The notes under the pieces: generated by a model
Seen by the model: only the letters and a program-made list of their open reading frames with translations
Databases searched by the model: none
Told to the model about the DNA's origin: nothing
Shown here: piece after piece, positions 1 through 64,000 of the stretch
Layout of the letters: each line of letters starts with the position of its first letter
How positions within the stretch are numbered: the stretch's first letter is position 1
IMG/VR virus record: IMGVR_UViG_3300043449_002450
Coordinates: 64,001-128,000 of that record
DNA: 64,000 nucleotides
Origin: a virus
Reading direction: 5' to 3' (one strand)
Made by a program: the position numbers and the translations under genes

Positions 1-2844
1 AATCTTATTCAAGGTATTGAAAGTTCTAAAATTACAGGTAATTCCTATACACTTGTTAAATCTTTTAGAGCTGTAGGGTTTGATAATGTCACTAATATTT
101 TTCCCTCGTCAACAGCAGTGTTTAAGATTGACGATCGTGTCTATGGCGGTCCTGCGACATCTTTTAATGATGACGATGTCGTAAAGACAGACAGAAATGA
201 CATATTTTGGAATTACGACAACAAAAATGCTTATAAGTCAACAAAGATAGGTCAAGATCTAAGAGATGCATTCATTGCAACTATTTGTGGATATGAATCA
301 AGGCAGAATCTAAATGATCCTAATATTATTAAGAATGAAGAGACGGGTGACCAAAAATTTCGAGAAGTTCTGATTAGAGCAGCAGTAGCGTGGCAACGCG
401 GTGGCACAATAAATACTAGCACGCTTTATGAATACGCGACTCCTAATGCTGATGAAGGAACGCTTAGTGTGTCAGATGGAGACAATCTTAGAGACGTTAA
501 TGATTTTTACTCCATTGGCAACGTTTTGTGGGCATATGACACTGCATCAAGTGACGATCCGTATGACATAATAGAGAAAAAAAGATTCAGCGATTTTGAC
601 CGAGCAGTAAGAAATCCTGGTCTTAAAGGCGTTATACCCAATTTCAAAAATGTTGCGACCAAAGTAAATAGCACATTTAGCACTTATAGGTTGGTCCCAA
701 TTGTTGCGTCTTTAATTGCAGAACAAGTAGGCGGAACAATCGCATCAAATGCAAACTTGCCAAGAATCTTTATAAATGCAGCAGACAATAATGTCAATAC
801 ACAGATTGAATTTACGATAGATGATCTGCTGCCTCTAGTCGCTCAAGTTAATGACACATTACTCAGCTTGTTTGACGCAACAGTTAACTTAGAAGGACTA
901 AACGCAAGAAGTCCATCCGGGCTAATTTATGCAACGTCTTTTGATCCCGACAAGCTAGAAACATTAAGGTTGGCTTATAACACTTCTAAAGTTAATATCC
1001 AGAACATTCTTATAAAGAATTCAGGATTATTTAGCAATCAAATTGCCGTATTTATACTAAAAGTAATGTTTGATGAATTTCTTAGCTTTTTTGAAAATTC
1101 TGTCCTTGTCACTGGGTCAAGCAAATACTCACTTTTGAGAGCTATTATGCTGTTTCATGCCTCACAGCAGCAAGAAAAAGCGGCTGATTTGTGGGTGATG
1201 CTCAATAATAAATCAAAGTTGCGTGGCGCTAGAGCTGCAGATGATGGCTATCTAGAAGATGAAATACAATCTTCATTAAATTTATACTTTGACCCTGTGC
1301 GTGGCTCTGAAGAGACAACTAGCGCACCCTTCACATTTGAAGCTTTTGCTGACACAGTTCGATCAGCAGCAGATATAGATGAGGCCGAAGATGAGGTAGA
1401 GGCTAGCACAACATTTTTATCAAAACTTTTTGACAGTGATTCATCATTTGGAATGTTTGATAGAATCGCAGACAAAGTTAAAAGCGCTTATTCTTTGGAA
1501 AACAGCACAATTGCCGAGGGTGCGTTGCGACTAACTTCGTATATGATTTTTCTTGACATTCTAAGGCTCGTGAAAGCTAAATATCGATACGATATTGTCA
1601 GAGATGGATACGGCGACTACAACGGTGTGTATGCATACATCAAGTTTTCTAAGAGAGACACGACGGCAATCACAGACTGTCTAAGGTCAGCAGTCGAGTA
1701 TTCAGTGCTCACAGATTACAGAACATATACATCTATTCGCAGTGGACCGCCTATTGAGTCGACTAAAGCATCAATTATTTCACATTTTTGGAATCCTATT
1801 AGGTCAATTGTTAGAAATGTTTTGCAGATTTATGAAAATCTCGATACAAAGTTTGCTTATATCTACTCGCAAGTATTGAATGCAATGAATGCATTAGACC
1901 CTGCAAAGCAAGCTTATAGTTCTTTGAAGCGCGCTTACTCATTTTTAGATGGACTGAGCGATCAAGATGCAAGCGCTAAAGCAAGCGCATTAGTGTCAAA
2001 ATACGCGACGCTTGAATCAATAATTGAACTAAAGCATAGATCTCGGAGATACCAGACACTGATAAAAAACACAGATATCACATCTTTTGCTGCCAGATCT
2101 CCTTATTTTAGGTCTATTGTCGAAGCTGTGCATCGCGATGTTTTAACTGAGCGGCAAGCTAGAATTTATGTCGTAGGGATTCCCTATGGAATGCTTGAGA
2201 ATCTTAGGCTTGAAAAATCAACAAGAGAGACCATTTCACCACAATTTACGCTTATCACAAACAGAGTTGAGCCTGATGGGTCTACAACAAGAGTTGATTA
2301 TTATTTCCCACACGACACATTGACAGGATCTAGCACACAAGCATTTAATAGCGCGATTACACAAATAACAGATGATCAAGATAACACGACAAGAATCACT
2401 AATTTTAATGATTCAAACATTAAAATTAGTAACTACAACTACACAAGTGAGAAATTTGAAGAATTTGCAGCAAGCGCAGGGTTTTTAGGAAATGCAAAAG
2501 CCGCCGCTCAAAATCAACTAATTCAATCATCTTTAGAAAGCTATGTTGAGGATCTATATGGACTTTATCCAAGGTATGCTTTTTTTAAGACAATCGGGTC
2601 CAGAGAGATAGTAGAAATTCCATACGCAAATGAAATAGTTGATTCTTATCCGGTCGACGAGCAAGAAGCACAACTCATAAGATCGCGCTTAAGAGCTGCA
2701 ATATTAATGCACAAGAATTTTTGCACTACAACCATGTTGAATGATCTTGAATCTTCGCCCCTCTTTGATAGGATTGTTTATTCTCTAGTAGAGACAGAGA
2801 CTGTTGGTAATTTGTCAACTCTAAGTTGCAAGGTGACAATATAA
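1..2844 (+). CDS. Large hypothetical virion protein, 5'-truncated (probable baseplate/tail region)
   Basis: Frame 1 is open from base 1 to TAA at 2842-2844, which overlaps the next ATG. No family motif recognised; the call rests on position upstream of tail-fibre-type genes. Confidence 0.5.
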   Translation, partial: NLIQGIESSKITGNSYTLVKSFRAVGFDNVTNIFPSSTAVFKIDDRVYGGPATSFNDDDVVKTDRNDIFWNYDNKNAYKSTKIGQDLRDAFIATICGYESRQNLNDPNIIKNEETGDQKFREVLIRAAVAWQRGGTINTSTLYEYATPNADEGTLSVSDGDNLRDVNDFYSIGNVLWAYDTASSDDPYDIIEKKRFSDFDRAVRNPGLKGVIPNFKNVATKVNSTFSTYRLVPIVASLIAEQVGGTIASNANLPRIFINAADNNVNTQIEFTIDDLLPLVAQVNDTLLSLFDATVNLEGLNARSPSGLIYATSFDPDKLETLRLAYNTSKVNIQNILIKNSGLFSNQIAVFILKVMFDEFLSFFENSVLVTGSSKYSLLRAIMLFHASQQQEKAADLWVMLNNKSKLRGARAADDGYLEDEIQSSLNLYFDPVRGSEETTSAPFTFEAFADTVRSAADIDEAEDEVEASTTFLSKLFDSDSSFGMFDRIADKVKSAYSLENSTIAEGALRLTSYMIFLDILRLVKAKYRYDIVRDGYGDYNGVYAYIKFSKRDTTAITDCLRSAVEYSVLTDYRTYTSIRSGPPIESTKASIISHFWNPIRSIVRNVLQIYENLDTKFAYIYSQVLNAMNALDPAKQAYSSLKRAYSFLDGLSDQDASAKASALVSKYATLESIIELKHRSRRYQTLIKNTDITSFAARSPYFRSIVEAVHRDVLTERQARIYVVGIPYGMLENLRLEKSTRETISPQFTLITNRVEPDGSTTRVDYYFPHDTLTGSSTQAFNSAITQITDDQDNTTRITNFNDSNIKISNYNYTSEKFEEFAASAGFLGNAKAAAQNQLIQSSLESYVEDLYGLYPRYAFFKTIGSREIVEIPYANEIVDSYPVDEQEAQLIRSRLRAAILMHKNFCTTTMLNDLESSPLFDRIVYSLVETETVGNLSTLSCKVTI

Positions 2845-4712
2845 TGAAAACTCAAGCTCAAAATAAGTCAAGTCAAGAGCGCGAAGAAGATCTAATACAG
2901 ACAACTACGTTACCCTTTTATAGCGTTAATCTACCTACCTTGACACAAGGCGAGGAAATTAGTGCTAAATTTGTCTACAACTACTACACACGAGATGAAG
3001 GCATATCAGAAACAACGTCACTATCGGGACTGCAGAGAGATACGGATGAATATGATTTCGTTGTTGAGAATTACGAGAGAAATGCTTTCCCAAGATATGT
3101 CAACATACAGATAAAGCCCCCAAAGACTGTTACTAAAAAAACTACTCTACCAAGAGAAACTACATTAAAAATTCAGAGAAATCCTGACAGCTTTATAGTC
3201 TACGAAGACGCTCCTTTTAATGATAAATTTTGTTCAATCATCGTGAATGATACAGCAATCGATGATAAAATCTATTTACAGTCAAATAGTCAGTCTTCCA
3301 CCAGCCAATCCGATATTAGGCGGATTGGAAGTATAAGCAATATTTCTTTACCCAAACGCGACTTTTTAAATAATGCAAACTTACAGTCTGCAGGAATTAG
3401 ATTTTCAGAAGCACAAGCGCGTCAAGAAGTTGTTGATTCTTATGCCAAAGACGTTAAAGCAATTAATCTAGGTATATCTATAAATTCGCTGCTAGTCTCG
3501 GACATGATTAGAACTGTTGAGAGATGGCAATCGTCAGTGTTTACTGATGAGTATGCAGCAGCATTTTCTGATGCCGACAAAAAGCAATCCAATTCAAGAG
3601 CAATCGACGACCCACTCAGGATTAGACAAGAAGAGCTTGATGTCGAGATTCCAGCGTATGATACTAGGCTACTATCGAGTGCAAATGCATCCGACTTCAG
3701 AACTGGAATAATTTCTCTAGCAGGCTTTATCATAGAAAAATATGGTGAGCAGCTTGATGGCACGACAAGACGCTATGATGACATATACATTTGGGATCCG
3801 AACGCCACCGCTTATCAAGATTCAAATGTTAGATACGGTGCAGTTTATAAATACAGACTCCGATCCTTGTATAGCAAAGTGATCTATGAATCTTCAAATT
3901 TAAAATCAGTCAAAGGTGTTAAGAGCGACACAAATAGAAAAATCATCGCTGCAAGTGTAATGCTTGCATCAGGAGGAACATTTACATCTTTGCAATGTAT
4001 TGAATCTATTCCTCCCAATCCTCCTAACAACATTACATTTCAACAAACGCTAAACGGACTTTATATAAGATGGAATTTTCCAATTAATAAACAAAAAGAC
4101 ATTAAGAGATTCCAAGTCTTTAGAAGAACGTCTATTACGGACCCATTTGAGCTAATTCAAGAGATAAATTTTGATCAGACATTGTTGCCGTATACGTCTG
4201 GTGAAAATGTTCCAGAAGAGCTAGTGCTAAGAGCTGATGGGCCGATTAAGCATTACCTTGACAGAGATTTCCAAAAACTCAACAGCGACTTTATTTACGC
4301 AATTTGTTGTATAGATGCACACGGATACTCATCGGCACTGTCAGAGCAATTTAGGGTTAGATTTGACCGCTTGAATGCAAAGCTACTTATAAGCAGAGTT
4401 TCTACAGAAGGTGCGCCAAAACCCTATCCAAATGTTAACATTTTAGGCGATTTTTTTACTGACCTTATTAAGTCAAGCGGATCAAGAAGGATAAGCCTTT
4501 ATTTTGATCCTGAGTATCCTGATGTGACAGACGTTAATGGAAAGTCTCTAAAGCTAATTAATGTCGGCGGCGATGGATCAACTTCATATAAGTTGGTGTT
4601 AACCGAAGTAAATCTTGCACAAAGTCAGGTTGTCGACATTAAACTATCTGATAGAAGAATTGATATTAATGGAATACCACCTAGCCAGGCAAGATTCTAC
4701 ACAGCAAGATAA
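2844..4712 (+). CDS. Hypothetical structural protein with fibronectin-III-like beta domains
   Basis: TAATG coupling with the upstream ORF. FN3-like segments YQDSNVRYGAVYKYRLRS and PPNPPNNITF...IRWNFP...FQVFRR...FIYAICCIDAHGYSS. Confidence 0.5.
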   Translation: MKTQAQNKSSQEREEDLIQTTTLPFYSVNLPTLTQGEEISAKFVYNYYTRDEGISETTSLSGLQRDTDEYDFVVENYERNAFPRYVNIQIKPPKTVTKKTTLPRETTLKIQRNPDSFIVYEDAPFNDKFCSIIVNDTAIDDKIYLQSNSQSSTSQSDIRRIGSISNISLPKRDFLNNANLQSAGIRFSEAQARQEVVDSYAKDVKAINLGISINSLLVSDMIRTVERWQSSVFTDEYAAAFSDADKKQSNSRAIDDPLRIRQEELDVEIPAYDTRLLSSANASDFRTGIISLAGFIIEKYGEQLDGTTRRYDDIYIWDPNATAYQDSNVRYGAVYKYRLRSLYSKVIYESSNLKSVKGVKSDTNRKIIAASVMLASGGTFTSLQCIESIPPNPPNNITFQQTLNGLYIRWNFPINKQKDIKRFQVFRRTSITDPFELIQEINFDQTLLPYTSGENVPEELVLRADGPIKHYLDRDFQKLNSDFIYAICCIDAHGYSSALSEQFRVRFDRLNAKLLISRVSTEGAPKPYPNVNILGDFFTDLIKSSGSRRISLYFDPEYPDVTDVNGKSLKLINVGGDGSTSYKLVLTEVNLAQSQVVDIKLSDRRIDINGIPPSQARFYTAR

Positions 4713-4737
4713 TTTTAACTGCAAACTATTTCGCTGA

Positions 4738-4744
4738 ATATTTA
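4738..4744 (+). promoter_or_regulatory. Putative late promoter ATATTTA
   Basis: Member of the recurring (G/A)ATANNTA motif upstream of structural genes; resembles the T4 late promoter TATAAATA. Confidence 0.45.
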
Positions 4745-4764
4745 AGATAGCGAGGAAATCACTT

Positions 4765-5469
4765 ATGGGTTTTCTAGACCAAAGCACGAACAACATCATC
4801 TTAGACGCCGTTCTCACTGACGCGGGCAGGAATTTGCTTGCGCAACAGGGGCGATTTGTAATTACTAAGTTCACGCTAGCAGACGATGGTGTTGACTATG
4901 GCATCGTCCAGCAATATGGGCGGACTGTAGGAAAAGAAAAGATTGAGAAGAACACGCCCGTCTTCGAGGCGTTGACAAATCCATCACATGCCATAAGAAA
5001 TAGTCTGGTTAGCATTTCTACGGTGTCAAACAATATCACATACATACCGACACTTAATTTGACGCCAGCTGGCGTTGTCTCGCTAAACTTTAGCACAACA
5101 ACATCGCAGCTAGTCACGGTCCAGCTAAGCATCTCAGAGGGATTTTCTAGCCCACCCGAGCTTATTGATGATGACTTCATAGTCATGCTTGATAATCGCT
5201 TTTTACGTGCGTCAACAAAGAGCGTAACAGCGCCAATATCAATATCGCAGACAAGCATGGCAACATACGTTTTCCCGTCCGACCAGACATCGTCAACGAA
5301 CCCACTGTCTACGCTCGCTTTCTCTTTGACGCCCCAGTCTGTTCCTGCAGCAACGCAGGCAGCTTATAAGGTTGCGGGAACGACATATGTCACGTCATAT
5401 GTCAAGGTAGTTGGTAGAAATTCTGGGCAAAGTCAAGACATCAGAGTTAACATTACAACAGCGCAGTAA
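4765..5469 (+). CDS. Putative baseplate/tail-fibre attachment protein
   Basis: N-terminus MGFLD...DAVLTDAGRNLLA...ITKFTLADDGVDY resembles the N-terminal motif of tail-collar/fibre proteins; GAGG SD upstream. Confidence 0.5.
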   Translation: MGFLDQSTNNIILDAVLTDAGRNLLAQQGRFVITKFTLADDGVDYGIVQQYGRTVGKEKIEKNTPVFEALTNPSHAIRNSLVSISTVSNNITYIPTLNLTPAGVVSLNFSTTTSQLVTVQLSISEGFSSPPELIDDDFIVMLDNRFLRASTKSVTAPISISQTSMATYVFPSDQTSSTNPLSTLAFSLTPQSVPAATQAAYKVAGTTYVTSYVKVVGRNSGQSQDIRVNITTAQ

Positions 5470-5480
5470 GGAATAGATAA

Positions 5481-6767
5481 ATGCCAGTCTATAAAGCGAT
5501 ATCACCAAACGACATTAAGACAGCAAGATCATACCTGAACCAGCTTGTTGACATTATCCAAGAGAGCGTGAGCGGTTCTAATACTAGAAAGGCTTATGAG
5601 GTCTTCGTTACTGGCTCCGGTGCAGCTGGAGTAACATCTTCGATATTTCAAACTGTCTTTGACCAAGATTTTACTCTTGCAACCGCTAATGAGATGTTTG
5701 ACATCACAGTAGGACTTTATGCGTCCGGCGGAATAGTCACGGGTTCACCAGGCTATAGTGTAGACTCAGCAGGAAAGCTAATTTTTGCTGGCAACACTTT
5801 GATGATGCGCGAGAAAGTGCAGATATACAACCAGATGGCTCAAGCGCTATTAGGTGATAGTTCTGCACAGTTTACGTCGCCATTCACGGGTGCGACTACA
5901 AACGACTACATAGACGCTGCTTTGTTCTTGCCATTTAAGAGACTTTTCGCTCGTGACAAGATAAAACCTGAGACCTTTGCAATGAAGGTTTTCTCAACTG
6001 CTGCATTCGATGGCAGCCAGCTTGCTACAACCTTCGAGCAGAGTGTTAGAAATGCTAGAGTTGGTCCAAATCTTGAAGCTCCTATTGCCTTCAACCCTAT
6101 CATCATAACAGACGCAGGCGCTACAGCGAACCCTGAATACACGTTTGGTGGAACGGTAGGTAATCTTGTCAATGCTTCAAACACAGCTGAAAAAGTTGGA
6201 TTACTATTTTATGATTATGGTGTCGCAGTCCTGGACATCGAGAAGGTCTTCTGGGGCAACCAGCACATGTCAGGAGTTATAAGCGCTGTTACATCTGCGG
6301 CAACTCCTCTGGCAGCAGGAACAACGCTTATTGGTGCTAACCCAAGCTGGTATACTGCAGCAGGTGCCTCTGTAGTTGGTAATGCTAGTGCATCTTTCGT
6401 CCCTGACTTTATGGTGTCTGGATCGATAGATGACATTGTTAATCACATTGCTAGCGTTAGATTTGGCAGTGGATCTGATACAACAGTCACATTCCAGAAT
6501 GTAACAACAATCAATTCGACTCTTGTCTTTTGTGAGGCAGCCGCGGATGAGTTTAACTACTCATCTAATCCAACATTTACAGATGATGATGGAAGAATTG
6601 TCGTGATTGATTCTGGTGCTGAAGATACACAGAAGTCTTTCACTTTCATTACAACAATCGGCCTCTATGATGCAGCTGATAATCTTCTTGCAGTTGCTAA
6701 ACTTTCACGTCCTGTGGAGAAGAACGACGAGAAGAAGCTGACATTTAGAGTTCGGCTAGACTACTGA
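5481..6767 (+). CDS. Putative baseplate/tail-collar fibre protein
   Basis: C-terminal FITTIGLYDAADNLLAVAKLSRPVEK...FRVRLDY resembles the tail-collar fibre motif and is paralogous to the C-terminus of the next ORF. Confidence 0.55.
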   Translation: MPVYKAISPNDIKTARSYLNQLVDIIQESVSGSNTRKAYEVFVTGSGAAGVTSSIFQTVFDQDFTLATANEMFDITVGLYASGGIVTGSPGYSVDSAGKLIFAGNTLMMREKVQIYNQMAQALLGDSSAQFTSPFTGATTNDYIDAALFLPFKRLFARDKIKPETFAMKVFSTAAFDGSQLATTFEQSVRNARVGPNLEAPIAFNPIIITDAGATANPEYTFGGTVGNLVNASNTAEKVGLLFYDYGVAVLDIEKVFWGNQHMSGVISAVTSAATPLAAGTTLIGANPSWYTAAGASVVGNASASFVPDFMVSGSIDDIVNHIASVRFGSGSDTTVTFQNVTTINSTLVFCEAAADEFNYSSNPTFTDDDGRIVVIDSGAEDTQKSFTFITTIGLYDAADNLLAVAKLSRPVEKNDEKKLTFRVRLDY

Positions 6768-6773
6768 GATAAC

Positions 6774-9161
6774 ATGTCAATACTGCCGCTCAGCAATGAA
6801 AATGTTGAGCTGACGACGTTGCTATTGCAACCAAGTCAGTCATTTACGACGTCGTCTTTGGGTATGACAGGCAGCATTTTCTTAGTTGCTAAATCTTCTC
6901 CTGCTATTAAGACACTTGTTCGCCCGTACGACCAAGCACCTGTGTCATACACAGAGACGCTTGGTATATCAGATGATGATGATCTCATTTATAGCGCGAG
7001 CGCTGCAATAGCATCTGGCTCAACCAACGTAAAAAATTTAATTAGCGCTTACATGGACAAGGTGAAGGATCAGGACGGTGATCCTCGCGCCGGAATCGTT
7101 TTTAAGCCCGTGTCTTATTTCTCTAAGGGCACAACAGGCGTTCCAGGATACACAGATACAGCAGTCGTTGAGGTTGCTCGCGAAATTAATGCAGAAGACA
7201 CGTATCAATGGCAGAATTATCAACGTAAGGTCATAAGGAATTGTTTGGTTCCAGATGCTCTTGTAGAGAATCCTAGGTCTACTTTTGGTTACACAAACTA
7301 TCACTGTCTTAACATTATGTCAACGAGCTTTTCAAGCGTAGGACAAGCTCTAATATATCCAAACTATAAGACAGCGACAAGGCCCTACACGCCAAGCAGC
7401 GCTTTCACGATAAACTTCTTTGTCAAGCCAAAAAAAATGCTAGACACGCAGAAACCACACGTTGCTGGCACAGTCATGCATCTATCATCATCTTTTGCTG
7501 TGACGATAGTAAGCGGATCAAGAACAGCAGATGATGGCAAACCAGAGACATTTCGTGTCTTATTCCAGATTGGCAGCGGCAGCGCATATTCGCCCAAAGA
7601 TTTAAACCCACTAAGCTTCTTACCAGGTGTAACGCCGCCAAGTTATCCACAAAATTTAATATTTTCTACTGATGATGTCTTAAAGAGAGATGTTTGGCAT
7701 CAAGTTTCTATTAGATGGGACGCCAATAGAAGCTACGGAACAGGATCAATTATAGTTGATAACTCGTATAGAAGAACATTCACATTCCCATCAGGCACCG
7801 TTGACCCATATGGAAGTGCGTCCACGCCGGGCGGTCTTGTCATAGGAAATTTCTATGATAGCGGCGACAGCATATCAAAGTTTTTTAATAGCAACAACAA
7901 TAGCATCGATGGAACCGTTGTCGATCCAAACGCAAGTTCTACTGATCCCACAGGTTTTACTTTTGGCTGTCAACTAAATGCAGAGATCCACCAGCTTTCA
8001 ATTTTTAAGCGATACTTGAGCGATGAGGAAATTGGTGATCTAGCATCTGCTACAGCTATAACTTCATCTAGCGGGCCCGCTTTCTATCTACCTGTTCATT
8101 TTTCTGGGTCAACTTCGAAATACAAGACATATGGGTCACCTAAAGAGTTAAAAACTGTATCAACTGATAGTCCTTTTTCTTATGACATGGCTGCTGGTTA
8201 TAACGGCTACTATCTAAATTTGCAAAATTTCATTGCTGATGCTGTAACGGCGAATCTGCCTCGTGCTTACGGGTATCACAGTCCTGTGCAGTATGGACCC
8301 ACATATGATCTCAAAACACAAGATACAAATGATGTCCTTATGACGCTCAATAGCGTTAAAAGGAGAAATTTTCTTGTGGTTCCCTGTGACAATGGGACAT
8401 ACACACCGACATTTAATAGAATACAGAATGATAATTCTAGATTCACTAAAAATGATGCAGCTACCATATCAATGACACAACTTGTTCCGAATGACGTGTT
8501 GAAAATAACACCAACATTCGCAGACACTTCAATACCCTATGACGGTGTCTTCACGAGCACATTGCAAATCTTACCTGTTCTTCAAAATAGCAATGCAAAT
8601 TTTAGAAGCGGGTATGAGGATCTTAGCTCAAACTTAGTGACAGTGATCTCAATTCCCACACCTTATTACGGCAATAGAATTGTTCCAAATACAGTTGTTT
8701 TGACTGATTCTAGCGTATCGGGCTCAAGTGGGCAGAAGTTCACGCTTAGAGACGACGGAATAGGCAACTTGTACAGGCACGACACAGCTTCTGCCCCTGC
8801 AATGTGGAATAGAGTCGGATCTATATTCTACGATCACGGAATAGTGGCATTAATGAGCCCACACATTCCGTTTTTTGCTAAGGAAGGTTACACAATTAGC
8901 TTTAGGGGCGAGCACAGGAAGCATGTCATGAGCGTTGCAATTCCTGCAAAGCCTGATGCTTTGAACACATCAAGAAACACATCTTATAAACGATTCCCAC
9001 CATCTGATCTTTTGTCCGAGCAGGCAGAAGATTTTGTCTACATCACGGGAATTAACTTGCATGACCAGAATTTTAATGTTGTCATGCGCGCGAAACTGGC
9101 ACAAGCCGTGCACAAGCGTGAAAGTGATGAGATTGTGTTTAGGTTGAGGTATGACTTCTGA
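6774..9161 (+). CDS. Virion protein with LamG/concanavalin-like domain and tail-collar-like C-terminus
   Basis: LamG-like FTINFFVKP...WHQVSIRWD...LVIGN...IHQLSIFKRYLSDEEI; C-terminal YITGINLHDQNFNVVMRAKLAQAVHK...FRLRYDF. Confidence 0.55.
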   Translation: MSILPLSNENVELTTLLLQPSQSFTTSSLGMTGSIFLVAKSSPAIKTLVRPYDQAPVSYTETLGISDDDDLIYSASAAIASGSTNVKNLISAYMDKVKDQDGDPRAGIVFKPVSYFSKGTTGVPGYTDTAVVEVAREINAEDTYQWQNYQRKVIRNCLVPDALVENPRSTFGYTNYHCLNIMSTSFSSVGQALIYPNYKTATRPYTPSSAFTINFFVKPKKMLDTQKPHVAGTVMHLSSSFAVTIVSGSRTADDGKPETFRVLFQIGSGSAYSPKDLNPLSFLPGVTPPSYPQNLIFSTDDVLKRDVWHQVSIRWDANRSYGTGSIIVDNSYRRTFTFPSGTVDPYGSASTPGGLVIGNFYDSGDSISKFFNSNNNSIDGTVVDPNASSTDPTGFTFGCQLNAEIHQLSIFKRYLSDEEIGDLASATAITSSSGPAFYLPVHFSGSTSKYKTYGSPKELKTVSTDSPFSYDMAAGYNGYYLNLQNFIADAVTANLPRAYGYHSPVQYGPTYDLKTQDTNDVLMTLNSVKRRNFLVVPCDNGTYTPTFNRIQNDNSRFTKNDAATISMTQLVPNDVLKITPTFADTSIPYDGVFTSTLQILPVLQNSNANFRSGYEDLSSNLVTVISIPTPYYGNRIVPNTVVLTDSSVSGSSGQKFTLRDDGIGNLYRHDTASAPAMWNRVGSIFYDHGIVALMSPHIPFFAKEGYTISFRGEHRKHVMSVAIPAKPDALNTSRNTSYKRFPPSDLLSEQAEDFVYITGINLHDQNFNVVMRAKLAQAVHKRESDEIVFRLRYDF

Positions 9162-9684
9162 TCTGATTCTTGGTCTAGATATTTCTACGAGCTGCACGGG
9201 TGTCTGTGTCCTATCACCCACCGGCGATTTAATTGATATTACATTTGTTGATCTCGGTAAGAGCAAGACTTTTATTGACAAGTGCAATCTCATCACGAAG
9301 AGATTCAATGAGATCGCAAGAGATAGAAATATTGGCAAGATATACATTGAGCAGAACATGAGCGCGTTTAGGCCGGGAATGTCTTCAGCGCACACGATTA
9401 ATGCTTTGGCAAGATTCAACGGTGCTGTCAACCTAATTGCATATCAAGTTTTTGGTGCTGAACCTATTCTTCTCAATGTTATAAACGCGCGTAACCATAT
9501 TGGCCTTAAGATTAACCACAAGGACAAGACCACCACAACCAAGGAAAAGATATACTCCTGGGTTAACCAGATGATCTCTGTTGAATGGCCGCTTAAGAAA
9601 TCTGGTGCACCAAGGCCCGAGTGCTTCGACATGGCAGACGCTTACGTGGTAGCACGTGCAGGGTGGGCTGGTTGTAAAGAGTAG
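9151..9684 (+). CDS. ruvC: RuvC-like Holliday junction resolvase
   Basis: ILGLDISTSCTG, IYIEQ and DMADAY acidic catalytic motifs. Confidence 0.8.
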   Translation: MTSDLILGLDISTSCTGVCVLSPTGDLIDITFVDLGKSKTFIDKCNLITKRFNEIARDRNIGKIYIEQNMSAFRPGMSSAHTINALARFNGAVNLIAYQVFGAEPILLNVINARNHIGLKINHKDKTTTTKEKIYSWVNQMISVEWPLKKSGAPRPECFDMADAYVVARAGWAGCKE

Positions 9685-9701
9685 ACACGTGTCTGTTTAA
9701 T

Positions 9702-10673
9702 GTGATCGTGCAACCTACATTTACAGAGAAAGTCGTCTTCGTCGAGAAGTGGTTCGGAAAGGGCCAGATCTCTAGAACAGGCGCAGACATTGCCATCTGC
9801 TGCCCTTACTGTGGTGAGACAAAGAAGAAGAAGATGTCGATCTCACTTGTCAGCTGGCAGTTTCACTGTTGGGTGTGTGCTGCCAAGGGCAAGACGCTTA
9901 TTCCTGCGCTTAGGAAGTTCAAAAGTCGTGAAGCAGCACAGGAGTTTAGGCAGAGATTCTTGGGAGAAGTCCCAGAATTTGAGACAGCGCAACAGGCACA
10001 AGAGCTTAAATTTGAATACCCAGAAGGTTATGTCCCACTTGGCCTTCTGCTTGACACAAAGAATCCAAACACGCGTGCCTGCATCAGGTATCTCCAGAAG
10101 CGTGGCTGGACTGAGAATGACATTTTTAAGTTTAGAGCTGGTGTTACACCAGGCGGCAAGGATCCTAGGCGGATATATTTCATCTCTCTTGATGACGAAG
10201 GAGAAGAAAATTACTTCGTGTCAAGGACAATCGATGATTCATCAACATATCGATACATAAATTCTCAGCTTGATAAGACACAGATAATTTTTAACGAGTG
10301 TGATGTTGACTGGGACCTGCCTGTTTATCTAGTAGAGGGTGTATTTGACCTTGTAAGCTTGAAAAAGAACACCATCTGCATGCTTGGTTCGTCTTTGCCA
10401 GAGTCTAGCCTGCTGTTCAAAAAGCTGGTTGCAAATGAGTGTGACGTTGTTCTTGCACTGGACAGTGACGTGCAATCAAAGGCTGCAAGGATCGCCGATA
10501 AACTTGTTAGCTACGGCTGCTCTGTCAAGATGTTTCCTCTTTGTGGTGCTAAGGATGTTGGATCGATGACAAGAGAGCAGATCGATGAAGCTGATACTCG
10601 TCTAATTACGTGGAATTTAACAAATTCTCTAATCTCTAAGATTGGAAATATTAGAAGTGGCTCATTGTTCTGA
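9702..10673 (+). CDS. DNA primase (Zn finger + TOPRIM, DnaG/T4 gp61-like)
   Basis: CPYC...FHCWVC zinc-binding domain; VEGVFD and ALDSD TOPRIM motifs; KDVG motif. Confidence 0.88.
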   Translation: MIVQPTFTEKVVFVEKWFGKGQISRTGADIAICCPYCGETKKKKMSISLVSWQFHCWVCAAKGKTLIPALRKFKSREAAQEFRQRFLGEVPEFETAQQAQELKFEYPEGYVPLGLLLDTKNPNTRACIRYLQKRGWTENDIFKFRAGVTPGGKDPRRIYFISLDDEGEENYFVSRTIDDSSTYRYINSQLDKTQIIFNECDVDWDLPVYLVEGVFDLVSLKKNTICMLGSSLPESSLLFKKLVANECDVVLALDSDVQSKAARIADKLVSYGCSVKMFPLCGAKDVGSMTREQIDEADTRLITWNLTNSLISKIGNIRSGSLF

Positions 10674-10687
10674 TAATTACTATTATC

Positions 10688-11020
10688 ATGAAACTCATCC
10701 GAGAGCTTATTAGGTCTATTCTTAGCGATGACGCGCTCTATCGCAGGCGAGATTTGCCGGGCGATCTAGGCGATCCGCCAGAAATTTATGACACACCCCA
10801 CGATGATGAAGACGAATCTGATTGTGGTTGTGGGTGTGGTAATTGCGATGACACGCACGACGACGAGGATGATTATGTCACCCCCAAGTATGCGCTTTAT
10901 TCGGCGATTGGAGATGCGATAAGCGTCTATGATGACATGGAAGATGAGTCGTTTGGTGATGATGAAGCTGACGCCGCCATTATGCGTGTCGCAGAAGAGA
11001 TTAAAAGAATAAAGCGCTAA
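10688..11020 (+). CDS. Small acidic Cys/His-containing hypothetical protein, putative late head-internal protein
   Basis: 110 aa; MKLIRELIRSIL N-terminus; DCGCGCGNCDD; late-type motif ATAATTA at 10673-10679. Confidence 0.6.
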   Translation: MKLIRELIRSILSDDALYRRRDLPGDLGDPPEIYDTPHDDEDESDCGCGCGNCDDTHDDEDDYVTPKYALYSAIGDAISVYDDMEDESFGDDEADAAIMRVAEEIKRIKR

Positions 11021-11041
11021 TTGTCGCAGTAGTGTTTAACC

Positions 11042-14000
11042 ATGAAGATTGCGCATTTCGCTGACGTTCATTTTCGCGGTCTAGCACGCCATAACGAATA
11101 TAAAGAGGCATTCACAGACGCTTTTAAGACGCTACGACAGATCAAGCCCGATATCATCTACATCGGCGGCGACATTGTCCACTCTAAGACACAGGGGATC
11201 ACACCCGAGCTCATCGACATATTGACCTGGTGGTTCAACTCCATGACGGAGATTGCACCTGTCTATGTCCTGCTAGGCAATCACGACGGCTTAATTATGA
11301 ATAAGAGCCGGCAAGATGCGGTCACACCCATCATTGCCGCCATTGATAATCCACGCATCAAGCTGATGAAGACATCGGGCGTGTATGAGACAGAAGACGA
11401 TGACTTTGTTTTCTGCGCTTTCTCTCTATTTGATCGAGAAGGTTGGAAGAATGTGTCACCCCAGGATGGCAAGACCAACATAGCTCTGTTTCACGGCGCT
11501 GTCAAGGGAGCACTATCTGACACTGACTTTGAGCTTGAGGGCGAGATCAATCTCAACTTCTTTGAGAGGTATGACTACTCTCTTCTAGGTGACATTCACA
11601 AGCGACAGTTCCTCAACAATAAGAGAACCATTGCATATTGCGGATCCACCATCCAGCAGAATTACGCAGAAGAGCTTGTGAAGGGCTTCTTGCTCTGGGA
11701 CATTCGATCCCGTAATGATTTTGATGTCAAGTTCCACCAGGTCAAGAGCGTCAATCCATTCGTCACTGTAGAGTGGTCAGGCAGCAAGTCTGATCGGTCA
11801 CAGATCAAGAGACTCCAACAGGGCTCACGTGTTCGAATCGACGTTAAGTCAAGAGACACGACGGGCCTCAAGGATTTTTGCGAGCTGATCACAAAAGAAG
11901 TCTCACCATTTGAGATCACATACAAGACAAGCGTCAACGTAGAGACTGGCAGACAAGATGCCACTGTAAATGTTGCCGATACTATCGACGTCAAGCAGGC
12001 TCTTGTTGATTTCATCAGGCGCCGCGACCTGCCTGCAGACGTGTCAAAAGAGGCACTAGAACGTCTTGAATCTTACATGTCGCAACGTCAAGATGCAGAA
12101 GAAGCAATTAGGAATGTGAAGTGGGATCTTCGCCGGATCGAGTTTGATAACTTGTTCTCCTATGGTGAAGGCAATTACATCGATTTTGACACGATGCCCG
12201 GAATCACTGGTATTTTTGGTCGCAATAGGTCAGGAAAGTCATCCATCATCGGCGCGATCGTGTATGCGTTGTATAACACGACTGATCGCGGCAATATGAA
12301 GAATCTGCATGTCATCAATGCCAAGAAGAATGATTGTCGTGCGAAGGTGAGCCTGACAGTTTCATCTGATGACTATGAGATCTCTAGGGAGACCACGAAG
12401 AACTTTCCTAAAAAAGCCGAGGTGTGGGCATCCACCACCCTGTCTGTGACAAAGGTCTCTACGGGCGAGACAGTAGATCTTAATGATGAGCAGCGCAGAG
12501 AGACTGAGAAGGTCCTCCGTCGATTGATTGGGACATCTGACGATTTCTTCTACACCTGCCTTGCACCGCAAGGTAACATGAACTTGTTCATTAACGAGAA
12601 GTCGACCGCGCGCAAGCAGATGTTGACCCGTTTCCTTGACATCGATTACCTCGAGGATCTGCACAACCAGGTCAAGTCTGACATATCGCCCTACAAGACA
12701 AAGATCAAGATGATTGGGTCATCGTTAGACTGTAAGGCAAGAATTGATAGTTGCAATGCTGAGATCTTAAATCTTATCGATGATCGCGATGACAAGATCC
12801 ACAAGGCAGAGCTGGTTAGAGCAGAGCTTGCAGAGCTGAATAGCAATGTTCCCAAGGACCTTGTCAAGGATAAGCTCGAGATCGGTCGTCTTGAAAAGCT
12901 TGTTGACACAGCAAGAGCTGAGTCTGTAAAGCTGGAGAAAGAAATTAGCGAACTCAATACACATCTTACAGAGCTTAAGCTCAAGCTAGGCAAGGTCGAC
13001 AATGCACTTGATGGTATTGACTTCAATGAACTAGAAAAGTCTGCGCAAGATCAACGTGATATTGTTAGCCAGATTGATGCCGAAGAGCGCGACCTTAAGT
13101 CCAAGAGGCGAGAGAGAGACATCCTGCTTAAGTCTGTTGAACTTTTAAGTGAGGTGCCATGTATGGGGCAATTCCCGACATGTCAATTCATCTGCGATTC
13201 ACACAGTAACAAGGGCAAGCTTCCTGCTATAGAAAACCAGATTGGCCTCAAGGAGCGGACAATAGAGATCATGAGATCTCGCAGCGCCAGCCTTGAGAAA
13301 GAGAATCCAGCGTCTGCGCTAGGCAAGGCAAAGAAGATCAAGGAGCTACAGCGTGACCTGCAGGTCGATGTCAAGACCACAACAGCCAAGATCGATTTAG
13401 CAAGCGAGCGGCTAAGCACAAAGCTGAGTGAGATTAATGTCAACGGCGAACGCCTCGCGGATCTTCGAGAGACTGTTTCAGGTGTGGATCTACCTGATGG
13501 GCAGAAGATTGATAAGTTGACAACCCAGCTTAAGCAGATTGAGAAGAGCACTCTTGATATCGCAGCTCAGATAGGAACTCAAACAGAGAAGATTCGTCGG
13601 CTTAATGAGCAGGTTGATGAGATCGATTCAGCTCAGTCTACACTTCGCGTCCTTGAGACACTAGAGGCAGCTTTCTCTAAGAAGGGTGTCCCACAGGAGA
13701 TAATCTCTAGCGCCCTGCCTAGGATCAATGCTGAGATATCTAACATCCTGACGGGCATCGCAGGATTCACAGTCGAGATTGAGTGCGATGACTCAAATTC
13801 TGTCGAGATCTATCTCAACTACGGCGACAGCCGCCGCCTAATTGAGCTCGGTTCAGGTATGGAAAAGATGATCTCATCGATCGCAATTCGAGTCGCTCTC
13901 ACGAATATTTCATCACTTCCAAAGTCTACAATGCTCATTATTGATGAAGGATTTGGAGCGCTAGATGAAAGCAACCTTGAAGCATGCGCTCGCCTTCTAA

Positions 14001-14125
14001 CAAACCTAAAGAGCTATTTTAAGAATATCCTAATCATTTCTCACGTAGATGCTATAAAGGACATTGTCGATAATGTTATCGATATTAGCTGGGTTGATGG
14101 ATATGCCAGGGTGACATGTGATTAG
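11042..14125 (+). CDS. Fused Mre11(SbcD/gp47)-Rad50(SbcC/gp46) nuclease-ATPase
   Basis: N-terminal phosphoesterase motifs ADVH, GGDIVH, LGNHD, FHG, LGDIH; then Walker A GRNRSGKS, coiled coil, signature-like GSGME, Walker B IIDEGFGALD and H-loop ISH in one ORF. Confidence 0.92.
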   Translation: MKIAHFADVHFRGLARHNEYKEAFTDAFKTLRQIKPDIIYIGGDIVHSKTQGITPELIDILTWWFNSMTEIAPVYVLLGNHDGLIMNKSRQDAVTPIIAAIDNPRIKLMKTSGVYETEDDDFVFCAFSLFDREGWKNVSPQDGKTNIALFHGAVKGALSDTDFELEGEINLNFFERYDYSLLGDIHKRQFLNNKRTIAYCGSTIQQNYAEELVKGFLLWDIRSRNDFDVKFHQVKSVNPFVTVEWSGSKSDRSQIKRLQQGSRVRIDVKSRDTTGLKDFCELITKEVSPFEITYKTSVNVETGRQDATVNVADTIDVKQALVDFIRRRDLPADVSKEALERLESYMSQRQDAEEAIRNVKWDLRRIEFDNLFSYGEGNYIDFDTMPGITGIFGRNRSGKSSIIGAIVYALYNTTDRGNMKNLHVINAKKNDCRAKVSLTVSSDDYEISRETTKNFPKKAEVWASTTLSVTKVSTGETVDLNDEQRRETEKVLRRLIGTSDDFFYTCLAPQGNMNLFINEKSTARKQMLTRFLDIDYLEDLHNQVKSDISPYKTKIKMIGSSLDCKARIDSCNAEILNLIDDRDDKIHKAELVRAELAELNSNVPKDLVKDKLEIGRLEKLVDTARAESVKLEKEISELNTHLTELKLKLGKVDNALDGIDFNELEKSAQDQRDIVSQIDAEERDLKSKRRERDILLKSVELLSEVPCMGQFPTCQFICDSHSNKGKLPAIENQIGLKERTIEIMRSRSASLEKENPASALGKAKKIKELQRDLQVDVKTTTAKIDLASERLSTKLSEINVNGERLADLRETVSGVDLPDGQKIDKLTTQLKQIEKSTLDIAAQIGTQTEKIRRLNEQVDEIDSAQSTLRVLETLEAAFSKKGVPQEIISSALPRINAEISNILTGIAGFTVEIECDDSNSVEIYLNYGDSRRLIELGSGMEKMISSIAIRVALTNISSLPKSTMLIIDEGFGALDESNLEACARLLTNLKSYFKNILIISHVDAIKDIVDNVIDISWVDGYARVTCD

Positions 14126-14345
14126 CATGCCTTTCTTTTGTCAAGTTTGCGAATTTCCACACGATCTTCATCGTGACTGGCAATATTTTGAAAAATTTCA
14201 GATGTGCCAAGAGTGTGCAACATCTTTGGTAGAAGCTAGACAAGAAGAGTGGTCAAAGGGCTGGCGTCCAACAGACGAGCAGATACATATTTACATCAAC
14301 AGCCGTCTGGATCTAATGCGACGTGCGAGAGGGTTCAATGCTTAG
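14118..14345 (+). CDS. Small zinc-finger hypothetical protein
   Basis: CQVC...CQEC; overlaps both neighbouring genes by a few bases. Confidence 0.55.
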   Translation: MISMPFFCQVCEFPHDLHRDWQYFEKFQMCQECATSLVEARQEEWSKGWRPTDEQIHIYINSRLDLMRRARGFNA

Positions 14346-14721
14346 CATGCAAGAAGTCAATATCATCGGTCAAATATTGAATGACACATATGGCGCAAGC
14401 TCGACCATAAAATCTCCTACTTTCTCCATCAAGACAACGATGCAAGGCAACATGATCGTGTTCAATTACACAACAGTGGCAAACCTTGTCATGGGGCTAG
14501 ACATCCGGTCGCAGCTTAGGGAGCAGGAGAGAGCTTCTGTAAAGCTCATTGATGAGAAGGTTAAAGACCTCAAGTCAGAGTTTAAGAAAGCTGCTGGTCG
14601 CGCGCTTAAGATCAAGGAAGAGTCAACAAACGACTCTGTGGAGTTCATCTCCATGTCACCTCACAATCCCAAGAGGACTGTCTACTACAAGAGAAAGACA
14701 ATCTTTGTCTTGGGGGACTAG
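14338..14721 (+). CDS. Hypothetical protein upstream of terminase
   Basis: GAGGG SD before ATG 14338; ATATTTA late-type motif at 14287-14293. Confidence 0.6.
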   Translation: MLSMQEVNIIGQILNDTYGASSTIKSPTFSIKTTMQGNMIVFNYTTVANLVMGLDIRSQLREQERASVKLIDEKVKDLKSEFKKAAGRALKIKEESTNDSVEFISMSPHNPKRTVYYKRKTIFVLGD

Positions 14722-14724
14722 TAG

Positions 14725-16332
14725 ATGTCCACCGCACCGCCAAACAAGAACCGTCAGGTTCAAGAAATTATCCGGTGCGGCAAAGATCCGAGCTACTTCT
14801 TCAACACGTATGTGAAGATCCAGCACCCGACGAAGGGCTTGCTACCTTTTAAGACATTTCCATTTCAAGATGATTGTGTCCAGGACTTTATTGATCACAG
14901 ATTTACCGTTGTTGTTAAAAGTAGGCAGTTAGGTCTTTCTACGCTTGTTGCTGCATACGCAGTCTGGCTAGCATTATTCCAGAAAGATAAAAACATACTC
15001 ATCATCGCAACTAAACTCCAGGTCGCGCAGAACTTCATCAAGAAGACCAAGACCATGTTGAGAAATTTGCCACCTTGGTTGATATTGCCCCAGGTGACGG
15101 CCAATAACAAGCAGATGGTAGAGTTTAGCCATGGATCATCAATCAAGGCTATTCCAACTTCAGATGATGCAGGACGTTCAGAAGCGCTCTCTCTTCTAAT
15201 CATCGATGAGGCAGCATTCATTAGAAACTTCGATGAGCTCTGGACGGGCCTTTATCCTACACTGTCGACAGGTGGTCGCGCAATTGTTCTATCGACTCCC
15301 AATGGTGTTGGTGGTCAATATTATAAGCTGTATAAAGAAGCTGAGTCTGGTGTCAACGAGTTTAAATCGATCAAGCTAAATTGGGATGTCCACCCGGAGA
15401 GAGATCAAGCTTGGTTTGAGAAAGAGACTAGGAACATGTCACCAAGGCAGGTCGCACAGGAATTGCTATGCGACTTTGCATCATCAGGAGAGACATTTCT
15501 TGGCGAAGATGATTTAAAGTGGATTTATTCAAACATTAAGAATCCTATAGAGCGGCAAGGATCTGACAGAAACATCTGGGTATGGAAATATCCTCTATCT
15601 GAGCACAAGTATGTTATATCTGGAGATGTCGCTAGAGGCGACGGAAAGGATTACTCTACATTTCACATACTCGACCTCAATACGGGAGAAGTTGTCGCTG
15701 AATATAGGGGTAAAATAGCACCGGATAGATTTGGTGATCTATTAAGTGAGTATGGGCACAAATACAACAGAGCGTTAATGTGTCCAGAGAACAATTCATT
15801 TGGTTACGCGACAATAATCAGACTTCGCGATCTCAACTATCCAAAGATGTATTACCAGAAGAGCACGGCAGTATACATTGGTGATTATATTCCACCTGGA
15901 AATACGGACACGGCAGGATTTAACACCAGCGGAAAGACACGCGCTCTAATTTTAACTAAGCTCGAAGAGCTCTTACGCAATAAGCAAGTAGTATCTTACT
16001 CATCTAGATTCTACGACGAATTAAAAACTTTCGTGTGGCAAGACAACAGAGTTTCTGCAATGAAGGGCGAAAACGATGACCTTGTCATGTCGTTGGCAAT
16101 TGGATGCTGGCTCTACGATGCCTCTGCTGAACACTCAAGAGATTCTGACGTTATAAATCGTGCCATGATTGCAGCTATGTCAGTTAATTCTAATAACTTC
16201 AATGGTGCCGCGAATAGTATTATGAAGAATGAGCATATAAAAAATGTTCAAGCTAAGCGCGACCTTGTCACAGGTGGTCTTAGGTCGATGAACACAATTC
16301 CCCCAGAATTTAGCTGGGTCTACAAGGGTTAA
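14725..16332 (+). CDS. Terminase large subunit (T4 gp17-like)
   Basis: KSRQLGLST Walker A, LLIIDEAAF Walker B, STPNG coupling motif, nuclease GDVARG...NDDLVMS. Confidence 0.95.
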   Translation: MSTAPPNKNRQVQEIIRCGKDPSYFFNTYVKIQHPTKGLLPFKTFPFQDDCVQDFIDHRFTVVVKSRQLGLSTLVAAYAVWLALFQKDKNILIIATKLQVAQNFIKKTKTMLRNLPPWLILPQVTANNKQMVEFSHGSSIKAIPTSDDAGRSEALSLLIIDEAAFIRNFDELWTGLYPTLSTGGRAIVLSTPNGVGGQYYKLYKEAESGVNEFKSIKLNWDVHPERDQAWFEKETRNMSPRQVAQELLCDFASSGETFLGEDDLKWIYSNIKNPIERQGSDRNIWVWKYPLSEHKYVISGDVARGDGKDYSTFHILDLNTGEVVAEYRGKIAPDRFGDLLSEYGHKYNRALMCPENNSFGYATIIRLRDLNYPKMYYQKSTAVYIGDYIPPGNTDTAGFNTSGKTRALILTKLEELLRNKQVVSYSSRFYDELKTFVWQDNRVSAMKGENDDLVMSLAIGCWLYDASAEHSRDSDVINRAMIAAMSVNSNNFNGAANSIMKNEHIKNVQAKRDLVTGGLRSMNTIPPEFSWVYKG

Positions 16333-16334
16333 AC

Positions 16335-18389
16335 ATGGCAAAGAATGAAAACATCTTCAATCGGCTAACATCGCTTTTTAGAAGCGGTCCAGTCGTTAAG
16401 AGAAGAGTAAAAGAATACAAGCCGAGTGAGCAAAATACCTCGGCTTATGAACTCTTTAGGAAGACACAGTCGAACGTCTATAGCACAGCAATGAGTGCCT
16501 ATGGCACGTATGACCGAATGGCAAGATATTCTGACTTTCAAGAGATGGAATACACACCAGAAATAGCGTCCGCGCTAGACATCTACGCTGAAGAGTCTGT
16601 TTCACCCGATGAGAAGGGCAATATTGTTCATATTTACTCAGAAAATGCTCAGATTCAGAAGCTGCTAAATGAGCTCTTTTATGATACGCTCAACGTCAAC
16701 TTTAATATGACGTCCTGGGCGCGCAACATGTGCAAATATGGCGACTTCTTCCTCTTTAACGACGTCTCACCTGAGCATGGCGTTATAAATGTCTTTCCAA
16801 TTGCTGTCAATGAGATCGAACGTGAGGAAGGATTTGATAAGAACGATCCTCTGGCTGTCCGGTATCGCTGGGTAACACAGGGTAATCAGGTCCTGCAGAA
16901 CTGGCAGGTAAGCCATTTTAGAATCTTGGGAAATGATGCATTTCTTCCATATGGAACATCAGTCCTAGAAGCAGCAAGACGTATCTGGCGTCAATTGATC
17001 CTCGTTGAAGACGCGATGCTAGTCTATCGAATTGTTCGTGCACCAGATCGTCGAGTTTTCTACATTGACGTTGGTAACGTTCCGCCTGAAGAAATTCCTA
17101 ATTACATGGAGCAAGTCCAATCAACGCTTAAGAAGAACCAGGTTATTGACAGGAATACAGGGCGCGTTGACTTGAGATATAACCCAATGTCTGTCGATGA
17201 GGACTACTTCTTGCCCGTTAGAGGTGGCCAGACAGGCACTAAGATTGATCCTCTTGCAGGTGGCCAGAACGCTGCGGCGATCGAAGATGTGCAGTATATC
17301 CAGAAGAAGCTTTTCTCTGCACTTAAGATACCCAAAGCATACCTTGGCTATGATGAGGGATTGGGCGCAAAGGCAACACTTTCGCAGGAAGACATACGAT
17401 TCTCCAGGTCTATCAATAGAATCCAGCGGACAATTGTGTCTGAGCTTAATAAGCTTGCAATTGTTCACCTCTACTGCAATGGCTTTGAGGGACATGATTT
17501 GTTAGATTTTGAATTAAAGCTAACAAATCCTTCAACGATTGCTCAACAACAAAAGCTTGAACTTTATACAACAAAGTTCACAATTGCGCAGACTGCAACA
17601 GGAATAGACGGTCTTGTTGATAAGCGCTGGATTAAGAAGAACATCTTCATGATGCCTGACGAAGAGATCGAGTCAATCGAGAGAGGTCTTTACAAGGACA
17701 AGGAGATGTCGCTGAAGCTTGAGGCTGTCAAACTACCCGAGCCCGAAGCACCCGCGGGCGGTCCGCCCGGAGAAAGTGGGACTCCTGCAGAACCAGCGCC
17801 AGGCGGAGGACCTCCTGGAGGTGGTGAGAGCCCGCTAGGTAATCTTGACCTTGGCGGCGGTGCTTCTGGTGAACCAATAACTTCTGGTGACACAAGAAAT
17901 CCATTTAAGCTTCCAACGCTTGATGAAGATGAGTTTGAGACACCCATTAATTTGGACCAGATCGCGTCGATCAAGGGATTACCATTGCGCGCCTTTGCAG
18001 GTCTTTCTAGAGCACCAGGCGTTGCGTCCAGAAGCTTGCTAGATGAGACTAAGGCGGGACCTGATTATGCAGCTAGAGAGCGTCACAACGCTCGTCGTCG
18101 AAAAGGAACTAGAGCAAATACTTCTACAGATCACGCAGCGCTCGTTGGCGTTGATAAAAGCGACCCTAGAGATTCAATTGCGCACCCATACGGTGAAAAG
18201 AAGGACCTTGTTAACCCCTTAAAGAACGCACACAAGGTAAAGATTGATGAGTCTGGAAATGATGACTTCTTTGACACATACTTAGATAGCAAGCTTGATA
18301 TCACAGAAATGAACCAGCACAACATTAACAGAATAATTAAGAATTTGAGATCTAACAACTCTGAGTCAAATACTCCAGAGGAGGAATAA
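16335..18389 (+). CDS. Portal protein (T4 gp20-like) with long C-terminal extension
   Basis: PEIASALDIYAEE, EDAMLVYRIVRAPDRRVFYIDVGNVP, EDYFLPVRGG and ALKIPKAYL are gp20-family motifs. Confidence 0.95.
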   Translation: MAKNENIFNRLTSLFRSGPVVKRRVKEYKPSEQNTSAYELFRKTQSNVYSTAMSAYGTYDRMARYSDFQEMEYTPEIASALDIYAEESVSPDEKGNIVHIYSENAQIQKLLNELFYDTLNVNFNMTSWARNMCKYGDFFLFNDVSPEHGVINVFPIAVNEIEREEGFDKNDPLAVRYRWVTQGNQVLQNWQVSHFRILGNDAFLPYGTSVLEAARRIWRQLILVEDAMLVYRIVRAPDRRVFYIDVGNVPPEEIPNYMEQVQSTLKKNQVIDRNTGRVDLRYNPMSVDEDYFLPVRGGQTGTKIDPLAGGQNAAAIEDVQYIQKKLFSALKIPKAYLGYDEGLGAKATLSQEDIRFSRSINRIQRTIVSELNKLAIVHLYCNGFEGHDLLDFELKLTNPSTIAQQQKLELYTTKFTIAQTATGIDGLVDKRWIKKNIFMMPDEEIESIERGLYKDKEMSLKLEAVKLPEPEAPAGGPPGESGTPAEPAPGGGPPGGGESPLGNLDLGGGASGEPITSGDTRNPFKLPTLDEDEFETPINLDQIASIKGLPLRAFAGLSRAPGVASRSLLDETKAGPDYAARERHNARRRKGTRANTSTDHAALVGVDKSDPRDSIAHPYGEKKDLVNPLKNAHKVKIDESGNDDFFDTYLDSKLDITEMNQHNINRIIKNLRSNNSESNTPEEE

Positions 18390-19255
18390 TGAGTAGCCCG
18401 ATAAGCATTAATCACAATAAGAAGAGAAACGTGGGAGTGGTCTACGAACTGCTCCTCCGTGCTGTGTCATCTTACATTGTTGAGGGGAAGAAAGATAAAG
18501 CGCAGTTAGCACTTGACATTATCTCTAAGAGATTTTCACAAGACACAGAGTTGTTTAAAGAGTTTAGACTCTTCAATGCTCTTGCCAAAACACAGATCAC
18601 AGATCCTACTGTCGCAGCCGTTATTTTGACAGAAACAAAAGCAGCAGCTAGACGTCTCGATCTAGCAAAGCTTGATAGAGAAAAATCGCTATTGATCAGA
18701 GATATCAATCATAGTCTTGATGATTCGAGCTTCTATCACAGGCGTTTGAATAACTACCGCGATTTGGCTACGATACAAGTAGCAATTAACGAGTGGGTGC
18801 TTTGTGACAGGTCAGACTTCTCACAAACTTTGATGGTAGAGTCAAAACTAATTGAGCAACTCAAGAACAATAAGGCAAATCCCGAACCTCTTGAGAACCA
18901 AAAGAGTGATGCTGTTGACAATCTTGTTGTTAAGATTCTAAATGAAAAGTTTAATAAGAAATATGAGGGAAAGCTTACAGATGACCAGCGATCTTTAATT
19001 CAAGATTATGTTATTACTAGAACAAACGGCATAGTCTCAAAAGATATGGTTGATAGAGCCAAAAGAATTAAAAATGAGGCACTTGTTTGTCTAGAGACAA
19101 TTCAGAAAACAGAGAGCAATACCGTTATACAGGAAAACATAAAGAGTGTTAGAAACAAGGTGTCTGAACTTGATGTTGATGATCTAAATGATGACACATT
19201 AAGCAAACTCATGACACTATCACAGCTTGCCAAAGAAACACAGGAGACGAAATGA
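18389..19255 (+). CDS. Hypothetical head-module protein
   Basis: Translationally coupled between portal and protease; HNKKRNVGVVYELL N-terminus; predicted helical. Confidence 0.6.
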   Translation: MSSPISINHNKKRNVGVVYELLLRAVSSYIVEGKKDKAQLALDIISKRFSQDTELFKEFRLFNALAKTQITDPTVAAVILTETKAAARRLDLAKLDREKSLLIRDINHSLDDSSFYHRRLNNYRDLATIQVAINEWVLCDRSDFSQTLMVESKLIEQLKNNKANPEPLENQKSDAVDNLVVKILNEKFNKKYEGKLTDDQRSLIQDYVITRTNGIVSKDMVDRAKRIKNEALVCLETIQKTESNTVIQENIKSVRNKVSELDVDDLNDDTLSKLMTLSQLAKETQETK

Positions 19256-19860
19256 ATAACGCTCTCACACTTCTAACTGAGTGGCTACCTCTATCTTTGA
19301 CACCAAATGTTGTCAAAGAGTCCAAGCAGATCAATGGTGGCAAAATAATGCTGCGTGGCGTCATACAGCGTGCAGATACTCTCAACCAAAATGGAAGAAT
19401 ATACCCACGCGCCATTCTTGAGAGAGAGATCATAAACTATCAAAAGTTTATTCGAGAGAATAGAGCACTCGGTGAGTGTGACCATCCCGATACTTCCGTT
19501 GTAGAGCTAAAGAATGTCTCACACATAGTCAGAGAGGCTCACATGGACGGCGATACTGTGTTTGGCACAGTTGAACTGCTCGACACGCCAAGCGGCAAGA
19601 TACTTCAGTCTCTAATCGAAAGTGGTGTGACACTTGGCATTTCATCACGCGGCGTAGGATCTACGCGTCAGCAGTCAGGCAGTCTTGTTGTTCAAGAAGA
19701 CTTCCAGTTAATTTGCTTTGACATAGTTTCCGAGCCAAGCACACCAGGTGCCTTCATGATGAACGAATCAAAGGTTGTTAGACCATCTGATTTGCGTGCG
19801 ACGTTTAATAAGTCTGACAGAATTAATAGAATCTTCAATGACATAAAAACATGGAAGTGA
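19252..19860 (+). CDS. Prohead core protease (T4 gp21-like)
   Basis: NQNGRIYP, ALGECDHP, VSH, GISSRGVGS and FDIVSEPSTPGAF motifs. Confidence 0.93.
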   Translation: MNNALTLLTEWLPLSLTPNVVKESKQINGGKIMLRGVIQRADTLNQNGRIYPRAILEREIINYQKFIRENRALGECDHPDTSVVELKNVSHIVREAHMDGDTVFGTVELLDTPSGKILQSLIESGVTLGISSRGVGSTRQQSGSLVVQEDFQLICFDIVSEPSTPGAFMMNESKVVRPSDLRATFNKSDRINRIFNDIKTWK

Positions 19861-19861
19861 C

Positions 19862-20377
19862 ATGAAGATGACGCGTCAAGATCTTAAGAGCATAGTAAAG
19901 GAATGTCTTGTGGAGATACTATCTGAAGGGCTAGTTGAGTCCACTAGAAGCATAAATGAAAGTCGACAGCAGCAAGCACCTGTCCGCCGAGAAGCACAAC
20001 AGACAAGACAGGCTCCCGCGCCTATGCGTCCAACAACAGCAGATAAGATTAGTTTCTTACCTGCTCGTCAAGAGATAGCAACACAGCAAGCGCAACAGGC
20101 ACGTCCTCGCCAATCGATTGCAGCAGGTCTAACAAGCGACCCAATTCTGGCTGAGATGTTCGCTGACACTGAGCGTAATGGTGGGCACTTAAAGATAAAT
20201 GAATCACCATCAGCACCTCACAAAGTGAGCTATGAGCAGATGATATCGACAGCGGGCGACGCCGCCTCTAAGAAAATGCTTGTAAGCGAGCCTGCTGACG
20301 TCTTCGGCGAAGCATCAAATAAGTGGGCAGCTCTAGCTTTTGCTGAGAAGGGACCCGCAGGATCGCGCGCAGTGTGA
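19862..20377 (+). CDS. Hypothetical prohead core/internal protein
   Basis: MKMTRQDLKSIVKECLVEILSEG amphipathic N-terminus with several (L/I)xE sites; located in the head module. Confidence 0.6.
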   Translation: MKMTRQDLKSIVKECLVEILSEGLVESTRSINESRQQQAPVRREAQQTRQAPAPMRPTTADKISFLPARQEIATQQAQQARPRQSIAAGLTSDPILAEMFADTERNGGHLKINESPSAPHKVSYEQMISTAGDAASKKMLVSEPADVFGEASNKWAALAFAEKGPAGSRAV

Positions 20378-20409
20378 TACGTAGATAATGCAACCCCAGG
20401 GGATAAAAC

Positions 20410-20700
20410 ATGGCAACTAGACTAACACCAGATACTCTTCGCAGGCTTGTCCTCGAGGAGAAGGCAAAAGTAGAAAGGCAGCTTGACAAGGCAGCTCTCA
20501 AGGAGCTCGCTCTTGACGCCGAAGAAGAGGGCGATTGGTCGCACCCAAAGGGCCAGAAGACAGTTAAGCAGACTGCTGGCAAGAAGCTTGCGACTCTCAA
20601 GATGCTCAAGGAGCACGAGGAGAAGCTCCGCAAGCAGCTTCGTGAGACAACAGAGCGTCGTCTTGCGCTTCGTCGACAGCTGATGAATGAGATAGACTAA
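20410..20700 (+). CDS. Small coiled-coil hypothetical head protein
   Basis: GGGGA SD; ATACGTA motif at 20377-20383; LRRLVLEE N-terminus. Confidence 0.6.
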   Translation: MATRLTPDTLRRLVLEEKAKVERQLDKAALKELALDAEEEGDWSHPKGQKTVKQTAGKKLATLKMLKEHEEKLRKQLRETTERRLALRRQLMNEID

Positions 20701-20717
20701 TTTACTAGGACTTCATT

Positions 20718-21251
20718 ATGTCAACATTAAGAACAGCTACAGTCATCCCGCAAGGTCCTCCTGGTGAAGGTGGATTTGGGCACAGGAGCGATGTAAACAT
20801 TAGAGCAATGTTTAGAACTCCTGTTGGCACAACTTACAGCGAAGAAGCTGTCAGAAATGCTGCTGTTGCCGCTTTTAATGGCGCAGGTGGCCCAGGCGAC
20901 AGCATTCCTAACATAGGCGTTTCTAATGGCGTCATCAATGATGGCGGCCACGCATTCGGATCTTTTGATTTGAATTACACAAACGCACCAGATTTTAGCA
21001 CTGTCCTCGTCGGCGGCGAAGGTTTGCCTGCGTCGCCTTATGTTCCTAACCTAGCATCTCCAGGGCCGGGCAGCACTTCTCCAAGTGACCAGCCCGAGTA
21101 TCTTGGGAACATACCTGAGGCTCGAGCACAATATGGTTCTGGAATGGGTAGTGCTGTTGCACCTAGCACAACAGCACCTGGCATTTCTTCTCAAAAGATT
21201 GGTGCATATATCTCTGGAAGATCTTACAGAGGATCTGACGGTATCTACTAA
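20718..21251 (+). CDS. Gly/Pro-rich hypothetical virion protein
   Basis: AGGA SD; 177 aa; stop codon coupled to the next ATG. Confidence 0.6.
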   Translation: MSTLRTATVIPQGPPGEGGFGHRSDVNIRAMFRTPVGTTYSEEAVRNAAVAAFNGAGGPGDSIPNIGVSNGVINDGGHAFGSFDLNYTNAPDFSTVLVGGEGLPASPYVPNLASPGPGSTSPSDQPEYLGNIPEARAQYGSGMGSAVAPSTTAPGISSQKIGAYISGRSYRGSDGIY

Positions 21252-21784
21252 TGCCTAAATACGTCCATGACCAACGCGTAGGTGCTGGTTACGGAGCTGT
21301 AGGCGGTCGCGGGCTCCGGCACAACTCAACAGTTGCCGGAGCCCGCTTTCCATACAATGGCGATGACTCTGAACCCATAGACATGGATGACGAGGATCAG
21401 GAGACACGTGACATTATTGGGCGTCGTTTAAGCCACTCTAATATTGCACGTGAGCCTAGCCAGAGCATGAGGCGCGACTACTTCACAATGTCTAAGAACC
21501 GCCTTAATCTTGCTGAAACTGATTCACAAGCAAGAACTCTGTTAGGCATGGTGCCGTTCCCAATGCAAAGAATAGATGGACCTGCAATAGGTGGGCACTC
21601 TTCAAATCGTGCCTACAGGGTCGCACCGGGCAGAATTGATGGATCACCGTATGGTTGGACAAAGGGTGCAATGAATAAGAAATGGGGTGACGAGAATGAA
21701 GCACCACCCAGATTCATGGACGCTATAGATCCCGAAGTTAGAGAAAAAGTTAGCTTAAAGTTGAAAATACCACGTCTAAGATAA
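21251..21784 (+). CDS. Hypothetical protein (head module)
   Basis: TAATG coupling; 177 aa, low complexity. Confidence 0.55.
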   Translation: MPKYVHDQRVGAGYGAVGGRGLRHNSTVAGARFPYNGDDSEPIDMDDEDQETRDIIGRRLSHSNIAREPSQSMRRDYFTMSKNRLNLAETDSQARTLLGMVPFPMQRIDGPAIGGHSSNRAYRVAPGRIDGSPYGWTKGAMNKKWGDENEAPPRFMDAIDPEVREKVSLKLKIPRLR

Positions 21785-21840
21785 TATCAAGAATAAACTA
21801 CGTGTGAGTGATACGTATTCTCAGTAAGAGGTAGTAACCT

Positions 21841-23241
21841 ATGTCGAAGTCTCTGTTCGAAGAGGCAATAGCAGATGCAAAGCAGCTACGTGAAGCAGCT
21901 GAAGCTAATGCCAAGAATGCCATCATAGAAGCCGTAACACCACGCATCAGAGAGTTTATTGAAGCTCAGCTGGTGGGCGGAAAGGTCGTAAATGAGAGTA
22001 ACTTTCTAGCTGATGCTCTGCTTAGCGAAGAGAATGAGGGCATCGAAGATGAGACCGATGAGAATGTTGAGCTTGATGAGACAGCATTACGTTCTCTCGC
22101 AAATCTAGTCAATGGGACTAGGACTAATGAGTCTGATGCACTGCGTGAGGCCTTCGAGACTCTGACTGAAGAAGAGCAAGAAAAGCTTTTTAGCATGCTT
22201 CGTGAAGAAGAGTCTAATAAAGTGCCAGCCACTGCCAAAAAAACAGCAAGTGGTGGCCTAGATAATGAAGGAGAGGCATCTGAAAATCTATACGAGGTCG
22301 ATCTCGAAGATCTTAAAGAGACTCTAATGAAAGAATTTAAAAATAAGAAAACATCAGGAGCTTCAAAGATGTCAAGAAAGACCCTAAGAGAAAGTTATCA
22401 CATGGACGAGGACCTCTATGAGCTCGACGAGATGATGGATGATGCCGATCTCGAAGAGGCCATTCTAAAGATCGTTGGAAACTCTGAGGAGCGTGACAGC
22501 TTCGACAAGCTCGGCCTATCTGGCATTGAGTTCGAGGAAGAGGCTGGAGAGGACGAGGAAGAGGAAGTCGCGATGGGCGACGAGGAAGGCGAAGGCGAAG
22601 AGGCCGGAGAGGCCCCTCCCGAAGGTGAAGGCGCTCCAGAAGCTCCTCTCGCCGAGATGGGTGTCTACGAGATCGATGAGAATATGCTCCGTCGAGAGCT
22701 TTCTCGTCTCCGTGAGGCCCGCAAGCGCGGCCGCGGTCGCAAGGCTAAGAACTCGTCGCACAAGGCAGCTGCCGCCGCTTTCGGTGGCGGAATGCTCGAG
22801 GGAGATCCCCTCGATGTGAAGACGCTCCAGGGCGTCAACCAACTCAAGAAGAAAGCTTTAAAAGAGGCGCACGAAAATCGTGCCCTAAAGACCCAGCTCA
22901 ATGAATACAGGAGTGCCGTGCAGACTCTCCGTGAGCAACTCAGTGACCTTAACTTGTTCAACGCAAAGCTTCTTTACGTCAACAAGATCCTCCAGAACAA
23001 AGACGTGTCTCCAGCACAGAGGAGATCGGCCATAGAGGCTCTTGACGGCGCATCCAATCTTCGCGAAGCCAAGTTGCTCTACCAGGGCTTGACAGCCTCG
23101 ATACAGTCGAACAACGCTTCGATCAACGAGTCTGTAAGGCACACAGCCGGCATGGCTTCACGTCCTGTCGCCTCCGCATCCGCTCGAATTGGCGCAGCGG
23201 GCGAGGTCGATCGTTGGGCAATCCTTGCAGGCATCAAGTAA
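21841..23241 (+). CDS. Prohead scaffolding/core protein (functional analogue of T4 gp22)
   Basis: Highly acidic coiled-coil protein with many (L/I)xE sites and a C-terminal RWAILAGIK, directly upstream of the major capsid gene. Confidence 0.75.
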   Translation: MSKSLFEEAIADAKQLREAAEANAKNAIIEAVTPRIREFIEAQLVGGKVVNESNFLADALLSEENEGIEDETDENVELDETALRSLANLVNGTRTNESDALREAFETLTEEEQEKLFSMLREEESNKVPATAKKTASGGLDNEGEASENLYEVDLEDLKETLMKEFKNKKTSGASKMSRKTLRESYHMDEDLYELDEMMDDADLEEAILKIVGNSEERDSFDKLGLSGIEFEEEAGEDEEEEVAMGDEEGEGEEAGEAPPEGEGAPEAPLAEMGVYEIDENMLRRELSRLREARKRGRGRKAKNSSHKAAAAAFGGGMLEGDPLDVKTLQGVNQLKKKALKEAHENRALKTQLNEYRSAVQTLREQLSDLNLFNAKLLYVNKILQNKDVSPAQRRSAIEALDGASNLREAKLLYQGLTASIQSNNASINESVRHTAGMASRPVASASARIGAAGEVDRWAILAGIK

Positions 23242-23267
23242 TCATTCGAAACTAGGAGATTTTTCAA

Positions 23268-25196
23268 ATGTCTAAGACATTCTCACTCAACCAGCTCACA
23301 GAGGGCATCAGCGATCGGAATGTGACCGATGAGGGCCGCAGGCTCCTCGAGAAGTGGAACCGCACTGGCCTTCTCCGCGGACTTGATGGCGTCAAGCGTG
23401 ACACCATGGCTCGCCTCCTCGAGAACCAGGCTTCGCAGCTTCTTCGGGAGTTCAACAGCCTCGGCTCAGGTGGTGGTAGCCAGGCTGCCGGTGGCGACAT
23501 CCGCGGCTTCACCAACATCGCCTTCCCCATCGTCCGCCGCGTCTTCGGTGGCCTCGTGGCCAACGAGCTCGTCTCGATCCAGCCCATGTCACTTCCAAGC
23601 GGACTCCTCTTCTACTTGGACTACACATACGGCTCTGACGTCGGTGGCGACGCCAACCTCGTGACCGGTAACTCCACCAGCGGCGCAACCTACAAGGCCG
23701 GCCAGTCGATCTACAACAACCCCACAGGCAAGGGCGTCCGCAGCGGATCTCTCGCCACGGGTGGTCAGTATGACCTCATCGGCACTGGCTTCACCAAGGT
23801 TCACACATCCTCACTCGTTGTGGGTGTCGCAGCCAAGGGCGCTTTCCACACAGCAGGCGGCGCAGCTTCTTCTGTTCTCGTTAGCAGCCAGCTGTGCTTT
23901 GCAACTGGCACAGACGGTCGCCTCCTCCAGTTCGACCCACAGGTCACAACTGCAATCGAGGACGATGCTGCCGATGGCGCCATCAACGGTTTCGGCCAGT
24001 TCCAGTTCCTCCTTCTCCCTGCATCCTCGTTCCCCCCGAACGTTGACTTCCAGCAGGTCAAGGAGATCGCTCTCCACTCAGCACAGGTTAGCTCGACTGC
24101 ACTCGGCCTCGCAGTTCCTGGTGAGTCGTTCCAGGGTGGAAGTGGAATCCTCAACATCCGTCGTCTCAACCAGTTCGGAACCTACGCGGGTGGCGTGTTC
24201 ACACCAAACCCACTTCTTCCATCCGGTTCATCTAACGCACACGTTCTGGTCGTTGTCTCTGGTTCATACCAGCCTAGCGCAGCTACCCCAGGACCTTACC
24301 TCACTGCATCGTATGCACTCACAGATGCACTCACAGTTGACAGCTCTGATGCCACGACTCTCACGATCCCCTCGTTCGAGTCTGACTTCAGCACGACACC
24401 CTCGGTTGTCATCCCTGAGATCGACATCAAGATCGAGAGCATCCCAGTCACTGCCACGACCCGCAAGCTCCGCGCTCGTTGGTCGCCAGAGTTGGCCCAG
24501 GACCTCAACGCCTATCACTCGATGGACGCTGAGGTGGAGCTCACCCAGATCCTCTCCGAGCAGATCGCTCTAGAGATCGACCGTGAGATCCTCAACGACC
24601 TCCTCACCGAGGCTCGAGGCGCCAACTACTACTGGTCCCGTGCACCTGGTCGATTCCTCAACAAGACGAACGGCGCCGAGATCGCTCGCTCCGACACCAC
24701 ATTCCCCGGTCCCCAGTTCACTGGCACCGTCCGTGAGTGGTACGAGACTCTCATCGAGACCGTCATTGACGTCGCCAACGAGATCCACCGCAAGACTCTC
24801 CGTGGTTCGGCCAACTTCATTGTGGTCAGCCCCGACGTCGCCACGGTCCTCGAGGCTTCGGTCATGTACAAGCCCAACTACAGCATCGACGGCCAGGGCC
24901 AGGTCGGTGGCTCCATGTCGATCGGTGCTTCACCCATCGGCACTCTGAGCAACCGCTTCACCGTCTACAAGGACCCCTACTTCCCCCGTAACAAGATCCT
25001 CGTCGGTTACAAGGGCGGCAGCTACCTCGAGACAGGCTATGTCTACGCTCCCTACGTTCCGCTCATCGTCACCCCGACGATCTTCGCTCCTGAGGACTTC
25101 ACCCCCAGGAAGGGCGTGATGACCCGTTACGGCAAGAAGATGGTTCGCGCCGACTTCTACGGAACGGTCACCTGCCTCGACATGAACATCATCTGA
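23268..25196 (+). CDS. Major capsid protein (T4 gp23-like) with large insertion
   Basis: LLENQ, FPIVRRVF, VSIQPMSLPSGLLFYLD, TRKLRARWSPELAQDLNAYH, EIDREIL, YAPYVPL and PRKGVMTRYG; strongly C-ending codon bias; AGGAG SD. Confidence 0.96.
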   Translation: MSKTFSLNQLTEGISDRNVTDEGRRLLEKWNRTGLLRGLDGVKRDTMARLLENQASQLLREFNSLGSGGGSQAAGGDIRGFTNIAFPIVRRVFGGLVANELVSIQPMSLPSGLLFYLDYTYGSDVGGDANLVTGNSTSGATYKAGQSIYNNPTGKGVRSGSLATGGQYDLIGTGFTKVHTSSLVVGVAAKGAFHTAGGAASSVLVSSQLCFATGTDGRLLQFDPQVTTAIEDDAADGAINGFGQFQFLLLPASSFPPNVDFQQVKEIALHSAQVSSTALGLAVPGESFQGGSGILNIRRLNQFGTYAGGVFTPNPLLPSGSSNAHVLVVVSGSYQPSAATPGPYLTASYALTDALTVDSSDATTLTIPSFESDFSTTPSVVIPEIDIKIESIPVTATTRKLRARWSPELAQDLNAYHSMDAEVELTQILSEQIALEIDREILNDLLTEARGANYYWSRAPGRFLNKTNGAEIARSDTTFPGPQFTGTVREWYETLIETVIDVANEIHRKTLRGSANFIVVSPDVATVLEASVMYKPNYSIDGQGQVGGSMSIGASPIGTLSNRFTVYKDPYFPRNKILVGYKGGSYLETGYVYAPYVPLIVTPTIFAPEDFTPRKGVMTRYGKKMVRADFYGTVTCLDMNII

Positions 25197-25219
25197 TGTT
25201 CTAGCCGACAAGGCACATG

Positions 25220-25243
25220 GCGGCCACCCTTCGGGGTGGCCGC
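25220..25243 (+). terminator. Hairpin with cUUCGg tetraloop after the major capsid gene
   Basis: GCGGCCACCC-TTCG-GGGTGGCCGC perfect 10-bp stem; weak U-tract (TCTTGT). Confidence 0.75.
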
Positions 25244-25423
25244 TCTTGTATCTGCACCAGCTTCTGTTGGACTTCGTCATGACTGATGGGTGTAATGTCA
25301 TCCCACTTTTTAATGTGATCTGATGAATCTGCAGTGTGTTCGGCCTATGTAATCCTAGGCCCAATCCAGTGATCACCTGACACCGACGGGGGATTGGAAG
25401 CATTCGGAGCATAGGAGGATCAC

Positions 25424-25894
25424 ATGCCAAAAACCGTAATTAGTGACGCGAAGGGCGTCGTCAACTCAGCAGGATCAGGAACAACCATCTCTAACGCTGT
25501 TACACTTAGCGGCGCGACAACTCTAAGCGGCGCGACAACTCTAAGCGGCGCGACAACTCTAAGCGGCGCTGTAACGCTAGGTGCTGCACTCGTAGGTAGT
25601 GTAGACACGCGTACTGACGCAGGCGCTGTGAGCCTTACATCTGTTGTAACGCTAGTTGTTACAACAACAGCCTCAGCACTTACACTTGCTGCAGGAACAG
25701 CAGGTCAAATTAAGATTTTGTCAATGACGACTGACGGTGGCGATGCAACACTTACGCCAGCGGGAGGCATCTTGAGCCCGTCCGCGGGCGCATTAACAAC
25801 AATCACATTTGATGCAGTGGGTGATGCTGTTACTTTGGTCTATACGGGCGCTAAGTGGGCCATAGTATCCAATTACGGTTGTGCATTAGCATAA
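25424..25894 (+). CDS. Putative capsid decoration/head fibre protein
   Basis: AGGAGG SD; Thr/Gly/Ala-rich with TLSGAT repeats; C-terminal ITFDAVGDAVTLVYTGAKWAIV beta motif; follows the major capsid gene. Confidence 0.6.
   Translation: MPKTVISDAKGVVNSAGSGTTISNAVTLSGATTLSGATTLSGATTLSGAVTLGAALVGSVDTRTDAGAVSLTSVVTLVVTTTASALTLAAGTAGQIKILSMTTDGGDATLTPAGGILSPSAGALTTITFDAVGDAVTLVYTGAKWAIVSNYGCALA
25502..25573 (+). repeat. In-frame 18-bp tandem repeat, four copies (ACTCTAAGCGGCGCGACA)
   Basis: Two identical central copies and two slightly diverged flanking copies encoding TLSGAT/TLSGAV. Confidence 0.9.
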
Positions 25895-25912
25895 TAACAT
25901 TTAGGAGTCAAA

Positions 25913-26062
25913 ATGAGCACACAGATTAAGGCAGATGAAAAAACTGCTCCCAAGAAAGATCTAGCTGTAGAGGCAGCCATCAAAAAGCTGGTTCAAACTC
26001 TCGTACAGAGAGGCGTTCTTAAGTCACATGAGGCAGAAGAAGTTCTCAAAGACTTCAAGTAA
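25913..26062 (+). CDS. 49-aa small protein absent from the ORF track (MSTQIKADEK...EEVLKDFK)
   Basis: AGGAG SD 5 nt before ATG 25913; fills the gap before a terminator hairpin. Confidence 0.7.
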   Translation: MSTQIKADEKTAPKKDLAVEAAIKKLVQTLVQRGVLKSHEAEEVLKDFK

Positions 26063-26078
26063 AAAGACCAAACAGCAC

Positions 26079-26105
26079 TCAAGCGTCCTCAAAAGGGGCG
26101 CTTGA
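26079..26105 (+). terminator. Putative intrinsic terminator
   Basis: TCAAGCGTCCT-loop-GGGGCGCTTGA stem followed by TCTGTATTT. Confidence 0.6.
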
Positions 26106-26145
26106 TCTGTATTTGCTGCCTACTTAATTAGGAAAGAGCGGCGAG

Positions 26146-27321
26146 GTGAATGTGTCCACATTTAGCACAACATTAAATCCAACACCATTCGGTGTATTTG
26201 ACGCTGATGTCGTCTTTCAAAACGATGCCGACAAAATGGTCACGTTTGTCAAGCGCAAGATGGGTGATGATGTCCTGTCTGTCGAGCTGACAAAGAAGAT
26301 GATCTGGGGAAACATGGAGGAGGCAGTTCTAGAGTATGGTGCTCTCCTCAATCAATACCAGGCAAAGTCACAGATGCTGACTTACCTCGGTTATACGACA
26401 GGCTCGGGCACCGAGGCAACCAATAAGTTGCCACGCGACAGCCTTGAGTATCTATCAAGATTTGCCGAGCCATATGCAGCCGAGGCTGGCATTGGGGGCT
26501 CATACAATCATTATTCTGGCTCCATTACGCTTGTCGGCGGAAAGCAAGACTACGACATCTACGACGATCTTGTTGATGCGTCTGGCACACCAATGTTCTT
26601 GACAGCATCTAATACGCCTCGAACAAAGATGAAAATCATGGAGGTCTTTCACTTTTCCCCACAGGCAGCATACAGATTCTTTGATACAACATCAGCCATC
26701 AACTATCTCAACAACGCATTCTCGTTCGAGTCATTTACGCCGGAAACAATCTTTTATGTGCTGCCCGTCTTTGAAGACGTGCTGCGTGCCGGCATGCTTG
26801 ACCTTTCTAACAGGGTTAGACGTTCAAATTACTCTTACCAGGTGATTGGTAGAAAGATTAGGATATTCCCCGCGCCCGTCAACCAGATCCCAAATAAGCT
26901 CTGGATTAGAATCAGGTATTTCAATAATCCTCTAAATCCAGACTACGAGGATGGCACAATAGGTGGTGTGTCTAACCTATCAAATATTCCATTTGGAAAC
27001 GTAACATACTCGAAGGTCAATAGCATTGGAGTGCAGTGGATCAGACAATACACGATCGCGCTGTGCATGGAGCAGCTTGGATTAATCAGAAGTAAGTTTG
27101 GAACATTACCCGTGCCTGGAGGCAACGTTACTCTAAACGGTTCTGATCTGACATCTAAGGGTCGTGAAGATAAGAAGGAACTTGTAACAAAGCTTCGTGA
27201 GATGCTTGACACGATGACCTATGACAAACTTCTCGAGACAGCAGCTTCTCGTGCTGAAAATCTCAATAAACAGCTTTCTAAGATTCCTGTGCCTAACGGC
27301 CGGGCGATCTTCATGGGATAA
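26146..27321 (+). CDS. Neck/head-tail adaptor protein (T4 gp13-like)
   Basis: VELT near the N-terminus; WIRQYTIALCMEQLGLIRSKF...PGGNVTLNG motif. Confidence 0.8.
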   Translation: MNVSTFSTTLNPTPFGVFDADVVFQNDADKMVTFVKRKMGDDVLSVELTKKMIWGNMEEAVLEYGALLNQYQAKSQMLTYLGYTTGSGTEATNKLPRDSLEYLSRFAEPYAAEAGIGGSYNHYSGSITLVGGKQDYDIYDDLVDASGTPMFLTASNTPRTKMKIMEVFHFSPQAAYRFFDTTSAINYLNNAFSFESFTPETIFYVLPVFEDVLRAGMLDLSNRVRRSNYSYQVIGRKIRIFPAPVNQIPNKLWIRIRYFNNPLNPDYEDGTIGGVSNLSNIPFGNVTYSKVNSIGVQWIRQYTIALCMEQLGLIRSKFGTLPVPGGNVTLNGSDLTSKGREDKKELVTKLREMLDTMTYDKLLETAASRAENLNKQLSKIPVPNGRAIFMG

Positions 27322-27324
27322 CAC

Positions 27325-27990
27325 ATGGCAAGATTATTCATTACGCCTCGAGAGATCAACTTCATCAATGACATCGCTAAAGAGCTTGTCAAGGATGTCG
27401 TAGGCCAGAAAATATATTACTTCTCTATAAATGAGGTCAAGACACGAGTTCATGATGTCTATGAGGAAGCTGCCGATAAAATATTTGAAAAGCCAATAGA
27501 GCTCGAGTGCCTCGTTAAATACTCACCACAAGAGATCAGAACTAACAAGTTCGGATCTGAAGAATACTACACGATTGAGGCTTACATACAGGTCAGAGAC
27601 CTCATTGATAAGCAAATTGCGCTTGCTGAGGGTGACTTCTTTACATACGGTGACACGTTCTTTGAGATCATCAAGGCGCCCAGGACCGACACAATTTTTG
27701 GTCAGATCGAGCATAAGAGCTACATCACGATCACAGGTAAGCAGTCAAGAAAGGGTCAATTCATGTCGAAGATCTTCGGACCAACGTCAGAAGAATACAC
27801 CGACGCCGACGCCGTCCAGAACACATACGTGCAACAGCGAGGTTTTGCGGAGAACAAGCTTGGAAAGACAGGAGACGTCAGAGCTTTACAGCAGAATGGC
27901 GTCCTTGACACGCCTATCAGTGGACCAGCAGAGGTGTCGCCGCTTGGTGATCCTGACAATGTTGGCTCATCTTTTTATGACGAGACCTAA
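27325..27990 (+). CDS. Head closure/neck protein (T4 gp14-like)
   Basis: GQKIYYF...DVYEE...KFG...EGDFF pattern; follows the gp13-like gene. Confidence 0.7.
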   Translation: MARLFITPREINFINDIAKELVKDVVGQKIYYFSINEVKTRVHDVYEEAADKIFEKPIELECLVKYSPQEIRTNKFGSEEYYTIEAYIQVRDLIDKQIALAEGDFFTYGDTFFEIIKAPRTDTIFGQIEHKSYITITGKQSRKGQFMSKIFGPTSEEYTDADAVQNTYVQQRGFAENKLGKTGDVRALQQNGVLDTPISGPAEVSPLGDPDNVGSSFYDET

Positions 27991-27992
27991 CA

Positions 27993-29180
27993 ATGAGGCA
28001 AAAAGAGCAGCTTAAGAAGGGTTATGAGGGTTTTAATGTCCCTGATAATTTTGAGTTTCCATCCTGCGGTGTAGAGGATGTTGATCGCGCGCTATTCGAG
28101 CTGTTCGATAAGAAGCTTGCATTTGAGGTAAAGGTCAATGAGCAGACAACAAAGGTCCCTGTCGTTTTTGCAGCAGGCGAGAGATTTGCGCTGACCCGTA
28201 GGCAGAAACCAATTAGAGATAGAAATAACGCTCTAATTCTGCCCCTTATTGCCATCAAGAGGACTTCTATCGGTTATAAGACAGAAGCAGAAGCGGGTGG
28301 CACTGCCATATCATTCCGCCAAAACACCGACTATGTCATCAGAAAGCGCTTAGATGCTTCTGATAGAAGCTACCAGAATGTTATAAACAAGCTATCCTTA
28401 AAAAATCAAGACAACGTGTCATCCCGAGCTCACTTTATCAATAACGATATATCACCTGGCAATAATACACAACCAAACACGATCACATCAAGACGCAACG
28501 GCTCGGGCATTTCATATGGTGGCGGCAAGCTAGCGTTTGGGCTGCATGATAGCATTGGGAAGAATGTCTTCGAAGTGATCACGATACCTTATCCAGTTTT
28601 TGTGCAGCTTAACTATAACATCACTTTCTGGACGCAATACATGTCACAGATGAACCAGCTTCTAGAGCTGCTTCTGATGAGGACGGATGGTCAAGGTAGA
28701 GAATTTCACCTAGTCTCAAATAAAGGATTCACATTCACTGCCTTCCTCCAGGGGTCTTTGACATCGGGCGACAACTTTGACAACTTCACAGATGATGAGC
28801 GTATTATACGATACTCATTTGACATAAGAGTCCCTGCTTATATTCTCGCGCCAAGACATCCTGGTTCACCCACACCATTTAGGAAGTTCCAGTCGGCTCC
28901 AGAGATACAGTTTGAGTTCGATGAGATCCGCAAGCAAGTTGCAGTTCCTCCTGTGACTATGACTGCTGAGAGCAAGGTCAACGCATTCATATTGACAGAC
29001 ATTAACATACTTGATGACAATGGTCACATGGTTCGTCCAAGAAATGAGTCAATGCTTGAGACAACAGTCGATACGGCAGAAGGCAGAGAATACCAGCCCT
29101 TGGTCACAAGAGAGCAGCGTCAAGGTGAGCAGATTGATCCGGGAAGGATAGTTAAAGAAATAGAGACCACTAAGATCTAG
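27993..29180 (+). CDS. Tail terminator/sheath stabiliser (T4 gp15-like)
   Basis: VPVVFAAGERF, LPLIAI and IPYPVFVQLNYNITFWTQYMSQMNQLLE motifs; lies before the sheath genes. Confidence 0.65.
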   Translation: MRQKEQLKKGYEGFNVPDNFEFPSCGVEDVDRALFELFDKKLAFEVKVNEQTTKVPVVFAAGERFALTRRQKPIRDRNNALILPLIAIKRTSIGYKTEAEAGGTAISFRQNTDYVIRKRLDASDRSYQNVINKLSLKNQDNVSSRAHFINNDISPGNNTQPNTITSRRNGSGISYGGGKLAFGLHDSIGKNVFEVITIPYPVFVQLNYNITFWTQYMSQMNQLLELLLMRTDGQGREFHLVSNKGFTFTAFLQGSLTSGDNFDNFTDDERIIRYSFDIRVPAYILAPRHPGSPTPFRKFQSAPEIQFEFDEIRKQVAVPPVTMTAESKVNAFILTDINILDDNGHMVRPRNESMLETTVDTAEGREYQPLVTREQRQGEQIDPGRIVKEIETTKI

Positions 29181-29231
29181 TCATTTCAACCTTTGCCGGG
29201 ATATGTATTTGGTAGAACGCCTGGAGAGAAA

Positions 29232-32200
29232 ATGGCAGAAGTAACGTATCGGTCACCCGGATTTTTTGAGACCGAGATCGACCTAAGCGGTCAGGTGGCA
29301 GCCGCACCAAGTGGCACACCCGCAGGTCTTGTAGGAACTTCTCCGATGGGTCCTGCTTTCATTCCCACGACAGTCGCTTCCCTTGGAGAGTTTACCACGG
29401 TCTTTGGAGATGATCCAAACAATCGGTCGCCCGCATATTATGCAGCACAAGAGTATTTTAAGAGCGGTCAAGCGCTAACGTTCGTCAGAGTTCTTGGCGC
29501 AGGCGGAAATGCATCAGCAGCTGATGCTTCGATCACACAGACTCGCGGCACTGTAAAAGGCGCAGGTTTTGTCATATCAGGCTCGGTCCCAGCCGGCACA
29601 AATGATTCAAGAGGCGTTGGATTTGTTCAATACATTGTTGGCAAGCATGCCTTGCAGGCAAATGATACCACATCAAGCTACGCCATCTTCAATGAAGCAA
29701 CAAACACATACGCGGGCGGAAGTAGCAATATTAGCCTTGTCAGAGGCGTCCTCTTGTTCGCTACAGGGACACGAGCTCAAGTTTTAAATTATGCTGACAG
29801 CTACTCAGTTGCCAATGCATCAGACGACATCGCAACAGCTAACTCAAGCGGTCTATTCAAGCTTGTAATATCAAGCTCAGCTACGGGATACGGAACAGCT
29901 GATGGTAGCACGGGCATCAAGATCTACACGGCATCTCTTGATCCCGATAGCGATAGCTACATTGGAAAAGTGCTTAATACGTCACCGCAACTCTTCGAGA
30001 CACACCAGCACCTTCTCTACCAGCACTTCCCTGTCGACGGTGCTGTGGCAACTCTAGGCACGACTGATGCAGTTGCCATAGCAAGCGGTTCAGAGCTAAC
30101 ATCAGCCGCGTCAGGTGATTCTACCCTTCCGTTTGCAAGAGCATTTGGCCGATTTGATGCTAGATACTCCGCGTCAAGAACAACACCGTTTATAAGTCAG
30201 CCCTTTGGCGATAAGGAATATGATCTTTTCTACTTTGAGTCAATCGGTCATGGTGCTGACACGAGCACAAGATTTAAGATAGCCATCACAAATCTCCGCA
30301 AGTCTGATAATCCAACAGATCCATATGGCACATTTAATGTCATCGTTCGAGATTTCTATGACACAGATGCCAATCCATACATCTATGAGCAATTTATTGG
30401 CTGTAATCTCAATCCTTTGAGTGGTCAATACATTGGAAAAATGATTGGCAACCTAAAGTCTACTTACAACTTTGATGCGACATCGCAGTCTGAACGTCGT
30501 TTTGTGACGTCAGGCAACTATGTTTCTAGATCAAGATTCGTCAGAGTGATCATTGACGAGCAGGTTGAAAAGGGACTAGTCCCTAACGCAGCACTCCCGT
30601 TTGGTTTTAGAGGCTTGCCGCTCTTAAAGACAAATGATTCCTTGCAAGATGTCGGCGTAAAGCAGACACGTAGGCTTGCCCTATTGGGTGCAACAACCAC
30701 ACTGACATCCTCAGTTATGCCCCCAGTCCCATACAGATTTAAGATCACCACAGGTCCAACAACTAACACACCAACCTTTGACGGTGATGACGGAAATCAG
30801 GAAATTGTTGACGGTCGTCTACACTGGGGCTATAAGTTTGAGAGAGTTGAGATTGCTCTTGATCCTAATACTAGCGACAAGCGCAATGAATACATTGATA
30901 ATATTGTTAAGTTCGCAGGTATAGAGAAGCTGGACACTCTTATAACGGGTTCTGGCGCTGACAGCTTTGCTAACAATAAGTTTACTCTTGCCAAGGTTGC
31001 TCTCTACAACCAGCTTAATGGAAGAAGCGTTGATACAGCAGTTAGTGACCTGTCAGGAACTCTCAACCAAGTCATGGTGAACGCGTATTACGCACGTAGC
31101 GCAACTCCTGATCCTACCAACTACACAGTTGATACAGGCACCGGTGGCACTGCTCTAACAGATCGACTCACATTCGCGTCTCTTTGCGCAATGACGTCTT
31201 CTTACTACTTCAATAGGTTTACGGACTACATGAAGTATACGAACGTGATGTATGGCGGCTGGGATGGCACAAACATTCTAGATCCGGACATGGCGAAGCT
31301 TAATGATAAGGCGTCATCGTCTGAGACGGGCGGCCTTGCGATAAGCTCACCCAATATCGGCCTTGCAGTGAGCGCGACATCAAACGTATTTGGCACTAGC
31401 GCTACAAACTCTGTAGTCAACTCTTACAGAAGCTCGATCGACATCATAGCAGACCCAATCAAGTCACGTGTCAATGTGATAGCAATCCCAGGCATAAGAG
31501 AACCGGCTATCACAAACTACGCGATGTCGAGTGTAAAAACATATGCTAAGGGCCTCTATCTCTTGGATATTCCGTGCTACGATGATTCTAATACACGGAT
31601 ATTCAACACCACATCTCAACCAGATGTCACAAATACGATTAGAAACTTTGCGACCCGTAGAGTAGATAATCGCTACGCGGCGACCTATTTCCCAGATGTG
31701 TCGCTGATAGACAGCACAACTGATCGTCGCGTTCGTGTTCCAGCTTCTGTTGCAGCATTTGGTGCGCTATCACAAAATGACAAGCTGGCATTTCCGTGGT
31801 ATGCACCCGCAGGATTTAACAGAGCATCTTTGGCCGCCGTTGTTAACCTTGCGACCAAGGTTGCAAGCTCAGACAGAGACGCACTTTATGACGCAAGGAT
31901 CAATCCAATAACAACATTCCCAGGTGCGGGATTCGTGATCTGGGGTCAAAAGACACTGCAACTAGCAAATTCTGCACTAAATCGTGTTAATGTCGTCAGA
32001 ATGTTGATCGAGGTTGCTGCTAGAGTTTCTACAATAGGACTAGGCTATGTCTTTGAGCAGAATACACCCTCAACTAGAGCAAGATTCGTATCACAGCTCA
32101 CACCTGCTCTAACACTCGTGCAGTCACAGAGCGGAATAGATAGCTTCACGATCACGATGAACGAGACAAATAACACACAGACTGACATCGAGCAAAATAA

Positions 32201-32294
32201 GCTAAATGGTCGCATAACGATTGTTCCAACACGCGCGGTTGAGTTCATCGCAATCGACTTCATAGTGACGAATGCTGGAGTGCAGTTCGCATGA
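29232..32294 (+). CDS. Tail sheath protein 1
   Basis: SPGFFETEIDLS, GPAFIPT, PWYAPAGFNR, LYDARINPI, WGQKTL, LNRVNVVR, FEQN and PTRAVEFIAIDF; GGAG SD before ATG 29232. Confidence 0.93.
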   Translation: MAEVTYRSPGFFETEIDLSGQVAAAPSGTPAGLVGTSPMGPAFIPTTVASLGEFTTVFGDDPNNRSPAYYAAQEYFKSGQALTFVRVLGAGGNASAADASITQTRGTVKGAGFVISGSVPAGTNDSRGVGFVQYIVGKHALQANDTTSSYAIFNEATNTYAGGSSNISLVRGVLLFATGTRAQVLNYADSYSVANASDDIATANSSGLFKLVISSSATGYGTADGSTGIKIYTASLDPDSDSYIGKVLNTSPQLFETHQHLLYQHFPVDGAVATLGTTDAVAIASGSELTSAASGDSTLPFARAFGRFDARYSASRTTPFISQPFGDKEYDLFYFESIGHGADTSTRFKIAITNLRKSDNPTDPYGTFNVIVRDFYDTDANPYIYEQFIGCNLNPLSGQYIGKMIGNLKSTYNFDATSQSERRFVTSGNYVSRSRFVRVIIDEQVEKGLVPNAALPFGFRGLPLLKTNDSLQDVGVKQTRRLALLGATTTLTSSVMPPVPYRFKITTGPTTNTPTFDGDDGNQEIVDGRLHWGYKFERVEIALDPNTSDKRNEYIDNIVKFAGIEKLDTLITGSGADSFANNKFTLAKVALYNQLNGRSVDTAVSDLSGTLNQVMVNAYYARSATPDPTNYTVDTGTGGTALTDRLTFASLCAMTSSYYFNRFTDYMKYTNVMYGGWDGTNILDPDMAKLNDKASSSETGGLAISSPNIGLAVSATSNVFGTSATNSVVNSYRSSIDIIADPIKSRVNVIAIPGIREPAITNYAMSSVKTYAKGLYLLDIPCYDDSNTRIFNTTSQPDVTNTIRNFATRRVDNRYAATYFPDVSLIDSTTDRRVRVPASVAAFGALSQNDKLAFPWYAPAGFNRASLAAVVNLATKVASSDRDALYDARINPITTFPGAGFVIWGQKTLQLANSALNRVNVVRMLIEVAARVSTIGLGYVFEQNTPSTRARFVSQLTPALTLVQSQSGIDSFTITMNETNNTQTDIEQNKLNGRITIVPTRAVEFIAIDFIVTNAGVQFA

Positions 32295-32321
32295 GAATAA
32301 TTAAATGTGGGAGCAGATGAT

Positions 32322-35204
32322 ATGAGTAGCCCATTCGTAAGAGTCAATATATTAGACCAGTCACAGCCCATACAATCGCCCGCGTCCGGCATACCGGCGG
32401 GCGTTGTTGGAACTGCTGCAGGCGGTCCTGCGTTCGTCCCTGTTACTTTCACAAATTACGCATCTTGGCAAACGCTATTTGGCGAGAGCGGCGACAGATT
32501 CGGCCCCATAGCTGTTAGCCAATGGCTTGCAAATGCTTCACAGGCTACATATGTCAGAGTTCTTGGCACCGGTGACGGTAGCAAAAGAAATGCTTCTACA
32601 GGCCAGGTAAATAATGCCGGATTCGTTGTCGGTGGTCAAGAAGTTTTAAACACCGGGTTATTAGGCAATAACCCATATGCGAATGTCGGGGGTGTAGAAG
32701 GGAGAACGCACTTCTTAGGTTGCTACATGTCAGAGTCAGCAGGATCCACAGTATTCTCTGAGGCTGGAATACAAACTGGACCCGCTGCTGTTTCCATTCT
32801 TCGTGGCATTGTCATGACACCCTCGGGCGTTGCTCTAACACTATCCGGTGTTAATATTGCGTCAAACGCGCCCGCATCTCTGTCATCGGCTCCAAATGGT
32901 GGCACAACTGGTTCTATTGATGTGGCATCTGGTCAATTTACATTACTGCTTAATGGCCACATCTCAACATCGCGCTATCCCAATATAATCACTGCATCAT
33001 TTGCTGGTGATTCACATATAAAGAACGTCCTTAATCGTGATCCGACGCTAATTCAACAGGCAGGACACTATCTTTACACATTTTATGACGTTCCTAGCTC
33101 ACTAGCAGTCATTACTGGCACCAATGTGTTGAAGACGACAGATGCGTTAGCTAAGATTGATGCCGTGTTTGTTGCTACCAGCTCGATCTCTAGGAACACA
33201 TCTACGACAGTCATACCGAACTATGAGAATTTTAGAGAGAGATATCAGACACCTCATACACCTTACATTGTGTCACAAGACTTCGGAGGATCTAGATATC
33301 CACTCTTTAAGGTCGTCACACTATCTGACGGTGCAGTTCCGAATGTCAACGATTCTTATCGCATAAGAATTGAAAATATTCGTCCATCAAACAATGATGC
33401 CTATGAATATGGCACATTTGACCTGTCAGTTATCAAATATTTCACAACTGGCAGCGAGCTTGTAAAGCAGTTCTCAGGCCTGTCTCTAGATCCTACGTCG
33501 CAAAACTACATCGCGCGCCAGATCGGAGACCAGAACGTCTACTTTGATTTTGATAGAGCATCCAGCTCACAGAAGCTAGTTGTTTCTGGTGACTATCCCA
33601 CAACAACACCGTATGTTAGAGTTGAGCTCTCAAGTGATCTGGTCGCAGGAAACGTTCCAGCTACAGCACTACCATTTGGATTTAGAGGTTATGGTGTGCC
33701 TGTCACATCGGGCAGCATCCTTGCATATCCAAGTGACTCGGGCGCAGTGAACGCAGGACAGCTCGACATAATAAGAAGAGTCGTTGTTCCGCCAGTTCCG
33801 ATGAGAAAGAATATCTCGACTGGCACACCGGCTGTCGCACAAGACACTCTGCCATGGGGAACACAATTCACGCTCCAGAGTCTTACTGACGGCTACAACT
33901 ATTCAGAAGTTTATGATGACTCAGTCGCTAGTTATGCATCTTTCTTCCCGTCATTCAAGCCAGGCGGTGCTAACTTCTTTAACGAGAATAGCACGTCTGC
34001 TGATTCTTTTGCCAATAACCTCTTTACAATAGAAAAGATAAAGGTCGTAACCGGGTCAGACACTTATGCAGATCCTGAGCAGTGGAATAGCGCAACATAT
34101 GTTCGCCAGGGTGGAATCACTGCAGACTCTGCTGCAAAGACACGTGCTTTAACAGCGGGGGACCTGGGTAACACAACTTCAAACACAAACACATATGTTT
34201 GGTTTGATGTCATGATGCAAGGCGGATTTAATGGCACAAACATCTTTGACGCTGAGAAGACAAAGCTGACAAATCTTGCCGCCAAGAGAGAAGTTGACGA
34301 TATCAATCAAGGCGGCGCGACATCAGGACCCACGGTCGTTGCTTACAAGAAGGCTATCGACATAATGGGTAGTAGCGCTGATACAGACATCCAGGTTCTC
34401 GCAACGCCGGGAATAAGGATACCAAGCATCACAAATTACGCAATTTCTGCAGTTGAAAATCGATTTGATGCAATGTATGTCATGGACATTGAAGAGCGCG
34501 ACAATCTCAATAATGTGATAACAGGATCGACGACGCCAGAGGTAACAAGCACGGTTAACGCTTTCACATCTAGAAACCTGAACTCATCGTTTGTTGCTGC
34601 TTACTTCCCAGACATCTTTATGAACCACCCAGACACGGGCATTCCGACCAAAGTGCCACCATCGATAGCTGCTCTAAGTGCCTTTTCATCTAACGACAGG
34701 ATCGGATCATATTGGAATGCACCTGCAGGCTATAACAGAGCAGCGCTCACAAATGTGACAAACTCATCCATAGAGTTTAAGCAGCGGGATCTTGATGTCT
34801 TGTATGACGTTGCAATCAATCCCATCGTATTTTTCCCTGGCAGCGGATTTACGGTGTGGGGCCAGAAGACTCTTCTAAAGGCAGCAAGCTCGCTTGATAG
34901 GATTAACGTAAGGCGTCTCCTCATATTCCTAAGACGTCAGGTCCGCGCGGTCGCAAACAGCCTTCTATTTGAGCCTAACACACAGGCAACACTTGACAGG
35001 TTTAACGCGCTTGTTAACCCAATCCTACAGCGTGTCCAGGCAGGCGGAGGTGTGGATAGATACAGAGTCCAGATCGATACGTCTACAACAACACAGGCTG
35101 ACATTGAGAATAATACGATCCGCGGCAAGATCTTCGTACAACCCACAAGAACAGCAGAGTTTATCACCATTGACTTCGTCGTCAATGGTCGTAGCACAAG
35201 TTAA
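32322..35204 (+). CDS. Tail sheath protein 2
   Basis: GPAFVPV, WNAPAGYNR, INPI, WGQKTL, LDRINVRRL, LFEPN and PTRTAEFITIDF. Confidence 0.93.
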   Translation: MSSPFVRVNILDQSQPIQSPASGIPAGVVGTAAGGPAFVPVTFTNYASWQTLFGESGDRFGPIAVSQWLANASQATYVRVLGTGDGSKRNASTGQVNNAGFVVGGQEVLNTGLLGNNPYANVGGVEGRTHFLGCYMSESAGSTVFSEAGIQTGPAAVSILRGIVMTPSGVALTLSGVNIASNAPASLSSAPNGGTTGSIDVASGQFTLLLNGHISTSRYPNIITASFAGDSHIKNVLNRDPTLIQQAGHYLYTFYDVPSSLAVITGTNVLKTTDALAKIDAVFVATSSISRNTSTTVIPNYENFRERYQTPHTPYIVSQDFGGSRYPLFKVVTLSDGAVPNVNDSYRIRIENIRPSNNDAYEYGTFDLSVIKYFTTGSELVKQFSGLSLDPTSQNYIARQIGDQNVYFDFDRASSSQKLVVSGDYPTTTPYVRVELSSDLVAGNVPATALPFGFRGYGVPVTSGSILAYPSDSGAVNAGQLDIIRRVVVPPVPMRKNISTGTPAVAQDTLPWGTQFTLQSLTDGYNYSEVYDDSVASYASFFPSFKPGGANFFNENSTSADSFANNLFTIEKIKVVTGSDTYADPEQWNSATYVRQGGITADSAAKTRALTAGDLGNTTSNTNTYVWFDVMMQGGFNGTNIFDAEKTKLTNLAAKREVDDINQGGATSGPTVVAYKKAIDIMGSSADTDIQVLATPGIRIPSITNYAISAVENRFDAMYVMDIEERDNLNNVITGSTTPEVTSTVNAFTSRNLNSSFVAAYFPDIFMNHPDTGIPTKVPPSIAALSAFSSNDRIGSYWNAPAGYNRAALTNVTNSSIEFKQRDLDVLYDVAINPIVFFPGSGFTVWGQKTLLKAASSLDRINVRRLLIFLRRQVRAVANSLLFEPNTQATLDRFNALVNPILQRVQAGGGVDRYRVQIDTSTTTQADIENNTIRGKIFVQPTRTAEFITIDFVVNGRSTS

Positions 35205-35232
35205 TAGATAAGTAAGAATATAGGAGCGACAT

Positions 35233-35730
35233 ATGGCGACCGCAGCAGAAACATTATCCGTCACGGATATGCTTCCTAACAAGTTTGAGCCCAAGAGGAA
35301 GCATCGATGGATATTTTCCATCGAGGGCATTGACGCGTTCCTGATCAAGTCGACATCGCGTCCAACATTCACCATGACTGACAAACCAATCCAGTGGATG
35401 AACGTGACACGTTACATCTCTGGAAAGATGACATTTGGCACAATCAACGTCAACCTCCATGATCCAATCGCACCATCAGGCGCACAGCAGGTCATGGAGT
35501 GGATCCGCACTCATCACGAGTCGGTATCTGGAAGAAGCGGTTACGCCGACTTCTACAAGCGTGACTGCCAGCTAAAGATGGTCGATGGAATTGGAACTGT
35601 CGTAGAGCTCTGGGATCTGAAGGGATGCTTCCTCACCAACGCGAACTTTAACGGCGTTGATTACGGTGCTGACGACCCGATCGACATCGCGCTCACGATC
35701 AGGTTTGACAACTGCGTCCTGCAATACTGA
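35233..35730 (+). CDS. Tail tube protein (T4 gp19-like)
   Basis: FEPKRKHRW, VMEWI, YKRD, WDLKGCF and LTIRFD; AGGAG SD; follows the sheaths. Confidence 0.88.
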   Translation: MATAAETLSVTDMLPNKFEPKRKHRWIFSIEGIDAFLIKSTSRPTFTMTDKPIQWMNVTRYISGKMTFGTINVNLHDPIAPSGAQQVMEWIRTHHESVSGRSGYADFYKRDCQLKMVDGIGTVVELWDLKGCFLTNANFNGVDYGADDPIDIALTIRFDNCVLQY

Positions 35731-35746
35731 TTATTCATCATTTGTT

Positions 35747-35772
35747 AGAACAGGCCTTTTAGGGCCTGTTCT
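35747..35772 (+). terminator. Putative intrinsic terminator after the tail tube gene
   Basis: AGAACAGGCC...GGCCTGTTCT inverted repeat followed by TGTTT. Confidence 0.7.
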
Positions 35773-35809
35773 TGTTTACACATGATCTTTTGCTGCAATA
35801 ATACTGATT

Positions 35810-36637
35810 ATGCCTAAAAGAGACTCAACAGATCTAGTTAGTCAAATTCCACGCAGCTCGCCTGTCCAGGACGTATTTGGGTGGACAATTCCAATTGAGC
35901 AGATTCCACTCCCGTCGAATGGTCTTCTGTATCCACCACAATCAGTTTTGCACAACAGGGAGACAGTGCAGATCAAGGCGATGACTGCGCAGGAGGAAGA
36001 CATCCTCATGAGTCGCGCGCTGCTGAAGGAAGGAACTGTTCTGACGCACTTGATCAAAAGCAGCTTGATTGACAAGACAATAGACCCAGCAGATCTTTTG
36101 GCAGGTGACAGAAATGCCATCTTGATTGCCATTAGGATCACTGGCTACGGCAGTGACTATTCGGCGCCCATGGCATGTCCTGCTTGCGCTAGGCAAGACA
36201 TCCAGAACTTTGATCTATCGAACTTGGGCATCAAGCGTCTAGAAGTGCAACCTGTAGCGCCTGGCGCAAATGAATTCGAATTCATTCTACCTGTCTCAAA
36301 GAAGCGCGTGACCTATAAGCATCTCACTGTCAGAGATGAGGAAGATGCGGTCAAGACAGCAGAAAGGATGCGCAAGCTATTTCCAGATGCTAAGGTCGAA
36401 AATGACGTAACACGTCAATTAGAACTTCAGGTCGTGTCAATCGATGGTAATAGAGATAGAGCACCCATCAGCGCCTTTATCAAGGCTATGCCAGCGCGTG
36501 ATTCAAGAGAGCTTAGGGCACACATCTCTAAGACAGAGCCTGGAATTGACACACGTGTTGATGTTAAGTGCAAGTCTTGCGGCGTGGAGTCGAAGGTTGG
36601 TTTGCCAATCGGTGTCGGATTTTTTTGGCCTGAGTGA
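35810..36637 (+). CDS. Baseplate hub assembly/tail assembly chaperone (T4 gp26-like)
   Basis: LPSNG, MTAQEEDIL, GDRNAILIAIRITGYG, two CxxC pairs and a C-terminal FFWP; lies between tube and tape measure. Confidence 0.75.
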   Translation: MPKRDSTDLVSQIPRSSPVQDVFGWTIPIEQIPLPSNGLLYPPQSVLHNRETVQIKAMTAQEEDILMSRALLKEGTVLTHLIKSSLIDKTIDPADLLAGDRNAILIAIRITGYGSDYSAPMACPACARQDIQNFDLSNLGIKRLEVQPVAPGANEFEFILPVSKKRVTYKHLTVRDEEDAVKTAERMRKLFPDAKVENDVTRQLELQVVSIDGNRDRAPISAFIKAMPARDSRELRAHISKTEPGIDTRVDVKCKSCGVESKVGLPIGVGFFWPE

Positions 36638-36830
36638 AGCCTATCGTGAGATCCAGCTAGAGGAATTCTTCATACTCATGAAGATGTGCAACTTCTCATA
36701 TGAGAATTTAAGGAATCTTCCCGTGCCTTATCGGACATGGTTCATAAAGCGCCTCCTGCGAGAGAGAAATGAGCTACCGAAGGATCAATATGGAGTTGAT
36801 ACGGATACGCCAATATTCGCCGGTAGATAA
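36620..36830 (+). CDS. Probable frameshift extension of the chaperone (gp51/gpT-like segment)
   Basis: The +1 frame after the T7 run reads FFGLSEAYREIQLEEFFILMKMCNFSYENLRNLPVPYRTWFIKRL, with no clear SD or start before the conserved-looking part. Confidence 0.6.
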
Positions 36831-36838
36831 ATAGTATC

Positions 36839-39061
36839 ATGCCAGCACCTCCGCCACCTCCTGGAAGCCCACCATCGTCGACACCTAGCCAAGTTGCTAG
36901 TCAGGTGGCCTCTAATATCCAGCAAGATGTTAAGAATGTTCTAGATTTTGCTAAAGCAGTCGAGCAAGCTGCGCTCTCAATCAAGGGAGTGTCAGATCTG
37001 CTAGGTGACACTCTCTCTGCAACGTCAGAGAAGAGTGTCTTCTTTACCATGCAGAAGTCGATTGATCTTGTCCAAAAGCGGATTCAAGAGCAAGAGAAAG
37101 CCGATCGACAGTCTGTTCTTGCATCATCGATGCTTGAGCGTATCACAGGTATGAACGCGATAGCAAGAGCTGAGACTATCAAGGAGCTCGGCCCAGACTC
37201 ACTATTGTCGCGCGTATCTGATGGCATGTTTAAGACTGTCAACGACTACGGCAAGTCAATGATCACGTTTCTTGATGGAACGACTGTTAAGGCGGCAGCC
37301 GCATTCGGTGACATCAACGAGCTCTTTGAGAACTTCAATAACGCGATCCTCGATGACACTAGGCTGACTGTTGCAGCACAGCGAAACATAAATTACGATC
37401 TTGTTGAAAGCACTAAGCTTGCGACCAAGCAGCTAGGATTATCACAAGCCGATCTCAACGAGATCTTCCAGAAAGAACTATCAGAGCAGGGTGAGATTAC
37501 AGGTAAGGCGCTAAAGGACTTTGAGAAAACTGCATTAACAGCAGCACAAAGCACAGGAATGAGCGTTACTCTGATCACCAAAGACATGGCGAAGATGACA
37601 AGCGACTTTGCTCACTTCGGCATGATGACCAACGAGCAAATGGCATCACTATCAGTCAACATCCACCAGTTGGGGATGGACATCAGTGATGTGACACGCC
37701 TGTCAGATAATTTTTCATCGTTTGACAAGGCTGCTGCAACCATGAGCAACCTTGCTGCCTCGACTGGAGCAACACTTGACACATTAGAGCTGTTTAAGCT
37801 CGCTAACACTGACCAAGAAGAGTTCATCAGGTCTCTACGACAGCAGCTTGAGGACCAGGGTGTCGAGTTTGAGAGCATGAACTTTTTGCAACAAAAGCAA
37901 ATAGCATCAGCTTTTGGCCTTGACCCTAGGGTCATGCAGCGCCTGTTAAGTGACAACTTTGAGATGGTCGACAATATGACGACCCAATTTCAAGCTGCTA
38001 AGGATGAGACAAGCGATGAAACATTAAGAGCAACGCTTGTGGGCCTAGGCTCGCTTCGAGATGAAGTCTCTAAGCTTGACGTCGCAACTCTTGCACACCG
38101 CGTTGCAAGCTTGCAAGGTGCATCAGCTCAAGTCGCGCAGGATCTTGAGAAAACTTACAGAAGTGTTCTACAGCTCACCGACGTGGGAGTCGCGAAGCTC
38201 GGCGGCGGCCTTGACGACATGGTCAAGAAAGCTGAGCATGCGAGAAAAATGCTGGTAGATTTCTCCGAGAATGTTGTAACTCAAAATTTGCAAGCAACCC
38301 CAGCACTTGCAGCAACTTATGACAAGGTTGGTCATCAAATTGCCGAAAGCATGGCAAGGGGTCTTGAAAATTCTAAGCCTGTAATACGAGAGATAGCATT
38401 TGGTGTGGGCAAGGAGCTTGTTGCAGGCTTAAAGGCAGGCTCTAGTGATCTTACGCCTAGATCACCATCGGTATTTGGAACTGAGATTATCAAGGGAATT
38501 GAGCTAGCATTTAAGAAATTTGATGATGAAAAAGTTGCAGCAAATTTCGGCGGTAAGATGTCAGATGATCTCAAAAAGACGCTAGCGAGCAAGCGTCAAG
38601 AGATTACATCAACGCTGCAAGGCATTGGTGCAGAGATTGAGGCGGAGTCTTCTGTCGCTGCCATGACTAAGAGCGGTGCCGATGTAAACGCTCTAATCGC
38701 AGGTCGCTACAAGGACATCCTCACAGCAGAGCAGGTCGCGAAGCTTAGATCAGGCGGTGCAGAGGCTGTAGCATCAGAGATGTATGAGAAACAGATCAAG
38801 GGACTCGCAGCGCCTGCTGCACCTGCTGCTGGAGCTGCTGCAGCGACAGGAACAGCCGCTACACCTGGTGCACCAACAAAGATCGAGCTCACGCCACAGG
38901 ATATCAAGATACACGTGACACTATCAGGTGGTGATGCTCTCACACAGTTGCTTGCTGACGCGATAATCGGTGCTGCCACCAGCGCCGATGGCATAAAGCT
39001 CACATCCTCAGGTGATAACATCAAGCTAGCAACAGTAGGAAAGACAGATGCAACAAGCTGA
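36839..39061 (+). CDS. Tape measure protein
   Basis: 740 aa Ala/Leu/Gln-rich helical protein after the chaperone; MNFLQQKQIASAFGLD-type segment. Confidence 0.75.
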   Translation: MPAPPPPPGSPPSSTPSQVASQVASNIQQDVKNVLDFAKAVEQAALSIKGVSDLLGDTLSATSEKSVFFTMQKSIDLVQKRIQEQEKADRQSVLASSMLERITGMNAIARAETIKELGPDSLLSRVSDGMFKTVNDYGKSMITFLDGTTVKAAAAFGDINELFENFNNAILDDTRLTVAAQRNINYDLVESTKLATKQLGLSQADLNEIFQKELSEQGEITGKALKDFEKTALTAAQSTGMSVTLITKDMAKMTSDFAHFGMMTNEQMASLSVNIHQLGMDISDVTRLSDNFSSFDKAAATMSNLAASTGATLDTLELFKLANTDQEEFIRSLRQQLEDQGVEFESMNFLQQKQIASAFGLDPRVMQRLLSDNFEMVDNMTTQFQAAKDETSDETLRATLVGLGSLRDEVSKLDVATLAHRVASLQGASAQVAQDLEKTYRSVLQLTDVGVAKLGGGLDDMVKKAEHARKMLVDFSENVVTQNLQATPALAATYDKVGHQIAESMARGLENSKPVIREIAFGVGKELVAGLKAGSSDLTPRSPSVFGTEIIKGIELAFKKFDDEKVAANFGGKMSDDLKKTLASKRQEITSTLQGIGAEIEAESSVAAMTKSGADVNALIAGRYKDILTAEQVAKLRSGGAEAVASEMYEKQIKGLAAPAAPAAGAAAATGTAATPGAPTKIELTPQDIKIHVTLSGGDALTQLLADAIIGAATSADGIKLTSSGDNIKLATVGKTDATS

Positions 39062-39236
39062 TGATAATTTTGCGGATGAGCTCGTCGAGCTAGTGAACAG
39101 CACAATCACGAGCATCAAGTCAGTCTACATGGACCAGCAATTTCTTAGCAAGGTCGACCAGCTCTTGGCGGAGATACCTATTAACGTAGGCGATGCCACA
39201 CAGGACGAGGATGTCAACACGTCAGACACTACGTGA
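39048..39236 (+). CDS. Small acidic hypothetical protein
   Basis: AGGA SD; bridges the tape measure stop and the next start with short overlaps. Confidence 0.45.
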   Translation: MQQADDNFADELVELVNSTITSIKSVYMDQQFLSKVDQLLAEIPINVGDATQDEDVNTSDTT

Positions 39237-42200
39237 TTTTTTAAGCAGCGTGGGCTCCACAAAGAGCTCGATATCCATCGTAGTCGAAGGTGACCCAGCA
39301 ACAGGAATAGTCGCCGAAGGGAACGATCTGGGCGTTGAGCCCCAGACAGCAAAAGAGCTCCTAGACTTTAGCACAGGAGATTCTTTGCTGGGTGACTACA
39401 CGTCTTTTGTCACTCGTCGAAACATGTATCCCATCATGCCAGGAACGAGAGCAGCACCCGAGGCGAGGCGCGGGAGCGCGCTCGAGCCACCCGAGGAAGT
39501 GTCTGCTGCAAGAGTATTCGCTGCATCTAACACAGATGAGATCGATAGATCTAGCAGCGGGATGTTCGATGCGGCAGGTGTGCCGCTCAGAACGATCGTA
39601 GATAAGGTTGGCAATGGGTCCGCAAGAGATGGCAACTATCTGTTGCCTGAGGTTGTCTCTGCGCCCGCCAACTCCGATGCTGCTGCAGGTCAGAGCAATG
39701 CAGTTGTTGGTGCGTTCGCCATGCTCAAAAAATACAACAACATGGGCCCAACATCTGACACTCAGACATACACAGATGGCTATAGCTCTGTTGAAAGATT
39801 TGGTAGACAGTCCCAGATTAGAATTCAAACAGGCGAAGGCGTTTATGAGCCACAAACTGTTGAGTTAAGTGCCGACATAGGCCAGTCTGACTTAGTTGAG
39901 ATAGCTAGAAGCATGATGATTCGTGCCGCGGGATGGGATCGAACAATTTCTCCTGGTGATGCTGGCAATCCCGAGGGCGTCTTCAATGCCGCTAGTCTAG
40001 AACGACTTGATAGCTTTCCAGGTATTTCTGGACGTCAATCTGGACCAGACCCATACCGTGCAAGAGACGCATATGGAATGCCTGCCTCGGCCACGGGAGA
40101 TAGCATACTCGAAGGTCAAGGTGACATACTACCAAGAACGACAGAAGATGCAAAATACACATCTTCTAACGGCTCTTCTGACACACCCTACAGCCCCTAC
40201 CTTGACGATCCTTCAACCGCAATCGGAAATAGAATTCAAGCACTGCAATCAGGCATTGCTATAATGGGCCTAGCGTGCCTGCTCGATAGATCATTTATTG
40301 CCATAGACCGATATGTCAGCGAGCTCCAGATAAAGTCTGATTCATCTGATCCTGAACACAATGACAATGTGCTTCGTGGTCCTTATTTTATGGGCACAAG
40401 CTTGAAATCTAATGTTTCATCACGAGTTCGTGCATACACGCGCGTTTTCACAACTACAACAGGAATTTACAGCTACCGCGCTTGTGTCGCTGAAGCACTA
40501 TATGGCTTGTTTGGTATTAATTTTGTAGATCTTGGACGCACAGAGGGTTTTGACATCAACACGACGGTAATAGCAAGAGCTTATAAGGAAGAAATTACTA
40601 AGATCGCTAACAACACGGAGAACGGAGCAAACTTTTATCAGTCACCCATGGGCATGTCGCACGGATTCTGGAAGTCGGTCTCTCAGAGCGCAATAAGAAC
40701 GATTAAGAATCTACAGAATGCTGCTGTCGAGGGCAATGCATCAGACTTTGTCTCAGCGATCACCGGTCTCTCAAATTCGCTTGCAATCAAGATCTTGAAT
40801 GTCTTTGCGCAGATCGGTTATCAGCGTCTTGTCATACAGTCTATACCTACATCTGAAATTGCAGAAGGCGGCCAGGTCAAGAATCCATGGGGCATAGATG
40901 ATTATCCAAATGCACCAGGCACGCGGCAGATGAAATCACGTGATGGAGTCCTTAGCAAGACTTCACTGGCATGGAGAAATAGTGCGTTACCCAGCATGTT
41001 CTTGCTGCCCGTCGAGGCAATGTCGGCGACGCTAGATCTCGATTTTCTCACTGACAAGGAAGCGGGCTCAAATCCCATAAAGGGAATGTTGGGATCCACA
41101 CTTTTTGATAAAGTCTACGTCAATGCAACAAGAAACAGCTCGATGATACCTGCAGCTGTTGCTAAACGCCTAGAGGATCGCCTTGGAGCCGAATATCTGC
41201 CCTTCTACTTCCGTGACTTGCGCACTAACGAGATCATAGCATTTCACGGCTTTCTAGAGCAAATCAGCGACGGTTTTACGCCTAGCAACACGACGACAAC
41301 AGGATTTGGGCGATCTGACGGTGTTAGAAATTACAGCAGCACAAAGCGAGCAATCGGTGGAACATTTTGGATTGTTGCAACATCGAAGGAGGACTTCGAT
41401 GAGATGTGGTTTAAGATAAACAAGCTGACGACCATGGTCTACCCACAATATACAAAAGGGCGCCTTGTAAGAGCAAAAAACAACACTTTGGGCGCTGGGC
41501 TTATTAGTCCTGCAGATGTTGATTTTGAACAACCTTTTAGCCAGCTCGCAGGCGGAACACCTATCATTAGAATGCGTGTTGGTGATCTCATAAAGAGCAA
41601 TTATAGCAGATATAACTTCTCAAGACTTTTTGGCGTGGGAAATGATACTTTCAAGGGAGTAGATGAAAAGGGCCTTGGAGCTGCTGTGATAAGCGCCGTT
41701 GCGGGCGGACTCGGTGGATTAAGAAGCAGTAGCCTAGGTGGTTTTAATTTTGACGCGAGGCTCGTGCCATTTTTGGTTTATGCTGCATCTCCCATGGAGG
41801 CTGGTCGACTTACGGGCCTCATCGGCAATGCCACGGGACAGGCAGCAGCTGACTTCGCCGCTGAAGCTGCAGGAGATGCTATTGCTTACTTGCTTAAGAA
41901 TGGCTTTGTCAATCCCCTGATATACGGCGACAGAAAAAAGATGTTTGCGGGTGAAAGAGAGGAAACCGATGGGCTAATCAGCGCGCTATACGGCGCAGGA
42001 ACTGTTTTGCTGAAATCTAGGGGCACACCTTACATTGTCAATAAAGATAATAGCACAGTCAACATGCGCTTGCACAGGCCTGTTCTTGTTAAGGTGGGTT
42101 CAAAAGTTAAAAATAGCAGCGGACCTTCTTTTAATGTCACGATCGTAGATGAGTCTGCTGGTAATCTAAACGGCGCCAAATTGATAGTGTCTGATGCTGA

Positions 42201-42753
42201 CCTCTATATTGATACAGCATCTATCGTAGATGTTTCTGGTTATCCTGGCCTCCTTTTGGCACTTGGTCTTATAAGTTTGGGAACGTTAACAAACGCCGGA
42301 GGCGCTGCAATACAAGCAGGCATACAAAACAACTCAGATATCGGGCCAATTGATCTTCCCCTGTCAGATGTCGTGGGAAGCCTAGGACGCACATTCACAT
42401 CACCCATCTACAACCCGATCACACGCGCCATGGAAGAGCGCATGGGTGAGGGCCTCGCAGGCGTCTTTACGAATCTATCATTTACCTGGATGGAGGCACC
42501 TTGGGAGACAGATTGGAACGCGCGTGCCCCCATGGCGTGCAAGGTGACGTTCGGGTTTGACCCAATTCACGATATCTCGCCGGGTCTCGATGCAAGCGGA
42601 TTCAATCGTGCGCCAATTTACAATGTTGGTCAGATCATGAACGATTCATTCGGCCAGCCAAGGAGAGATGGAGGCGCCGCTTCAAGATACTTCTACAAGC
42701 GTGGTGGTGCTGTCGCAGAGGATGCTAAAGGTCCCATGAGCAAGACGGAATAG
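39211..42753 (+). CDS. Large baseplate/tail-tube initiator-like protein
   Basis: PFYFRDLRTNEIIAFHGFLEQISDGF...GRSD...TKRAIGGTF...YPQY...PIIRMRVGDLI and a C-terminal LSFTW...WE...PMACKVTFGF tube-fold pattern; GAGG immediately upstream of ATG 39211. Confidence 0.6.
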   Translation: MSTRQTLRDFLSSVGSTKSSISIVVEGDPATGIVAEGNDLGVEPQTAKELLDFSTGDSLLGDYTSFVTRRNMYPIMPGTRAAPEARRGSALEPPEEVSAARVFAASNTDEIDRSSSGMFDAAGVPLRTIVDKVGNGSARDGNYLLPEVVSAPANSDAAAGQSNAVVGAFAMLKKYNNMGPTSDTQTYTDGYSSVERFGRQSQIRIQTGEGVYEPQTVELSADIGQSDLVEIARSMMIRAAGWDRTISPGDAGNPEGVFNAASLERLDSFPGISGRQSGPDPYRARDAYGMPASATGDSILEGQGDILPRTTEDAKYTSSNGSSDTPYSPYLDDPSTAIGNRIQALQSGIAIMGLACLLDRSFIAIDRYVSELQIKSDSSDPEHNDNVLRGPYFMGTSLKSNVSSRVRAYTRVFTTTTGIYSYRACVAEALYGLFGINFVDLGRTEGFDINTTVIARAYKEEITKIANNTENGANFYQSPMGMSHGFWKSVSQSAIRTIKNLQNAAVEGNASDFVSAITGLSNSLAIKILNVFAQIGYQRLVIQSIPTSEIAEGGQVKNPWGIDDYPNAPGTRQMKSRDGVLSKTSLAWRNSALPSMFLLPVEAMSATLDLDFLTDKEAGSNPIKGMLGSTLFDKVYVNATRNSSMIPAAVAKRLEDRLGAEYLPFYFRDLRTNEIIAFHGFLEQISDGFTPSNTTTTGFGRSDGVRNYSSTKRAIGGTFWIVATSKEDFDEMWFKINKLTTMVYPQYTKGRLVRAKNNTLGAGLISPADVDFEQPFSQLAGGTPIIRMRVGDLIKSNYSRYNFSRLFGVGNDTFKGVDEKGLGAAVISAVAGGLGGLRSSSLGGFNFDARLVPFLVYAASPMEAGRLTGLIGNATGQAAADFAAEAAGDAIAYLLKNGFVNPLIYGDRKKMFAGEREETDGLISALYGAGTVLLKSRGTPYIVNKDNSTVNMRLHRPVLVKVGSKVKNSSGPSFNVTIVDESAGNLNGAKLIVSDADLYIDTASIVDVSGYPGLLLALGLISLGTLTNAGGAAIQAGIQNNSDIGPIDLPLSDVVGSLGRTFTSPIYNPITRAMEERMGEGLAGVFTNLSFTWMEAPWETDWNARAPMACKVTFGFDPIHDISPGLDASGFNRAPIYNVGQIMNDSFGQPRRDGGAASRYFYKRGGAVAEDAKGPMSKTE

Positions 42754-42768
42754 GAGTGGTAGAAAGAT

Positions 42769-43062
42769 ATGGCAACTAGCAGATATGCTTTCACAGAGAG
42801 GATAGACGGCACACGTGTTGGAACATCCACACTAAGCTCACGCATCTATCTCGCTGCGCAAAATGGCCAGATCGGCTATAACGACTCACGTCTTGTTAGA
42901 CAACAACGCCTTGATCACGTGGCGCATGTCACTTACGGTGATAGCACACTATGGTGGGTGATAGCTGCTGCTTCTGGGATCGGATGGGGCTTACAATGCC
43001 CACCCGGAACAGTCATCAGGATTCCAACTGATCTTAATCAAATATACGCATTAATGAGGTGA
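42769..43062 (+). CDS. LysM-like baseplate wedge protein (gp53/P2 gpX-like)
   Basis: RLDHVAHVTYGDSTLWWVIAAASGI...PGTVIRIP. Confidence 0.8.
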   Translation: MATSRYAFTERIDGTRVGTSTLSSRIYLAAQNGQIGYNDSRLVRQQRLDHVAHVTYGDSTLWWVIAAASGIGWGLQCPPGTVIRIPTDLNQIYALMR

Positions 43063-43065
43063 TAG

Positions 43066-45993
43066 ATGCCTGGCGACGGCTTTAGCCCATCAGAATCGAT
43101 AGGCAATTACACGGAGATACGTGAGGCTGCTAATCTTCTGTCAAGATATGTCTCCTTCACAACAAAAGACAAGCTAGATCTTATTACCAGCATCGCGTCG
43201 ACCAGAGATGTGAATCAAGATCCAACGCAGGACAAAAGCCTGTTTGAGCTTGCTGGCAAGATGGAGCTAATAGTTGGATCAACAGAAGGAACACCTCTAT
43301 ATGAGGCTGCAGACAAGCTGTTGAAGGGACAGCAAAAGCCTCTTAGGTATGATAAATTTACACCAGGTGCTGGATCTATCTTGAATAGCAAAGCAGGCGC
43401 TGCTGGCGGGTTTATCTCCGTATCAAACACTAGCAAGACACCTGTTCCACGTGTCGTGAGCGTTTTCAATCACGCCGCATCAGAGAGAATCAATATCTCA
43501 TCTAGTCTTTCTGACATATCAGCTATGTTTTGTGCGCTTGTGCCGCCTGTCGAGATGTCGCTGTGTGTTCCCTACTTTAATGTCAAGATCATCTACCCAA
43601 GAGAATCTGATGGGCAAGGAAGTCTAAGCTTGATTCGTTACGTGGGCGTGAAGCCTGAGATTAAGCAAGGTAAAACGGGAGAAAAGAAGATCATAAACGA
43701 GACTCTTGGGCGCGGTTATGAGGATCCTCTCATAAATAAGATTGGCTATGACGTCGCAGGGATGGAAATTTTCACTGTGCCGCAGACTCTAGGCCCCAAG
43801 AGCTCAACAATAAACTCTGATGATGAGATTGCTGCTCGAGGTGTCACCATTCTAGACACAAACTCTCCGCTAATGACGCTTGAGTCTGCAAGCATACAGC
43901 AGACAGGAATTGGCGGCAGCTTATACGCCCAGACAAAAGTTGAGCTAAAACTGACTCTTCATGATCGATCCCGATTGGGCGAGATCGAGACGCTTGTAAG
44001 CGCCCAAGCTTTCCCAACGGTCAGTTTTAGAATCACCTACGGCTGGCAGCACCCACACGGCAATAAGATGTCTGGGAATGTCTACGCCAAGCTAATAAAT
44101 GCCATGAAGGTCACACAGGACTTTGTTGTGTCATCAGTTAGCCTTTCGTCTCGTGACTCGGCATCAATGTCAATATCGCTCAGCCTAGTGTCTGCTGGAA
44201 ACTATGTGGCTAAAAGTGCGAAGATATTGACATCTCTTGGCGAGTTGGTTCCCTACAGCGTCCTACAACCGCTTATCAAGCAAGTTGTCAACTTTAGAAC
44301 GGATAAAAATGGTAAGGAGCCATTTAAGGCTGTTGGAACGTCAATTGTGACAAACACAAGCCCAGCAGCTTCCTCTAATAAGTTTATTAGGGTCGATAAA
44401 TTTTATGAATTTAAGAAGATGCTAGATGAGCAGACTCAGCTTGTGGGAGAGAAGGACAGCTACAAGATTGAGAAAATTGTTAAAGCCCTAACAGACATAG
44501 AAACAAACGGCGTTGTGACAGCAGATTCAAGCGCTTACGGAGAGCTATTCGTCTTTCCAAGCACTGACTACGGCTTATACATGCCTAAAAATATTAGACC
44601 AGCACCGACATACGCAGCCAGAATGAATAAGCTTGCTCCCTCCTCATTGACAGAAACATCTAAGAGCTCGAGCGTTCCAGGTGCCATACCGATGTCTGCT
44701 GCAATCTCTAAATACGTTGCGCTACCCCTTCTACTTTCACAACCTGATATTGATGAGGTTAGAGTCCACTTCTACAGCTTTAATGAGACAGCAGGCTACC
44801 AGGCTGCTTCGTGCATAGGCGATTTTCCAATAATTCTGCGAGACTTGATAGCCACCAGAGATCCTAAAAGCAACAAATTGACTGACTACATTGACGGCAG
44901 AACGTCAGTTGAGAAAGTGATGTCCATGATTGTCGCCCAGGCAAGCACCCCCACATCACCCTTCTATGGCCTAACAACACACTTAGATAAACAAGCAGAG
45001 GCAGCGAAACAGACAGATACCGCAGTTCAGAGTGCTGCAAGTGATGAGCAAAGAAAAGAGAAGCAAGCAGAAGCAAAAATCCTTCAAGATAAGCTTAAGT
45101 CTGATACTGATAAAAGGAATAGAGAGATCCTGCGTGAGCTAGGCATAAAGACCTTGTCTGATACGGCTTTCGTTCCACCACGCGTCAAGACACACATGGA
45201 AGTTGTCCCAGCTTATCTAAACGACGATGAAAAGTCAACTGTGCCCAGGCGCCTTCTGCGGATACACGTCTACGACGAGAGGGCAGCTGGCATTGGCAAC
45301 AAGGCTAACTTTTTGGTCTCGCTCATGAATAATGCGACAGGTGTGGGCGCAGTCAATAGTGACATGGAAGTCTCACCAGCGATGAGCGAGCTCCTTGATA
45401 ATCTCACCGAACGAAGCGATGGTCAAATAAAATACTACGCGCTCAAGGACAAGGTCACAGCTAGGAAGTTCATATCTGACTCATATCCGACATTTGTCAT
45501 CGGTGCTGATACAGGCATGATCACTAGCACGACATTTAACTCACAGCCCGCCGGCGATGTTGCATCGTCATATTTGCTGTCTGCACTTGAGGGAGGATCA
45601 ACAGGAAACTCATCCGGTGCGTCAGTCACAAATGACCTCATAGATGATGTCAACATAATTCCCACGACTGTCACCATGAATATGATAGGAAACATATGCA
45701 TGGCAAGGGGTCAGACGTATTTCATAGATTTTAATACCGGCACGACTCTTGATAACACATACACGGTGACTTCTGTGAGCCATAGCATTAAACCCGGCGG
45801 TTTCACGACATCTGTGACATTTGCACCCGTAGCCTCAGCATCCATGAAGTCGGCACTAAGACAGATTACAGAGATCAAGAAGCTTCTAATAAAGCCTCCA
45901 GCATCCACAGCACAGACTAAGACAGGCGAAGCATTTCTAGACAAACAGCGTCGAGGCCACAGCATAGGCAGAACAAGCACAACAGGTGTCTAG
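43066..45993 (+). CDS. Baseplate hub protein (gp27/VgrG-N-like)
   Basis: FRITYGW near the N-terminal third; C-terminal TMNMIGN...GQTYFIDF...YTVTSVSHSIKPGGFTTSVTF typical of hub proteins; follows the LysM gene. Confidence 0.6.
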   Translation: MPGDGFSPSESIGNYTEIREAANLLSRYVSFTTKDKLDLITSIASTRDVNQDPTQDKSLFELAGKMELIVGSTEGTPLYEAADKLLKGQQKPLRYDKFTPGAGSILNSKAGAAGGFISVSNTSKTPVPRVVSVFNHAASERINISSSLSDISAMFCALVPPVEMSLCVPYFNVKIIYPRESDGQGSLSLIRYVGVKPEIKQGKTGEKKIINETLGRGYEDPLINKIGYDVAGMEIFTVPQTLGPKSSTINSDDEIAARGVTILDTNSPLMTLESASIQQTGIGGSLYAQTKVELKLTLHDRSRLGEIETLVSAQAFPTVSFRITYGWQHPHGNKMSGNVYAKLINAMKVTQDFVVSSVSLSSRDSASMSISLSLVSAGNYVAKSAKILTSLGELVPYSVLQPLIKQVVNFRTDKNGKEPFKAVGTSIVTNTSPAASSNKFIRVDKFYEFKKMLDEQTQLVGEKDSYKIEKIVKALTDIETNGVVTADSSAYGELFVFPSTDYGLYMPKNIRPAPTYAARMNKLAPSSLTETSKSSSVPGAIPMSAAISKYVALPLLLSQPDIDEVRVHFYSFNETAGYQAASCIGDFPIILRDLIATRDPKSNKLTDYIDGRTSVEKVMSMIVAQASTPTSPFYGLTTHLDKQAEAAKQTDTAVQSAASDEQRKEKQAEAKILQDKLKSDTDKRNREILRELGIKTLSDTAFVPPRVKTHMEVVPAYLNDDEKSTVPRRLLRIHVYDERAAGIGNKANFLVSLMNNATGVGAVNSDMEVSPAMSELLDNLTERSDGQIKYYALKDKVTARKFISDSYPTFVIGADTGMITSTTFNSQPAGDVASSYLLSALEGGSTGNSSGASVTNDLIDDVNIIPTTVTMNMIGNICMARGQTYFIDFNTGTTLDNTYTVTSVSHSIKPGGFTTSVTFAPVASASMKSALRQITEIKKLLIKPPASTAQTKTGEAFLDKQRRGHSIGRTSTTGV

Positions 45994-45997
45994 AAAT

Positions 45998-46026
45998 TGT
46001 AATATCTTGCATGCGTGATCTATGAT
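45998..46026 (+). promoter_or_regulatory. Putative early/middle promoter TGTAAT-N17-TATGAT
   Basis: Same architecture recurs at 11008, 49047, 50003, 56027, 57852 and 62610; ATG lies 6 nt after the -10 box. Confidence 0.55.
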
Positions 46027-46032
46027 CAACAT

Positions 46033-47160
46033 ATGCGAATCTTCTTCGATAAGGCGATTACGGGCGTGTCTAAGAGCTTTGTCTGGGAAAACGGTGTCAT
46101 CTCTATTGATGAGATGTGTAGTAAAGATGCATGGCATTTTAAGCCTAATGCATCGAGGTATAAGAGCGTTCTAGCCACTGCAGATGCTGCTGGTTGTGAC
46201 ATCCGTGTGGTGCCTAAAAACCCACATGCACGCTTCTGGATGAAGCACACAAATGAACCGGCGTGGCACAGAATATTTTCTAGAGACGACATGACATCGC
46301 ATATCCGTGCTCAAGTGGATGCTGTCACAAAGTTCATGACAGACGAGCGTTACGCCTACTACACGACACAATACCAGATCCAGCAAAAGCTGCTGGATAG
46401 CCTTGGTCGTATACGCGCGATTAAGGATGACGATCCTAACGATGTGCATCCGGATCGTGAAGGATTCGCAGCGCTACCCGTCTATGACAACCAAAGCTCA
46501 TCGACTGGCAGGATGTCAATCAAGGCTGGTCCTAAAATTTTGACAATGCCACGTGACACCAGAAAAAACTTTGTCTCACGCTGGCTTGGTGACGGAGAGT
46601 TGATCGAGATCGATTTTAACGCGCTCGAGCTGCGCGTCCTGTCGTGGATGGTGGGTCTCAATATTGACTCAAAGGACGCCTACCAGTGGATCGCATCTGC
46701 TGTAGATCTCTCTGACACGCCTCGACATGTCATCAAGGAGGCGACCCTGGCCTCGATGTATGGTATGTCTAGGAAGAATTTTGCGTTACGCTACCAGGAC
46801 ATGCCTGACGCGATTGACGTCTATGAGAAGGTTAGAGATCTTTTGCAGATCACTGAATTAGACAGACGAATCGCAGCAGGCGCATTCAAAAATGCGTTTG
46901 GGCGTCCGCTATCTGACACGACCGCTAGAGTTAGTCACTACGTGCAATCTTCTGCTGTTGACGTGGCGTGTGAGGGTTTCTTAAACTTTGTTGAGAACAA
47001 TCAAGAATCTGTTCCTTGCTTTTTGATCCACGACGCGCTAGTGGTTGATGTTCATAAGGACAATGTCGATAAAGTGATGTCTTTCTGTAAAAACGGTCTT
47101 AGAGTTGATTCAATAGATCTAGACATGCCAGTTAGATGTAGGAGATTTGGAAGTGAGTGA
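46033..47160 (+). CDS. Minimal family A DNA polymerase (polymerase domain only)
   Basis: STGRMS, motif A IEIDFNALELRVL, motif B RHVIKEATLASMYG, VQSSAVD and motif C LIHDALVVDV; about 375 aa with no exonuclease motifs. Confidence 0.85.
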   Translation: MRIFFDKAITGVSKSFVWENGVISIDEMCSKDAWHFKPNASRYKSVLATADAAGCDIRVVPKNPHARFWMKHTNEPAWHRIFSRDDMTSHIRAQVDAVTKFMTDERYAYYTTQYQIQQKLLDSLGRIRAIKDDDPNDVHPDREGFAALPVYDNQSSSTGRMSIKAGPKILTMPRDTRKNFVSRWLGDGELIEIDFNALELRVLSWMVGLNIDSKDAYQWIASAVDLSDTPRHVIKEATLASMYGMSRKNFALRYQDMPDAIDVYEKVRDLLQITELDRRIAAGAFKNAFGRPLSDTTARVSHYVQSSAVDVACEGFLNFVENNQESVPCFLIHDALVVDVHKDNVDKVMSFCKNGLRVDSIDLDMPVRCRRFGSE

Positions 47161-47758
47161 ATCTGAGATTTTGGCAAACTTTGAAAAATTCTGTAAGATC
47201 CTATCAAAGGTGGAGGATGAGGGACGTGCAGCAGCAATTAAGAAGTTTCTTGACGAGAACGGCGATAGAATTGCAACAGCACCAGGTCACGATCGACATG
47301 ATCGTCACAGTGCTGCTCCCGGAGGCATGGTCAAACGTGCGCTCGATACTCTAAAAAACGCTAGAGATCTCATCAACGTGCGAGCCTTCTCGGAAGTTAA
47401 TGTGCCGCTCGATAGCGTGATAGTCGTGTGCCTCTTGCACGACGTTGGCCGAATTGGTGACGAGAATGGTGACTATTACCTGCCTCAAAAATCGTCTTGG
47501 CATCTTGAGAAGGGAAACTATTACACTTATAATCCTGCCATTCGGCGGATGACACACCCCCACCGAGGTCTCTACATGCTGCAAAGAAGCGGCATACAGC
47601 TGACACAGGATGAGTGGACAGCGATTGCCACACAGACGGGTGGCAGTCATGAGGAGAATAGATTCTATAACGGTTTTGAGACACCTCTTGCCGTTCTGCT
47701 GCAAATGGCGATTAAGCTATCCAGCATGCAAGATTTCTGTGGACCAGAGAATAGTTAG
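47153..47758 (+). CDS. HD-domain protein with degenerate metal ligands
   Basis: TAPG...HSAAPGG and VCLLHDVGRIG resemble YhaM-type HD domains, but the first His and the final Asp appear substituted. Confidence 0.7.
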   Translation: MSESEILANFEKFCKILSKVEDEGRAAAIKKFLDENGDRIATAPGHDRHDRHSAAPGGMVKRALDTLKNARDLINVRAFSEVNVPLDSVIVVCLLHDVGRIGDENGDYYLPQKSSWHLEKGNYYTYNPAIRRMTHPHRGLYMLQRSGIQLTQDEWTAIATQTGGSHEENRFYNGFETPLAVLLQMAIKLSSMQDFCGPENS

Positions 47759-47762
47759 ATGC

Positions 47763-49049
47763 ATGAGCAGAAAAGTAGACGGGACAGAGCGATCAGGAAG
47801 AGGAACAGCGCCATCCGCAGCAGGCGGATTTGGAGGCGCTGATACGTCGCTTGTTCGGCTTGGGAGGCCGTTTGTTCCCAAGCCATTTAGGTCAACAGGT
47901 GGGATGAGCACTTCTGCTGACTCAACATTCTCTGTCCGTCTAGGCCAGCACAACACCGATCAAGAGCTACCAGATGACCAGGTCAATATCAACGGTATTG
48001 TAGATAGGAAAGTCTCTGATAGAAGATATTTACCTAGGAAGCTTAATAACATGAAACGCTACCTTCACAAAACATCTCTAGCCGAGGCACTGTCACTTGA
48101 TGACGATGATGTCTCAAGAAAGTTCGCTGAATATGAGATCATGCTGAATGAGATGGAATCTCTTGACTTTGGTGATGTGAAGGATTTCTTGTCAATGGGC
48201 ACTCAAAAATCAGACGCAGCAGGTCAAAAGCCCATTGAGCCTTCTAGAAAGGATGTAACAGATGCTAAACACACACTGCTTGACACAGCAGCACAGTTTT
48301 TAGCTGCTCGAATTCCGTTCGGTGACGTTTACTATGGCTTCAGGGCTTTCAAGACATTTAAAGAAATCGAAGAACAGTCAAAAAAGCTCAATGAACTTTT
48401 GAGCAAGTCGGGTGTGTCAGTTGATCTCATGGCACCACCAGAGGCAAATGTTGACACAATTAAGAAGCTGTTCATAACATCAGCAGCGGATCGTGCGATG
48501 CTTAAGAAGAGCACGGTAACCATCGCGCTAAAGTGCTATGACTTCTTCACTGATCTCATCTCTTCTGTTCCACTCGAAGTTTTTCCTCCTCTTGCGATGC
48601 TTGACACCGCCATCGATGTGGGTATAAGCACCGTCGCGACCATAACACCCGATGAAACTTTAGCGATAAAGCTTTTAGACTTTGCGCTGAAGTATAATGA
48701 GACGTTGCGTGAGCTAGAAGGAAAGATTAGCGCCTATTTGCCGGGTGAAGACTTTGCACACCTTAATAAGGTTACTAACTTTATAGGCAACCTAGCGCTC
48801 ATCCACGGTTCTGTCTCAAGCGCAGAGAAAGAAATAGAAGTATCTGAAGATCCTGACATTCTCGCCGAGCGTCGCCGTCGGAAGAAGAAGCGCAGCAACG
48901 AGATGTCGATGACTGCGAATATTGCAGGCTATGTGGGTCCGATGGCGTCGCCCAAGGATCCAAAACAATTCTATGGCAAGATGGCTAAGGCAGCGGGAGG
49001 TGAATATCTCACCTCAGATCCTGCGAAAACTCTTAGATCGAAGCCATGA
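47763..49049 (+). CDS. Hypothetical protein, putative late head-internal protein
   Basis: ATAGTTA late-type motif 5 nt before ATG 47763; (L/I)xE sites LAE and LNE; basic C-terminal tract. Confidence 0.55.
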   Translation: MSRKVDGTERSGRGTAPSAAGGFGGADTSLVRLGRPFVPKPFRSTGGMSTSADSTFSVRLGQHNTDQELPDDQVNINGIVDRKVSDRRYLPRKLNNMKRYLHKTSLAEALSLDDDDVSRKFAEYEIMLNEMESLDFGDVKDFLSMGTQKSDAAGQKPIEPSRKDVTDAKHTLLDTAAQFLAARIPFGDVYYGFRAFKTFKEIEEQSKKLNELLSKSGVSVDLMAPPEANVDTIKKLFITSAADRAMLKKSTVTIALKCYDFFTDLISSVPLEVFPPLAMLDTAIDVGISTVATITPDETLAIKLLDFALKYNETLRELEGKISAYLPGEDFAHLNKVTNFIGNLALIHGSVSSAEKEIEVSEDPDILAERRRRKKKRSNEMSMTANIAGYVGPMASPKDPKQFYGKMAKAAGGEYLTSDPAKTLRSKP

Positions 49050-49165
49050 AAACTCTCTCGCCACAGTCTATGATTGTGGTGTGAGGCTTACAAGACAAGC
49101 CCCTAGAATCCTCTAGAGACTAAAAACTGTAAGTTGCACATTAAACATTAAAAGGTAAAAACAAC

Positions 49166-49984
49166 ATGGCAATTAATTTTGACGCGCTCCGCAAGCGCCT
49201 TGACAATCTGTCTGGAAACAACAAGAAGAGCAACTCCTCCTGGAAGCCCAAGGAGGGTGAGGAGTATACCGTTCGCCTCCTTTCGTTCCCAAATAACGAG
49301 GGCCAGCCGTTCAAGGAGCTCTGGTTCTACTACAACATCGGCAACAACCCAGGTCTCCTCGCGCCCTATCAGTTTGGTCAGGCAGATCCGATCCAGGAGC
49401 TTATCAGCAAGCTCAAGGATGAGGGCACCAAGGAGTCCTACGAGCTCGCCAAGAAGCTCTACCCGAAGATGCGTTGCTACGCTCCGGTCATCGTCCGCGG
49501 CGAGGAGGACAAGGGAGTCCAGATCTGGGCATTCGGCAAGCAGGTCTACCAGACACTTCTCGGCATCATGCTTGATGAGGACTACGGTGACATCACCGAT
49601 CCTGAGGACGGTCGTGACGTGAAGGTCCGTTGCTTCAAGCCACCTGGCAAGAAGTATTCTGAGACCGAGGTCATGCCTCGTGGCAAGGCATCTGCGCTTA
49701 GCACTAATGTGACGCAGAACAAGCAGTGGCTCTCTAGCATTCCAGACGTCTCCAAGATGTTTGAGTCGAAGTCCTATGATGAGCTTTCTAAGATCATCAA
49801 CGACTGGATTGATGGTGGCATGCCCGATGGTAACAGCGAGGGCACCTCCCGAGGACCGTCTGAGAAGGTTGCAACTGTGTCTGAGGAAGAGGACGAGGTT
49901 CCCGTTCAGAAGAAGACAACTTCCTCTGGCAATAAAAACTACAAGTCTCTCGACGACGCTTTTAGCGATCTAATCGAAGACTAA
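49166..49984 (+). CDS. Single-stranded DNA-binding protein (T4 gp32-like)
   Basis: WKP...VRLL, PFKELWFYY, GVQIWAFGKQVY, DITDPEDGRD and an acidic tail ending LDDAFSDLIED; high-expression codon bias. Confidence 0.85.
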   Translation: MAINFDALRKRLDNLSGNNKKSNSSWKPKEGEEYTVRLLSFPNNEGQPFKELWFYYNIGNNPGLLAPYQFGQADPIQELISKLKDEGTKESYELAKKLYPKMRCYAPVIVRGEEDKGVQIWAFGKQVYQTLLGIMLDEDYGDITDPEDGRDVKVRCFKPPGKKYSETEVMPRGKASALSTNVTQNKQWLSSIPDVSKMFESKSYDELSKIINDWIDGGMPDGNSEGTSRGPSEKVATVSEEEDEVPVQKKTTSSGNKNYKSLDDAFSDLIED

Positions 49985-49991
49985 GGTTAAT

Positions 49992-50025
49992 CGGGCGCAG
50001 GATGTAAATGCAGATCCTGCGCCCG
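49992..50025 (+). terminator. 12-bp hairpin after SSB, overlapping the putative recA promoter
   Basis: CGGGCGCAGGAT-N10-ATCCTGCGCCCG followed by TATTGTTT; overlaps TGTAAA-N17-TATTGT. Confidence 0.7.
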
Positions 50026-50047
50026 TATTGTTTCTAAAGGAGAAAAT

Positions 50048-51199
50048 ATGGCAAGAGGCTCAAGAGAAAAGCGAGGCGATGAGACAGCAGGTGACTTTAC
50101 AGCTGAGCTAATATCGTCACTCAACAAAGAAAATGGATCTAGGATTGCTTATAACCTGGCAGAGGATGAATCGCCAACGCACGTCAAGAGCTGGGTATCT
50201 ACAGGGTCCACACTTCTTGACTACTGCGTTTCAAACCGCCGGAACGGCGGCCTGCCGGTAGGTCGTATCATTGAGATCTTCGGACCGCCGTCTATCGGCA
50301 AGTCTCACATTGCAACGCAGATCGCCCGGTCAACTCAGCAGATGGGTGGAATCGTTGTTTACATCGATACCGAGAATGCCACTTCTGTTGAGAACCTCCA
50401 GGCGCTAGGCGTCGACGTCAGCAAGAGATTTGTCTATGTTGACACACACTGCACAGAGGAGGTCTTCGACACAGCGGAGAAGACCATCGTCAAGGCGAAG
50501 GCGATGCAGAAGGACGTTCCAATCACGATTGTGTGGGACTCGGTGGCTGCAAGCTCTCCGAAGGCCGAGCTTTTAGGTGACTATGACAAGGATAGCATCG
50601 GTCTGCAAGCTCGCGCGATTTCAAAGGGAATGAGAAAGATCACAGGGGTCATCGGAGACATGTCGGTCCTCATGATCTGCCTCAATCAGATCCGCACAAA
50701 GATCGGCGTTCTTCATGGCGACCCGACAACCGTGCCAGGTGGAATGGCGATCCCATTCCATGCAACAACCCGTCTCAAGCTAGGTGCAGGTCAGCAGATC
50801 CAGAACAAGAACGGTGACATCATTGGAATTCACGTGTCCGCAAAGACTGTGAAGAACAAGGTTGCACCACCATTCAGGACAGCAAACTTTCAGATCCATT
50901 TCGGCAAGGGCATTGTCGAGCACGAGGAGGTCTTTGACGTTCTGCGTGACGCGGGTGAGCGCCAGGTTGGGAACAAGATGATCTGCGTCTCCGGCGATGG
51001 TGCATGGAAGGTGTTCACAGTGACCGATCTAGATCGTGGCGTCGTGATCATTGAGAAGAAGTTCCACAAGGCCGAGTTCGGTGAGATCATGAAGACGCCA
51101 GAATACAAGGCATACATCGATGACCTGATCGAGGCTGTCATGGTTAGGACCAAGGACGACCCGCAGACAACAGAGGATGTTGAGGGAGAAGCTGAGTGA
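50048..51199 (+). CDS. recA: RecA/UvsX recombinase
   Basis: STGSTLLD, GLPVGRIIEIFGPPSIGKS, YIDTE, VWDSVAA, GLQAR, NQIRTKIG and KNKVAPPF. Confidence 0.95.
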   Translation: MARGSREKRGDETAGDFTAELISSLNKENGSRIAYNLAEDESPTHVKSWVSTGSTLLDYCVSNRRNGGLPVGRIIEIFGPPSIGKSHIATQIARSTQQMGGIVVYIDTENATSVENLQALGVDVSKRFVYVDTHCTEEVFDTAEKTIVKAKAMQKDVPITIVWDSVAASSPKAELLGDYDKDSIGLQARAISKGMRKITGVIGDMSVLMICLNQIRTKIGVLHGDPTTVPGGMAIPFHATTRLKLGAGQQIQNKNGDIIGIHVSAKTVKNKVAPPFRTANFQIHFGKGIVEHEEVFDVLRDAGERQVGNKMICVSGDGAWKVFTVTDLDRGVVIIEKKFHKAEFGEIMKTPEYKAYIDDLIEAVMVRTKDDPQTTEDVEGEAE

Positions 51200-52152
51200 C
51201 TGGAGATGCATCGATTCTATTGGTCGATGCACTCAACCTCTTCACGAGGCATTACGTAGCACATCCCGCTTTGGGTGAGAACGGTAATCATGTTGGAGGC
51301 ATTGTTGGGTTTCTCAACGAGGTCAAGAACATGTGCTTCCGTTTTCGCCCAAAGCGAGTCTACGTTGTCTGGGAAGGCGGTGGGTCCTCGCGCCGTCGGG
51401 CTCTTTACCCAGACTACAAGGGACACCGTCGTCCCGAACGTCTTAACAGGTATTACGAGAATGATATACCGCAGACTGTGTCAGACCGTAATGACCAGAT
51501 AGCCGCACTAGTCAAGATCATGAAATCGATGCCGATCTGCCAGATGTATGCGCAAGATTGCGAAGCAGATGATGTCATTGCTTACATCTGTCGATACCTG
51601 CATGCTGATTGTCTTCACGTCATCTTGTCTGCAGATAAAGACTACTACCAACTTATTCGTGACAATTCCATCATCTACTCGCCCACCTGGAAGAAGATTG
51701 TGGACACAGCGGATGTGATCAATAGATTCGGAGCGCACCCAAATAACTTTGCTCTTGCAAAGTCAATCTGTGGAGATGACTCAGATAATATACCCGGTGT
51801 TAGCGGGGTTGGGTTTAAGACACTTTCAAAGAGATTCCCAGAGCTACTAGGTGAGAGCGATATAAGGCTGGACCAGTTCATGGAGTTGGCCCGTCAGCGT
51901 CAGACAGGTAAGGTCAAGGTGATTAATGAGATCGTCAACTCTAACGATCTGATCGCTAGAAACTGGCAGCTTGTTCACCTTGACACAGCATCGATTCATC
52001 CACAACAAATAGCTAAAATCACGCACACCTATGAAAATTGGGAGCCCAAGCGAGATAAAATCTCTCTTGTGAGAGACATACAAAAAATCGGTGTAAGGAA
52101 CTTTGATACGGATTCTCTGTTCTATGCCGTTAGCCACATTGGTGCAAAATGA
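51196..52152 (+). CDS. 5'-3' exonuclease/flap endonuclease (T4 RNase H, PolI N-terminal-like)
   Basis: LLVDALN, YPDYKGHR, EADDVI, SADKDYYQL and GDDSDNIPGVSGVGFKT. Confidence 0.92.
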   Translation: MTGDASILLVDALNLFTRHYVAHPALGENGNHVGGIVGFLNEVKNMCFRFRPKRVYVVWEGGGSSRRRALYPDYKGHRRPERLNRYYENDIPQTVSDRNDQIAALVKIMKSMPICQMYAQDCEADDVIAYICRYLHADCLHVILSADKDYYQLIRDNSIIYSPTWKKIVDTADVINRFGAHPNNFALAKSICGDDSDNIPGVSGVGFKTLSKRFPELLGESDIRLDQFMELARQRQTGKVKVINEIVNSNDLIARNWQLVHLDTASIHPQQIAKITHTYENWEPKRDKISLVRDIQKIGVRNFDTDSLFYAVSHIGAK

Positions 52153-53522
52153 GTGATGCTTACTTTAGCCAGTATGGGAAGGGATTCCAAGAGAAGATCT
52201 TCCAGGCATTCTTGACAGATCGTCCCTGGGCAACGCAGATGATCGAGATCATGACGCCGCAATACTTCGATCTCAAGTATCTGCAGTATCTGTGCAACAG
52301 CTACTTCAATTACTACAAGAAATACAAGGACTTTCCCACCCTAAACTTGCTCATCACTATCATACGTGATGATCTTCGAGAGGGGAAGGATACTATCCTT
52401 CGTGACCAGATCGTTGATTTCTTGCAGCGGATTCGTGTCAACCCAGACATGGGTGATATTGCCTATGTCAAGGAAAAGACTCTCGACTTTTGTCGAAAGC
52501 AAGCGATGAAAGATGCGCTAGAAAAAGCTGTCGAGATGATCGCCACAGATAATTTAGATTCTGTTGTCGGTGTCATGAAGCAGGCCCTGTCTGCAGGGAC
52601 TCCAGCCACAACAGGGCATGATTTCTTCGCAGATATCGAGGCAAGATTTGTCAAGACCCGACGCTCTACATGTCCGACTGGAATCAAGCATCTTGATGCA
52701 CAGGACATTCTCAACGGGGGTCTAGGTAAAGGTGAGCTCGGCGTTGTAGTTGCACCTACTGGTGTCGGCAAGAGTCACTATCTTGTGTCCGTGGGTGCTC
52801 ACGCTCTCAAGATGGGGAAGAACGTGCTGCACTACACATTCGAGCTATCAGAAGCTGCAGTCGGTCTAAGATATGATTCAAATTTGTGCAGCATACCAAG
52901 CAATGATGTCATTGATAAGAAAGAAGAAGTCTTATCTTTCTACAAGGACAACCAGGATCTCGGGCGCCTGATCATCAAAGAATATCCAACGGGAACTGCA
53001 TCTGTTCAAACGCTTCGAAACCACATCGAGAAGCTACTGCTAAAGTCTTTCACGCCTAACATTATCTTGATTGACTACGCTGACATCATGCGTTCGTCAC
53101 GGGCATTTGATTCTCTTAGGCATGAATTGAAGCTTGTCTACGAGGAGCTACGAAATTTGGCGATGGATCTCAATGTTCCTATCTGGACAGCGTCACAGGC
53201 AAATCGTGATGCAGCAAATTCTGATGTCGTCGGTCTAGAAAATATGTCTGAGGCGTATGGCAAGGCGATGGTTGCTGACGTTGTTGTCTCTGTCTCACGA
53301 AAGCCAAATGAGAAGGCGACGGGTGCGGGCCGGCTCTTTGTTGCAAAGAATCGTGCTGGTCGGGATGGCATGCTCTTCCCGATTCGAATAGATACTGCTA
53401 TGTCGAAGTTCACTGTCCTAGAAGACGCAGCAGAGATGTCCATGGATGATGTGTTAGCTACCGACAAGACGAGCATGAAGAATCTGCTCAAAGAGAAGTG
53501 GCGCGAGGTTAACTCAAAGTAG
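52149..53522 (+). CDS. Replicative DnaB-family helicase (T4 gp41-like)
   Basis: APTGVGKS Walker A, TFEL, IIKEYPT, IDYAD, WTASQANR and KNRAG. Confidence 0.93.
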   Translation: MSDAYFSQYGKGFQEKIFQAFLTDRPWATQMIEIMTPQYFDLKYLQYLCNSYFNYYKKYKDFPTLNLLITIIRDDLREGKDTILRDQIVDFLQRIRVNPDMGDIAYVKEKTLDFCRKQAMKDALEKAVEMIATDNLDSVVGVMKQALSAGTPATTGHDFFADIEARFVKTRRSTCPTGIKHLDAQDILNGGLGKGELGVVVAPTGVGKSHYLVSVGAHALKMGKNVLHYTFELSEAAVGLRYDSNLCSIPSNDVIDKKEEVLSFYKDNQDLGRLIIKEYPTGTASVQTLRNHIEKLLLKSFTPNIILIDYADIMRSSRAFDSLRHELKLVYEELRNLAMDLNVPIWTASQANRDAANSDVVGLENMSEAYGKAMVADVVVSVSRKPNEKATGAGRLFVAKNRAGRDGMLFPIRIDTAMSKFTVLEDAAEMSMDDVLATDKTSMKNLLKEKWREVNSK

Positions 53523-53556
53523 CCGCCCTGTAACTTAATTGGAGAGTATAACAAGA

Positions 53557-56028
53557 ATGTCTGACCAATCTGTCATTGATTATTTCGGCGGCGATGATCT
53601 CGCTGCCGATGTATTTGGTAAATACATCCTCAGGGATGCGCAGGGCAATCAGCTTGAGCGTTCACCTGTCGATATGCATCGGCGTCTTGCCAGAGAATTC
53701 GCACGAATAGAGGAAAAGTATCCAAACCCGATGTCGGAGGATGAGATCTTTAGACTTCTTGATGGATTCAAGCAGGTTGTCCCGCAGGGTTCACCGTTGT
53801 CAGGAATTGGCAACCCATACCAGCTGCAAAGTCTATCCAACTGCTTTGTGGTCGACCAGCCCCACGACAGCTACGCGGGCATCCTGTTCACAGATCAGGA
53901 GCAGGTCCAGATCATGAAGCGCCGAGGTGGAGTCGGATTTGACATCTCCACGATCCGCCCAAAGGGCCAACCGACTTCCAATGCTGCCCGGACGACAGAC
54001 GGTATTGGTGTCTTCATGGAGAGGTTCAGCAACACCTGTCGTGAAGTTGCCCAGGGAGGCCGGCGCGGCGCGCTCATGCTCACGATCGATTGTCGTCACC
54101 CCGAGATCGAGACCTTCATCGACATCAAGCGCGACCTGAAGAAGGTCACTGGTGCCAACATCTCGATCCGCTTCACCGATGAGTTCATGAAGGCAGTGGA
54201 GAGCAACGTCGGGTTCTGCCTCCGCTGGCCAGTCGAGGCACGCCCCGAGGACGCAGAGATCGTCAAGATGGTCGACGCGAAGCAGATATGGGACAAGTTT
54301 GTCGACGCCGCATGGGCTTCTGCAGAGCCCGGAGCACTGTTCTGGGATGCTGTGGTCAATAACGGAATTGTCGATTGTTATCGTGATGTTGGCTACAAGA
54401 CGATCTCTACAAATCCGTGCGGTGAGATCCCGCTCAGCCCCTACGACTCCTGTCGCTTGATGGTTGTCAATCTCACGTCGTTTGTCAATGGTCCGTTTAG
54501 CGCGAATCCATCGTTTGATTTTGCAAGATTTAATGATGTTGTCATGAAAGCGCAGCGACTCATGGACGATCTTGTGGATCTCGAGGTGGAGTGCGTCGAT
54601 CGGATCCTCGAGAAGATTGAGAGAGATCCCCAGCCTGAGAATGTGAAGGCCATCGAGCTGCAGCTCTGGAAGAAGATTCGCGCGGCAGGTCTCAACGGTC
54701 GTAGAACAGGTCTAGGAGTAACAGGACTTGGTGACACGCTTGCCGCGCTAAACATCCAGTATGGAAGCAAGTGCTCGATCGAAGTGACAGAGGAAATCTA
54801 CAAGGCTCTCGCGGTCGGTGCTCATCGTTCATCTTTGGTCATGGCGAAAGAGCGCGGTGCATTCCCAGTGTGGGACTACCAGAAAGAGAAGGATCACCCC
54901 TATCTTCAGAAAGTGATAAACACATGCAACGGTGAATATCATGACATGTGGCGAACCACAGGCCGTCGAAACATCGCGCTAACAACAACTGCGCCTGTTG
55001 GATCGATCTCCTGCCTCACGCAGACCACAAGCGGAATCGAGCCCGCATTCCTCCTCTCCTATAAGCGTCGCCGCAAGATTACACAAAGTGATACTAAGAC
55101 TGTTCCAGACTTCGTAGACCCATTGGGTGATAAGTGGCAAGAATATACTGTCTACCACCACTGGTTCAAGAAGTGGATGGAAGTGACAGGAAAGTCAGAT
55201 CCAAAAGAGAGCCCATACTGGGGTGGAACTGCCAACGATATTGATTGGGTAAAATCAGTTGAGATCCAGGCAGCAGCACAGCGGTGGATCGACCACAGTA
55301 TTAGCAAGACTTGCAATCTTCCAAACACAGCCACACGTGAGATCGTCAATGACGTCTATCTTAAGGCGTGGCGCGAGGGATGCAAGGGATTCACGGTCTA
55401 CCGTGACGGATGCAGGACAGGTGTTCTCATCTCAACAGAGGAGAAGAAAGAGACACCCAAGACTGCTGCAGACGTCCATCCCAAGCGCCCCAAGGAGCTA
55501 CCTTGTGACATCCACCGCGTCAACATAAAGGACGATGCGGGAAATACACAGTCATGGATGGTCTTGGTCGGCCTTAAAGATGGCGCACCATACGAAGTCT
55601 TCAGCGGCCTAGCAGAGCACATCGAGGTCCCCAAGAAGACCAAGAGTGGTGTCCTCATCCGTAACGGCAAGAAGGACGGTGTTGCCACCTACAACCTTCG
55701 TGTCCCAGTCGGCAATGACGATGAGATCCTCTTCAAGGACGTGGTGAACCTGTTCGCCAACCCGACACAGGGTGCCTTCACGAGGACGATCTCTCTGGCA
55801 CTCCGGCACGGCATCCCGGTCAACTTCGTGGTAGACCAGCTCCAGAAGGATAAGGACTCAGATATGTTCACGTTCTCACGGTGTGTCGCTCGTGTTCTCA
55901 AGGGCTACATTCCAGATGGGACCAAGTCGACGTCGGAGAAGAAGTGCAAGGAGTGCGGTAGCGATCAGGTCTTCTACATGGAAGGATGCATCACCTGCCA
56001 GTCTTGCGGTTCTAGCAAGTGCTCTTAA
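53557..56028 (+). CDS. nrdJ: Class II (adenosylcobalamin-dependent) ribonucleotide reductase
   Basis: SNCFV, RGGVG, RRGALM, TNPCGEI, TTAPVGS, SGIEP, ISKTCNLP, KGFTVYRDGCR and a C-terminal domain ending in a Cys4 ribbon; no beta-subunit gene nearby. Confidence 0.9.
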   Translation: MSDQSVIDYFGGDDLAADVFGKYILRDAQGNQLERSPVDMHRRLAREFARIEEKYPNPMSEDEIFRLLDGFKQVVPQGSPLSGIGNPYQLQSLSNCFVVDQPHDSYAGILFTDQEQVQIMKRRGGVGFDISTIRPKGQPTSNAARTTDGIGVFMERFSNTCREVAQGGRRGALMLTIDCRHPEIETFIDIKRDLKKVTGANISIRFTDEFMKAVESNVGFCLRWPVEARPEDAEIVKMVDAKQIWDKFVDAAWASAEPGALFWDAVVNNGIVDCYRDVGYKTISTNPCGEIPLSPYDSCRLMVVNLTSFVNGPFSANPSFDFARFNDVVMKAQRLMDDLVDLEVECVDRILEKIERDPQPENVKAIELQLWKKIRAAGLNGRRTGLGVTGLGDTLAALNIQYGSKCSIEVTEEIYKALAVGAHRSSLVMAKERGAFPVWDYQKEKDHPYLQKVINTCNGEYHDMWRTTGRRNIALTTTAPVGSISCLTQTTSGIEPAFLLSYKRRRKITQSDTKTVPDFVDPLGDKWQEYTVYHHWFKKWMEVTGKSDPKESPYWGGTANDIDWVKSVEIQAAAQRWIDHSISKTCNLPNTATREIVNDVYLKAWREGCKGFTVYRDGCRTGVLISTEEKKETPKTAADVHPKRPKELPCDIHRVNIKDDAGNTQSWMVLVGLKDGAPYEVFSGLAEHIEVPKKTKSGVLIRNGKKDGVATYNLRVPVGNDDEILFKDVVNLFANPTQGAFTRTISLALRHGIPVNFVVDQLQKDKDSDMFTFSRCVARVLKGYIPDGTKSTSEKKCKECGSDQVFYMEGCITCQSCGSSKCS

Positions 56029-56060
56029 TAAATTGATCGAGAGACGCGTATAATAGATGT

Positions 56061-56663
56061 ATGAACATCATCACACGCGTCTCTCCCCTCATTAAGGAAT
56101 GCGAACTTCGCGCTCCGCCTATCATCATCCGCGTCAATAAGTTCGATGAGGACTCAGCAAAGGAGTTTGTCCAGCACATGTCGATTGCCCAGTCTTCTGG
56201 GCAAAATGTGATTCCTGTCGTCATCGACAGCTATGGCGGTCAGGTCTACTCTCTTATGACCATGATCGATGCAATCAAGGGGTCACGAGTTCCTGTCGCG
56301 ACCATCGTCGAGGGTAAGGCGATGTCCTGCGGCGCTGTCCTGTTGACTTGTGGCGCGCCTGGCATGCGCTATGCATCTCCTCACTCCACCATCATGATCC
56401 ACGAGGTAGCGTCTGGTGGTGCTGGCAAGGTCGAGGAGATCAAGGCAGATGCCAAGGAGACAGATCGACTCAATGAGAAGATCTTCAAGCTTATGGCAGA
56501 CAACATTGGTAAGGATGAATCATTCTTCCTCGATGAGATCCATCACAAGAAGCATGCAGACTGGTATCTTGAGCCAGAAGAAGCAAAAGAGATTGGCCTT
56601 ATTAACCATGTTAAGATTCCAGAGATGATGTTAACTGTTGACGTCAAATATAAGTTTGAATAG
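56061..56663 (+). CDS. clpP: ClpP-like serine protease
   Basis: IDSYGG, AMSCG (Ser), IMIHE (His) and DWYLEPEEAKEIGLI (Asp). Confidence 0.88.
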   Translation: MNIITRVSPLIKECELRAPPIIIRVNKFDEDSAKEFVQHMSIAQSSGQNVIPVVIDSYGGQVYSLMTMIDAIKGSRVPVATIVEGKAMSCGAVLLTCGAPGMRYASPHSTIMIHEVASGGAGKVEEIKADAKETDRLNEKIFKLMADNIGKDESFFLDEIHHKKHADWYLEPEEAKEIGLINHVKIPEMMLTVDVKYKFE

Positions 56664-56949
56664 AAGAGCAGAACTACTATTAAAAGTTGTCACATGGAGA
56701 CTCTTCTCCATGTGTTACGGCTTTTCGATCGCATACTTTTTCACAAATAACGCCATGGAATCTCTAGGAATTGTGGCTCTAACAGGATCCACTTTGACAC
56801 TTTTGCAGTGGCTTTTTGAGATTTTGTGGGATAACCACATCAGGGAGCGCTTAAGATATGCCCTTTCAAGAGAACAAGGTAGAGCTAGTTGGCTATTATG
56901 GTGGCGACGAGGCACACGCGCTGTCAGCGTGGACGAGCACAAGCCGTGA
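56656..56949 (+). CDS. Small membrane protein, DUF2061-like
   Basis: LLKVVTWR...IAYFFT...FEILW with two hydrophobic segments. Confidence 0.55.
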   Translation: MNRRAELLLKVVTWRLFSMCYGFSIAYFFTNNAMESLGIVALTGSTLTLLQWLFEILWDNHIRERLRYALSREQGRASWLLWWRRGTRAVSVDEHKP

Positions 56950-57523
56950 CCTAACAGAGGAGAAGCGGAATCGAATCCCGACGCTCCTAAAAATGCTTGC
57001 AGAAAATGGACACGAGACACCGTTTGAGAAGAGCTCACTTCATTTTCTAGTGACAGTTGACACAGCAACACACATCCACCTCCTAAAGCATCGCATTGGC
57101 GTGTCCATTAATGGCGAATCAGCACGCTACAAAGAGCTGCGTGATGATAAATACTTTCTTCCAAAAGACTGGCCGCTAGAGGAGCAGGCGCTTTATGTTG
57201 CCTTCATGGAGGACGCTCTCATGCGCTATCATGATGCGCTCGAGCGCTTCTTCGAGAATGGCATGAATCGAAAGCGTGCGAAAGAATCGGCTAGATTCTA
57301 CCTTCCCTATGGCAACCAGGTTACATTGGATGTGATGTTTAACTGGAGATCTTTTAACCACTTTCTTGGCCTACGCATGAAGCAAGACGCCCAGAGAGAA
57401 GTTAGAGAGCTAGCAGAAAAGATGCTACTCCTAGTAAGGAACATTCCAGGTGATCCGTTCAAGCACACGATCGAAGCATTCGGTCATCTTGATGATGTCG
57501 AGCAGTTTTCTCCGCCTTACTAA
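56858..57523 (+). CDS. thyX: Flavin-dependent thymidylate synthase (canonical)
   Basis: GHETPFE, KHRIGVSINGESARY, ESARFYLP and NWRSFNHFLGLR...AQREVR. Confidence 0.92.
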   Translation: MPFQENKVELVGYYGGDEAHALSAWTSTSRDLTEEKRNRIPTLLKMLAENGHETPFEKSSLHFLVTVDTATHIHLLKHRIGVSINGESARYKELRDDKYFLPKDWPLEEQALYVAFMEDALMRYHDALERFFENGMNRKRAKESARFYLPYGNQVTLDVMFNWRSFNHFLGLRMKQDAQREVRELAEKMLLLVRNIPGDPFKHTIEAFGHLDDVEQFSPPY

Positions 57524-57535
57524 TAAGTAAGAGCG

Positions 57536-57856
57536 ATGCCCTCAAAATACGCACCAGCACCCGACTCAACTTCACAGAAGGTCATTAGATTCTTCCTAAA
57601 GAAGCTAAAGAAGTCGGGTCATTCTGCATTTGAGATCGATAAGGAAACGAGACGCTTCACGTCGATCTATAGCTCTGTTGTCAATCATGCAATGAACGCA
57701 AAAGGTCAATCACGGAAGCAAGCGCACAAGTATGCCTTAAAGGTCTACACAGAGCAAGCCCCAAAATGGGCGGCCAAAGTTCTAAAGAAGAGTAAAGCTT
57801 CCAAAAAGAAGGCGCTCAAAGAGGTTATTAGGTTGATCATCGATACACTCATGTAA
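57536..57856 (+). CDS. Small basic hypothetical protein, putative late gene
   Basis: Lys-rich 106 aa; ATAAGTA motif 6 nt upstream; C-terminal LKEVIRLII. Confidence 0.6.
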   Translation: MPSKYAPAPDSTSQKVIRFFLKKLKKSGHSAFEIDKETRRFTSIYSSVVNHAMNAKGQSRKQAHKYALKVYTEQAPKWAAKVLKKSKASKKKALKEVIRLIIDTLM

Positions 57857-57884
57857 AACACAAAATTTGTGTTTATTATGATTT

Positions 57885-58316
57885 ATGCGTGCTCCCCCGT
57901 CGCCTTATAGTCTAATACAAGAGAAGGTCCAGGATGATCCCTGGCGTGTCTTTGTTGTTTGCATATTCTGCAACTTGACTAAGCGTGTTGATGCCGAGCC
58001 CATCATGTGGAAGTTCTTTGACAGATGGCCAGACGCATCATCTGCTGCGCTTGCGGATCAAGAAGAGATCCGTCTAATGATCAAGGATCTTGGTCTTGGA
58101 GAACGACGTAGCAAGACCCTTGTAAGGATGTCTCAAGATTATCTTTCGTGGAACTCCCGTGACCCTGGAGACCTCTATGGTATTGGAGAATATGCAACAG
58201 CAGCCTACAAGATTTTCTGTGAACACGCGTGGAGCCAGATCGCTGAGCCAAAGGACGGCGCACTGAAGAAGTATTGGAAATGGATCAACAACGTGCAGGA
58301 GGTTAGAAATGCCTGA
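57885..58316 (+). CDS. MBD4-like HhH mismatch DNA glycosylase (stand-alone catalytic domain)
   Basis: PPSPYSLIQE...DPW, WKFFDRWP, LGL, LYGIGEY...YKIFC and PKDGALKKYWKW parallel the human MBD4 glycosylase domain as recalled (PPRSPFNLVQE..DPW..LHGIGKY..YRIFC..PEDHKLNKYHDW). Confidence 0.85.
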   Translation: MRAPPSPYSLIQEKVQDDPWRVFVVCIFCNLTKRVDAEPIMWKFFDRWPDASSAALADQEEIRLMIKDLGLGERRSKTLVRMSQDYLSWNSRDPGDLYGIGEYATAAYKIFCEHAWSQIAEPKDGALKKYWKWINNVQEVRNA

Positions 58317-59106
58317 GGGGCCAGAAGTTAGGATCGTTACAGACGGATTGCGACGCTCTATCCTAGACCAGAAAATTGTATCGGCATCTATTATAAGCGG
58401 TCGCTATGCTAAGCGCTCGCCTGATGGGTGGAACCTTCTGCAGGTTCCTAGGCAAGTTATTGATGTGAGCTGCAAGGGTAAATTTATCTACATGTCTCTT
58501 GAAGGCGACACATACCTTCTAAGCACGCTGGGTATGACAGGATCATGGTCATCAAATCTGACTAAGCACAGTCGAATTAAGATTGAGCTAGAGAGCGGTG
58601 GGACGGTCTACTTCAACGATATGAGAAATTTTGGGACAGTAAAATTGATCTCATCTCGGGACCAGCTAGATAAGAAGCTGAAAGAACTGGGACCTGATAT
58701 GCTATCTGAAGACGTGACAGATACAGTCTTTCTTAGATCTATTAGAAGATATAATAAGACACTAGCAGAAGTGTTAATGGACCAGAAAGTAGTTTGTGGT
58801 GTAGGAAACTATCTTAAATCAGAATCTCTATATTTTAGCGGTCTTGATCCTCACCGTCTAACATCAACTTTAAGTGACGAAGAAATTAAAAATCTTAATA
58901 AAGTCATCAAAAAGGTGATTAGAACTTCTTATGAGACAGGAGGCGCGACGATCTACACTTTCTCCAACTTTGATGGAGAGAAGGGCGATTACACCAAGCG
59001 TTTTGCTGTCTACAATCAGACCCAGGATCCTCTGGGCAACAAGATCAAAAGGGAAACGACAAGGGACGGTCGGACAACCTTTTGGGTTCCAGGAATTCAA
59101 AAATAA
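58309..59106 (+). CDS. Fpg/Nei DNA glycosylase-lyase, zincless-finger type
   Basis: N-terminal MPEGPEV, KGK, LGMTG, DMRNFG, LGPD, LMDQ..GVGNY; C-terminal GRTTFWVPGIQ without a Cys4 finger. Confidence 0.92.
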   Translation: MPEGPEVRIVTDGLRRSILDQKIVSASIISGRYAKRSPDGWNLLQVPRQVIDVSCKGKFIYMSLEGDTYLLSTLGMTGSWSSNLTKHSRIKIELESGGTVYFNDMRNFGTVKLISSRDQLDKKLKELGPDMLSEDVTDTVFLRSIRRYNKTLAEVLMDQKVVCGVGNYLKSESLYFSGLDPHRLTSTLSDEEIKNLNKVIKKVIRTSYETGGATIYTFSNFDGEKGDYTKRFAVYNQTQDPLGNKIKRETTRDGRTTFWVPGIQK

Positions 59107-59115
59107 GAGGAAAAG

Positions 59116-59361
59116 ATGGAAACAAATAGTTACAAGCTTTCTGATGATGTGATTGGTCAGGTTGCAAAGCTTCTACAGCTAGCCATTATCACAGGAACAG
59201 ACGTCGTCGACAATCTCAGGACCCTTAAGGTCAAGCTTGATGTCGATTCTGGTTTGGTTGTTCCAGACCCAGACTACATCAAGACTTTCGACGAGAACCT
59301 AACACGCCTTGTCGCAACAGCAGCGATGGTATCTGCTCATGACGATGAGGGAGAAAACTAG
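59116..59361 (+). CDS. Hypothetical protein
   Basis: GAGG SD; 81 aa; stop codon coupled to the next gene. Confidence 0.6.
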   Translation: METNSYKLSDDVIGQVAKLLQLAIITGTDVVDNLRTLKVKLDVDSGLVVPDPDYIKTFDENLTRLVATAAMVSAHDDEGEN

Positions 59362-59735
59362 TGGCCGATAAGCTCGATCTAATGTTTGATATGCGGGCCA
59401 AGTTCATGGATGAGCTTCGTAAGAAGCACCCGGACGCCTATCCAGACATGCCCGTTGATCTAACTAGCAAGAAGTCGCAACAGCACCTCAGGGATCTCGC
59501 TCTGCGTGGCGTCGAGGAGGTCTTTGAGGCTGTCCAGCACCTTAAGAACTGGAAGCCACATAGGGAGACTGAGGTCGCCGATTTTGATCGCGCGGCTTTC
59601 AAAGAGGAGATGGTTGATTCATTCAACTACTTCCTGTCTCTTCTCATCCTGATGGGTGTTACACCGGACGAACTTTACCAAGCTTACGTCGATAAAGATC
59701 AGGTCATACACGGTAGAATAAAAGGTAACTACTGA
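59361..59735 (+). CDS. All-alpha NTP pyrophosphatase (dimeric dUTPase/MazG-like)
   Basis: EEVFEA...WKPH...EEMVDSFNY...Y.DK...R...Y pattern. Confidence 0.8.
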   Translation: MADKLDLMFDMRAKFMDELRKKHPDAYPDMPVDLTSKKSQQHLRDLALRGVEEVFEAVQHLKNWKPHRETEVADFDRAAFKEEMVDSFNYFLSLLILMGVTPDELYQAYVDKDQVIHGRIKGNY

Positions 59736-59742
59736 GGATCAT

Positions 59743-60678
59743 ATGAAATTGTCTGACGCGCTCCAGCGCCAGCGTGTGTTTTCTGATCTGTTCTTTGATT
59801 CCACCAAGTTTGATGATGCCAAGCGCGAGGAGATGACAAAGTCTTTCGCGCTTGCATTGCATGGCGAAGTATCAGAACTTATCAGCTCGATCAACTTCAA
59901 GGACCATCACTCAAATAGGAAAACTCCTGATCGGGAGAAGATCCTATACGAGTCGATCGACGTGATGCGTTATCTCTTCGCGATCATGAATGTATGGGGA
60001 TGTGAACCTGACGAGGTCGAGACAGCCTTTGAAGATAAGGACACATTCCTACACATGCGCCATCGTATCGAGAACGCAAAGTGGGACGGTCGCCCGGTCC
60101 TCCTCGTCGACGTCGATGATGTTATTGCGCACTTCAGGAAGGACTACTTCGAGTGGCTTAGCGACAAACACGGAATCAACATCCCGTTGGACTATCCGGA
60201 ATACTACGCATCCTCACCACTGCACGAGCGTGGCATCAACCCAGAAGCTTCCTTTAAGGAATTCATTAGCGAGCGTCGACTCCGTGTCATCGAGCCCATA
60301 GAGGGTGTCCGCGCCGTGCTTAGGGAGGCGCAGAAGATGGGTTTTTGGATCCAGCTTCTGACTGCACGTCCCGACCAGAATCTCATTTGCCTCTATGACA
60401 CCTACCACTGGATAGACAAGATGAGCATCCCATTTGATGGGATTGCTTTCAGCGGTGAAAAATACAGGTGGCTTGTGCAGAGTCAGTTTTATGGTCATGT
60501 AGCAGCATGCATCGATGATTCGCCCAAGCACGCGGCAGAGTATGCAAATCACGGTCTTCTTGTAATCTCACCGAAGCTTTCGTATAATGAATCATTGAGA
60601 GACGTAAAAAACGTCATTCGATATGGCAGCGTCGATGAGCTGCTTGAACAGATCACAGCACTTAAAGAAAAGAGGTAA
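59743..60678 (+). CDS. MazG-like pyrophosphatase domain fused to HAD 5'(3')-deoxyribonucleotidase
   Basis: N-terminal GEVSEL...YESIDVMRY; C-terminal HAD motifs VDVDDV, LTAR and IDDSP. Confidence 0.78.
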   Translation: MKLSDALQRQRVFSDLFFDSTKFDDAKREEMTKSFALALHGEVSELISSINFKDHHSNRKTPDREKILYESIDVMRYLFAIMNVWGCEPDEVETAFEDKDTFLHMRHRIENAKWDGRPVLLVDVDDVIAHFRKDYFEWLSDKHGINIPLDYPEYYASSPLHERGINPEASFKEFISERRLRVIEPIEGVRAVLREAQKMGFWIQLLTARPDQNLICLYDTYHWIDKMSIPFDGIAFSGEKYRWLVQSQFYGHVAACIDDSPKHAAEYANHGLLVISPKLSYNESLRDVKNVIRYGSVDELLEQITALKEKR

Positions 60679-60680
60679 AA

Positions 60681-61628
60681 ATGCCCCAGAATCTAGACCT
60701 ACAACCTATCACCCTTCCCATGGCGATCCGCTTCGGCGAGAAGCCCACAACCGAGTTTGTCAACAGCCTTGATGCACTCAAGCTCGAGCTTGTTGACGCT
60801 CCGGACCCCTACACCATTCGACAGGCTGTCTACTGCTTTGTCAAGTCGACCTGGGCTGACCAGCATGTTCCATTCCGCGATGCATCTGATGCTGATCTCT
60901 CGAAGACTCTTGAGGACGTCTTCGCAGGACGTGCTCTTCCTGCAGCGATGGAGCTGATCGGTCTCACCTTCCTCGTGGGTGGCATCGACACACAGACCGT
61001 GACTCACCTCATCCGCCACCGTGCAGGTTCCTTCGCAGCACAGTGCACCGGCGACCGTTGGCTCTCTCACGAGCGCAGCCTTGTTCCTGGTTCCATCCAG
61101 AACAGTCCGGAGTTCTATGCCCGGTGGCAGGCGCATGTCCAGGAGGCGAAGGAGCTCTACACAGACATGGTCGACTCCAAGCAGATCAGCCTGATGGATG
61201 CTCGCCACGTCCTTCCCAAGTGCCTTGAGACCTTCTACTACATGCGCATGAACATCCGTGACGCGTTTGGTTTCATCAAGCAGCGGCAGGATAAGCAGAT
61301 CCAGCCCGAGGAGGACAACATCCTCGCAGCTCTCATGGCCCGCGAGATCATCAAGATCTTCCCTGAGGCACACGTGGCGATCAACCTCCGCGAGCCTGCC
61401 TGGCACTACATCAAGACGTTTCGCAATGGCACGGGCACCAACCTCTACTGGCCTGATGAGGACAGTGAGAAGCACCTTACATACCACCCGAACGACACGA
61501 TCTACCAGGCAACTCGTGACGACATGAATGGCGCGGATGGCGGCGTCCCACACTTCCGCAAGCTCTGGAATGAGATCCTGTCTGACATCGACACTCTCGT
61601 TACTAACTACAAGAATAGCAAGGTATAA
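60681..61628 (+). CDS. Divergent ThyX-fold flavoprotein (second paralogue, altered active site)
   Basis: LTF...THLIRHRAGSF, DARHVLP and NIR...F...R...Q.E ThyX scaffold, but GH replaced by GRALP and SxRY by CTGDRW; GAGG SD; strong C-ending codon bias. Confidence 0.8.
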   Translation: MPQNLDLQPITLPMAIRFGEKPTTEFVNSLDALKLELVDAPDPYTIRQAVYCFVKSTWADQHVPFRDASDADLSKTLEDVFAGRALPAAMELIGLTFLVGGIDTQTVTHLIRHRAGSFAAQCTGDRWLSHERSLVPGSIQNSPEFYARWQAHVQEAKELYTDMVDSKQISLMDARHVLPKCLETFYYMRMNIRDAFGFIKQRQDKQIQPEEDNILAALMAREIIKIFPEAHVAINLREPAWHYIKTFRNGTGTNLYWPDEDSEKHLTYHPNDTIYQATRDDMNGADGGVPHFRKLWNEILSDIDTLVTNYKNSKV

Positions 61629-61630
61629 CA

Positions 61631-62074
61631 ATGAATAACGTCTACATCGCAAGTGGCTGGTTCTCTCCTGAATGGCTCCAGGAGGTCGAGGACATCAAGA
61701 AGGTCCTCGAGGATCTCGACCTCGCTTACTTCTCTCCCAAGGACTATGCCATCGCAGAGGCTGACTCTTCGACTGACACCCAGAAGCAGATCTTTGACGG
61801 CAACGTCAAACACCTTGACACCTGTGACTGGATGGTCTGCAATACCCGCAATAAGGATATGGGATCGATCTGGGAGGCAGGTTATTTCTACAGTCTCAAC
61901 AAGCCCATCGTCTACTTCTGTGCAGGTCTACCACCGGGCGCCAAGTTTAATCTGATGCTTGCAGCAAGTGGTGTTGCTGTGTGCACATCCGTCCAGGACC
62001 TACGTGATTATCTTCGTCAGTGCAAGGAGGCAGGCAAGCTCTTGCCACGCACCTACGGCGGATTGATCGAGTAG
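61631..62074 (+). CDS. Nucleoside 2'-deoxyribosyltransferase/nucleotide N-hydrolase family protein
   Basis: VYIASGWFS, YFSP, DMGSIWEAGY (catalytic Glu), KPIV and FNLML. Confidence 0.85.
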   Translation: MNNVYIASGWFSPEWLQEVEDIKKVLEDLDLAYFSPKDYAIAEADSSTDTQKQIFDGNVKHLDTCDWMVCNTRNKDMGSIWEAGYFYSLNKPIVYFCAGLPPGAKFNLMLAASGVAVCTSVQDLRDYLRQCKEAGKLLPRTYGGLIE

Positions 62075-62087
62075 CCTGCAGTAATGC

Positions 62088-62129
62088 TTCAAGCCTCACC
62101 AACGTGATAAATAGTTGGTGAGGCTTGAA
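62088..62129 (+). promoter_or_regulatory. Perfect 16-bp inverted repeat with a late-promoter motif in the loop and the SD in the 3' arm
   Basis: TTCAAGCCTCACCAAC-GTGATAAATA-GTTGGTGAGGCTTGAA. Confidence 0.75.
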
Positions 62130-62133
62130 CTAT

Positions 62134-62583
62134 ATGGATAGAATGATGATTAGGCGCATGGTTCTGAAAGAGATGCATGATCACATGGCGCATGCACATC
62201 ACAAGCACCGCCACCATGATGAAGAACACGATGATCATGAGGGGCGCGTCTTTCACCACAACGGAGCTGAGGCTGAGAGTGACATGATTCACTCCAATCT
62301 CTGGACTCTCAAGACACAGGCTTGTGATCTCTACGATATGATCGGAGATAGAGACGATCTTCCAGAGTGGGTCCAGGAGAAAATAGCTGTTGCTGGATCG
62401 ATGCTCGATTCAGTCTACGACTATCTTCACTATGAGTATCATGGCGAGGAAGAAGATAGACACGTTCACAGTGATAGAATTGCTTCTTTTGAGACAGGAC
62501 ACAACTTTGCTTCTGATGCTGATGTTTATGTCGCTCATTTAAATGAAAAGGCGTCGCGGCGCCTTCGCAGAAGAAGAGCCTGA
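62134..62583 (+). CDS. His/Asp-rich hypothetical protein, putative late head-internal protein
   Basis: MIRRMVLKE N-terminus, His tract and DDLPEWVQEKI...VYDYLHYE helical motif; GGTGAGG SD. Confidence 0.65.
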   Translation: MDRMMIRRMVLKEMHDHMAHAHHKHRHHDEEHDDHEGRVFHHNGAEAESDMIHSNLWTLKTQACDLYDMIGDRDDLPEWVQEKIAVAGSMLDSVYDYLHYEYHGEEEDRHVHSDRIASFETGHNFASDADVYVAHLNEKASRRLRRRRA

Positions 62584-62609
62584 ATGTGAATCCAGCCCAC
62601 GGTCGTGGG

Positions 62610-62637
62610 TGTAAAATAAGGCCACGGTGGCTATGAT
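62610..62637 (+). promoter_or_regulatory. Putative early/middle promoter TGTAAA-N16-TATGAT
   Basis: Matches the recurring motif; ATG 62644 lies 6 nt downstream with no SD. Confidence 0.6.
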
Positions 62638-62643
62638 GTGAGC

Positions 62644-63624
62644 ATGAAAGTTCTCATTACTGGCCACCGTGGCTTTATAGCGTCTAATCTTCCAAGAGCA
62701 CTCGAGGATCTGGGTCATGAGGTCGTCGCTCCTCATGATATCCACCTGGACTTCAAAATCAAGTCAGGCGAGCATTGCGTCCACAGGAACTCTGAGGATC
62801 ATTGGGCGCGTGAGCTTGACTATCACGGCGTCGACGTTGTCATACACAACGCTGCGCTTGTTGGAACAGATGTTGTCGCGCTTAATCCCTCTGAGGCAAC
62901 ACTTTCTAACGTGACCGGGACATACAACATCTGTCGAGCTGCTGAAAAATCTGGTGCAGCTTTGCTCTATCTGGGCACAACTGTGATCTATGACACAGAT
63001 CGCTATCAAGATGTTGAGATCACTGAGCGATCCTCGCACGGCCCGCAGACGCTTTACGGTTCTCTGAAACTGGCAGGCGAGCACATCGTCCGCGCACACA
63101 GCACGAGGTGGTCGATCGTCCGCCCGCTCTTCTGCTACGGCGGCGTAGGTGACAACAACTCACTGATCGCGAAGGGGTTCTTTGGTGCTGCCAGCGGCAA
63201 GGAGAAGATCGACATGTTCCTCGATCCGAAGAAGATCAAGGACTACATGCGCGTGGAGGACTTCTGCGATGCTGTGGCAACTGTCGTGGACAAGGAGCTC
63301 TGGAACGATGACTGGAACGTCGCAGCGGAGACGCCTGAGAACACGGGCAAGATCGTCGAGATGATGAGCGAGATCTCGTGCAAGGATCTAAAGGGTGTGG
63401 TAAAATGGCACCCAGGAACCGACTACTTGGGTAACCATCGTCTAAGCTCACAGAAGTTCAGGGATGCATCTGGTTGGTCTCCAAAGTTCGACCTATATGG
63501 TGGCTTGAAAAAGTCATGGAATGACATCCAGCGCAATCTGGGTTCAACGGATTACAATCCCCTCCGCTACCTGGAAGATGCCAAGAAGCGCGGCCTTGAT
63601 CTCACACAATTCTTCAACCGGTGA
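62644..63624 (+). CDS. NAD-dependent NDP-sugar epimerase/dehydratase (extended SDR)
   Basis: MKVLITGHRGFIA Rossmann motif, VIHNAA, NVTGT, YGSLK (YxxxK) and DYMRVEDF. Confidence 0.9.
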   Translation: MKVLITGHRGFIASNLPRALEDLGHEVVAPHDIHLDFKIKSGEHCVHRNSEDHWARELDYHGVDVVIHNAALVGTDVVALNPSEATLSNVTGTYNICRAAEKSGAALLYLGTTVIYDTDRYQDVEITERSSHGPQTLYGSLKLAGEHIVRAHSTRWSIVRPLFCYGGVGDNNSLIAKGFFGAASGKEKIDMFLDPKKIKDYMRVEDFCDAVATVVDKELWNDDWNVAAETPENTGKIVEMMSEISCKDLKGVVKWHPGTDYLGNHRLSSQKFRDASGWSPKFDLYGGLKKSWNDIQRNLGSTDYNPLRYLEDAKKRGLDLTQFFNR

Positions 63625-63630
63625 AATAAC

Positions 63631-64000
63631 ATGAGTATCATTCGACCTCCGGATCGGTTTGTGGGCCTCCATGCCCACTCCGGTTTCTCGACCATGGACG
63701 GCCTCGGCTATCCTGCCCAGCACATTGACTTTGTGCTGAAGAACGGCATGGATGCCTGGGCACTGACAGACCACGGCAACGGCAGCGGTCTTGCCCACGC
63801 TCAGTCACACGCTAAGAAGATGAAGAAGGCTGGCCAGAAGTATCGCCAGCTGAACGGCGTGGAGTTCTACTTTGTCCCATCGTTGAAGAACTGGGCAGAT
63901 CAGTATCAAGATCACAAGGACGCTGTCGCTGCCGCTCGTTCTGAGAAGAAGGCGAAGGAGGCGACCGACATCGATGCTGATGATGAGGCAGGTGCAGGTC
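63631..64000 (+). CDS. dnaE: DNA polymerase III alpha subunit, N-terminal PHP domain (3'-truncated; not in the ORF track)
   Basis: Own translation: MSIIRPPDRFVGLHAHSGFSTMDGLG...ALTDHGN...GVEFY, open to the window end. Only the PHP part is visible. Confidence 0.8.
   Translation, partial: MSIIRPPDRFVGLHAHSGFSTMDGLGYPAQHIDFVLKNGMDAWALTDHGNGSGLAHAQSHAKKMKKAGQKYRQLNGVEFYFVPSLKNWADQYQDHKDAVAAARSEKKAKEATDIDADDEAGAG

Follow-up and report, generated by a model that had tools for sequence, protein, structure and literature searches.

A large freshwater phage encodes a stand-alone protein that we confirmed to be a genuine MBD4-family catalytic domain. Its gene lies in the window (the whole 64,000-nucleotide stretch of DNA analyzed here), which belongs to an IMG/VR virus contig of 176 kb that is 52% complete by CheckV. 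The reading frame overlaps that of a Nei/Fpg-family enzyme, and the two products probably constitute a phage-borne two-step base-excision module for T or U mispaired with G, the first of them acting as a functional, monofunctional MBD4-family glycosylase that has no iron-sulfur cluster. Genes in the window are packed tightly and all lie on one strand. Those of main concern here are the following.

56858..57523, + strand: canonical ThyX (dTMP supply), matching Thy1 with an E value of 1e-34.
57885..58316, + strand: stand-alone MBD4-type HhH-GPD DNA glycosylase (P0001), 143 aa.
58309..59106, + strand: Nei/Fpg-family bifunctional glycosylase/AP lyase, 265 aa, with the N-terminus MPEGPEV.
59361..59735, + strand: all-alpha dUTPase_2/MazG-like NTP pyrophosphohydrolase, syntenic with the glycosylase in the lineage.
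59743..60678, + strand: dUTPase_2/MazG-like domain fused to an NT5C-type HAD 5'-nucleotidase.
60681..61628, + strand: divergent ThyX paralogue, 315 aa, scoring below the NCBIfam thyX cut-off.
61631..62074, + strand: nucleoside 2-deoxyribosyltransferase-family protein.

The strand opposite positions 57885-58316 is interrupted by stop codons. Runs containing the sequence were of DNA from freshwater and lake metagenomes, with no RNA runs listed, and a scan for promoters and terminators returned nothing exceeding shuffled expectation. Just 5' of the glycosylase gene, positions 57536-57856 encode a 106-aa lysine-rich protein that matched no Pfam or PHROGs family; this slot is variable in relatives, where it holds ORFs of 32-275 aa.

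Comparison with PDB sequences by phmmer matched residues 3-135 of the 143-aa protein to the glycosylase-domain chains of human and mouse MBD4 (E values of 4e-32 to 5e-31), and the next-best families were MutY (E value of about 0.02) and MIG (0.13). HhH-GPD was the sole Pfam match, at a borderline 26.6 bits for a cut-off of 26.2. Scores for the NCBIfam models were far below their cut-offs (nth, 19 bits vs 212; mutY, 15.5 vs 286.5), and PHROGs v4 had no family for this protein or for its counterpart in phage Xp12, described below. An AlphaFold2 model based on 72 aligned sequences (pLDDT of 94.6) superposed on human MBD4 in complex with T:G DNA (6vjw) with TM scores of 0.94/0.97 and an rmsd of 0.9 Å. 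The same fold was seen for the human glycosylase domain (residues about 426-580) in 6vjw, 4dk9, 4e9g, and 1ngn, with TM scores of 0.94-0.97, rmsd values of 0.9-1.6 Å, and sequence identities of 36-38%, and the best structural match other than MBD4 was MIG (1kea, TM score of 0.62). The preliminary description had recognized in this ORF an MBD4 catalytic domain from end to end, a reading that both the phmmer match and the superposition bear out; by phmmer, NCBIfam, and fold alike, the protein groups with MBD4 and not with the ordinary Nth, MutY, or MIG type.

MIG (the prokaryotic T:G enzyme, which removes T or U opposite G), Nth, and MutY share with the phage protein the HhH-GPD superfamily and the catalytic Asp, but they have a 4Fe-4S cluster at the C-terminus and lie much farther away (E values of 0.02-0.13 and a TM score of about 0.62). 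Their C-terminal iron-sulfur loop, Cys-X6-Cys-X2-Cys-X5-Cys, is absent from the phage sequence. Since its only cysteines are C26, C29, and C112, none of them past D124, and the chain ends 19 residues after this catalytic Asp, the protein lacks an iron-sulfur cluster, as had been proposed and as is also true of human MBD4. The N-terminal methyl-CpG-binding domain and linker are likewise missing from the ORF. Plant MBD4L also has an MBD4-type catalytic domain without a methyl-binding domain (PMC9266487), but it retains a long N-terminal extension, whereas the phage protein is the domain alone.

Residues were mapped from the alignment with 4dk9, and roles were taken from the human enzyme as described by Morera et al. 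2012 (PMC3479182), the source for every line below.

I11 (main chain), Val448 in human MBD4: contacts O4 of the base through the main-chain amide.
Q12, Gln449: pyrimidine reader; Q449A is inactive in human MBD4.
N30 and T32, Asn467 and Thr469: lie on either side of the intercalating loop.
L69 and G70, Leu506 and Gly507: loop that reads the orphan guanine.
Y103, Tyr540: contacts O2; site of the lyase Lys in bifunctional HhH enzymes.
D124, Asp560: catalytic in human MBD4.

The human and phage proteins thus have in common the catalytic Asp, the Gln and Tyr base readers, the NxT loop, the LG loop that reads the orphan G, and a Tyr at the position of the HhH lyase Lys. The three motifs named beforehand were found at residues 10-13 (LIQE), 99-103 (GIGEY), and 122-124 (PKD). 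Equivalents of Gln449, Tyr540, Asp560, Asn467, Thr469, and Gly507 were invariant in all 117 proteins of the window lineage, in 80 of 80 IMG/VR proteins, and in all four proteins from isolated phages; the D124 equivalent was also present in nearly all eukaryotic rows of the alignment.

The match to MBD4 is not residue-perfect at the DNA-intercalating loop, because the basic residue (Arg468, or Lys) that plugs the space vacated by the flipped base is not present and the phage protein has L31 in its place. Leu occupied this position in 117/117 window-lineage, 66/80 IMG/VR, and 4/4 isolate rows, and eukaryote-type rows had Lys (69/125) or Arg (35/125). Viral forms have an Arg at the Gly471 position, three residues past the plug site (R34 in the window protein), and this residue may serve as the plug instead of Arg468. 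The pocket-lining Leu466 is replaced by Cys in the window lineage. Given the Arg468-to-Leu and Leu466-to-Cys substitutions, the enzyme may not share the substrate range or the sequence-context preference of MBD4. The Leu-for-Arg plug of the viral form is a natural variant that could help dissect the MBD4 mechanism.

The downstream Nei/Fpg ORF is complete, contains Fapy_DNA_glyco, H2TH, and C-terminal domains and scored 182 bits against the fpg model; its family in PHROGs, phrog_21295, is listed with unknown function. It overlaps the MBD4-type ORF by 8 nt (ATGCCTGA), with the glycosylase stop codon within the overlap, and a Shine-Dalgarno sequence (GGAGG, 58298-58302) lies inside the glycosylase ORF, 6 nt 5' of the Nei/Fpg start codon. 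The Nei/Fpg C-terminus has no Cys-type zinc finger. Its best PDB matches were 3a42, 3a45, 3vk7, and 4nrw (E value of 5e-46), which we take to be structures of mimivirus Nei1 and Nei2 (NEIL1-like, with a zincless finger), and bacterial Fpg and Nei scored far lower. With the closest matches of the second enzyme presumably from mimivirus, both glycosylases of the pair look to be of eukaryote or giant-virus type.

The pairing recurs outside the window. Of 80 IMG/VR loci, 42 had a Nei/Fpg gene within 8 kb, which in 30 of them lay no more than 1.5 kb downstream, and about half of the viral loci had no Nei gene nearby. One sublineage has the MBD4-type ORF and the Nei ORF in the same frame, uninterrupted by a stop (L055:7989-9227; P0122, L015:7068-8234), and the junction ...EEDT(L/V)MPEGPE retains the Met-Pro of Nei. 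This arrangement is not a sequencing error, since it occurs in two independent assemblies whose proteins are 90% identical. Nei/Fpg enzymes require a free N-terminal proline, so we take the in-frame ORFs to reflect a very tightly packed operon; they do not prove that the two enzymes are fused. Neither a UDG gene nor a second HhH-GPD gene was found in the 176-kb record (52% complete).

The overlapping MBD4-type and Nei/Fpg genes suggest a two-enzyme base-excision module. The glycosylase would most likely flip out T, U, or a 5-substituted U that is mispaired with G, as produced by deamination of plain or 5-substituted C. The pyrimidine would be read by Gln12, Tyr103, and the main chain of residue 11, and the orphan G by the Leu69/Gly70 loop, and the glycosidic bond would be cut using Asp124. 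Monofunctional HhH enzymes lack the lyase Lys (PMC8307549); since a Tyr takes its place here, the phage glycosylase should be unable to cut the backbone. MBD4-type enzymes leave the abasic site intact, which makes an AP lyase a logical partner, and the site would be handed to the Nei/Fpg-type AP lyase of the overlapping downstream gene. Such a module may protect a very large genome from C-to-T transitions. In animals, NEIL enzymes are reported to co-operate with TDG, and the phage pair may be likened to that arrangement. The phage protein departs from eukaryotic MBD4 in three respects, namely the Leu-for-Arg plug, the stand-alone architecture (a bare, phage-encoded 143 aa), and the translational coupling to a gene for a Nei-type lyase.

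Relatives of the window protein are numerous. An exhaustive search returned 2085 at E ≤ 1e-3. A metagenomic database clustered at 90% held 137 stand-alone relatives of about 140 aa each, and 237 IMG/VR contigs were matched by one degenerate pattern. Nearly every context examined looked viral, including those of nine metagenomic relatives, two of which are filed under bacterial or archaeal metagenome-assembled genomes (MAGs). One contig, L023, also filed as a Betaproteobacteria MAG, looks phage derived, as it contains numerous small ORFs together with a gene for a phage lysozyme; the other, L107, filed as an archaeon MAG, is a 6.4-kb contig on which no other gene was recognized. Mis-binning is a possible explanation for the MAG filing of both. 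In one divergent viral lineage, a gene for an AlkB-like 2OG-Fe(II) oxygenase (PF13532; L098:8493-9431) follows the MBD4-type gene, a DNA-repair context.

A single-protein pattern had zero matches in one genome per species across 185,579 prokaryotic species, and a prokaryotic genome scan with the lineage alignment (A3) had one, on the short contig L107 described above; this absence from cellular genomes holds for the subfamily pattern alone, because the scan covers only the subfamily signature. In E. coli K-12, profile A1 matched only MutY (34 bits) and Nth (22 bits). A megablast search of the phage collection with the 8.6-kb region gave no match, and no IMG/VR relatives were found for P0237. 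A search of the open-access literature returned no paper on an MBD4-type enzyme in phages or bacteria. The viral MBD4-type family is thus widespread and apparently undescribed.

No bacterial glycosylase in the PDB or NCBIfam is as close to the viral copies as eukaryotic MBD4. Past its own cluster, the window protein was matched best mostly by long proteins in which the domain is C-terminal, and those that we looked up were from a jellyfish, a centipede, a haptophyte, and a brown alga, in agreement with the earlier suggestion of a eukaryote-type enzyme encoded by a phage. The nearest clusters in the ESM Atlas were 96-100% viral, and the nearest structural clusters were chordate MBD4 and green-algal proteins. 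In a tree of 173 rows, the window lineage, the group of phage Xp12, and a methyltransferase-linked group formed one clade (SH-aLRT of 95). In a tree of 76 rows, the 40 viral or short sequences were all separated from the remaining rows by one branch in the maximum-likelihood topology (support of 12/0), and the viral side adjoined a well-supported haptophyte/brown-alga clade (99/95). Because the deep branches are unsupported (12/0 and 20/83) and the sole outgroup, E. coli Nth, sits on a branch of length 7.9 and provides no usable root, the trees do not show whether the domain passed from viruses to eukaryotes or the reverse.

Cultured phages also carry the gene. With the window glycosylase as tblastn query, 16 of 50,697 phage records matched at 26-31% identity: the Bradleyvirinae Xp12, AXL_1, and Donnerlittchen with their relatives, cyanophage S-TIM54, and an archaeal virus. 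The Xp12 protein (QNN97216.1) is labeled hypothetical in GenBank, and its relatives are labeled 'ENDO3c domain' or 'endonuclease III'. It is of MBD4 type, with an E value of 5e-14 to MBD4 vs 5e-4 to Nth. The proteins of Xp12, AXL_1, and Donnerlittchen resemble that of the window in being viral stand-alone MBD4-type domains with Leu at the Arg468 position; they differ in having about 25 extra N-terminal residues, and identity is 27-30%. Genomic settings differ as well, in that the Xp12-type gene adjoins a ThyA-type dCMP methylase operon and the window gene adjoins a Nei gene and a ThyX paralogue. In all three isolates, the MBD4-type gene lies directly 5' of genes for a HAD/pyrophosphohydrolase, a thymidylate synthase (TS) homologue, a dCMP deaminase, and DHFR, an order kept in 9/9 related IMG/VR loci. 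In Xanthomonas phage Xp12 (MT664984.1; L018:8929-12007), it heads a block of HAD, dCMP-type TS, dCMP deaminase, and DHFR genes. The Xp12 TS homologue has the motif PYD, with Asp at the position of ThyA Asn177, the known cytosine-specific signature. Xp12 DNA contains 5mC in place of all C (PMC8256090).

Around the window glycosylase, the order of genes for the glycosylase, Nei, two MazG-like proteins (one with a HAD nucleotidase), the ThyX paralogue, and the deoxyribosyltransferase is kept across the lineage. The ThyX paralogue is the sole candidate pyrimidine-C5-modifying enzyme near the glycosylase. Its motif RHRAGSFAAQCTGDRW has a Cys at the ThyX Ser position, and it had no match among PDB sequences and no characterized relative. 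Its sole homologue in a cultured phage is in Geobacillus phage GR1 (L108:7001-7969, 45.7% identity), where the neighboring genes encode a DnaE-like PHP protein, a deoxyribosyltransferase, DHH, HD, and NUDIX proteins, and a glycosyltransferase. We found no literature on the chemistry of GR1 DNA, and this phage could be a test system for the pathway of the ThyX paralogue.

Farther out, an ORF 3.2 kb past the window end (L002:4194-5102) was considered as a fusion of a dNMP kinase and a miniature cytosine-type TS, an assignment we rejected: it has a weak kinase-like N-terminal part only, and its C-terminal half had no Pfam, NCBIfam, or PDB match. A phage protein with an Fe/Mn superoxide dismutase C-terminal domain is encoded 8 kb past the window end (L002:8215-8913). 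In two relatives (L008:842-4273 and L010:1418-4849), the class II ribonucleotide reductase is interrupted by an intein with an HNH domain, and the ClpP and ThyX genes flank one for glutamine synthetase; both features are absent in the window phage.

The purpose of the module can be read in several ways. We consider it possible, if rather doubtful, that the DNA of this phage bears C5-substituted cytosine made through the ThyX-paralogue, NTP-pyrophosphatase, and nucleotidase genes, and that the glycosylase repairs a thymine-like deamination product invisible to the uracil repair of the host. Xp12-type phages link the MBD4-type gene to an operon with a cytosine-type TS (three isolates and the nine IMG/VR loci), and on one further phage contig (P0291) the MBD4-type gene lies two genes downstream of a PF00145 C5 DNA methyltransferase. 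These contexts follow the same logic as Vsr beside Dcm in enterobacteria, in which a T:G repair gene sits next to a gene for cytosine-C5 methylation; Vsr, which acts in very-short-patch repair, is an endonuclease with a fold unrelated to that of MBD4. In the window lineage itself, 31 of the 54 loci with enough flank have the glycosylase gene 2.3-5 kb 5' of the ThyX paralogue, and the order of glycosylase, pyrophosphohydrolase/HAD, and C5-pyrimidine enzyme parallels that of Xp12. The link to modified cytosine made in the preliminary description is partly supported, by the Xp12-type operons and the methyltransferase contig, and the co-occurrence with the ThyX paralogue was recovered, but for the phage of the window no such enzyme was found: the 176-kb record (52% complete) contains no PF00145, PF00303 (ThyA-type), or PF12851 (TET) match. 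A crude regular expression for C5 methyltransferases, which divergent enzymes may escape, was matched in 0 of 94 viral loci. Also against this reading, the ThyX paralogue has no characterized relative, synteny inside one lineage is a single evolutionary observation, and the downstream candidate kinase/cytosine-type TS fusion shows a kinase-like part only. Divergent viral members occur in ordinary replication or repair settings or among unrelated genes (neighbors include PolB, GyrB, ClpP, and an AlkB-like oxygenase), and within 8 kb of them there is no gene for pyrimidine modification. A broader version, in which viral MBD4-type enzymes are guardians of C5-substituted-cytosine genomes, the Cys-bearing ThyX paralogue here modifies dCMP by an undescribed flavin-dependent route, and the viral family was the source of the eukaryotic MBD4 domain, is in our view unlikely.

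Two other roles can be proposed. The glycosylase could attack the DNA of the host or of competitor phages, or strip an unmodified base from the phage's own DNA in a base-replacement scheme. The gene does lie near nucleotide-pool-editing enzymes, and glycosylases acting against modified phage DNA are known among defense systems (PMC11078745). We nevertheless judge such a role very unlikely, as the viral family shows no variation at any residue that makes MBD4 specific for T or U opposite G, MBD4 is inactive on normally paired bases (PMC9266487), and the close coupling with an AP lyase is in keeping with repair. The module could alternatively counter host deaminases that attack phage DNA, correcting the U:G or T:G lesions that such enzymes make. 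This would agree in a general way with the expected substrates of the enzyme, but no deaminase-defense context or inhibitor gene was seen, and conservation over hundreds of viral contigs from many habitats fits a housekeeping function better, so that we hold this role to be extremely unlikely. The reading we favor therefore remains repair of G-mispaired T or U by the glycosylase and its Nei/Fpg-type partner.

The reviews consulted place MBD4 in eukaryotes alone, where it guards methylated CpG; here we find its catalytic domain to be common in tailed phages. A compact predicted T:G glycosylase of 143 aa could also be a useful reagent. The interest of the viral MBD4-type family rests mainly on its connection to Xp12 and on the ease with which it can be tested. 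Xp12 is the textbook case of a 5-methylcytosine genome, and its MBD4-type gene offers a testable answer to how such a phage copes with deamination of 5mC.

Follow-up and report, generated by a model that had tools for sequence, protein, structure and literature searches.

Conserved phage pyrimidine-nucleotide genes around dnaE that may supply a modified deoxycytidine nucleotide

Related systems and gene content of the locus

Bacillus phages with hydroxymethyluracil or uracil in their DNA, such as SPO1 and PBS2, exclude thymine with a dTTPase or dUTPase and a dTMP 5'-nucleotidase. Pre-replicative cytosine replacement of the T-even and RB69/DLP3/HY126 types combines the dCTPase gp56 with a synthase, either a dCMP hydroxymethylase of the ThyA fold or the flavin-dependent 5-hydroxy-dCMP synthase AfhB; a dNMP kinase or YorR-like kinase and glycosyltransferases acting on DNA complete the set (PMC13326640). 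In the clusters described by Lee et al. (2026, PMC13326640), the YorR-like kinase is located near the synthase, and Asn at the position of ThyA Asp169 is a signature of the 5-hydroxy-dCMP synthases. Bacillus phage SP-15, with 5-dihydroxypentyluracil in its DNA, has two Thy1 genes, and its gp130 is the proposed hydroxymethyluridylate synthase (Kropinski et al., PMC5977210).

The locus described here lies in a 64,000-nucleotide stretch of a giant phage (positions 64,001 to 128,000 of IMG/VR record IMGVR_UViG_3300043449_002450), referred to as the window. A previous sequence-only reading had noted a tightly coupled run of nucleotide-metabolism genes ending at DnaE, with a canonical ThyX about 3 kb upstream. 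ORF calls and Pfam searches confirm the gene set, coordinates, spacing, and end point: all of the ORFs are present on the + strand, and neighbours are 2-54 bp apart or overlap. Coordinates below are those of the window unless given as genome positions.

56858..57523, +, ThyX1, canonical ThyX (Thy1, 1.3e-34; TIGR02170 thyX equivalog, 104.5 bits against a cut-off of 87.9)
57885-58316, +, HhH-GPD glycosylase (Pfam match)
58309-59106, +, Fpg/Nei glycosylase (Pfam match)
59116..59361, +, o81, small conserved protein; its stop overlaps the start of the MazG-like gene
59361..59735, +, predicted MazG-like/dimeric dUTPase-like all-alpha dNTP pyrophosphatase (dUTPase_2 and PHROG matches)
59743..60678, +, fusion of a MazG-like domain (N-terminal, dUTPase_2) and an NT5C-type HAD 5'(3')-deoxyribonucleotidase (C-terminal)
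60681..61628, +, ThyX2, ThyX-fold flavoenzyme paralogue of 315 aa (Thy1, 1.1e-19, residues 71-229 only)
61631..62074, +, nucleoside 2-deoxyribosyltransferase-family enzyme, NDT (Nuc_deoxyrib_tr PF05014, 8e-17)
62125..62583, +, o152, variable gene without a family
62638..63624, +, SDR1, SDR NDP-sugar epimerase/dehydratase/reductase (Epimerase, 6.4e-29; RmlD_sub_bind, 1.9e-23)
63631..64000, continuing to genome 131197, +, 5' end of dnaE, Pol III alpha (PHP, DNA_pol3_alpha, finger, and HHH_6 domains)
Genome 131194-132102, outside the window, kinase::mini-ThyA fusion; its start overlaps the dnaE stop by 4 bp

The run closes with a full DnaE (1188 aa in the genome, with the PHP domain from 63631), ThyX1 sits 3.2 kb upstream, and RNR, dCMP deaminase, and thymidine kinase (TK) genes surround the module. 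The MazG-like protein matches dUTPase_2 (25.7 bits, cut-off 22.9; 1.6e-5) and the PHROG nucleotide pyrophosphohydrolase phrog_12184 (5.9e-18), and the acidic residues E53, E56, E82, E83, and D86 are conserved without exception among 27 homologues. In the MazG/NT5C fusion, dUTPase_2 spans residues 24-92, where the metal-binding motif is kept only in part, and NT5C spans residues 117-300 (5.3e-11), with HAD motifs DxDDV, T, K, and DD invariant in 27 homologues. NDT matches PDB 6EVS (2.6e-11) with the D..G..WE.G catalytic motif aligned, and is predicted to be a base exchanger or N-glycosidase. Neither o81 nor o152 has a match in family searches. Every partner family of the module also occurs in ordinary nucleotide salvage.

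Conservation of the module and the sugar link

Conservation was scored at 87 loci with a ThyX2 relative (49-94% identity), with neighbours counted within 10 kb. The co-occurrence search that the sequence-only reading had proposed recovers the o81-MazG-like-MazG/NT5C-ThyX2-NDT block in 74-81 of these viral loci: NDT and the MazG-like gene are each present in 81/87, the MazG/NT5C fusion in 75/87, and o81 in 74/87, directly 5' of the MazG-like gene. DnaE is within 10 kb at 65/87 loci, and the grouping of these genes is not due to chance. The two glycosylases are often upstream of the module (HhH-GPD within 10 kb in 41 of the loci and Fpg/Nei in 45), and o152 is present in only nine; in the closest relatives, ThyX2 and NDT are split by 6.3-7.7 kb of unrelated genes. 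ThyX2 relatives are encoded by 328 stretches in IMG/VR, and a motif search of 185,579 species genomes gave a single match, located on a MAG contig of 26 kb, supporting a conserved, virus-restricted module.

ThyX2 and NDT are kept together in three distant lineages, namely marine giant phages, Geobacillus phage GR1 (one of the distant Firmicutes-type phages), and metagenome contigs L028 and L029/L030. The nucleotidase is of the NT5C/HAD type in the marine giant phages and of a non-homologous HD/YfbR-like type in the others, which points to selection on the step itself. Most of these lineages also have a dUTPase_2-type pyrophosphatase, and most have a YorR-like kinase, which is part of a fusion in one lineage and stand-alone in the others; gene order varies. 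In every lineage the module lies among replication genes and wraps dnaE.

SDR1 behaves differently from this core, being present in 46/87 loci, missing from L007 and L009, and scoring below every NCBIfam equivalog cut-off. The genome holds at least three further SDRs, along with glycosyltransferases, in a distant glycan island, and with an inconstant neighbour and a separate island there is little to link SDR1 to the module; the possibly sugar-bearing nucleotide proposed from the sequence therefore has little behind it. No kinase or glycosyltransferase had been visible in the window, and both are present elsewhere in the genome, the kinase as a fusion and the glycosyltransferases including GT4-type enzymes. 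Later glycosylation on the DNA is possible and is not indicated by the module locus.

Two candidate C5-modifying enzymes

ThyX2 was described from the sequence as a divergent paralogue beside a canonical ThyX, and its TIGR02170 score of 50.3 bits, below the cut-off that ThyX1 passes, and a rewritten substrate loop bear this out. The AF2 model (pLDDT 94) has ThyX and PolB as best fold matches, at 18-22% identity (Foldseek E about 1e-10 and TM about 0.7 by target). It shares this fold with ThyX (PF02511, TIGR02170; T. maritima TM0449, M. tuberculosis ThyX) and PolB, but differs from both in conserved extensions (∼25 residues N-terminal and ∼85 C-terminal) and in having NDT and nucleotide hydrolases as companions. 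The loop reads RHRAGSFAAQCTGDRW, with the ThyX pattern S-x-N-E-x-S-x-R-Y replaced by S-F-(S/A)-A-Q-C-T-G-D-R; the altered sites are the most conserved ThyX positions and are kept even by the UMP methylase PolB. ThyX2 nonetheless keeps the RHR motif, the first Ser, and equivalents of Arg147 and Arg174, and the dUMP-binding and uracil O4-polarising arginines (R112, R114, R175, and R202) fit a uracil substrate and possibly plain dTMP synthesis. ThyX2 is under stronger constraint than neighbouring genes, being 89-94% identical in close relatives where those genes are 55-80% identical, and a canonical ThyX accompanies it in 8/10 large relatives (4/5 and again 4/5) at varying genome positions. These comparisons support a ThyX2 that is neither an ordinary nor a redundant ThyX and that persists beside the canonical copy. 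In the complete GR1 genome, Pfam detects no ThyX/ThyA-type gene besides ThyX2, which could thus simply be the thymidylate synthase there.

Like SP-15, this giant phage pairs a canonical ThyX with a very divergent ThyX-fold paralogue that is a proposed feeder of a modified pyrimidine into DNA. The pathway had been put forward as undescribed, but a ThyX-derived hydroxymethylase was already hypothesised for SP-15 (PMC5977210); gp130 is not detected by the ThyX2 profile, however, and the two therefore represent separate lineages. The polymerases also differ, with a family A enzyme with a fused UDG in SP-15 and DnaE here.

The second candidate is 3.2 kb past the window end, where a YorR-like nucleotide kinase is fused to a 150-residue ThyA-fold domain (mini-ThyA). 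The N-terminal domain of the fusion matches dNK, TMK, and YorR structures (Z 12.3, rmsd 2.6-2.9 A, 126-128 residues), and the C-terminal domain matches MilA (Z 12.3, 144 residues) and the HY126 dCMP hydroxylase AfhB (Z 12.2, 149 residues), the latter being the Foldseek top match. The family profile of the fusion reaches T4 dCMP hydroxymethylase (E 1e-3), aligning Cys148, Arg-Ser, Asp179, and His216; the D179N mutant scores lower. Residues C231, R222, R223, R251, S252, D262, and H295 are invariant; the catalytic Cys is kept, and an Asp occupies the ThyA Asn177 position. Because the best structural matches (MilA, AfhB, and T4 dCMP hydroxymethylase) are cytosine specific, cytosine is the likelier target. 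At the ThyA Asp169 position, 22/49 distinct homologues have the synthase-signature Asn, and this phage has Glu, which is neither published signature. The domain lacks most of the usual folate/flavin-binding parts and is missed by Pfam Thymidylat_synt, so it may be inactive or act otherwise. GR1 has a stand-alone 151-residue mini-ThyA that begins at the ThyX2 stop codon, and none was found within 10 kb in lineage L029. Mini-ThyA is a better candidate than ThyX2 for the base-modifying synthase, and an Asp-type (cytosine) domain fused to a kinase after dnaE refutes a flavin-dependent ThyX fold as the only route.

The likeness to the T-even and RB69/DLP3/HY126 systems includes an all-alpha dNTP pyrophosphatase, a ThyA-fold domain with the catalytic Cys and Asp at Asn177 associated with a YorR-like kinase, retention of a canonical thymidylate synthase, dCMP deaminase, and TK, and GT4-type glycosyltransferases in the genome. 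However, the ThyA-like domain is ∼150 residues (217-246 in those systems), kinase-fused, and invisible to Pfam, and has Glu at the Asp169 position, and the replicase is DnaE rather than a family B polymerase. The ThyX-fold paralogue, NDT-family enzyme, and 5'-nucleotidase are constant here and have no counterpart there, and no Afh-type sugar-activation genes adjoin the module.

Alternative readings and a proposed pathway

It is unlikely, though the best of the alternatives, that these genes serve ordinary dNTP supply and salvage and that virion DNA is canonical. ThyX2 would then work as a divergent additional thymidylate synthase, for instance one that differs in its cofactor or oxygen requirements; the YorR-like kinase would phosphorylate dTMP, the MazG-like proteins would be housekeeping dUTPases or pool sanitisers, NT5C and NDT would salvage host deoxynucleosides, and mini-ThyA would be a degenerate remnant or regulatory nucleotide-binding domain. 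The retained ThyX2 catalytic residues, the GR1 gene content, the RNR, dCMP deaminase, and TK neighbours, and families all known from salvage pathways are consistent with this. It accounts poorly for the persistence of a canonical ThyX, at varying genome positions, among relatives so deeply diverged that their ThyX2 is about 50% identical, a substrate loop altered where even PolB is intact, the low ThyX2 equivalog score, the non-homologous nucleotidase replacement, and the invariance of all mini-ThyA catalytic residues, among them an Asp of no use to a dUMP/dTMP enzyme.

A thymine-type modification, the core of the sequence-only reading, is rather improbable. ThyX2 would hydroxymethylate dUMP in a flavin-dependent reaction, or alkylate C5 in some other way, and would compete with ThyX1, so that 5-hydroxymethyluracil or a derivative takes the place of some of the thymine, in line with the SP-15 hypothesis; the MazG/NT5C fusion would have the dTTPase/dTMPase role known from the SPO1 and PBS2 groups. 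The two ThyX-fold genes per genome, the uracil-polarising Arg of ThyX2, and the trapping of 5-hydroxymethyl-dUMP from ThyX intermediates are in keeping with it. So is the classical pairing of a pyrophosphatase and a 5'-deoxynucleotidase acting on one canonical nucleotide, here in one predicted protein; unlike in SPO1 and PBS2, however, canonical ThyX and TK are both retained here, and with these and dCMP deaminase the phage invests in dTMP supply. The separate gp130 lineage also counts against it, a non-exhaustive look near the module showed neither a 5-hmdU DNA kinase nor a gene of the aGPT-Pplase type, and the Asp-type ThyA-like domain is left unexplained. Far less probable are products not destined for DNA, with ThyX2, the NDT-family N-glycosidase, and SDR enzymes making a free modified base or nucleoside for signalling, host-enzyme inhibition, or glycan synthesis, as do MilA/MilB or PolB in nucleoside-antibiotic pathways. 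The mildiomycin pathway has the C5-modifying MilA alongside MilB, an NDT-fold hydrolase; MilA and PolB are among the top structural matches of mini-ThyA and ThyX2, respectively, and the genome has a large glycan island. But the module is set within replication genes in every lineage, and the fusion of a dNMP-kinase fold to a ThyA-like domain points to dNTP formation.

We tentatively favour a reading in which these genes form a conserved module, confined to phages and built around their own DnaE, that remodels pyrimidine nucleotides before replication. Its most likely output is a deoxycytidine nucleotide modified at C5 with a 5-hydroxy or 5-hydroxymethyl type of group. With the gene set, conservation, folds, and retained catalytic motifs described above, the parts (dNTP pyrophosphatase, nucleotidase, kinase, C5-enzyme, and polymerase) match known pre-replicative base-replacement systems. 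The MazG-like pyrophosphatase would convert a canonical dNTP (by analogy dCTP) to the dNMP, the ThyA-fold domain, with its Cys, Arg-Ser, and Asp, would modify C5 of dCMP, the kinase half of the fusion would make the diphosphate, and DnaE would incorporate the modified nucleotide. Unwanted canonical nucleotides would be removed or recycled by the MazG/NT5C fusion and the NDT-family enzyme, and dTTP supply would be held normal by canonical ThyX, dCMP deaminase, and TK, as in T4. ThyX2 would belong to the same pathway and may provide the truncated ThyA-like domain with reduced flavin or with a one-carbon unit carried on flavin; alternatively, it may itself modify C5, as a second such enzyme with dUMP as its substrate. 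The modified-pyrimidine pathway proposed from the sequence thus stands as to the conserved module and a non-ordinary ThyX2, but not as to its ThyX-only route or its sugar. The most likely consequence for the phage is an unusual pyrimidine, probably a modified cytosine, in its DNA.

The gene run upstream of dnaE

The window corresponds to bases 64001-128000 of an IMG/VR viral record that is 176,181 bp long, has an estimated completeness of 52% (CheckV), and therefore represents a fragment of a giant phage genome. A plus-strand run of closely spaced or overlapping open reading frames (ORFs), identified by Pfam, NCBIfam, and PHROGs matches, leads into dnaE, bearing out the series of pyrophosphatase, nucleotidase, ThyX, deoxyribosyltransferase, and epimerase genes that a sequence-only reading had placed there.

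Genes of the module and the start of dnaE (window coordinates)
59361-59735, plus strand: all-alpha MazG/dimeric-dUTPase-like pyrophosphatase
59743-60678, plus strand: MazG-like domain fused to an NT5C-type HAD 5'-deoxynucleotidase (MazG/NT5C fusion)
60681-61628, plus strand: ThyX2, a divergent ThyX
61631-62074, plus strand: nucleoside 2-deoxyribosyltransferase-family protein (NDT)
62125-62583, plus strand: o152, no identity assigned
62638-63624, plus strand: SDR1, an SDR epimerase/dehydratase
From 63631, plus strand: DnaE, 1188 aa in the genome

A conserved 81-aa ORF (o81) adjoins the first pyrophosphatase gene. Upstream of the module are genes for the ribonucleotide reductase (RNR) large subunit (Ribonuc_red_lgC with a C-terminal TSCPD domain) and then a ClpP protease (53539-56663), both of which keep their synteny with the module in many relatives. 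Next come a canonical ThyX (ThyX1; 56858-57523) and adjacent genes for a short HhH-GPD glycosylase and an Fpg/Nei glycosylase (57885-59106); the glycosylase pair immediately precedes the module in roughly half of the relatives and could, in a modified-base phage, act against unmodified or damaged bases. Between window positions 1-4000 and 22001-26000, GC content changes from 38% to 55%, which hints that parts of the genome are of mosaic origin. When the region was compared by blastn with 50,697 phage records, zero matches were returned.

Automatic annotation faces a pitfall at ThyX2, where local GC content is 53% and a minus-strand ORF of 317 aa (60699-61652) spans the entire gene and is favored by naive longest-ORF calling. 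The antisense ORF is unsupported as a real gene, and it is the plus frame that has a Pfam match, homologues, and a confident fold.

The NDT gene product matches PF05014 at 61.9 bits (cutoff, 28.8) and contains the catalytic Glu motif D..G..WE.G, its DMGSIWEAG aligning with DTGTAWELG of 6EVS; this family match would fit transferase and hydrolase activity alike. The NT5C domain (PF06941) of the MazG/NT5C fusion scores 43.2 bits (cutoff, 24.8), with HAD motifs I to IV present as residues D123, D125, T207, K240, D258, and D259, which vary little or not at all among 27 homologues. The MazG-like enzymes of the module have intact acidic motifs, and their profile finds only marginal matches in the PDB, all to dimeric dUTPases, so that no specificity can be inferred.

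ThyX2 and the kinase-linked mini-ThyA domain

ThyX2 is a ThyX-fold protein yet no ordinary ThyX. Its AlphaFold (AF2) model (pLDDT 94) has top Foldseek matches that are all ThyX or PolB (E of ∼1e-10, 18 to 22% identity), and it matches Pfam Thy1 (PF02511) at 1.1e-19, placing it in the ThyX fold. However, it scores 50.3 bits against the TIGR02170 thyX equivalog, under the cutoff of 87.9, compared with 104.5 for ThyX1, and the stretch RHRAGSFAAQCTGDRW departs from the full ThyX motif RHRxxSxxxxSxRY: RHR and the first Ser are retained, the second Ser is replaced by Cys, two residues are inserted, and the conserved Tyr that should follow is absent. Throughout the family the Asn-Glu pair of the motif is Ser/Ala-Ala, the remaining substrate loop reads S-F-(S/A)-A-Q-C-T-G-D-R, and the protein is lengthened by conserved extensions at both termini; arginines equivalent to T. 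maritima Arg147 and Arg174 are retained in the family alignment. Residues Q121, C122, D125, and D173 are among those conserved in ThyX2. The loop Cys falls short of invariance across the family and is thus unlikely to be an essential nucleophile.

The ThyX2 clade is in effect restricted to viruses, with next to none in cellular genomes. A search across 1.84 billion cluster representatives yielded just 485 matches at E ≤0.001, and the clade accounts for 1,234 clusters in a 90%-identity collection, mostly of JGI, ENA, and Tara metagenome origin, and for 328 IMG/VR stretches. Its sole true representative among 50,697 deposited phage genomes is in Geobacillus phage GR1 (45.7% identity by tblastn), the other phage ThyX matches being set aside at ≤31% identity over partial length; scanning 185,579 species-representative genomes for the motif gave a single match, on a 26-kb MAG contig. 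No useful match to ThyX2 or the MazG/NT5C fusion was found among PDB sequences with phmmer. ThyX2 is 89 to 94% identical among the closest relatives versus only 55 to 80% for flanking genes, and a canonical ThyX accompanies it, at varying distances, in four of five large relatives (200 to 236 kb) and in four of five further contigs. Pfam detected no ThyA.

A second candidate nucleotide-modifying gene follows dnaE.

Gene following dnaE (genome coordinates)
131194-132102: kinase::mini-ThyA fusion, overlapping the dnaE stop codon by 4 bp, 3.2 kb past the window end

An alignment of 22 homologues divides this protein into an N-terminal P-loop kinase and a C-terminal half bearing invariant motifs (SRRF, C-I-S, R-S-x-[D/E/N], an Asp 11 residues past that Arg, and S-A-H). 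The family profile recognizes the SPbeta YorR kinase (2.2e-9) and, through its C-terminal part, T4 deoxycytidylate hydroxymethylase (dCH) (E of 1e-3), with alignment of Cys148, Arg168-Ser169, Asp179, and His216 of the T4 enzyme; a D179N mutant of that enzyme scores lower with the profile than the unmutated form. The AlphaFold model (pLDDT 93) has two domains: residues 5 to 142 match dNK/TMK/YorR folds (Z 12.3), and residues 142 to 300 adopt the ThyA fold, with best matches to the CMP hydroxymethylase MilA (Z 12.3, rmsd 2.9 Å, 144 residues) and the dCMP hydroxylase AfhB of phage HY126 (Z 12.2, 149 residues). Residues R222, R223, C231, R251, S252, and H295 are invariant, so that the catalytic Cys, the Arg-Arg/Arg-Ser phosphate binders, and the His accompany the ThyA fold. 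D262, also invariant in the 22 homologues, aligns with T4 dCH Asp179 at the same spacing after the Arg as in ThyA and places an Asp, indicative of cytosine specificity, at the position of E. coli ThyA Asn177. The position of ThyA Asp169 is less constant, the 49 distinct homologues comprising 22 with Asn, 20 with Asp, and 7 with Glu, and this Asn/Asp mix makes the family resemble hydroxylase and hydroxymethylase types both; here it is Glu (RSSEC), whereas GR1 has Asn.

The domain is miniature, at ∼150 residues rather than the 217 to 264 of a full-length catalytic domain, with the protein ending shortly past the His, and a search of the genome with Pfam Thymidylat_synt (PF00303) at E ≤0.001 returned zero matches, this domain included. 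It looks like the nucleotide-binding catalytic core of dCMP hydroxylases and hydroxymethylases and is assigned to neither family. Judged by sequence and predicted structure, the phage does encode a ThyA-fold domain, one that belongs to the Asp (cytosine) type and forms a single protein with a nucleotide kinase, and the ThyX-fold (flavin) route first proposed for this module is thus not the only one available to it.

The order DnaE-fusion-(SDR2)-TK-(DHH)-dCMP deaminase is seen at all 48 further loci with the fusion domain. GR1 codes for the two halves as separate genes: a 151-aa mini-ThyA (hhalign, 92.9%) begins at the ThyX2 stop codon, shortly past a nitroreductase-type flavin reductase gene, and a 145-aa kinase (97.6%) is encoded upstream. 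Two loci have fusion-matching ORFs of 637 to 638 aa, double the usual length (L033, 18077-19990; L042, 12805-14715), which suggests either an extra fused domain or ORF-call read-through. A 209-aa protein encoded between ThyX2 and the kinase in L029 was considered and is not a mini-ThyA.

Conservation of the neighborhood and the glycan genes

The proposed pathway looked to co-occurrence of the module genes in relatives, and they do co-occur.

Genes within 10 kb of ThyX2 at 87 loci with ThyX2 relatives of 49 to 94% identity
NDT: 81/87 loci
MazG-like: 81/87 loci
MazG/NT5C fusion: 75/87 loci
o81: 74/87 loci
DnaE: 65/87 loci
SDR1: 46/87 loci

Conservation of the neighborhood reaches well past vertical synteny. 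In more distant lineages (GR1 and the metagenome contigs L028 and L029/L030) gene order differs and ThyX2 again has NDT and a 5'-deoxynucleotidase as neighbors, the nucleotidase in these cases belonging to the unrelated HD/YfbR-like type, together with a dUTPase_2-type gene in L028 and a DnaB-DHH-DnaE replication block in GR1 and L029. Retention of the nucleotidase step through a swap of its enzyme argues for functional linkage.

In the closest relatives, an insertion of unrelated genes (6.3 to 7.7 kb) parts ThyX2 from NDT. It occupies 10995-17266 in L003 and the same site in L004-L007, L009, and L014, is without counterpart in the present genome fragment, and contains ∼8 genes of no assigned function, one of them weakly carbohydrate-binding-like and one coding for 591 aa. 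Short repeats aside, the 176-kb fragment has no homologues of these genes, of the L023 GT8 or L024 AAA_28/IMPDH-like genes, or of the glycosyltransferase, HD, and nitroreductase genes of GR1. GR1, the sole cultured carrier, also codes for a nitroreductase-type flavin reductase immediately before ThyX2 (L001, 11286-11885) and, past the downstream end of the module, for an amidoligase and a gamma-glutamylcyclotransferase (23306-24538), all possible extra hypermodification steps.

The glycosyltransferases and kinase that the sequence-only reading did not see in the window are both present elsewhere in the genome, the kinase as the fusion after dnaE and the glycosyltransferases in a separate island.

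Glycan island (genome coordinates)
27452-45978: outside the window, 18 to 36 kb before its start

The island contains four GT2 and three GT1/GT4 genes, the latter ∼80 kb upstream and one of them matching PF20706 (GT4-conflict) beside a PD-(D/E)XK nuclease. Other genes there code for a GDP-mannose 4,6-dehydratase, a UDP-glucose/GDP-mannose dehydrogenase, two further SDRs, and two methyltransferases (FkbM and TylF). Glycan synthesis on virions or the cell surface accounts for the island no less well than DNA glycosylation does. The epimerase had been read as a link to a sugar-bearing nucleotide, but no tie can be made between the SDR genes near dnaE and the module, and these genes are rejected as pathway members, because SDR1 is inconstant, being missing from many relatives, and at least three further SDRs (the GDP-mannose dehydratase included) are in the island. 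DNA may still be glycosylated, since a GT8 gene adjoins dnaE in a relative and the GR1 module contains a glycosyltransferase.

Candidate pathways and their significance

A pre-replicative scheme like that of T4 and RB69 is the best reading of these genes, and we favor it tentatively, at slightly less than an even chance. The MazG-like enzyme would convert canonical dNTP to dNMP, the mini-ThyA domain would modify dCMP at C5, and the kinase half of the fusion would drive the product toward a triphosphate for DnaE; the MazG/NT5C fusion and the NDT-family enzyme would clear or recycle canonical nucleotides, with dTTP supplied by ThyX1, dCMP deaminase, and TK. We infer all of these functional steps from sequences and models. 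As the mini-ThyA domain is without a cofactor site, ThyX2 may supply reduced flavin or a flavin-bound group. This reading, which we consider quite improbable, makes ThyX2 and the truncated ThyA-like domain a two-part enzyme without described precedent: ThyX2 would reduce flavin or bear a flavin-N5 one-carbon or hydroperoxide unit, and mini-ThyA, its own cofactor site lost, would activate dCMP through its Cys and then accept the ThyX2-borne group, the fused kinase channeling the modified cytosine to DnaE. Co-folding of the two, run without controls, scored 0.00 and is evidence neither way.

Retention of the uracil-binding arginines in ThyX2, and the finding that GR1 has no other synthase, favor ordinary salvage with a redundant synthase, which is a somewhat unlikely explanation. 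A thymine-type modification carried out by ThyX2 itself is unlikely; a ThyX-derived hydroxymethyluridylate synthase is a published hypothesis for phage SP-15 (PMC5977210), and because the ThyX2 profile leaves that proposed synthase, gp130 of the SP-15 genome, undetected, with only a marginal match to gp9, specific kinship with the SP-15 paralogue cannot be claimed. Manufacture of a product for use outside DNA is very improbable, and a purine system of the PurZ/MazZ/DatZ type was dropped, as no PurZ-like gene was seen in the neighborhood.

The pathway logic of the module is of an already known kind. The ThyA homologues of RB69, DLP3, and RL38J1, among others, synthesize 5-hydroxy-dCMP and depend on flavin to do so; they have Asp where ThyA has Asn177 and, as a diagnostic feature, Asn where it has Asp169. 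Their clusters code for a dCTPase, for a kinase resembling YorR or TMK whose gene is near that of the synthase, and for glycosyltransferases that assemble chains of arabinosyl or hexosyl units on DNA (Lee et al., NAR 2026, PMC13326640). In contrast to the Asn of the RB69-type synthases, mini-ThyA has Glu at the Asp169 position in the present phage, although Asn in GR1, and whereas T4 dCH, AfhB, RB69 gp48, and MilA-type enzymes are full-length, mini-ThyA is much shorter and is missed by Pfam. To our knowledge, the known phage pyrimidine modifications all begin from full-length ThyA-fold enzymes. Neither the ThyX2 clade nor the kinase::mini-ThyA fusion is described in the literature searched.

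The module would thus contribute two unstudied enzyme types, a clade of ThyX-fold paralogues and a kinase with a miniature ThyA domain attached, and it is common among uncultured marine and freshwater giant phages. Because the cultured phage GR1 (host, G. stearothermophilus ATCC 10149) has ThyX2, a mini-ThyA with the 5-hydroxycytosine-type Asn, a kinase, and a glycosyltransferase, the question is open to direct bench testing. The two-part enzyme, if true, would make a modified cytosine with a hybrid of both thymidylate-synthase folds, which are unrelated to each other, and this would be widespread among giant phages of marine origin. If the DNA is modified, this would bear on nucleotide-pool rewiring in infection and on new nucleotide-modifying enzymes as tools, and it would affect the visibility of these phages to metagenomic libraries and to restriction- or CRISPR-based host defenses.
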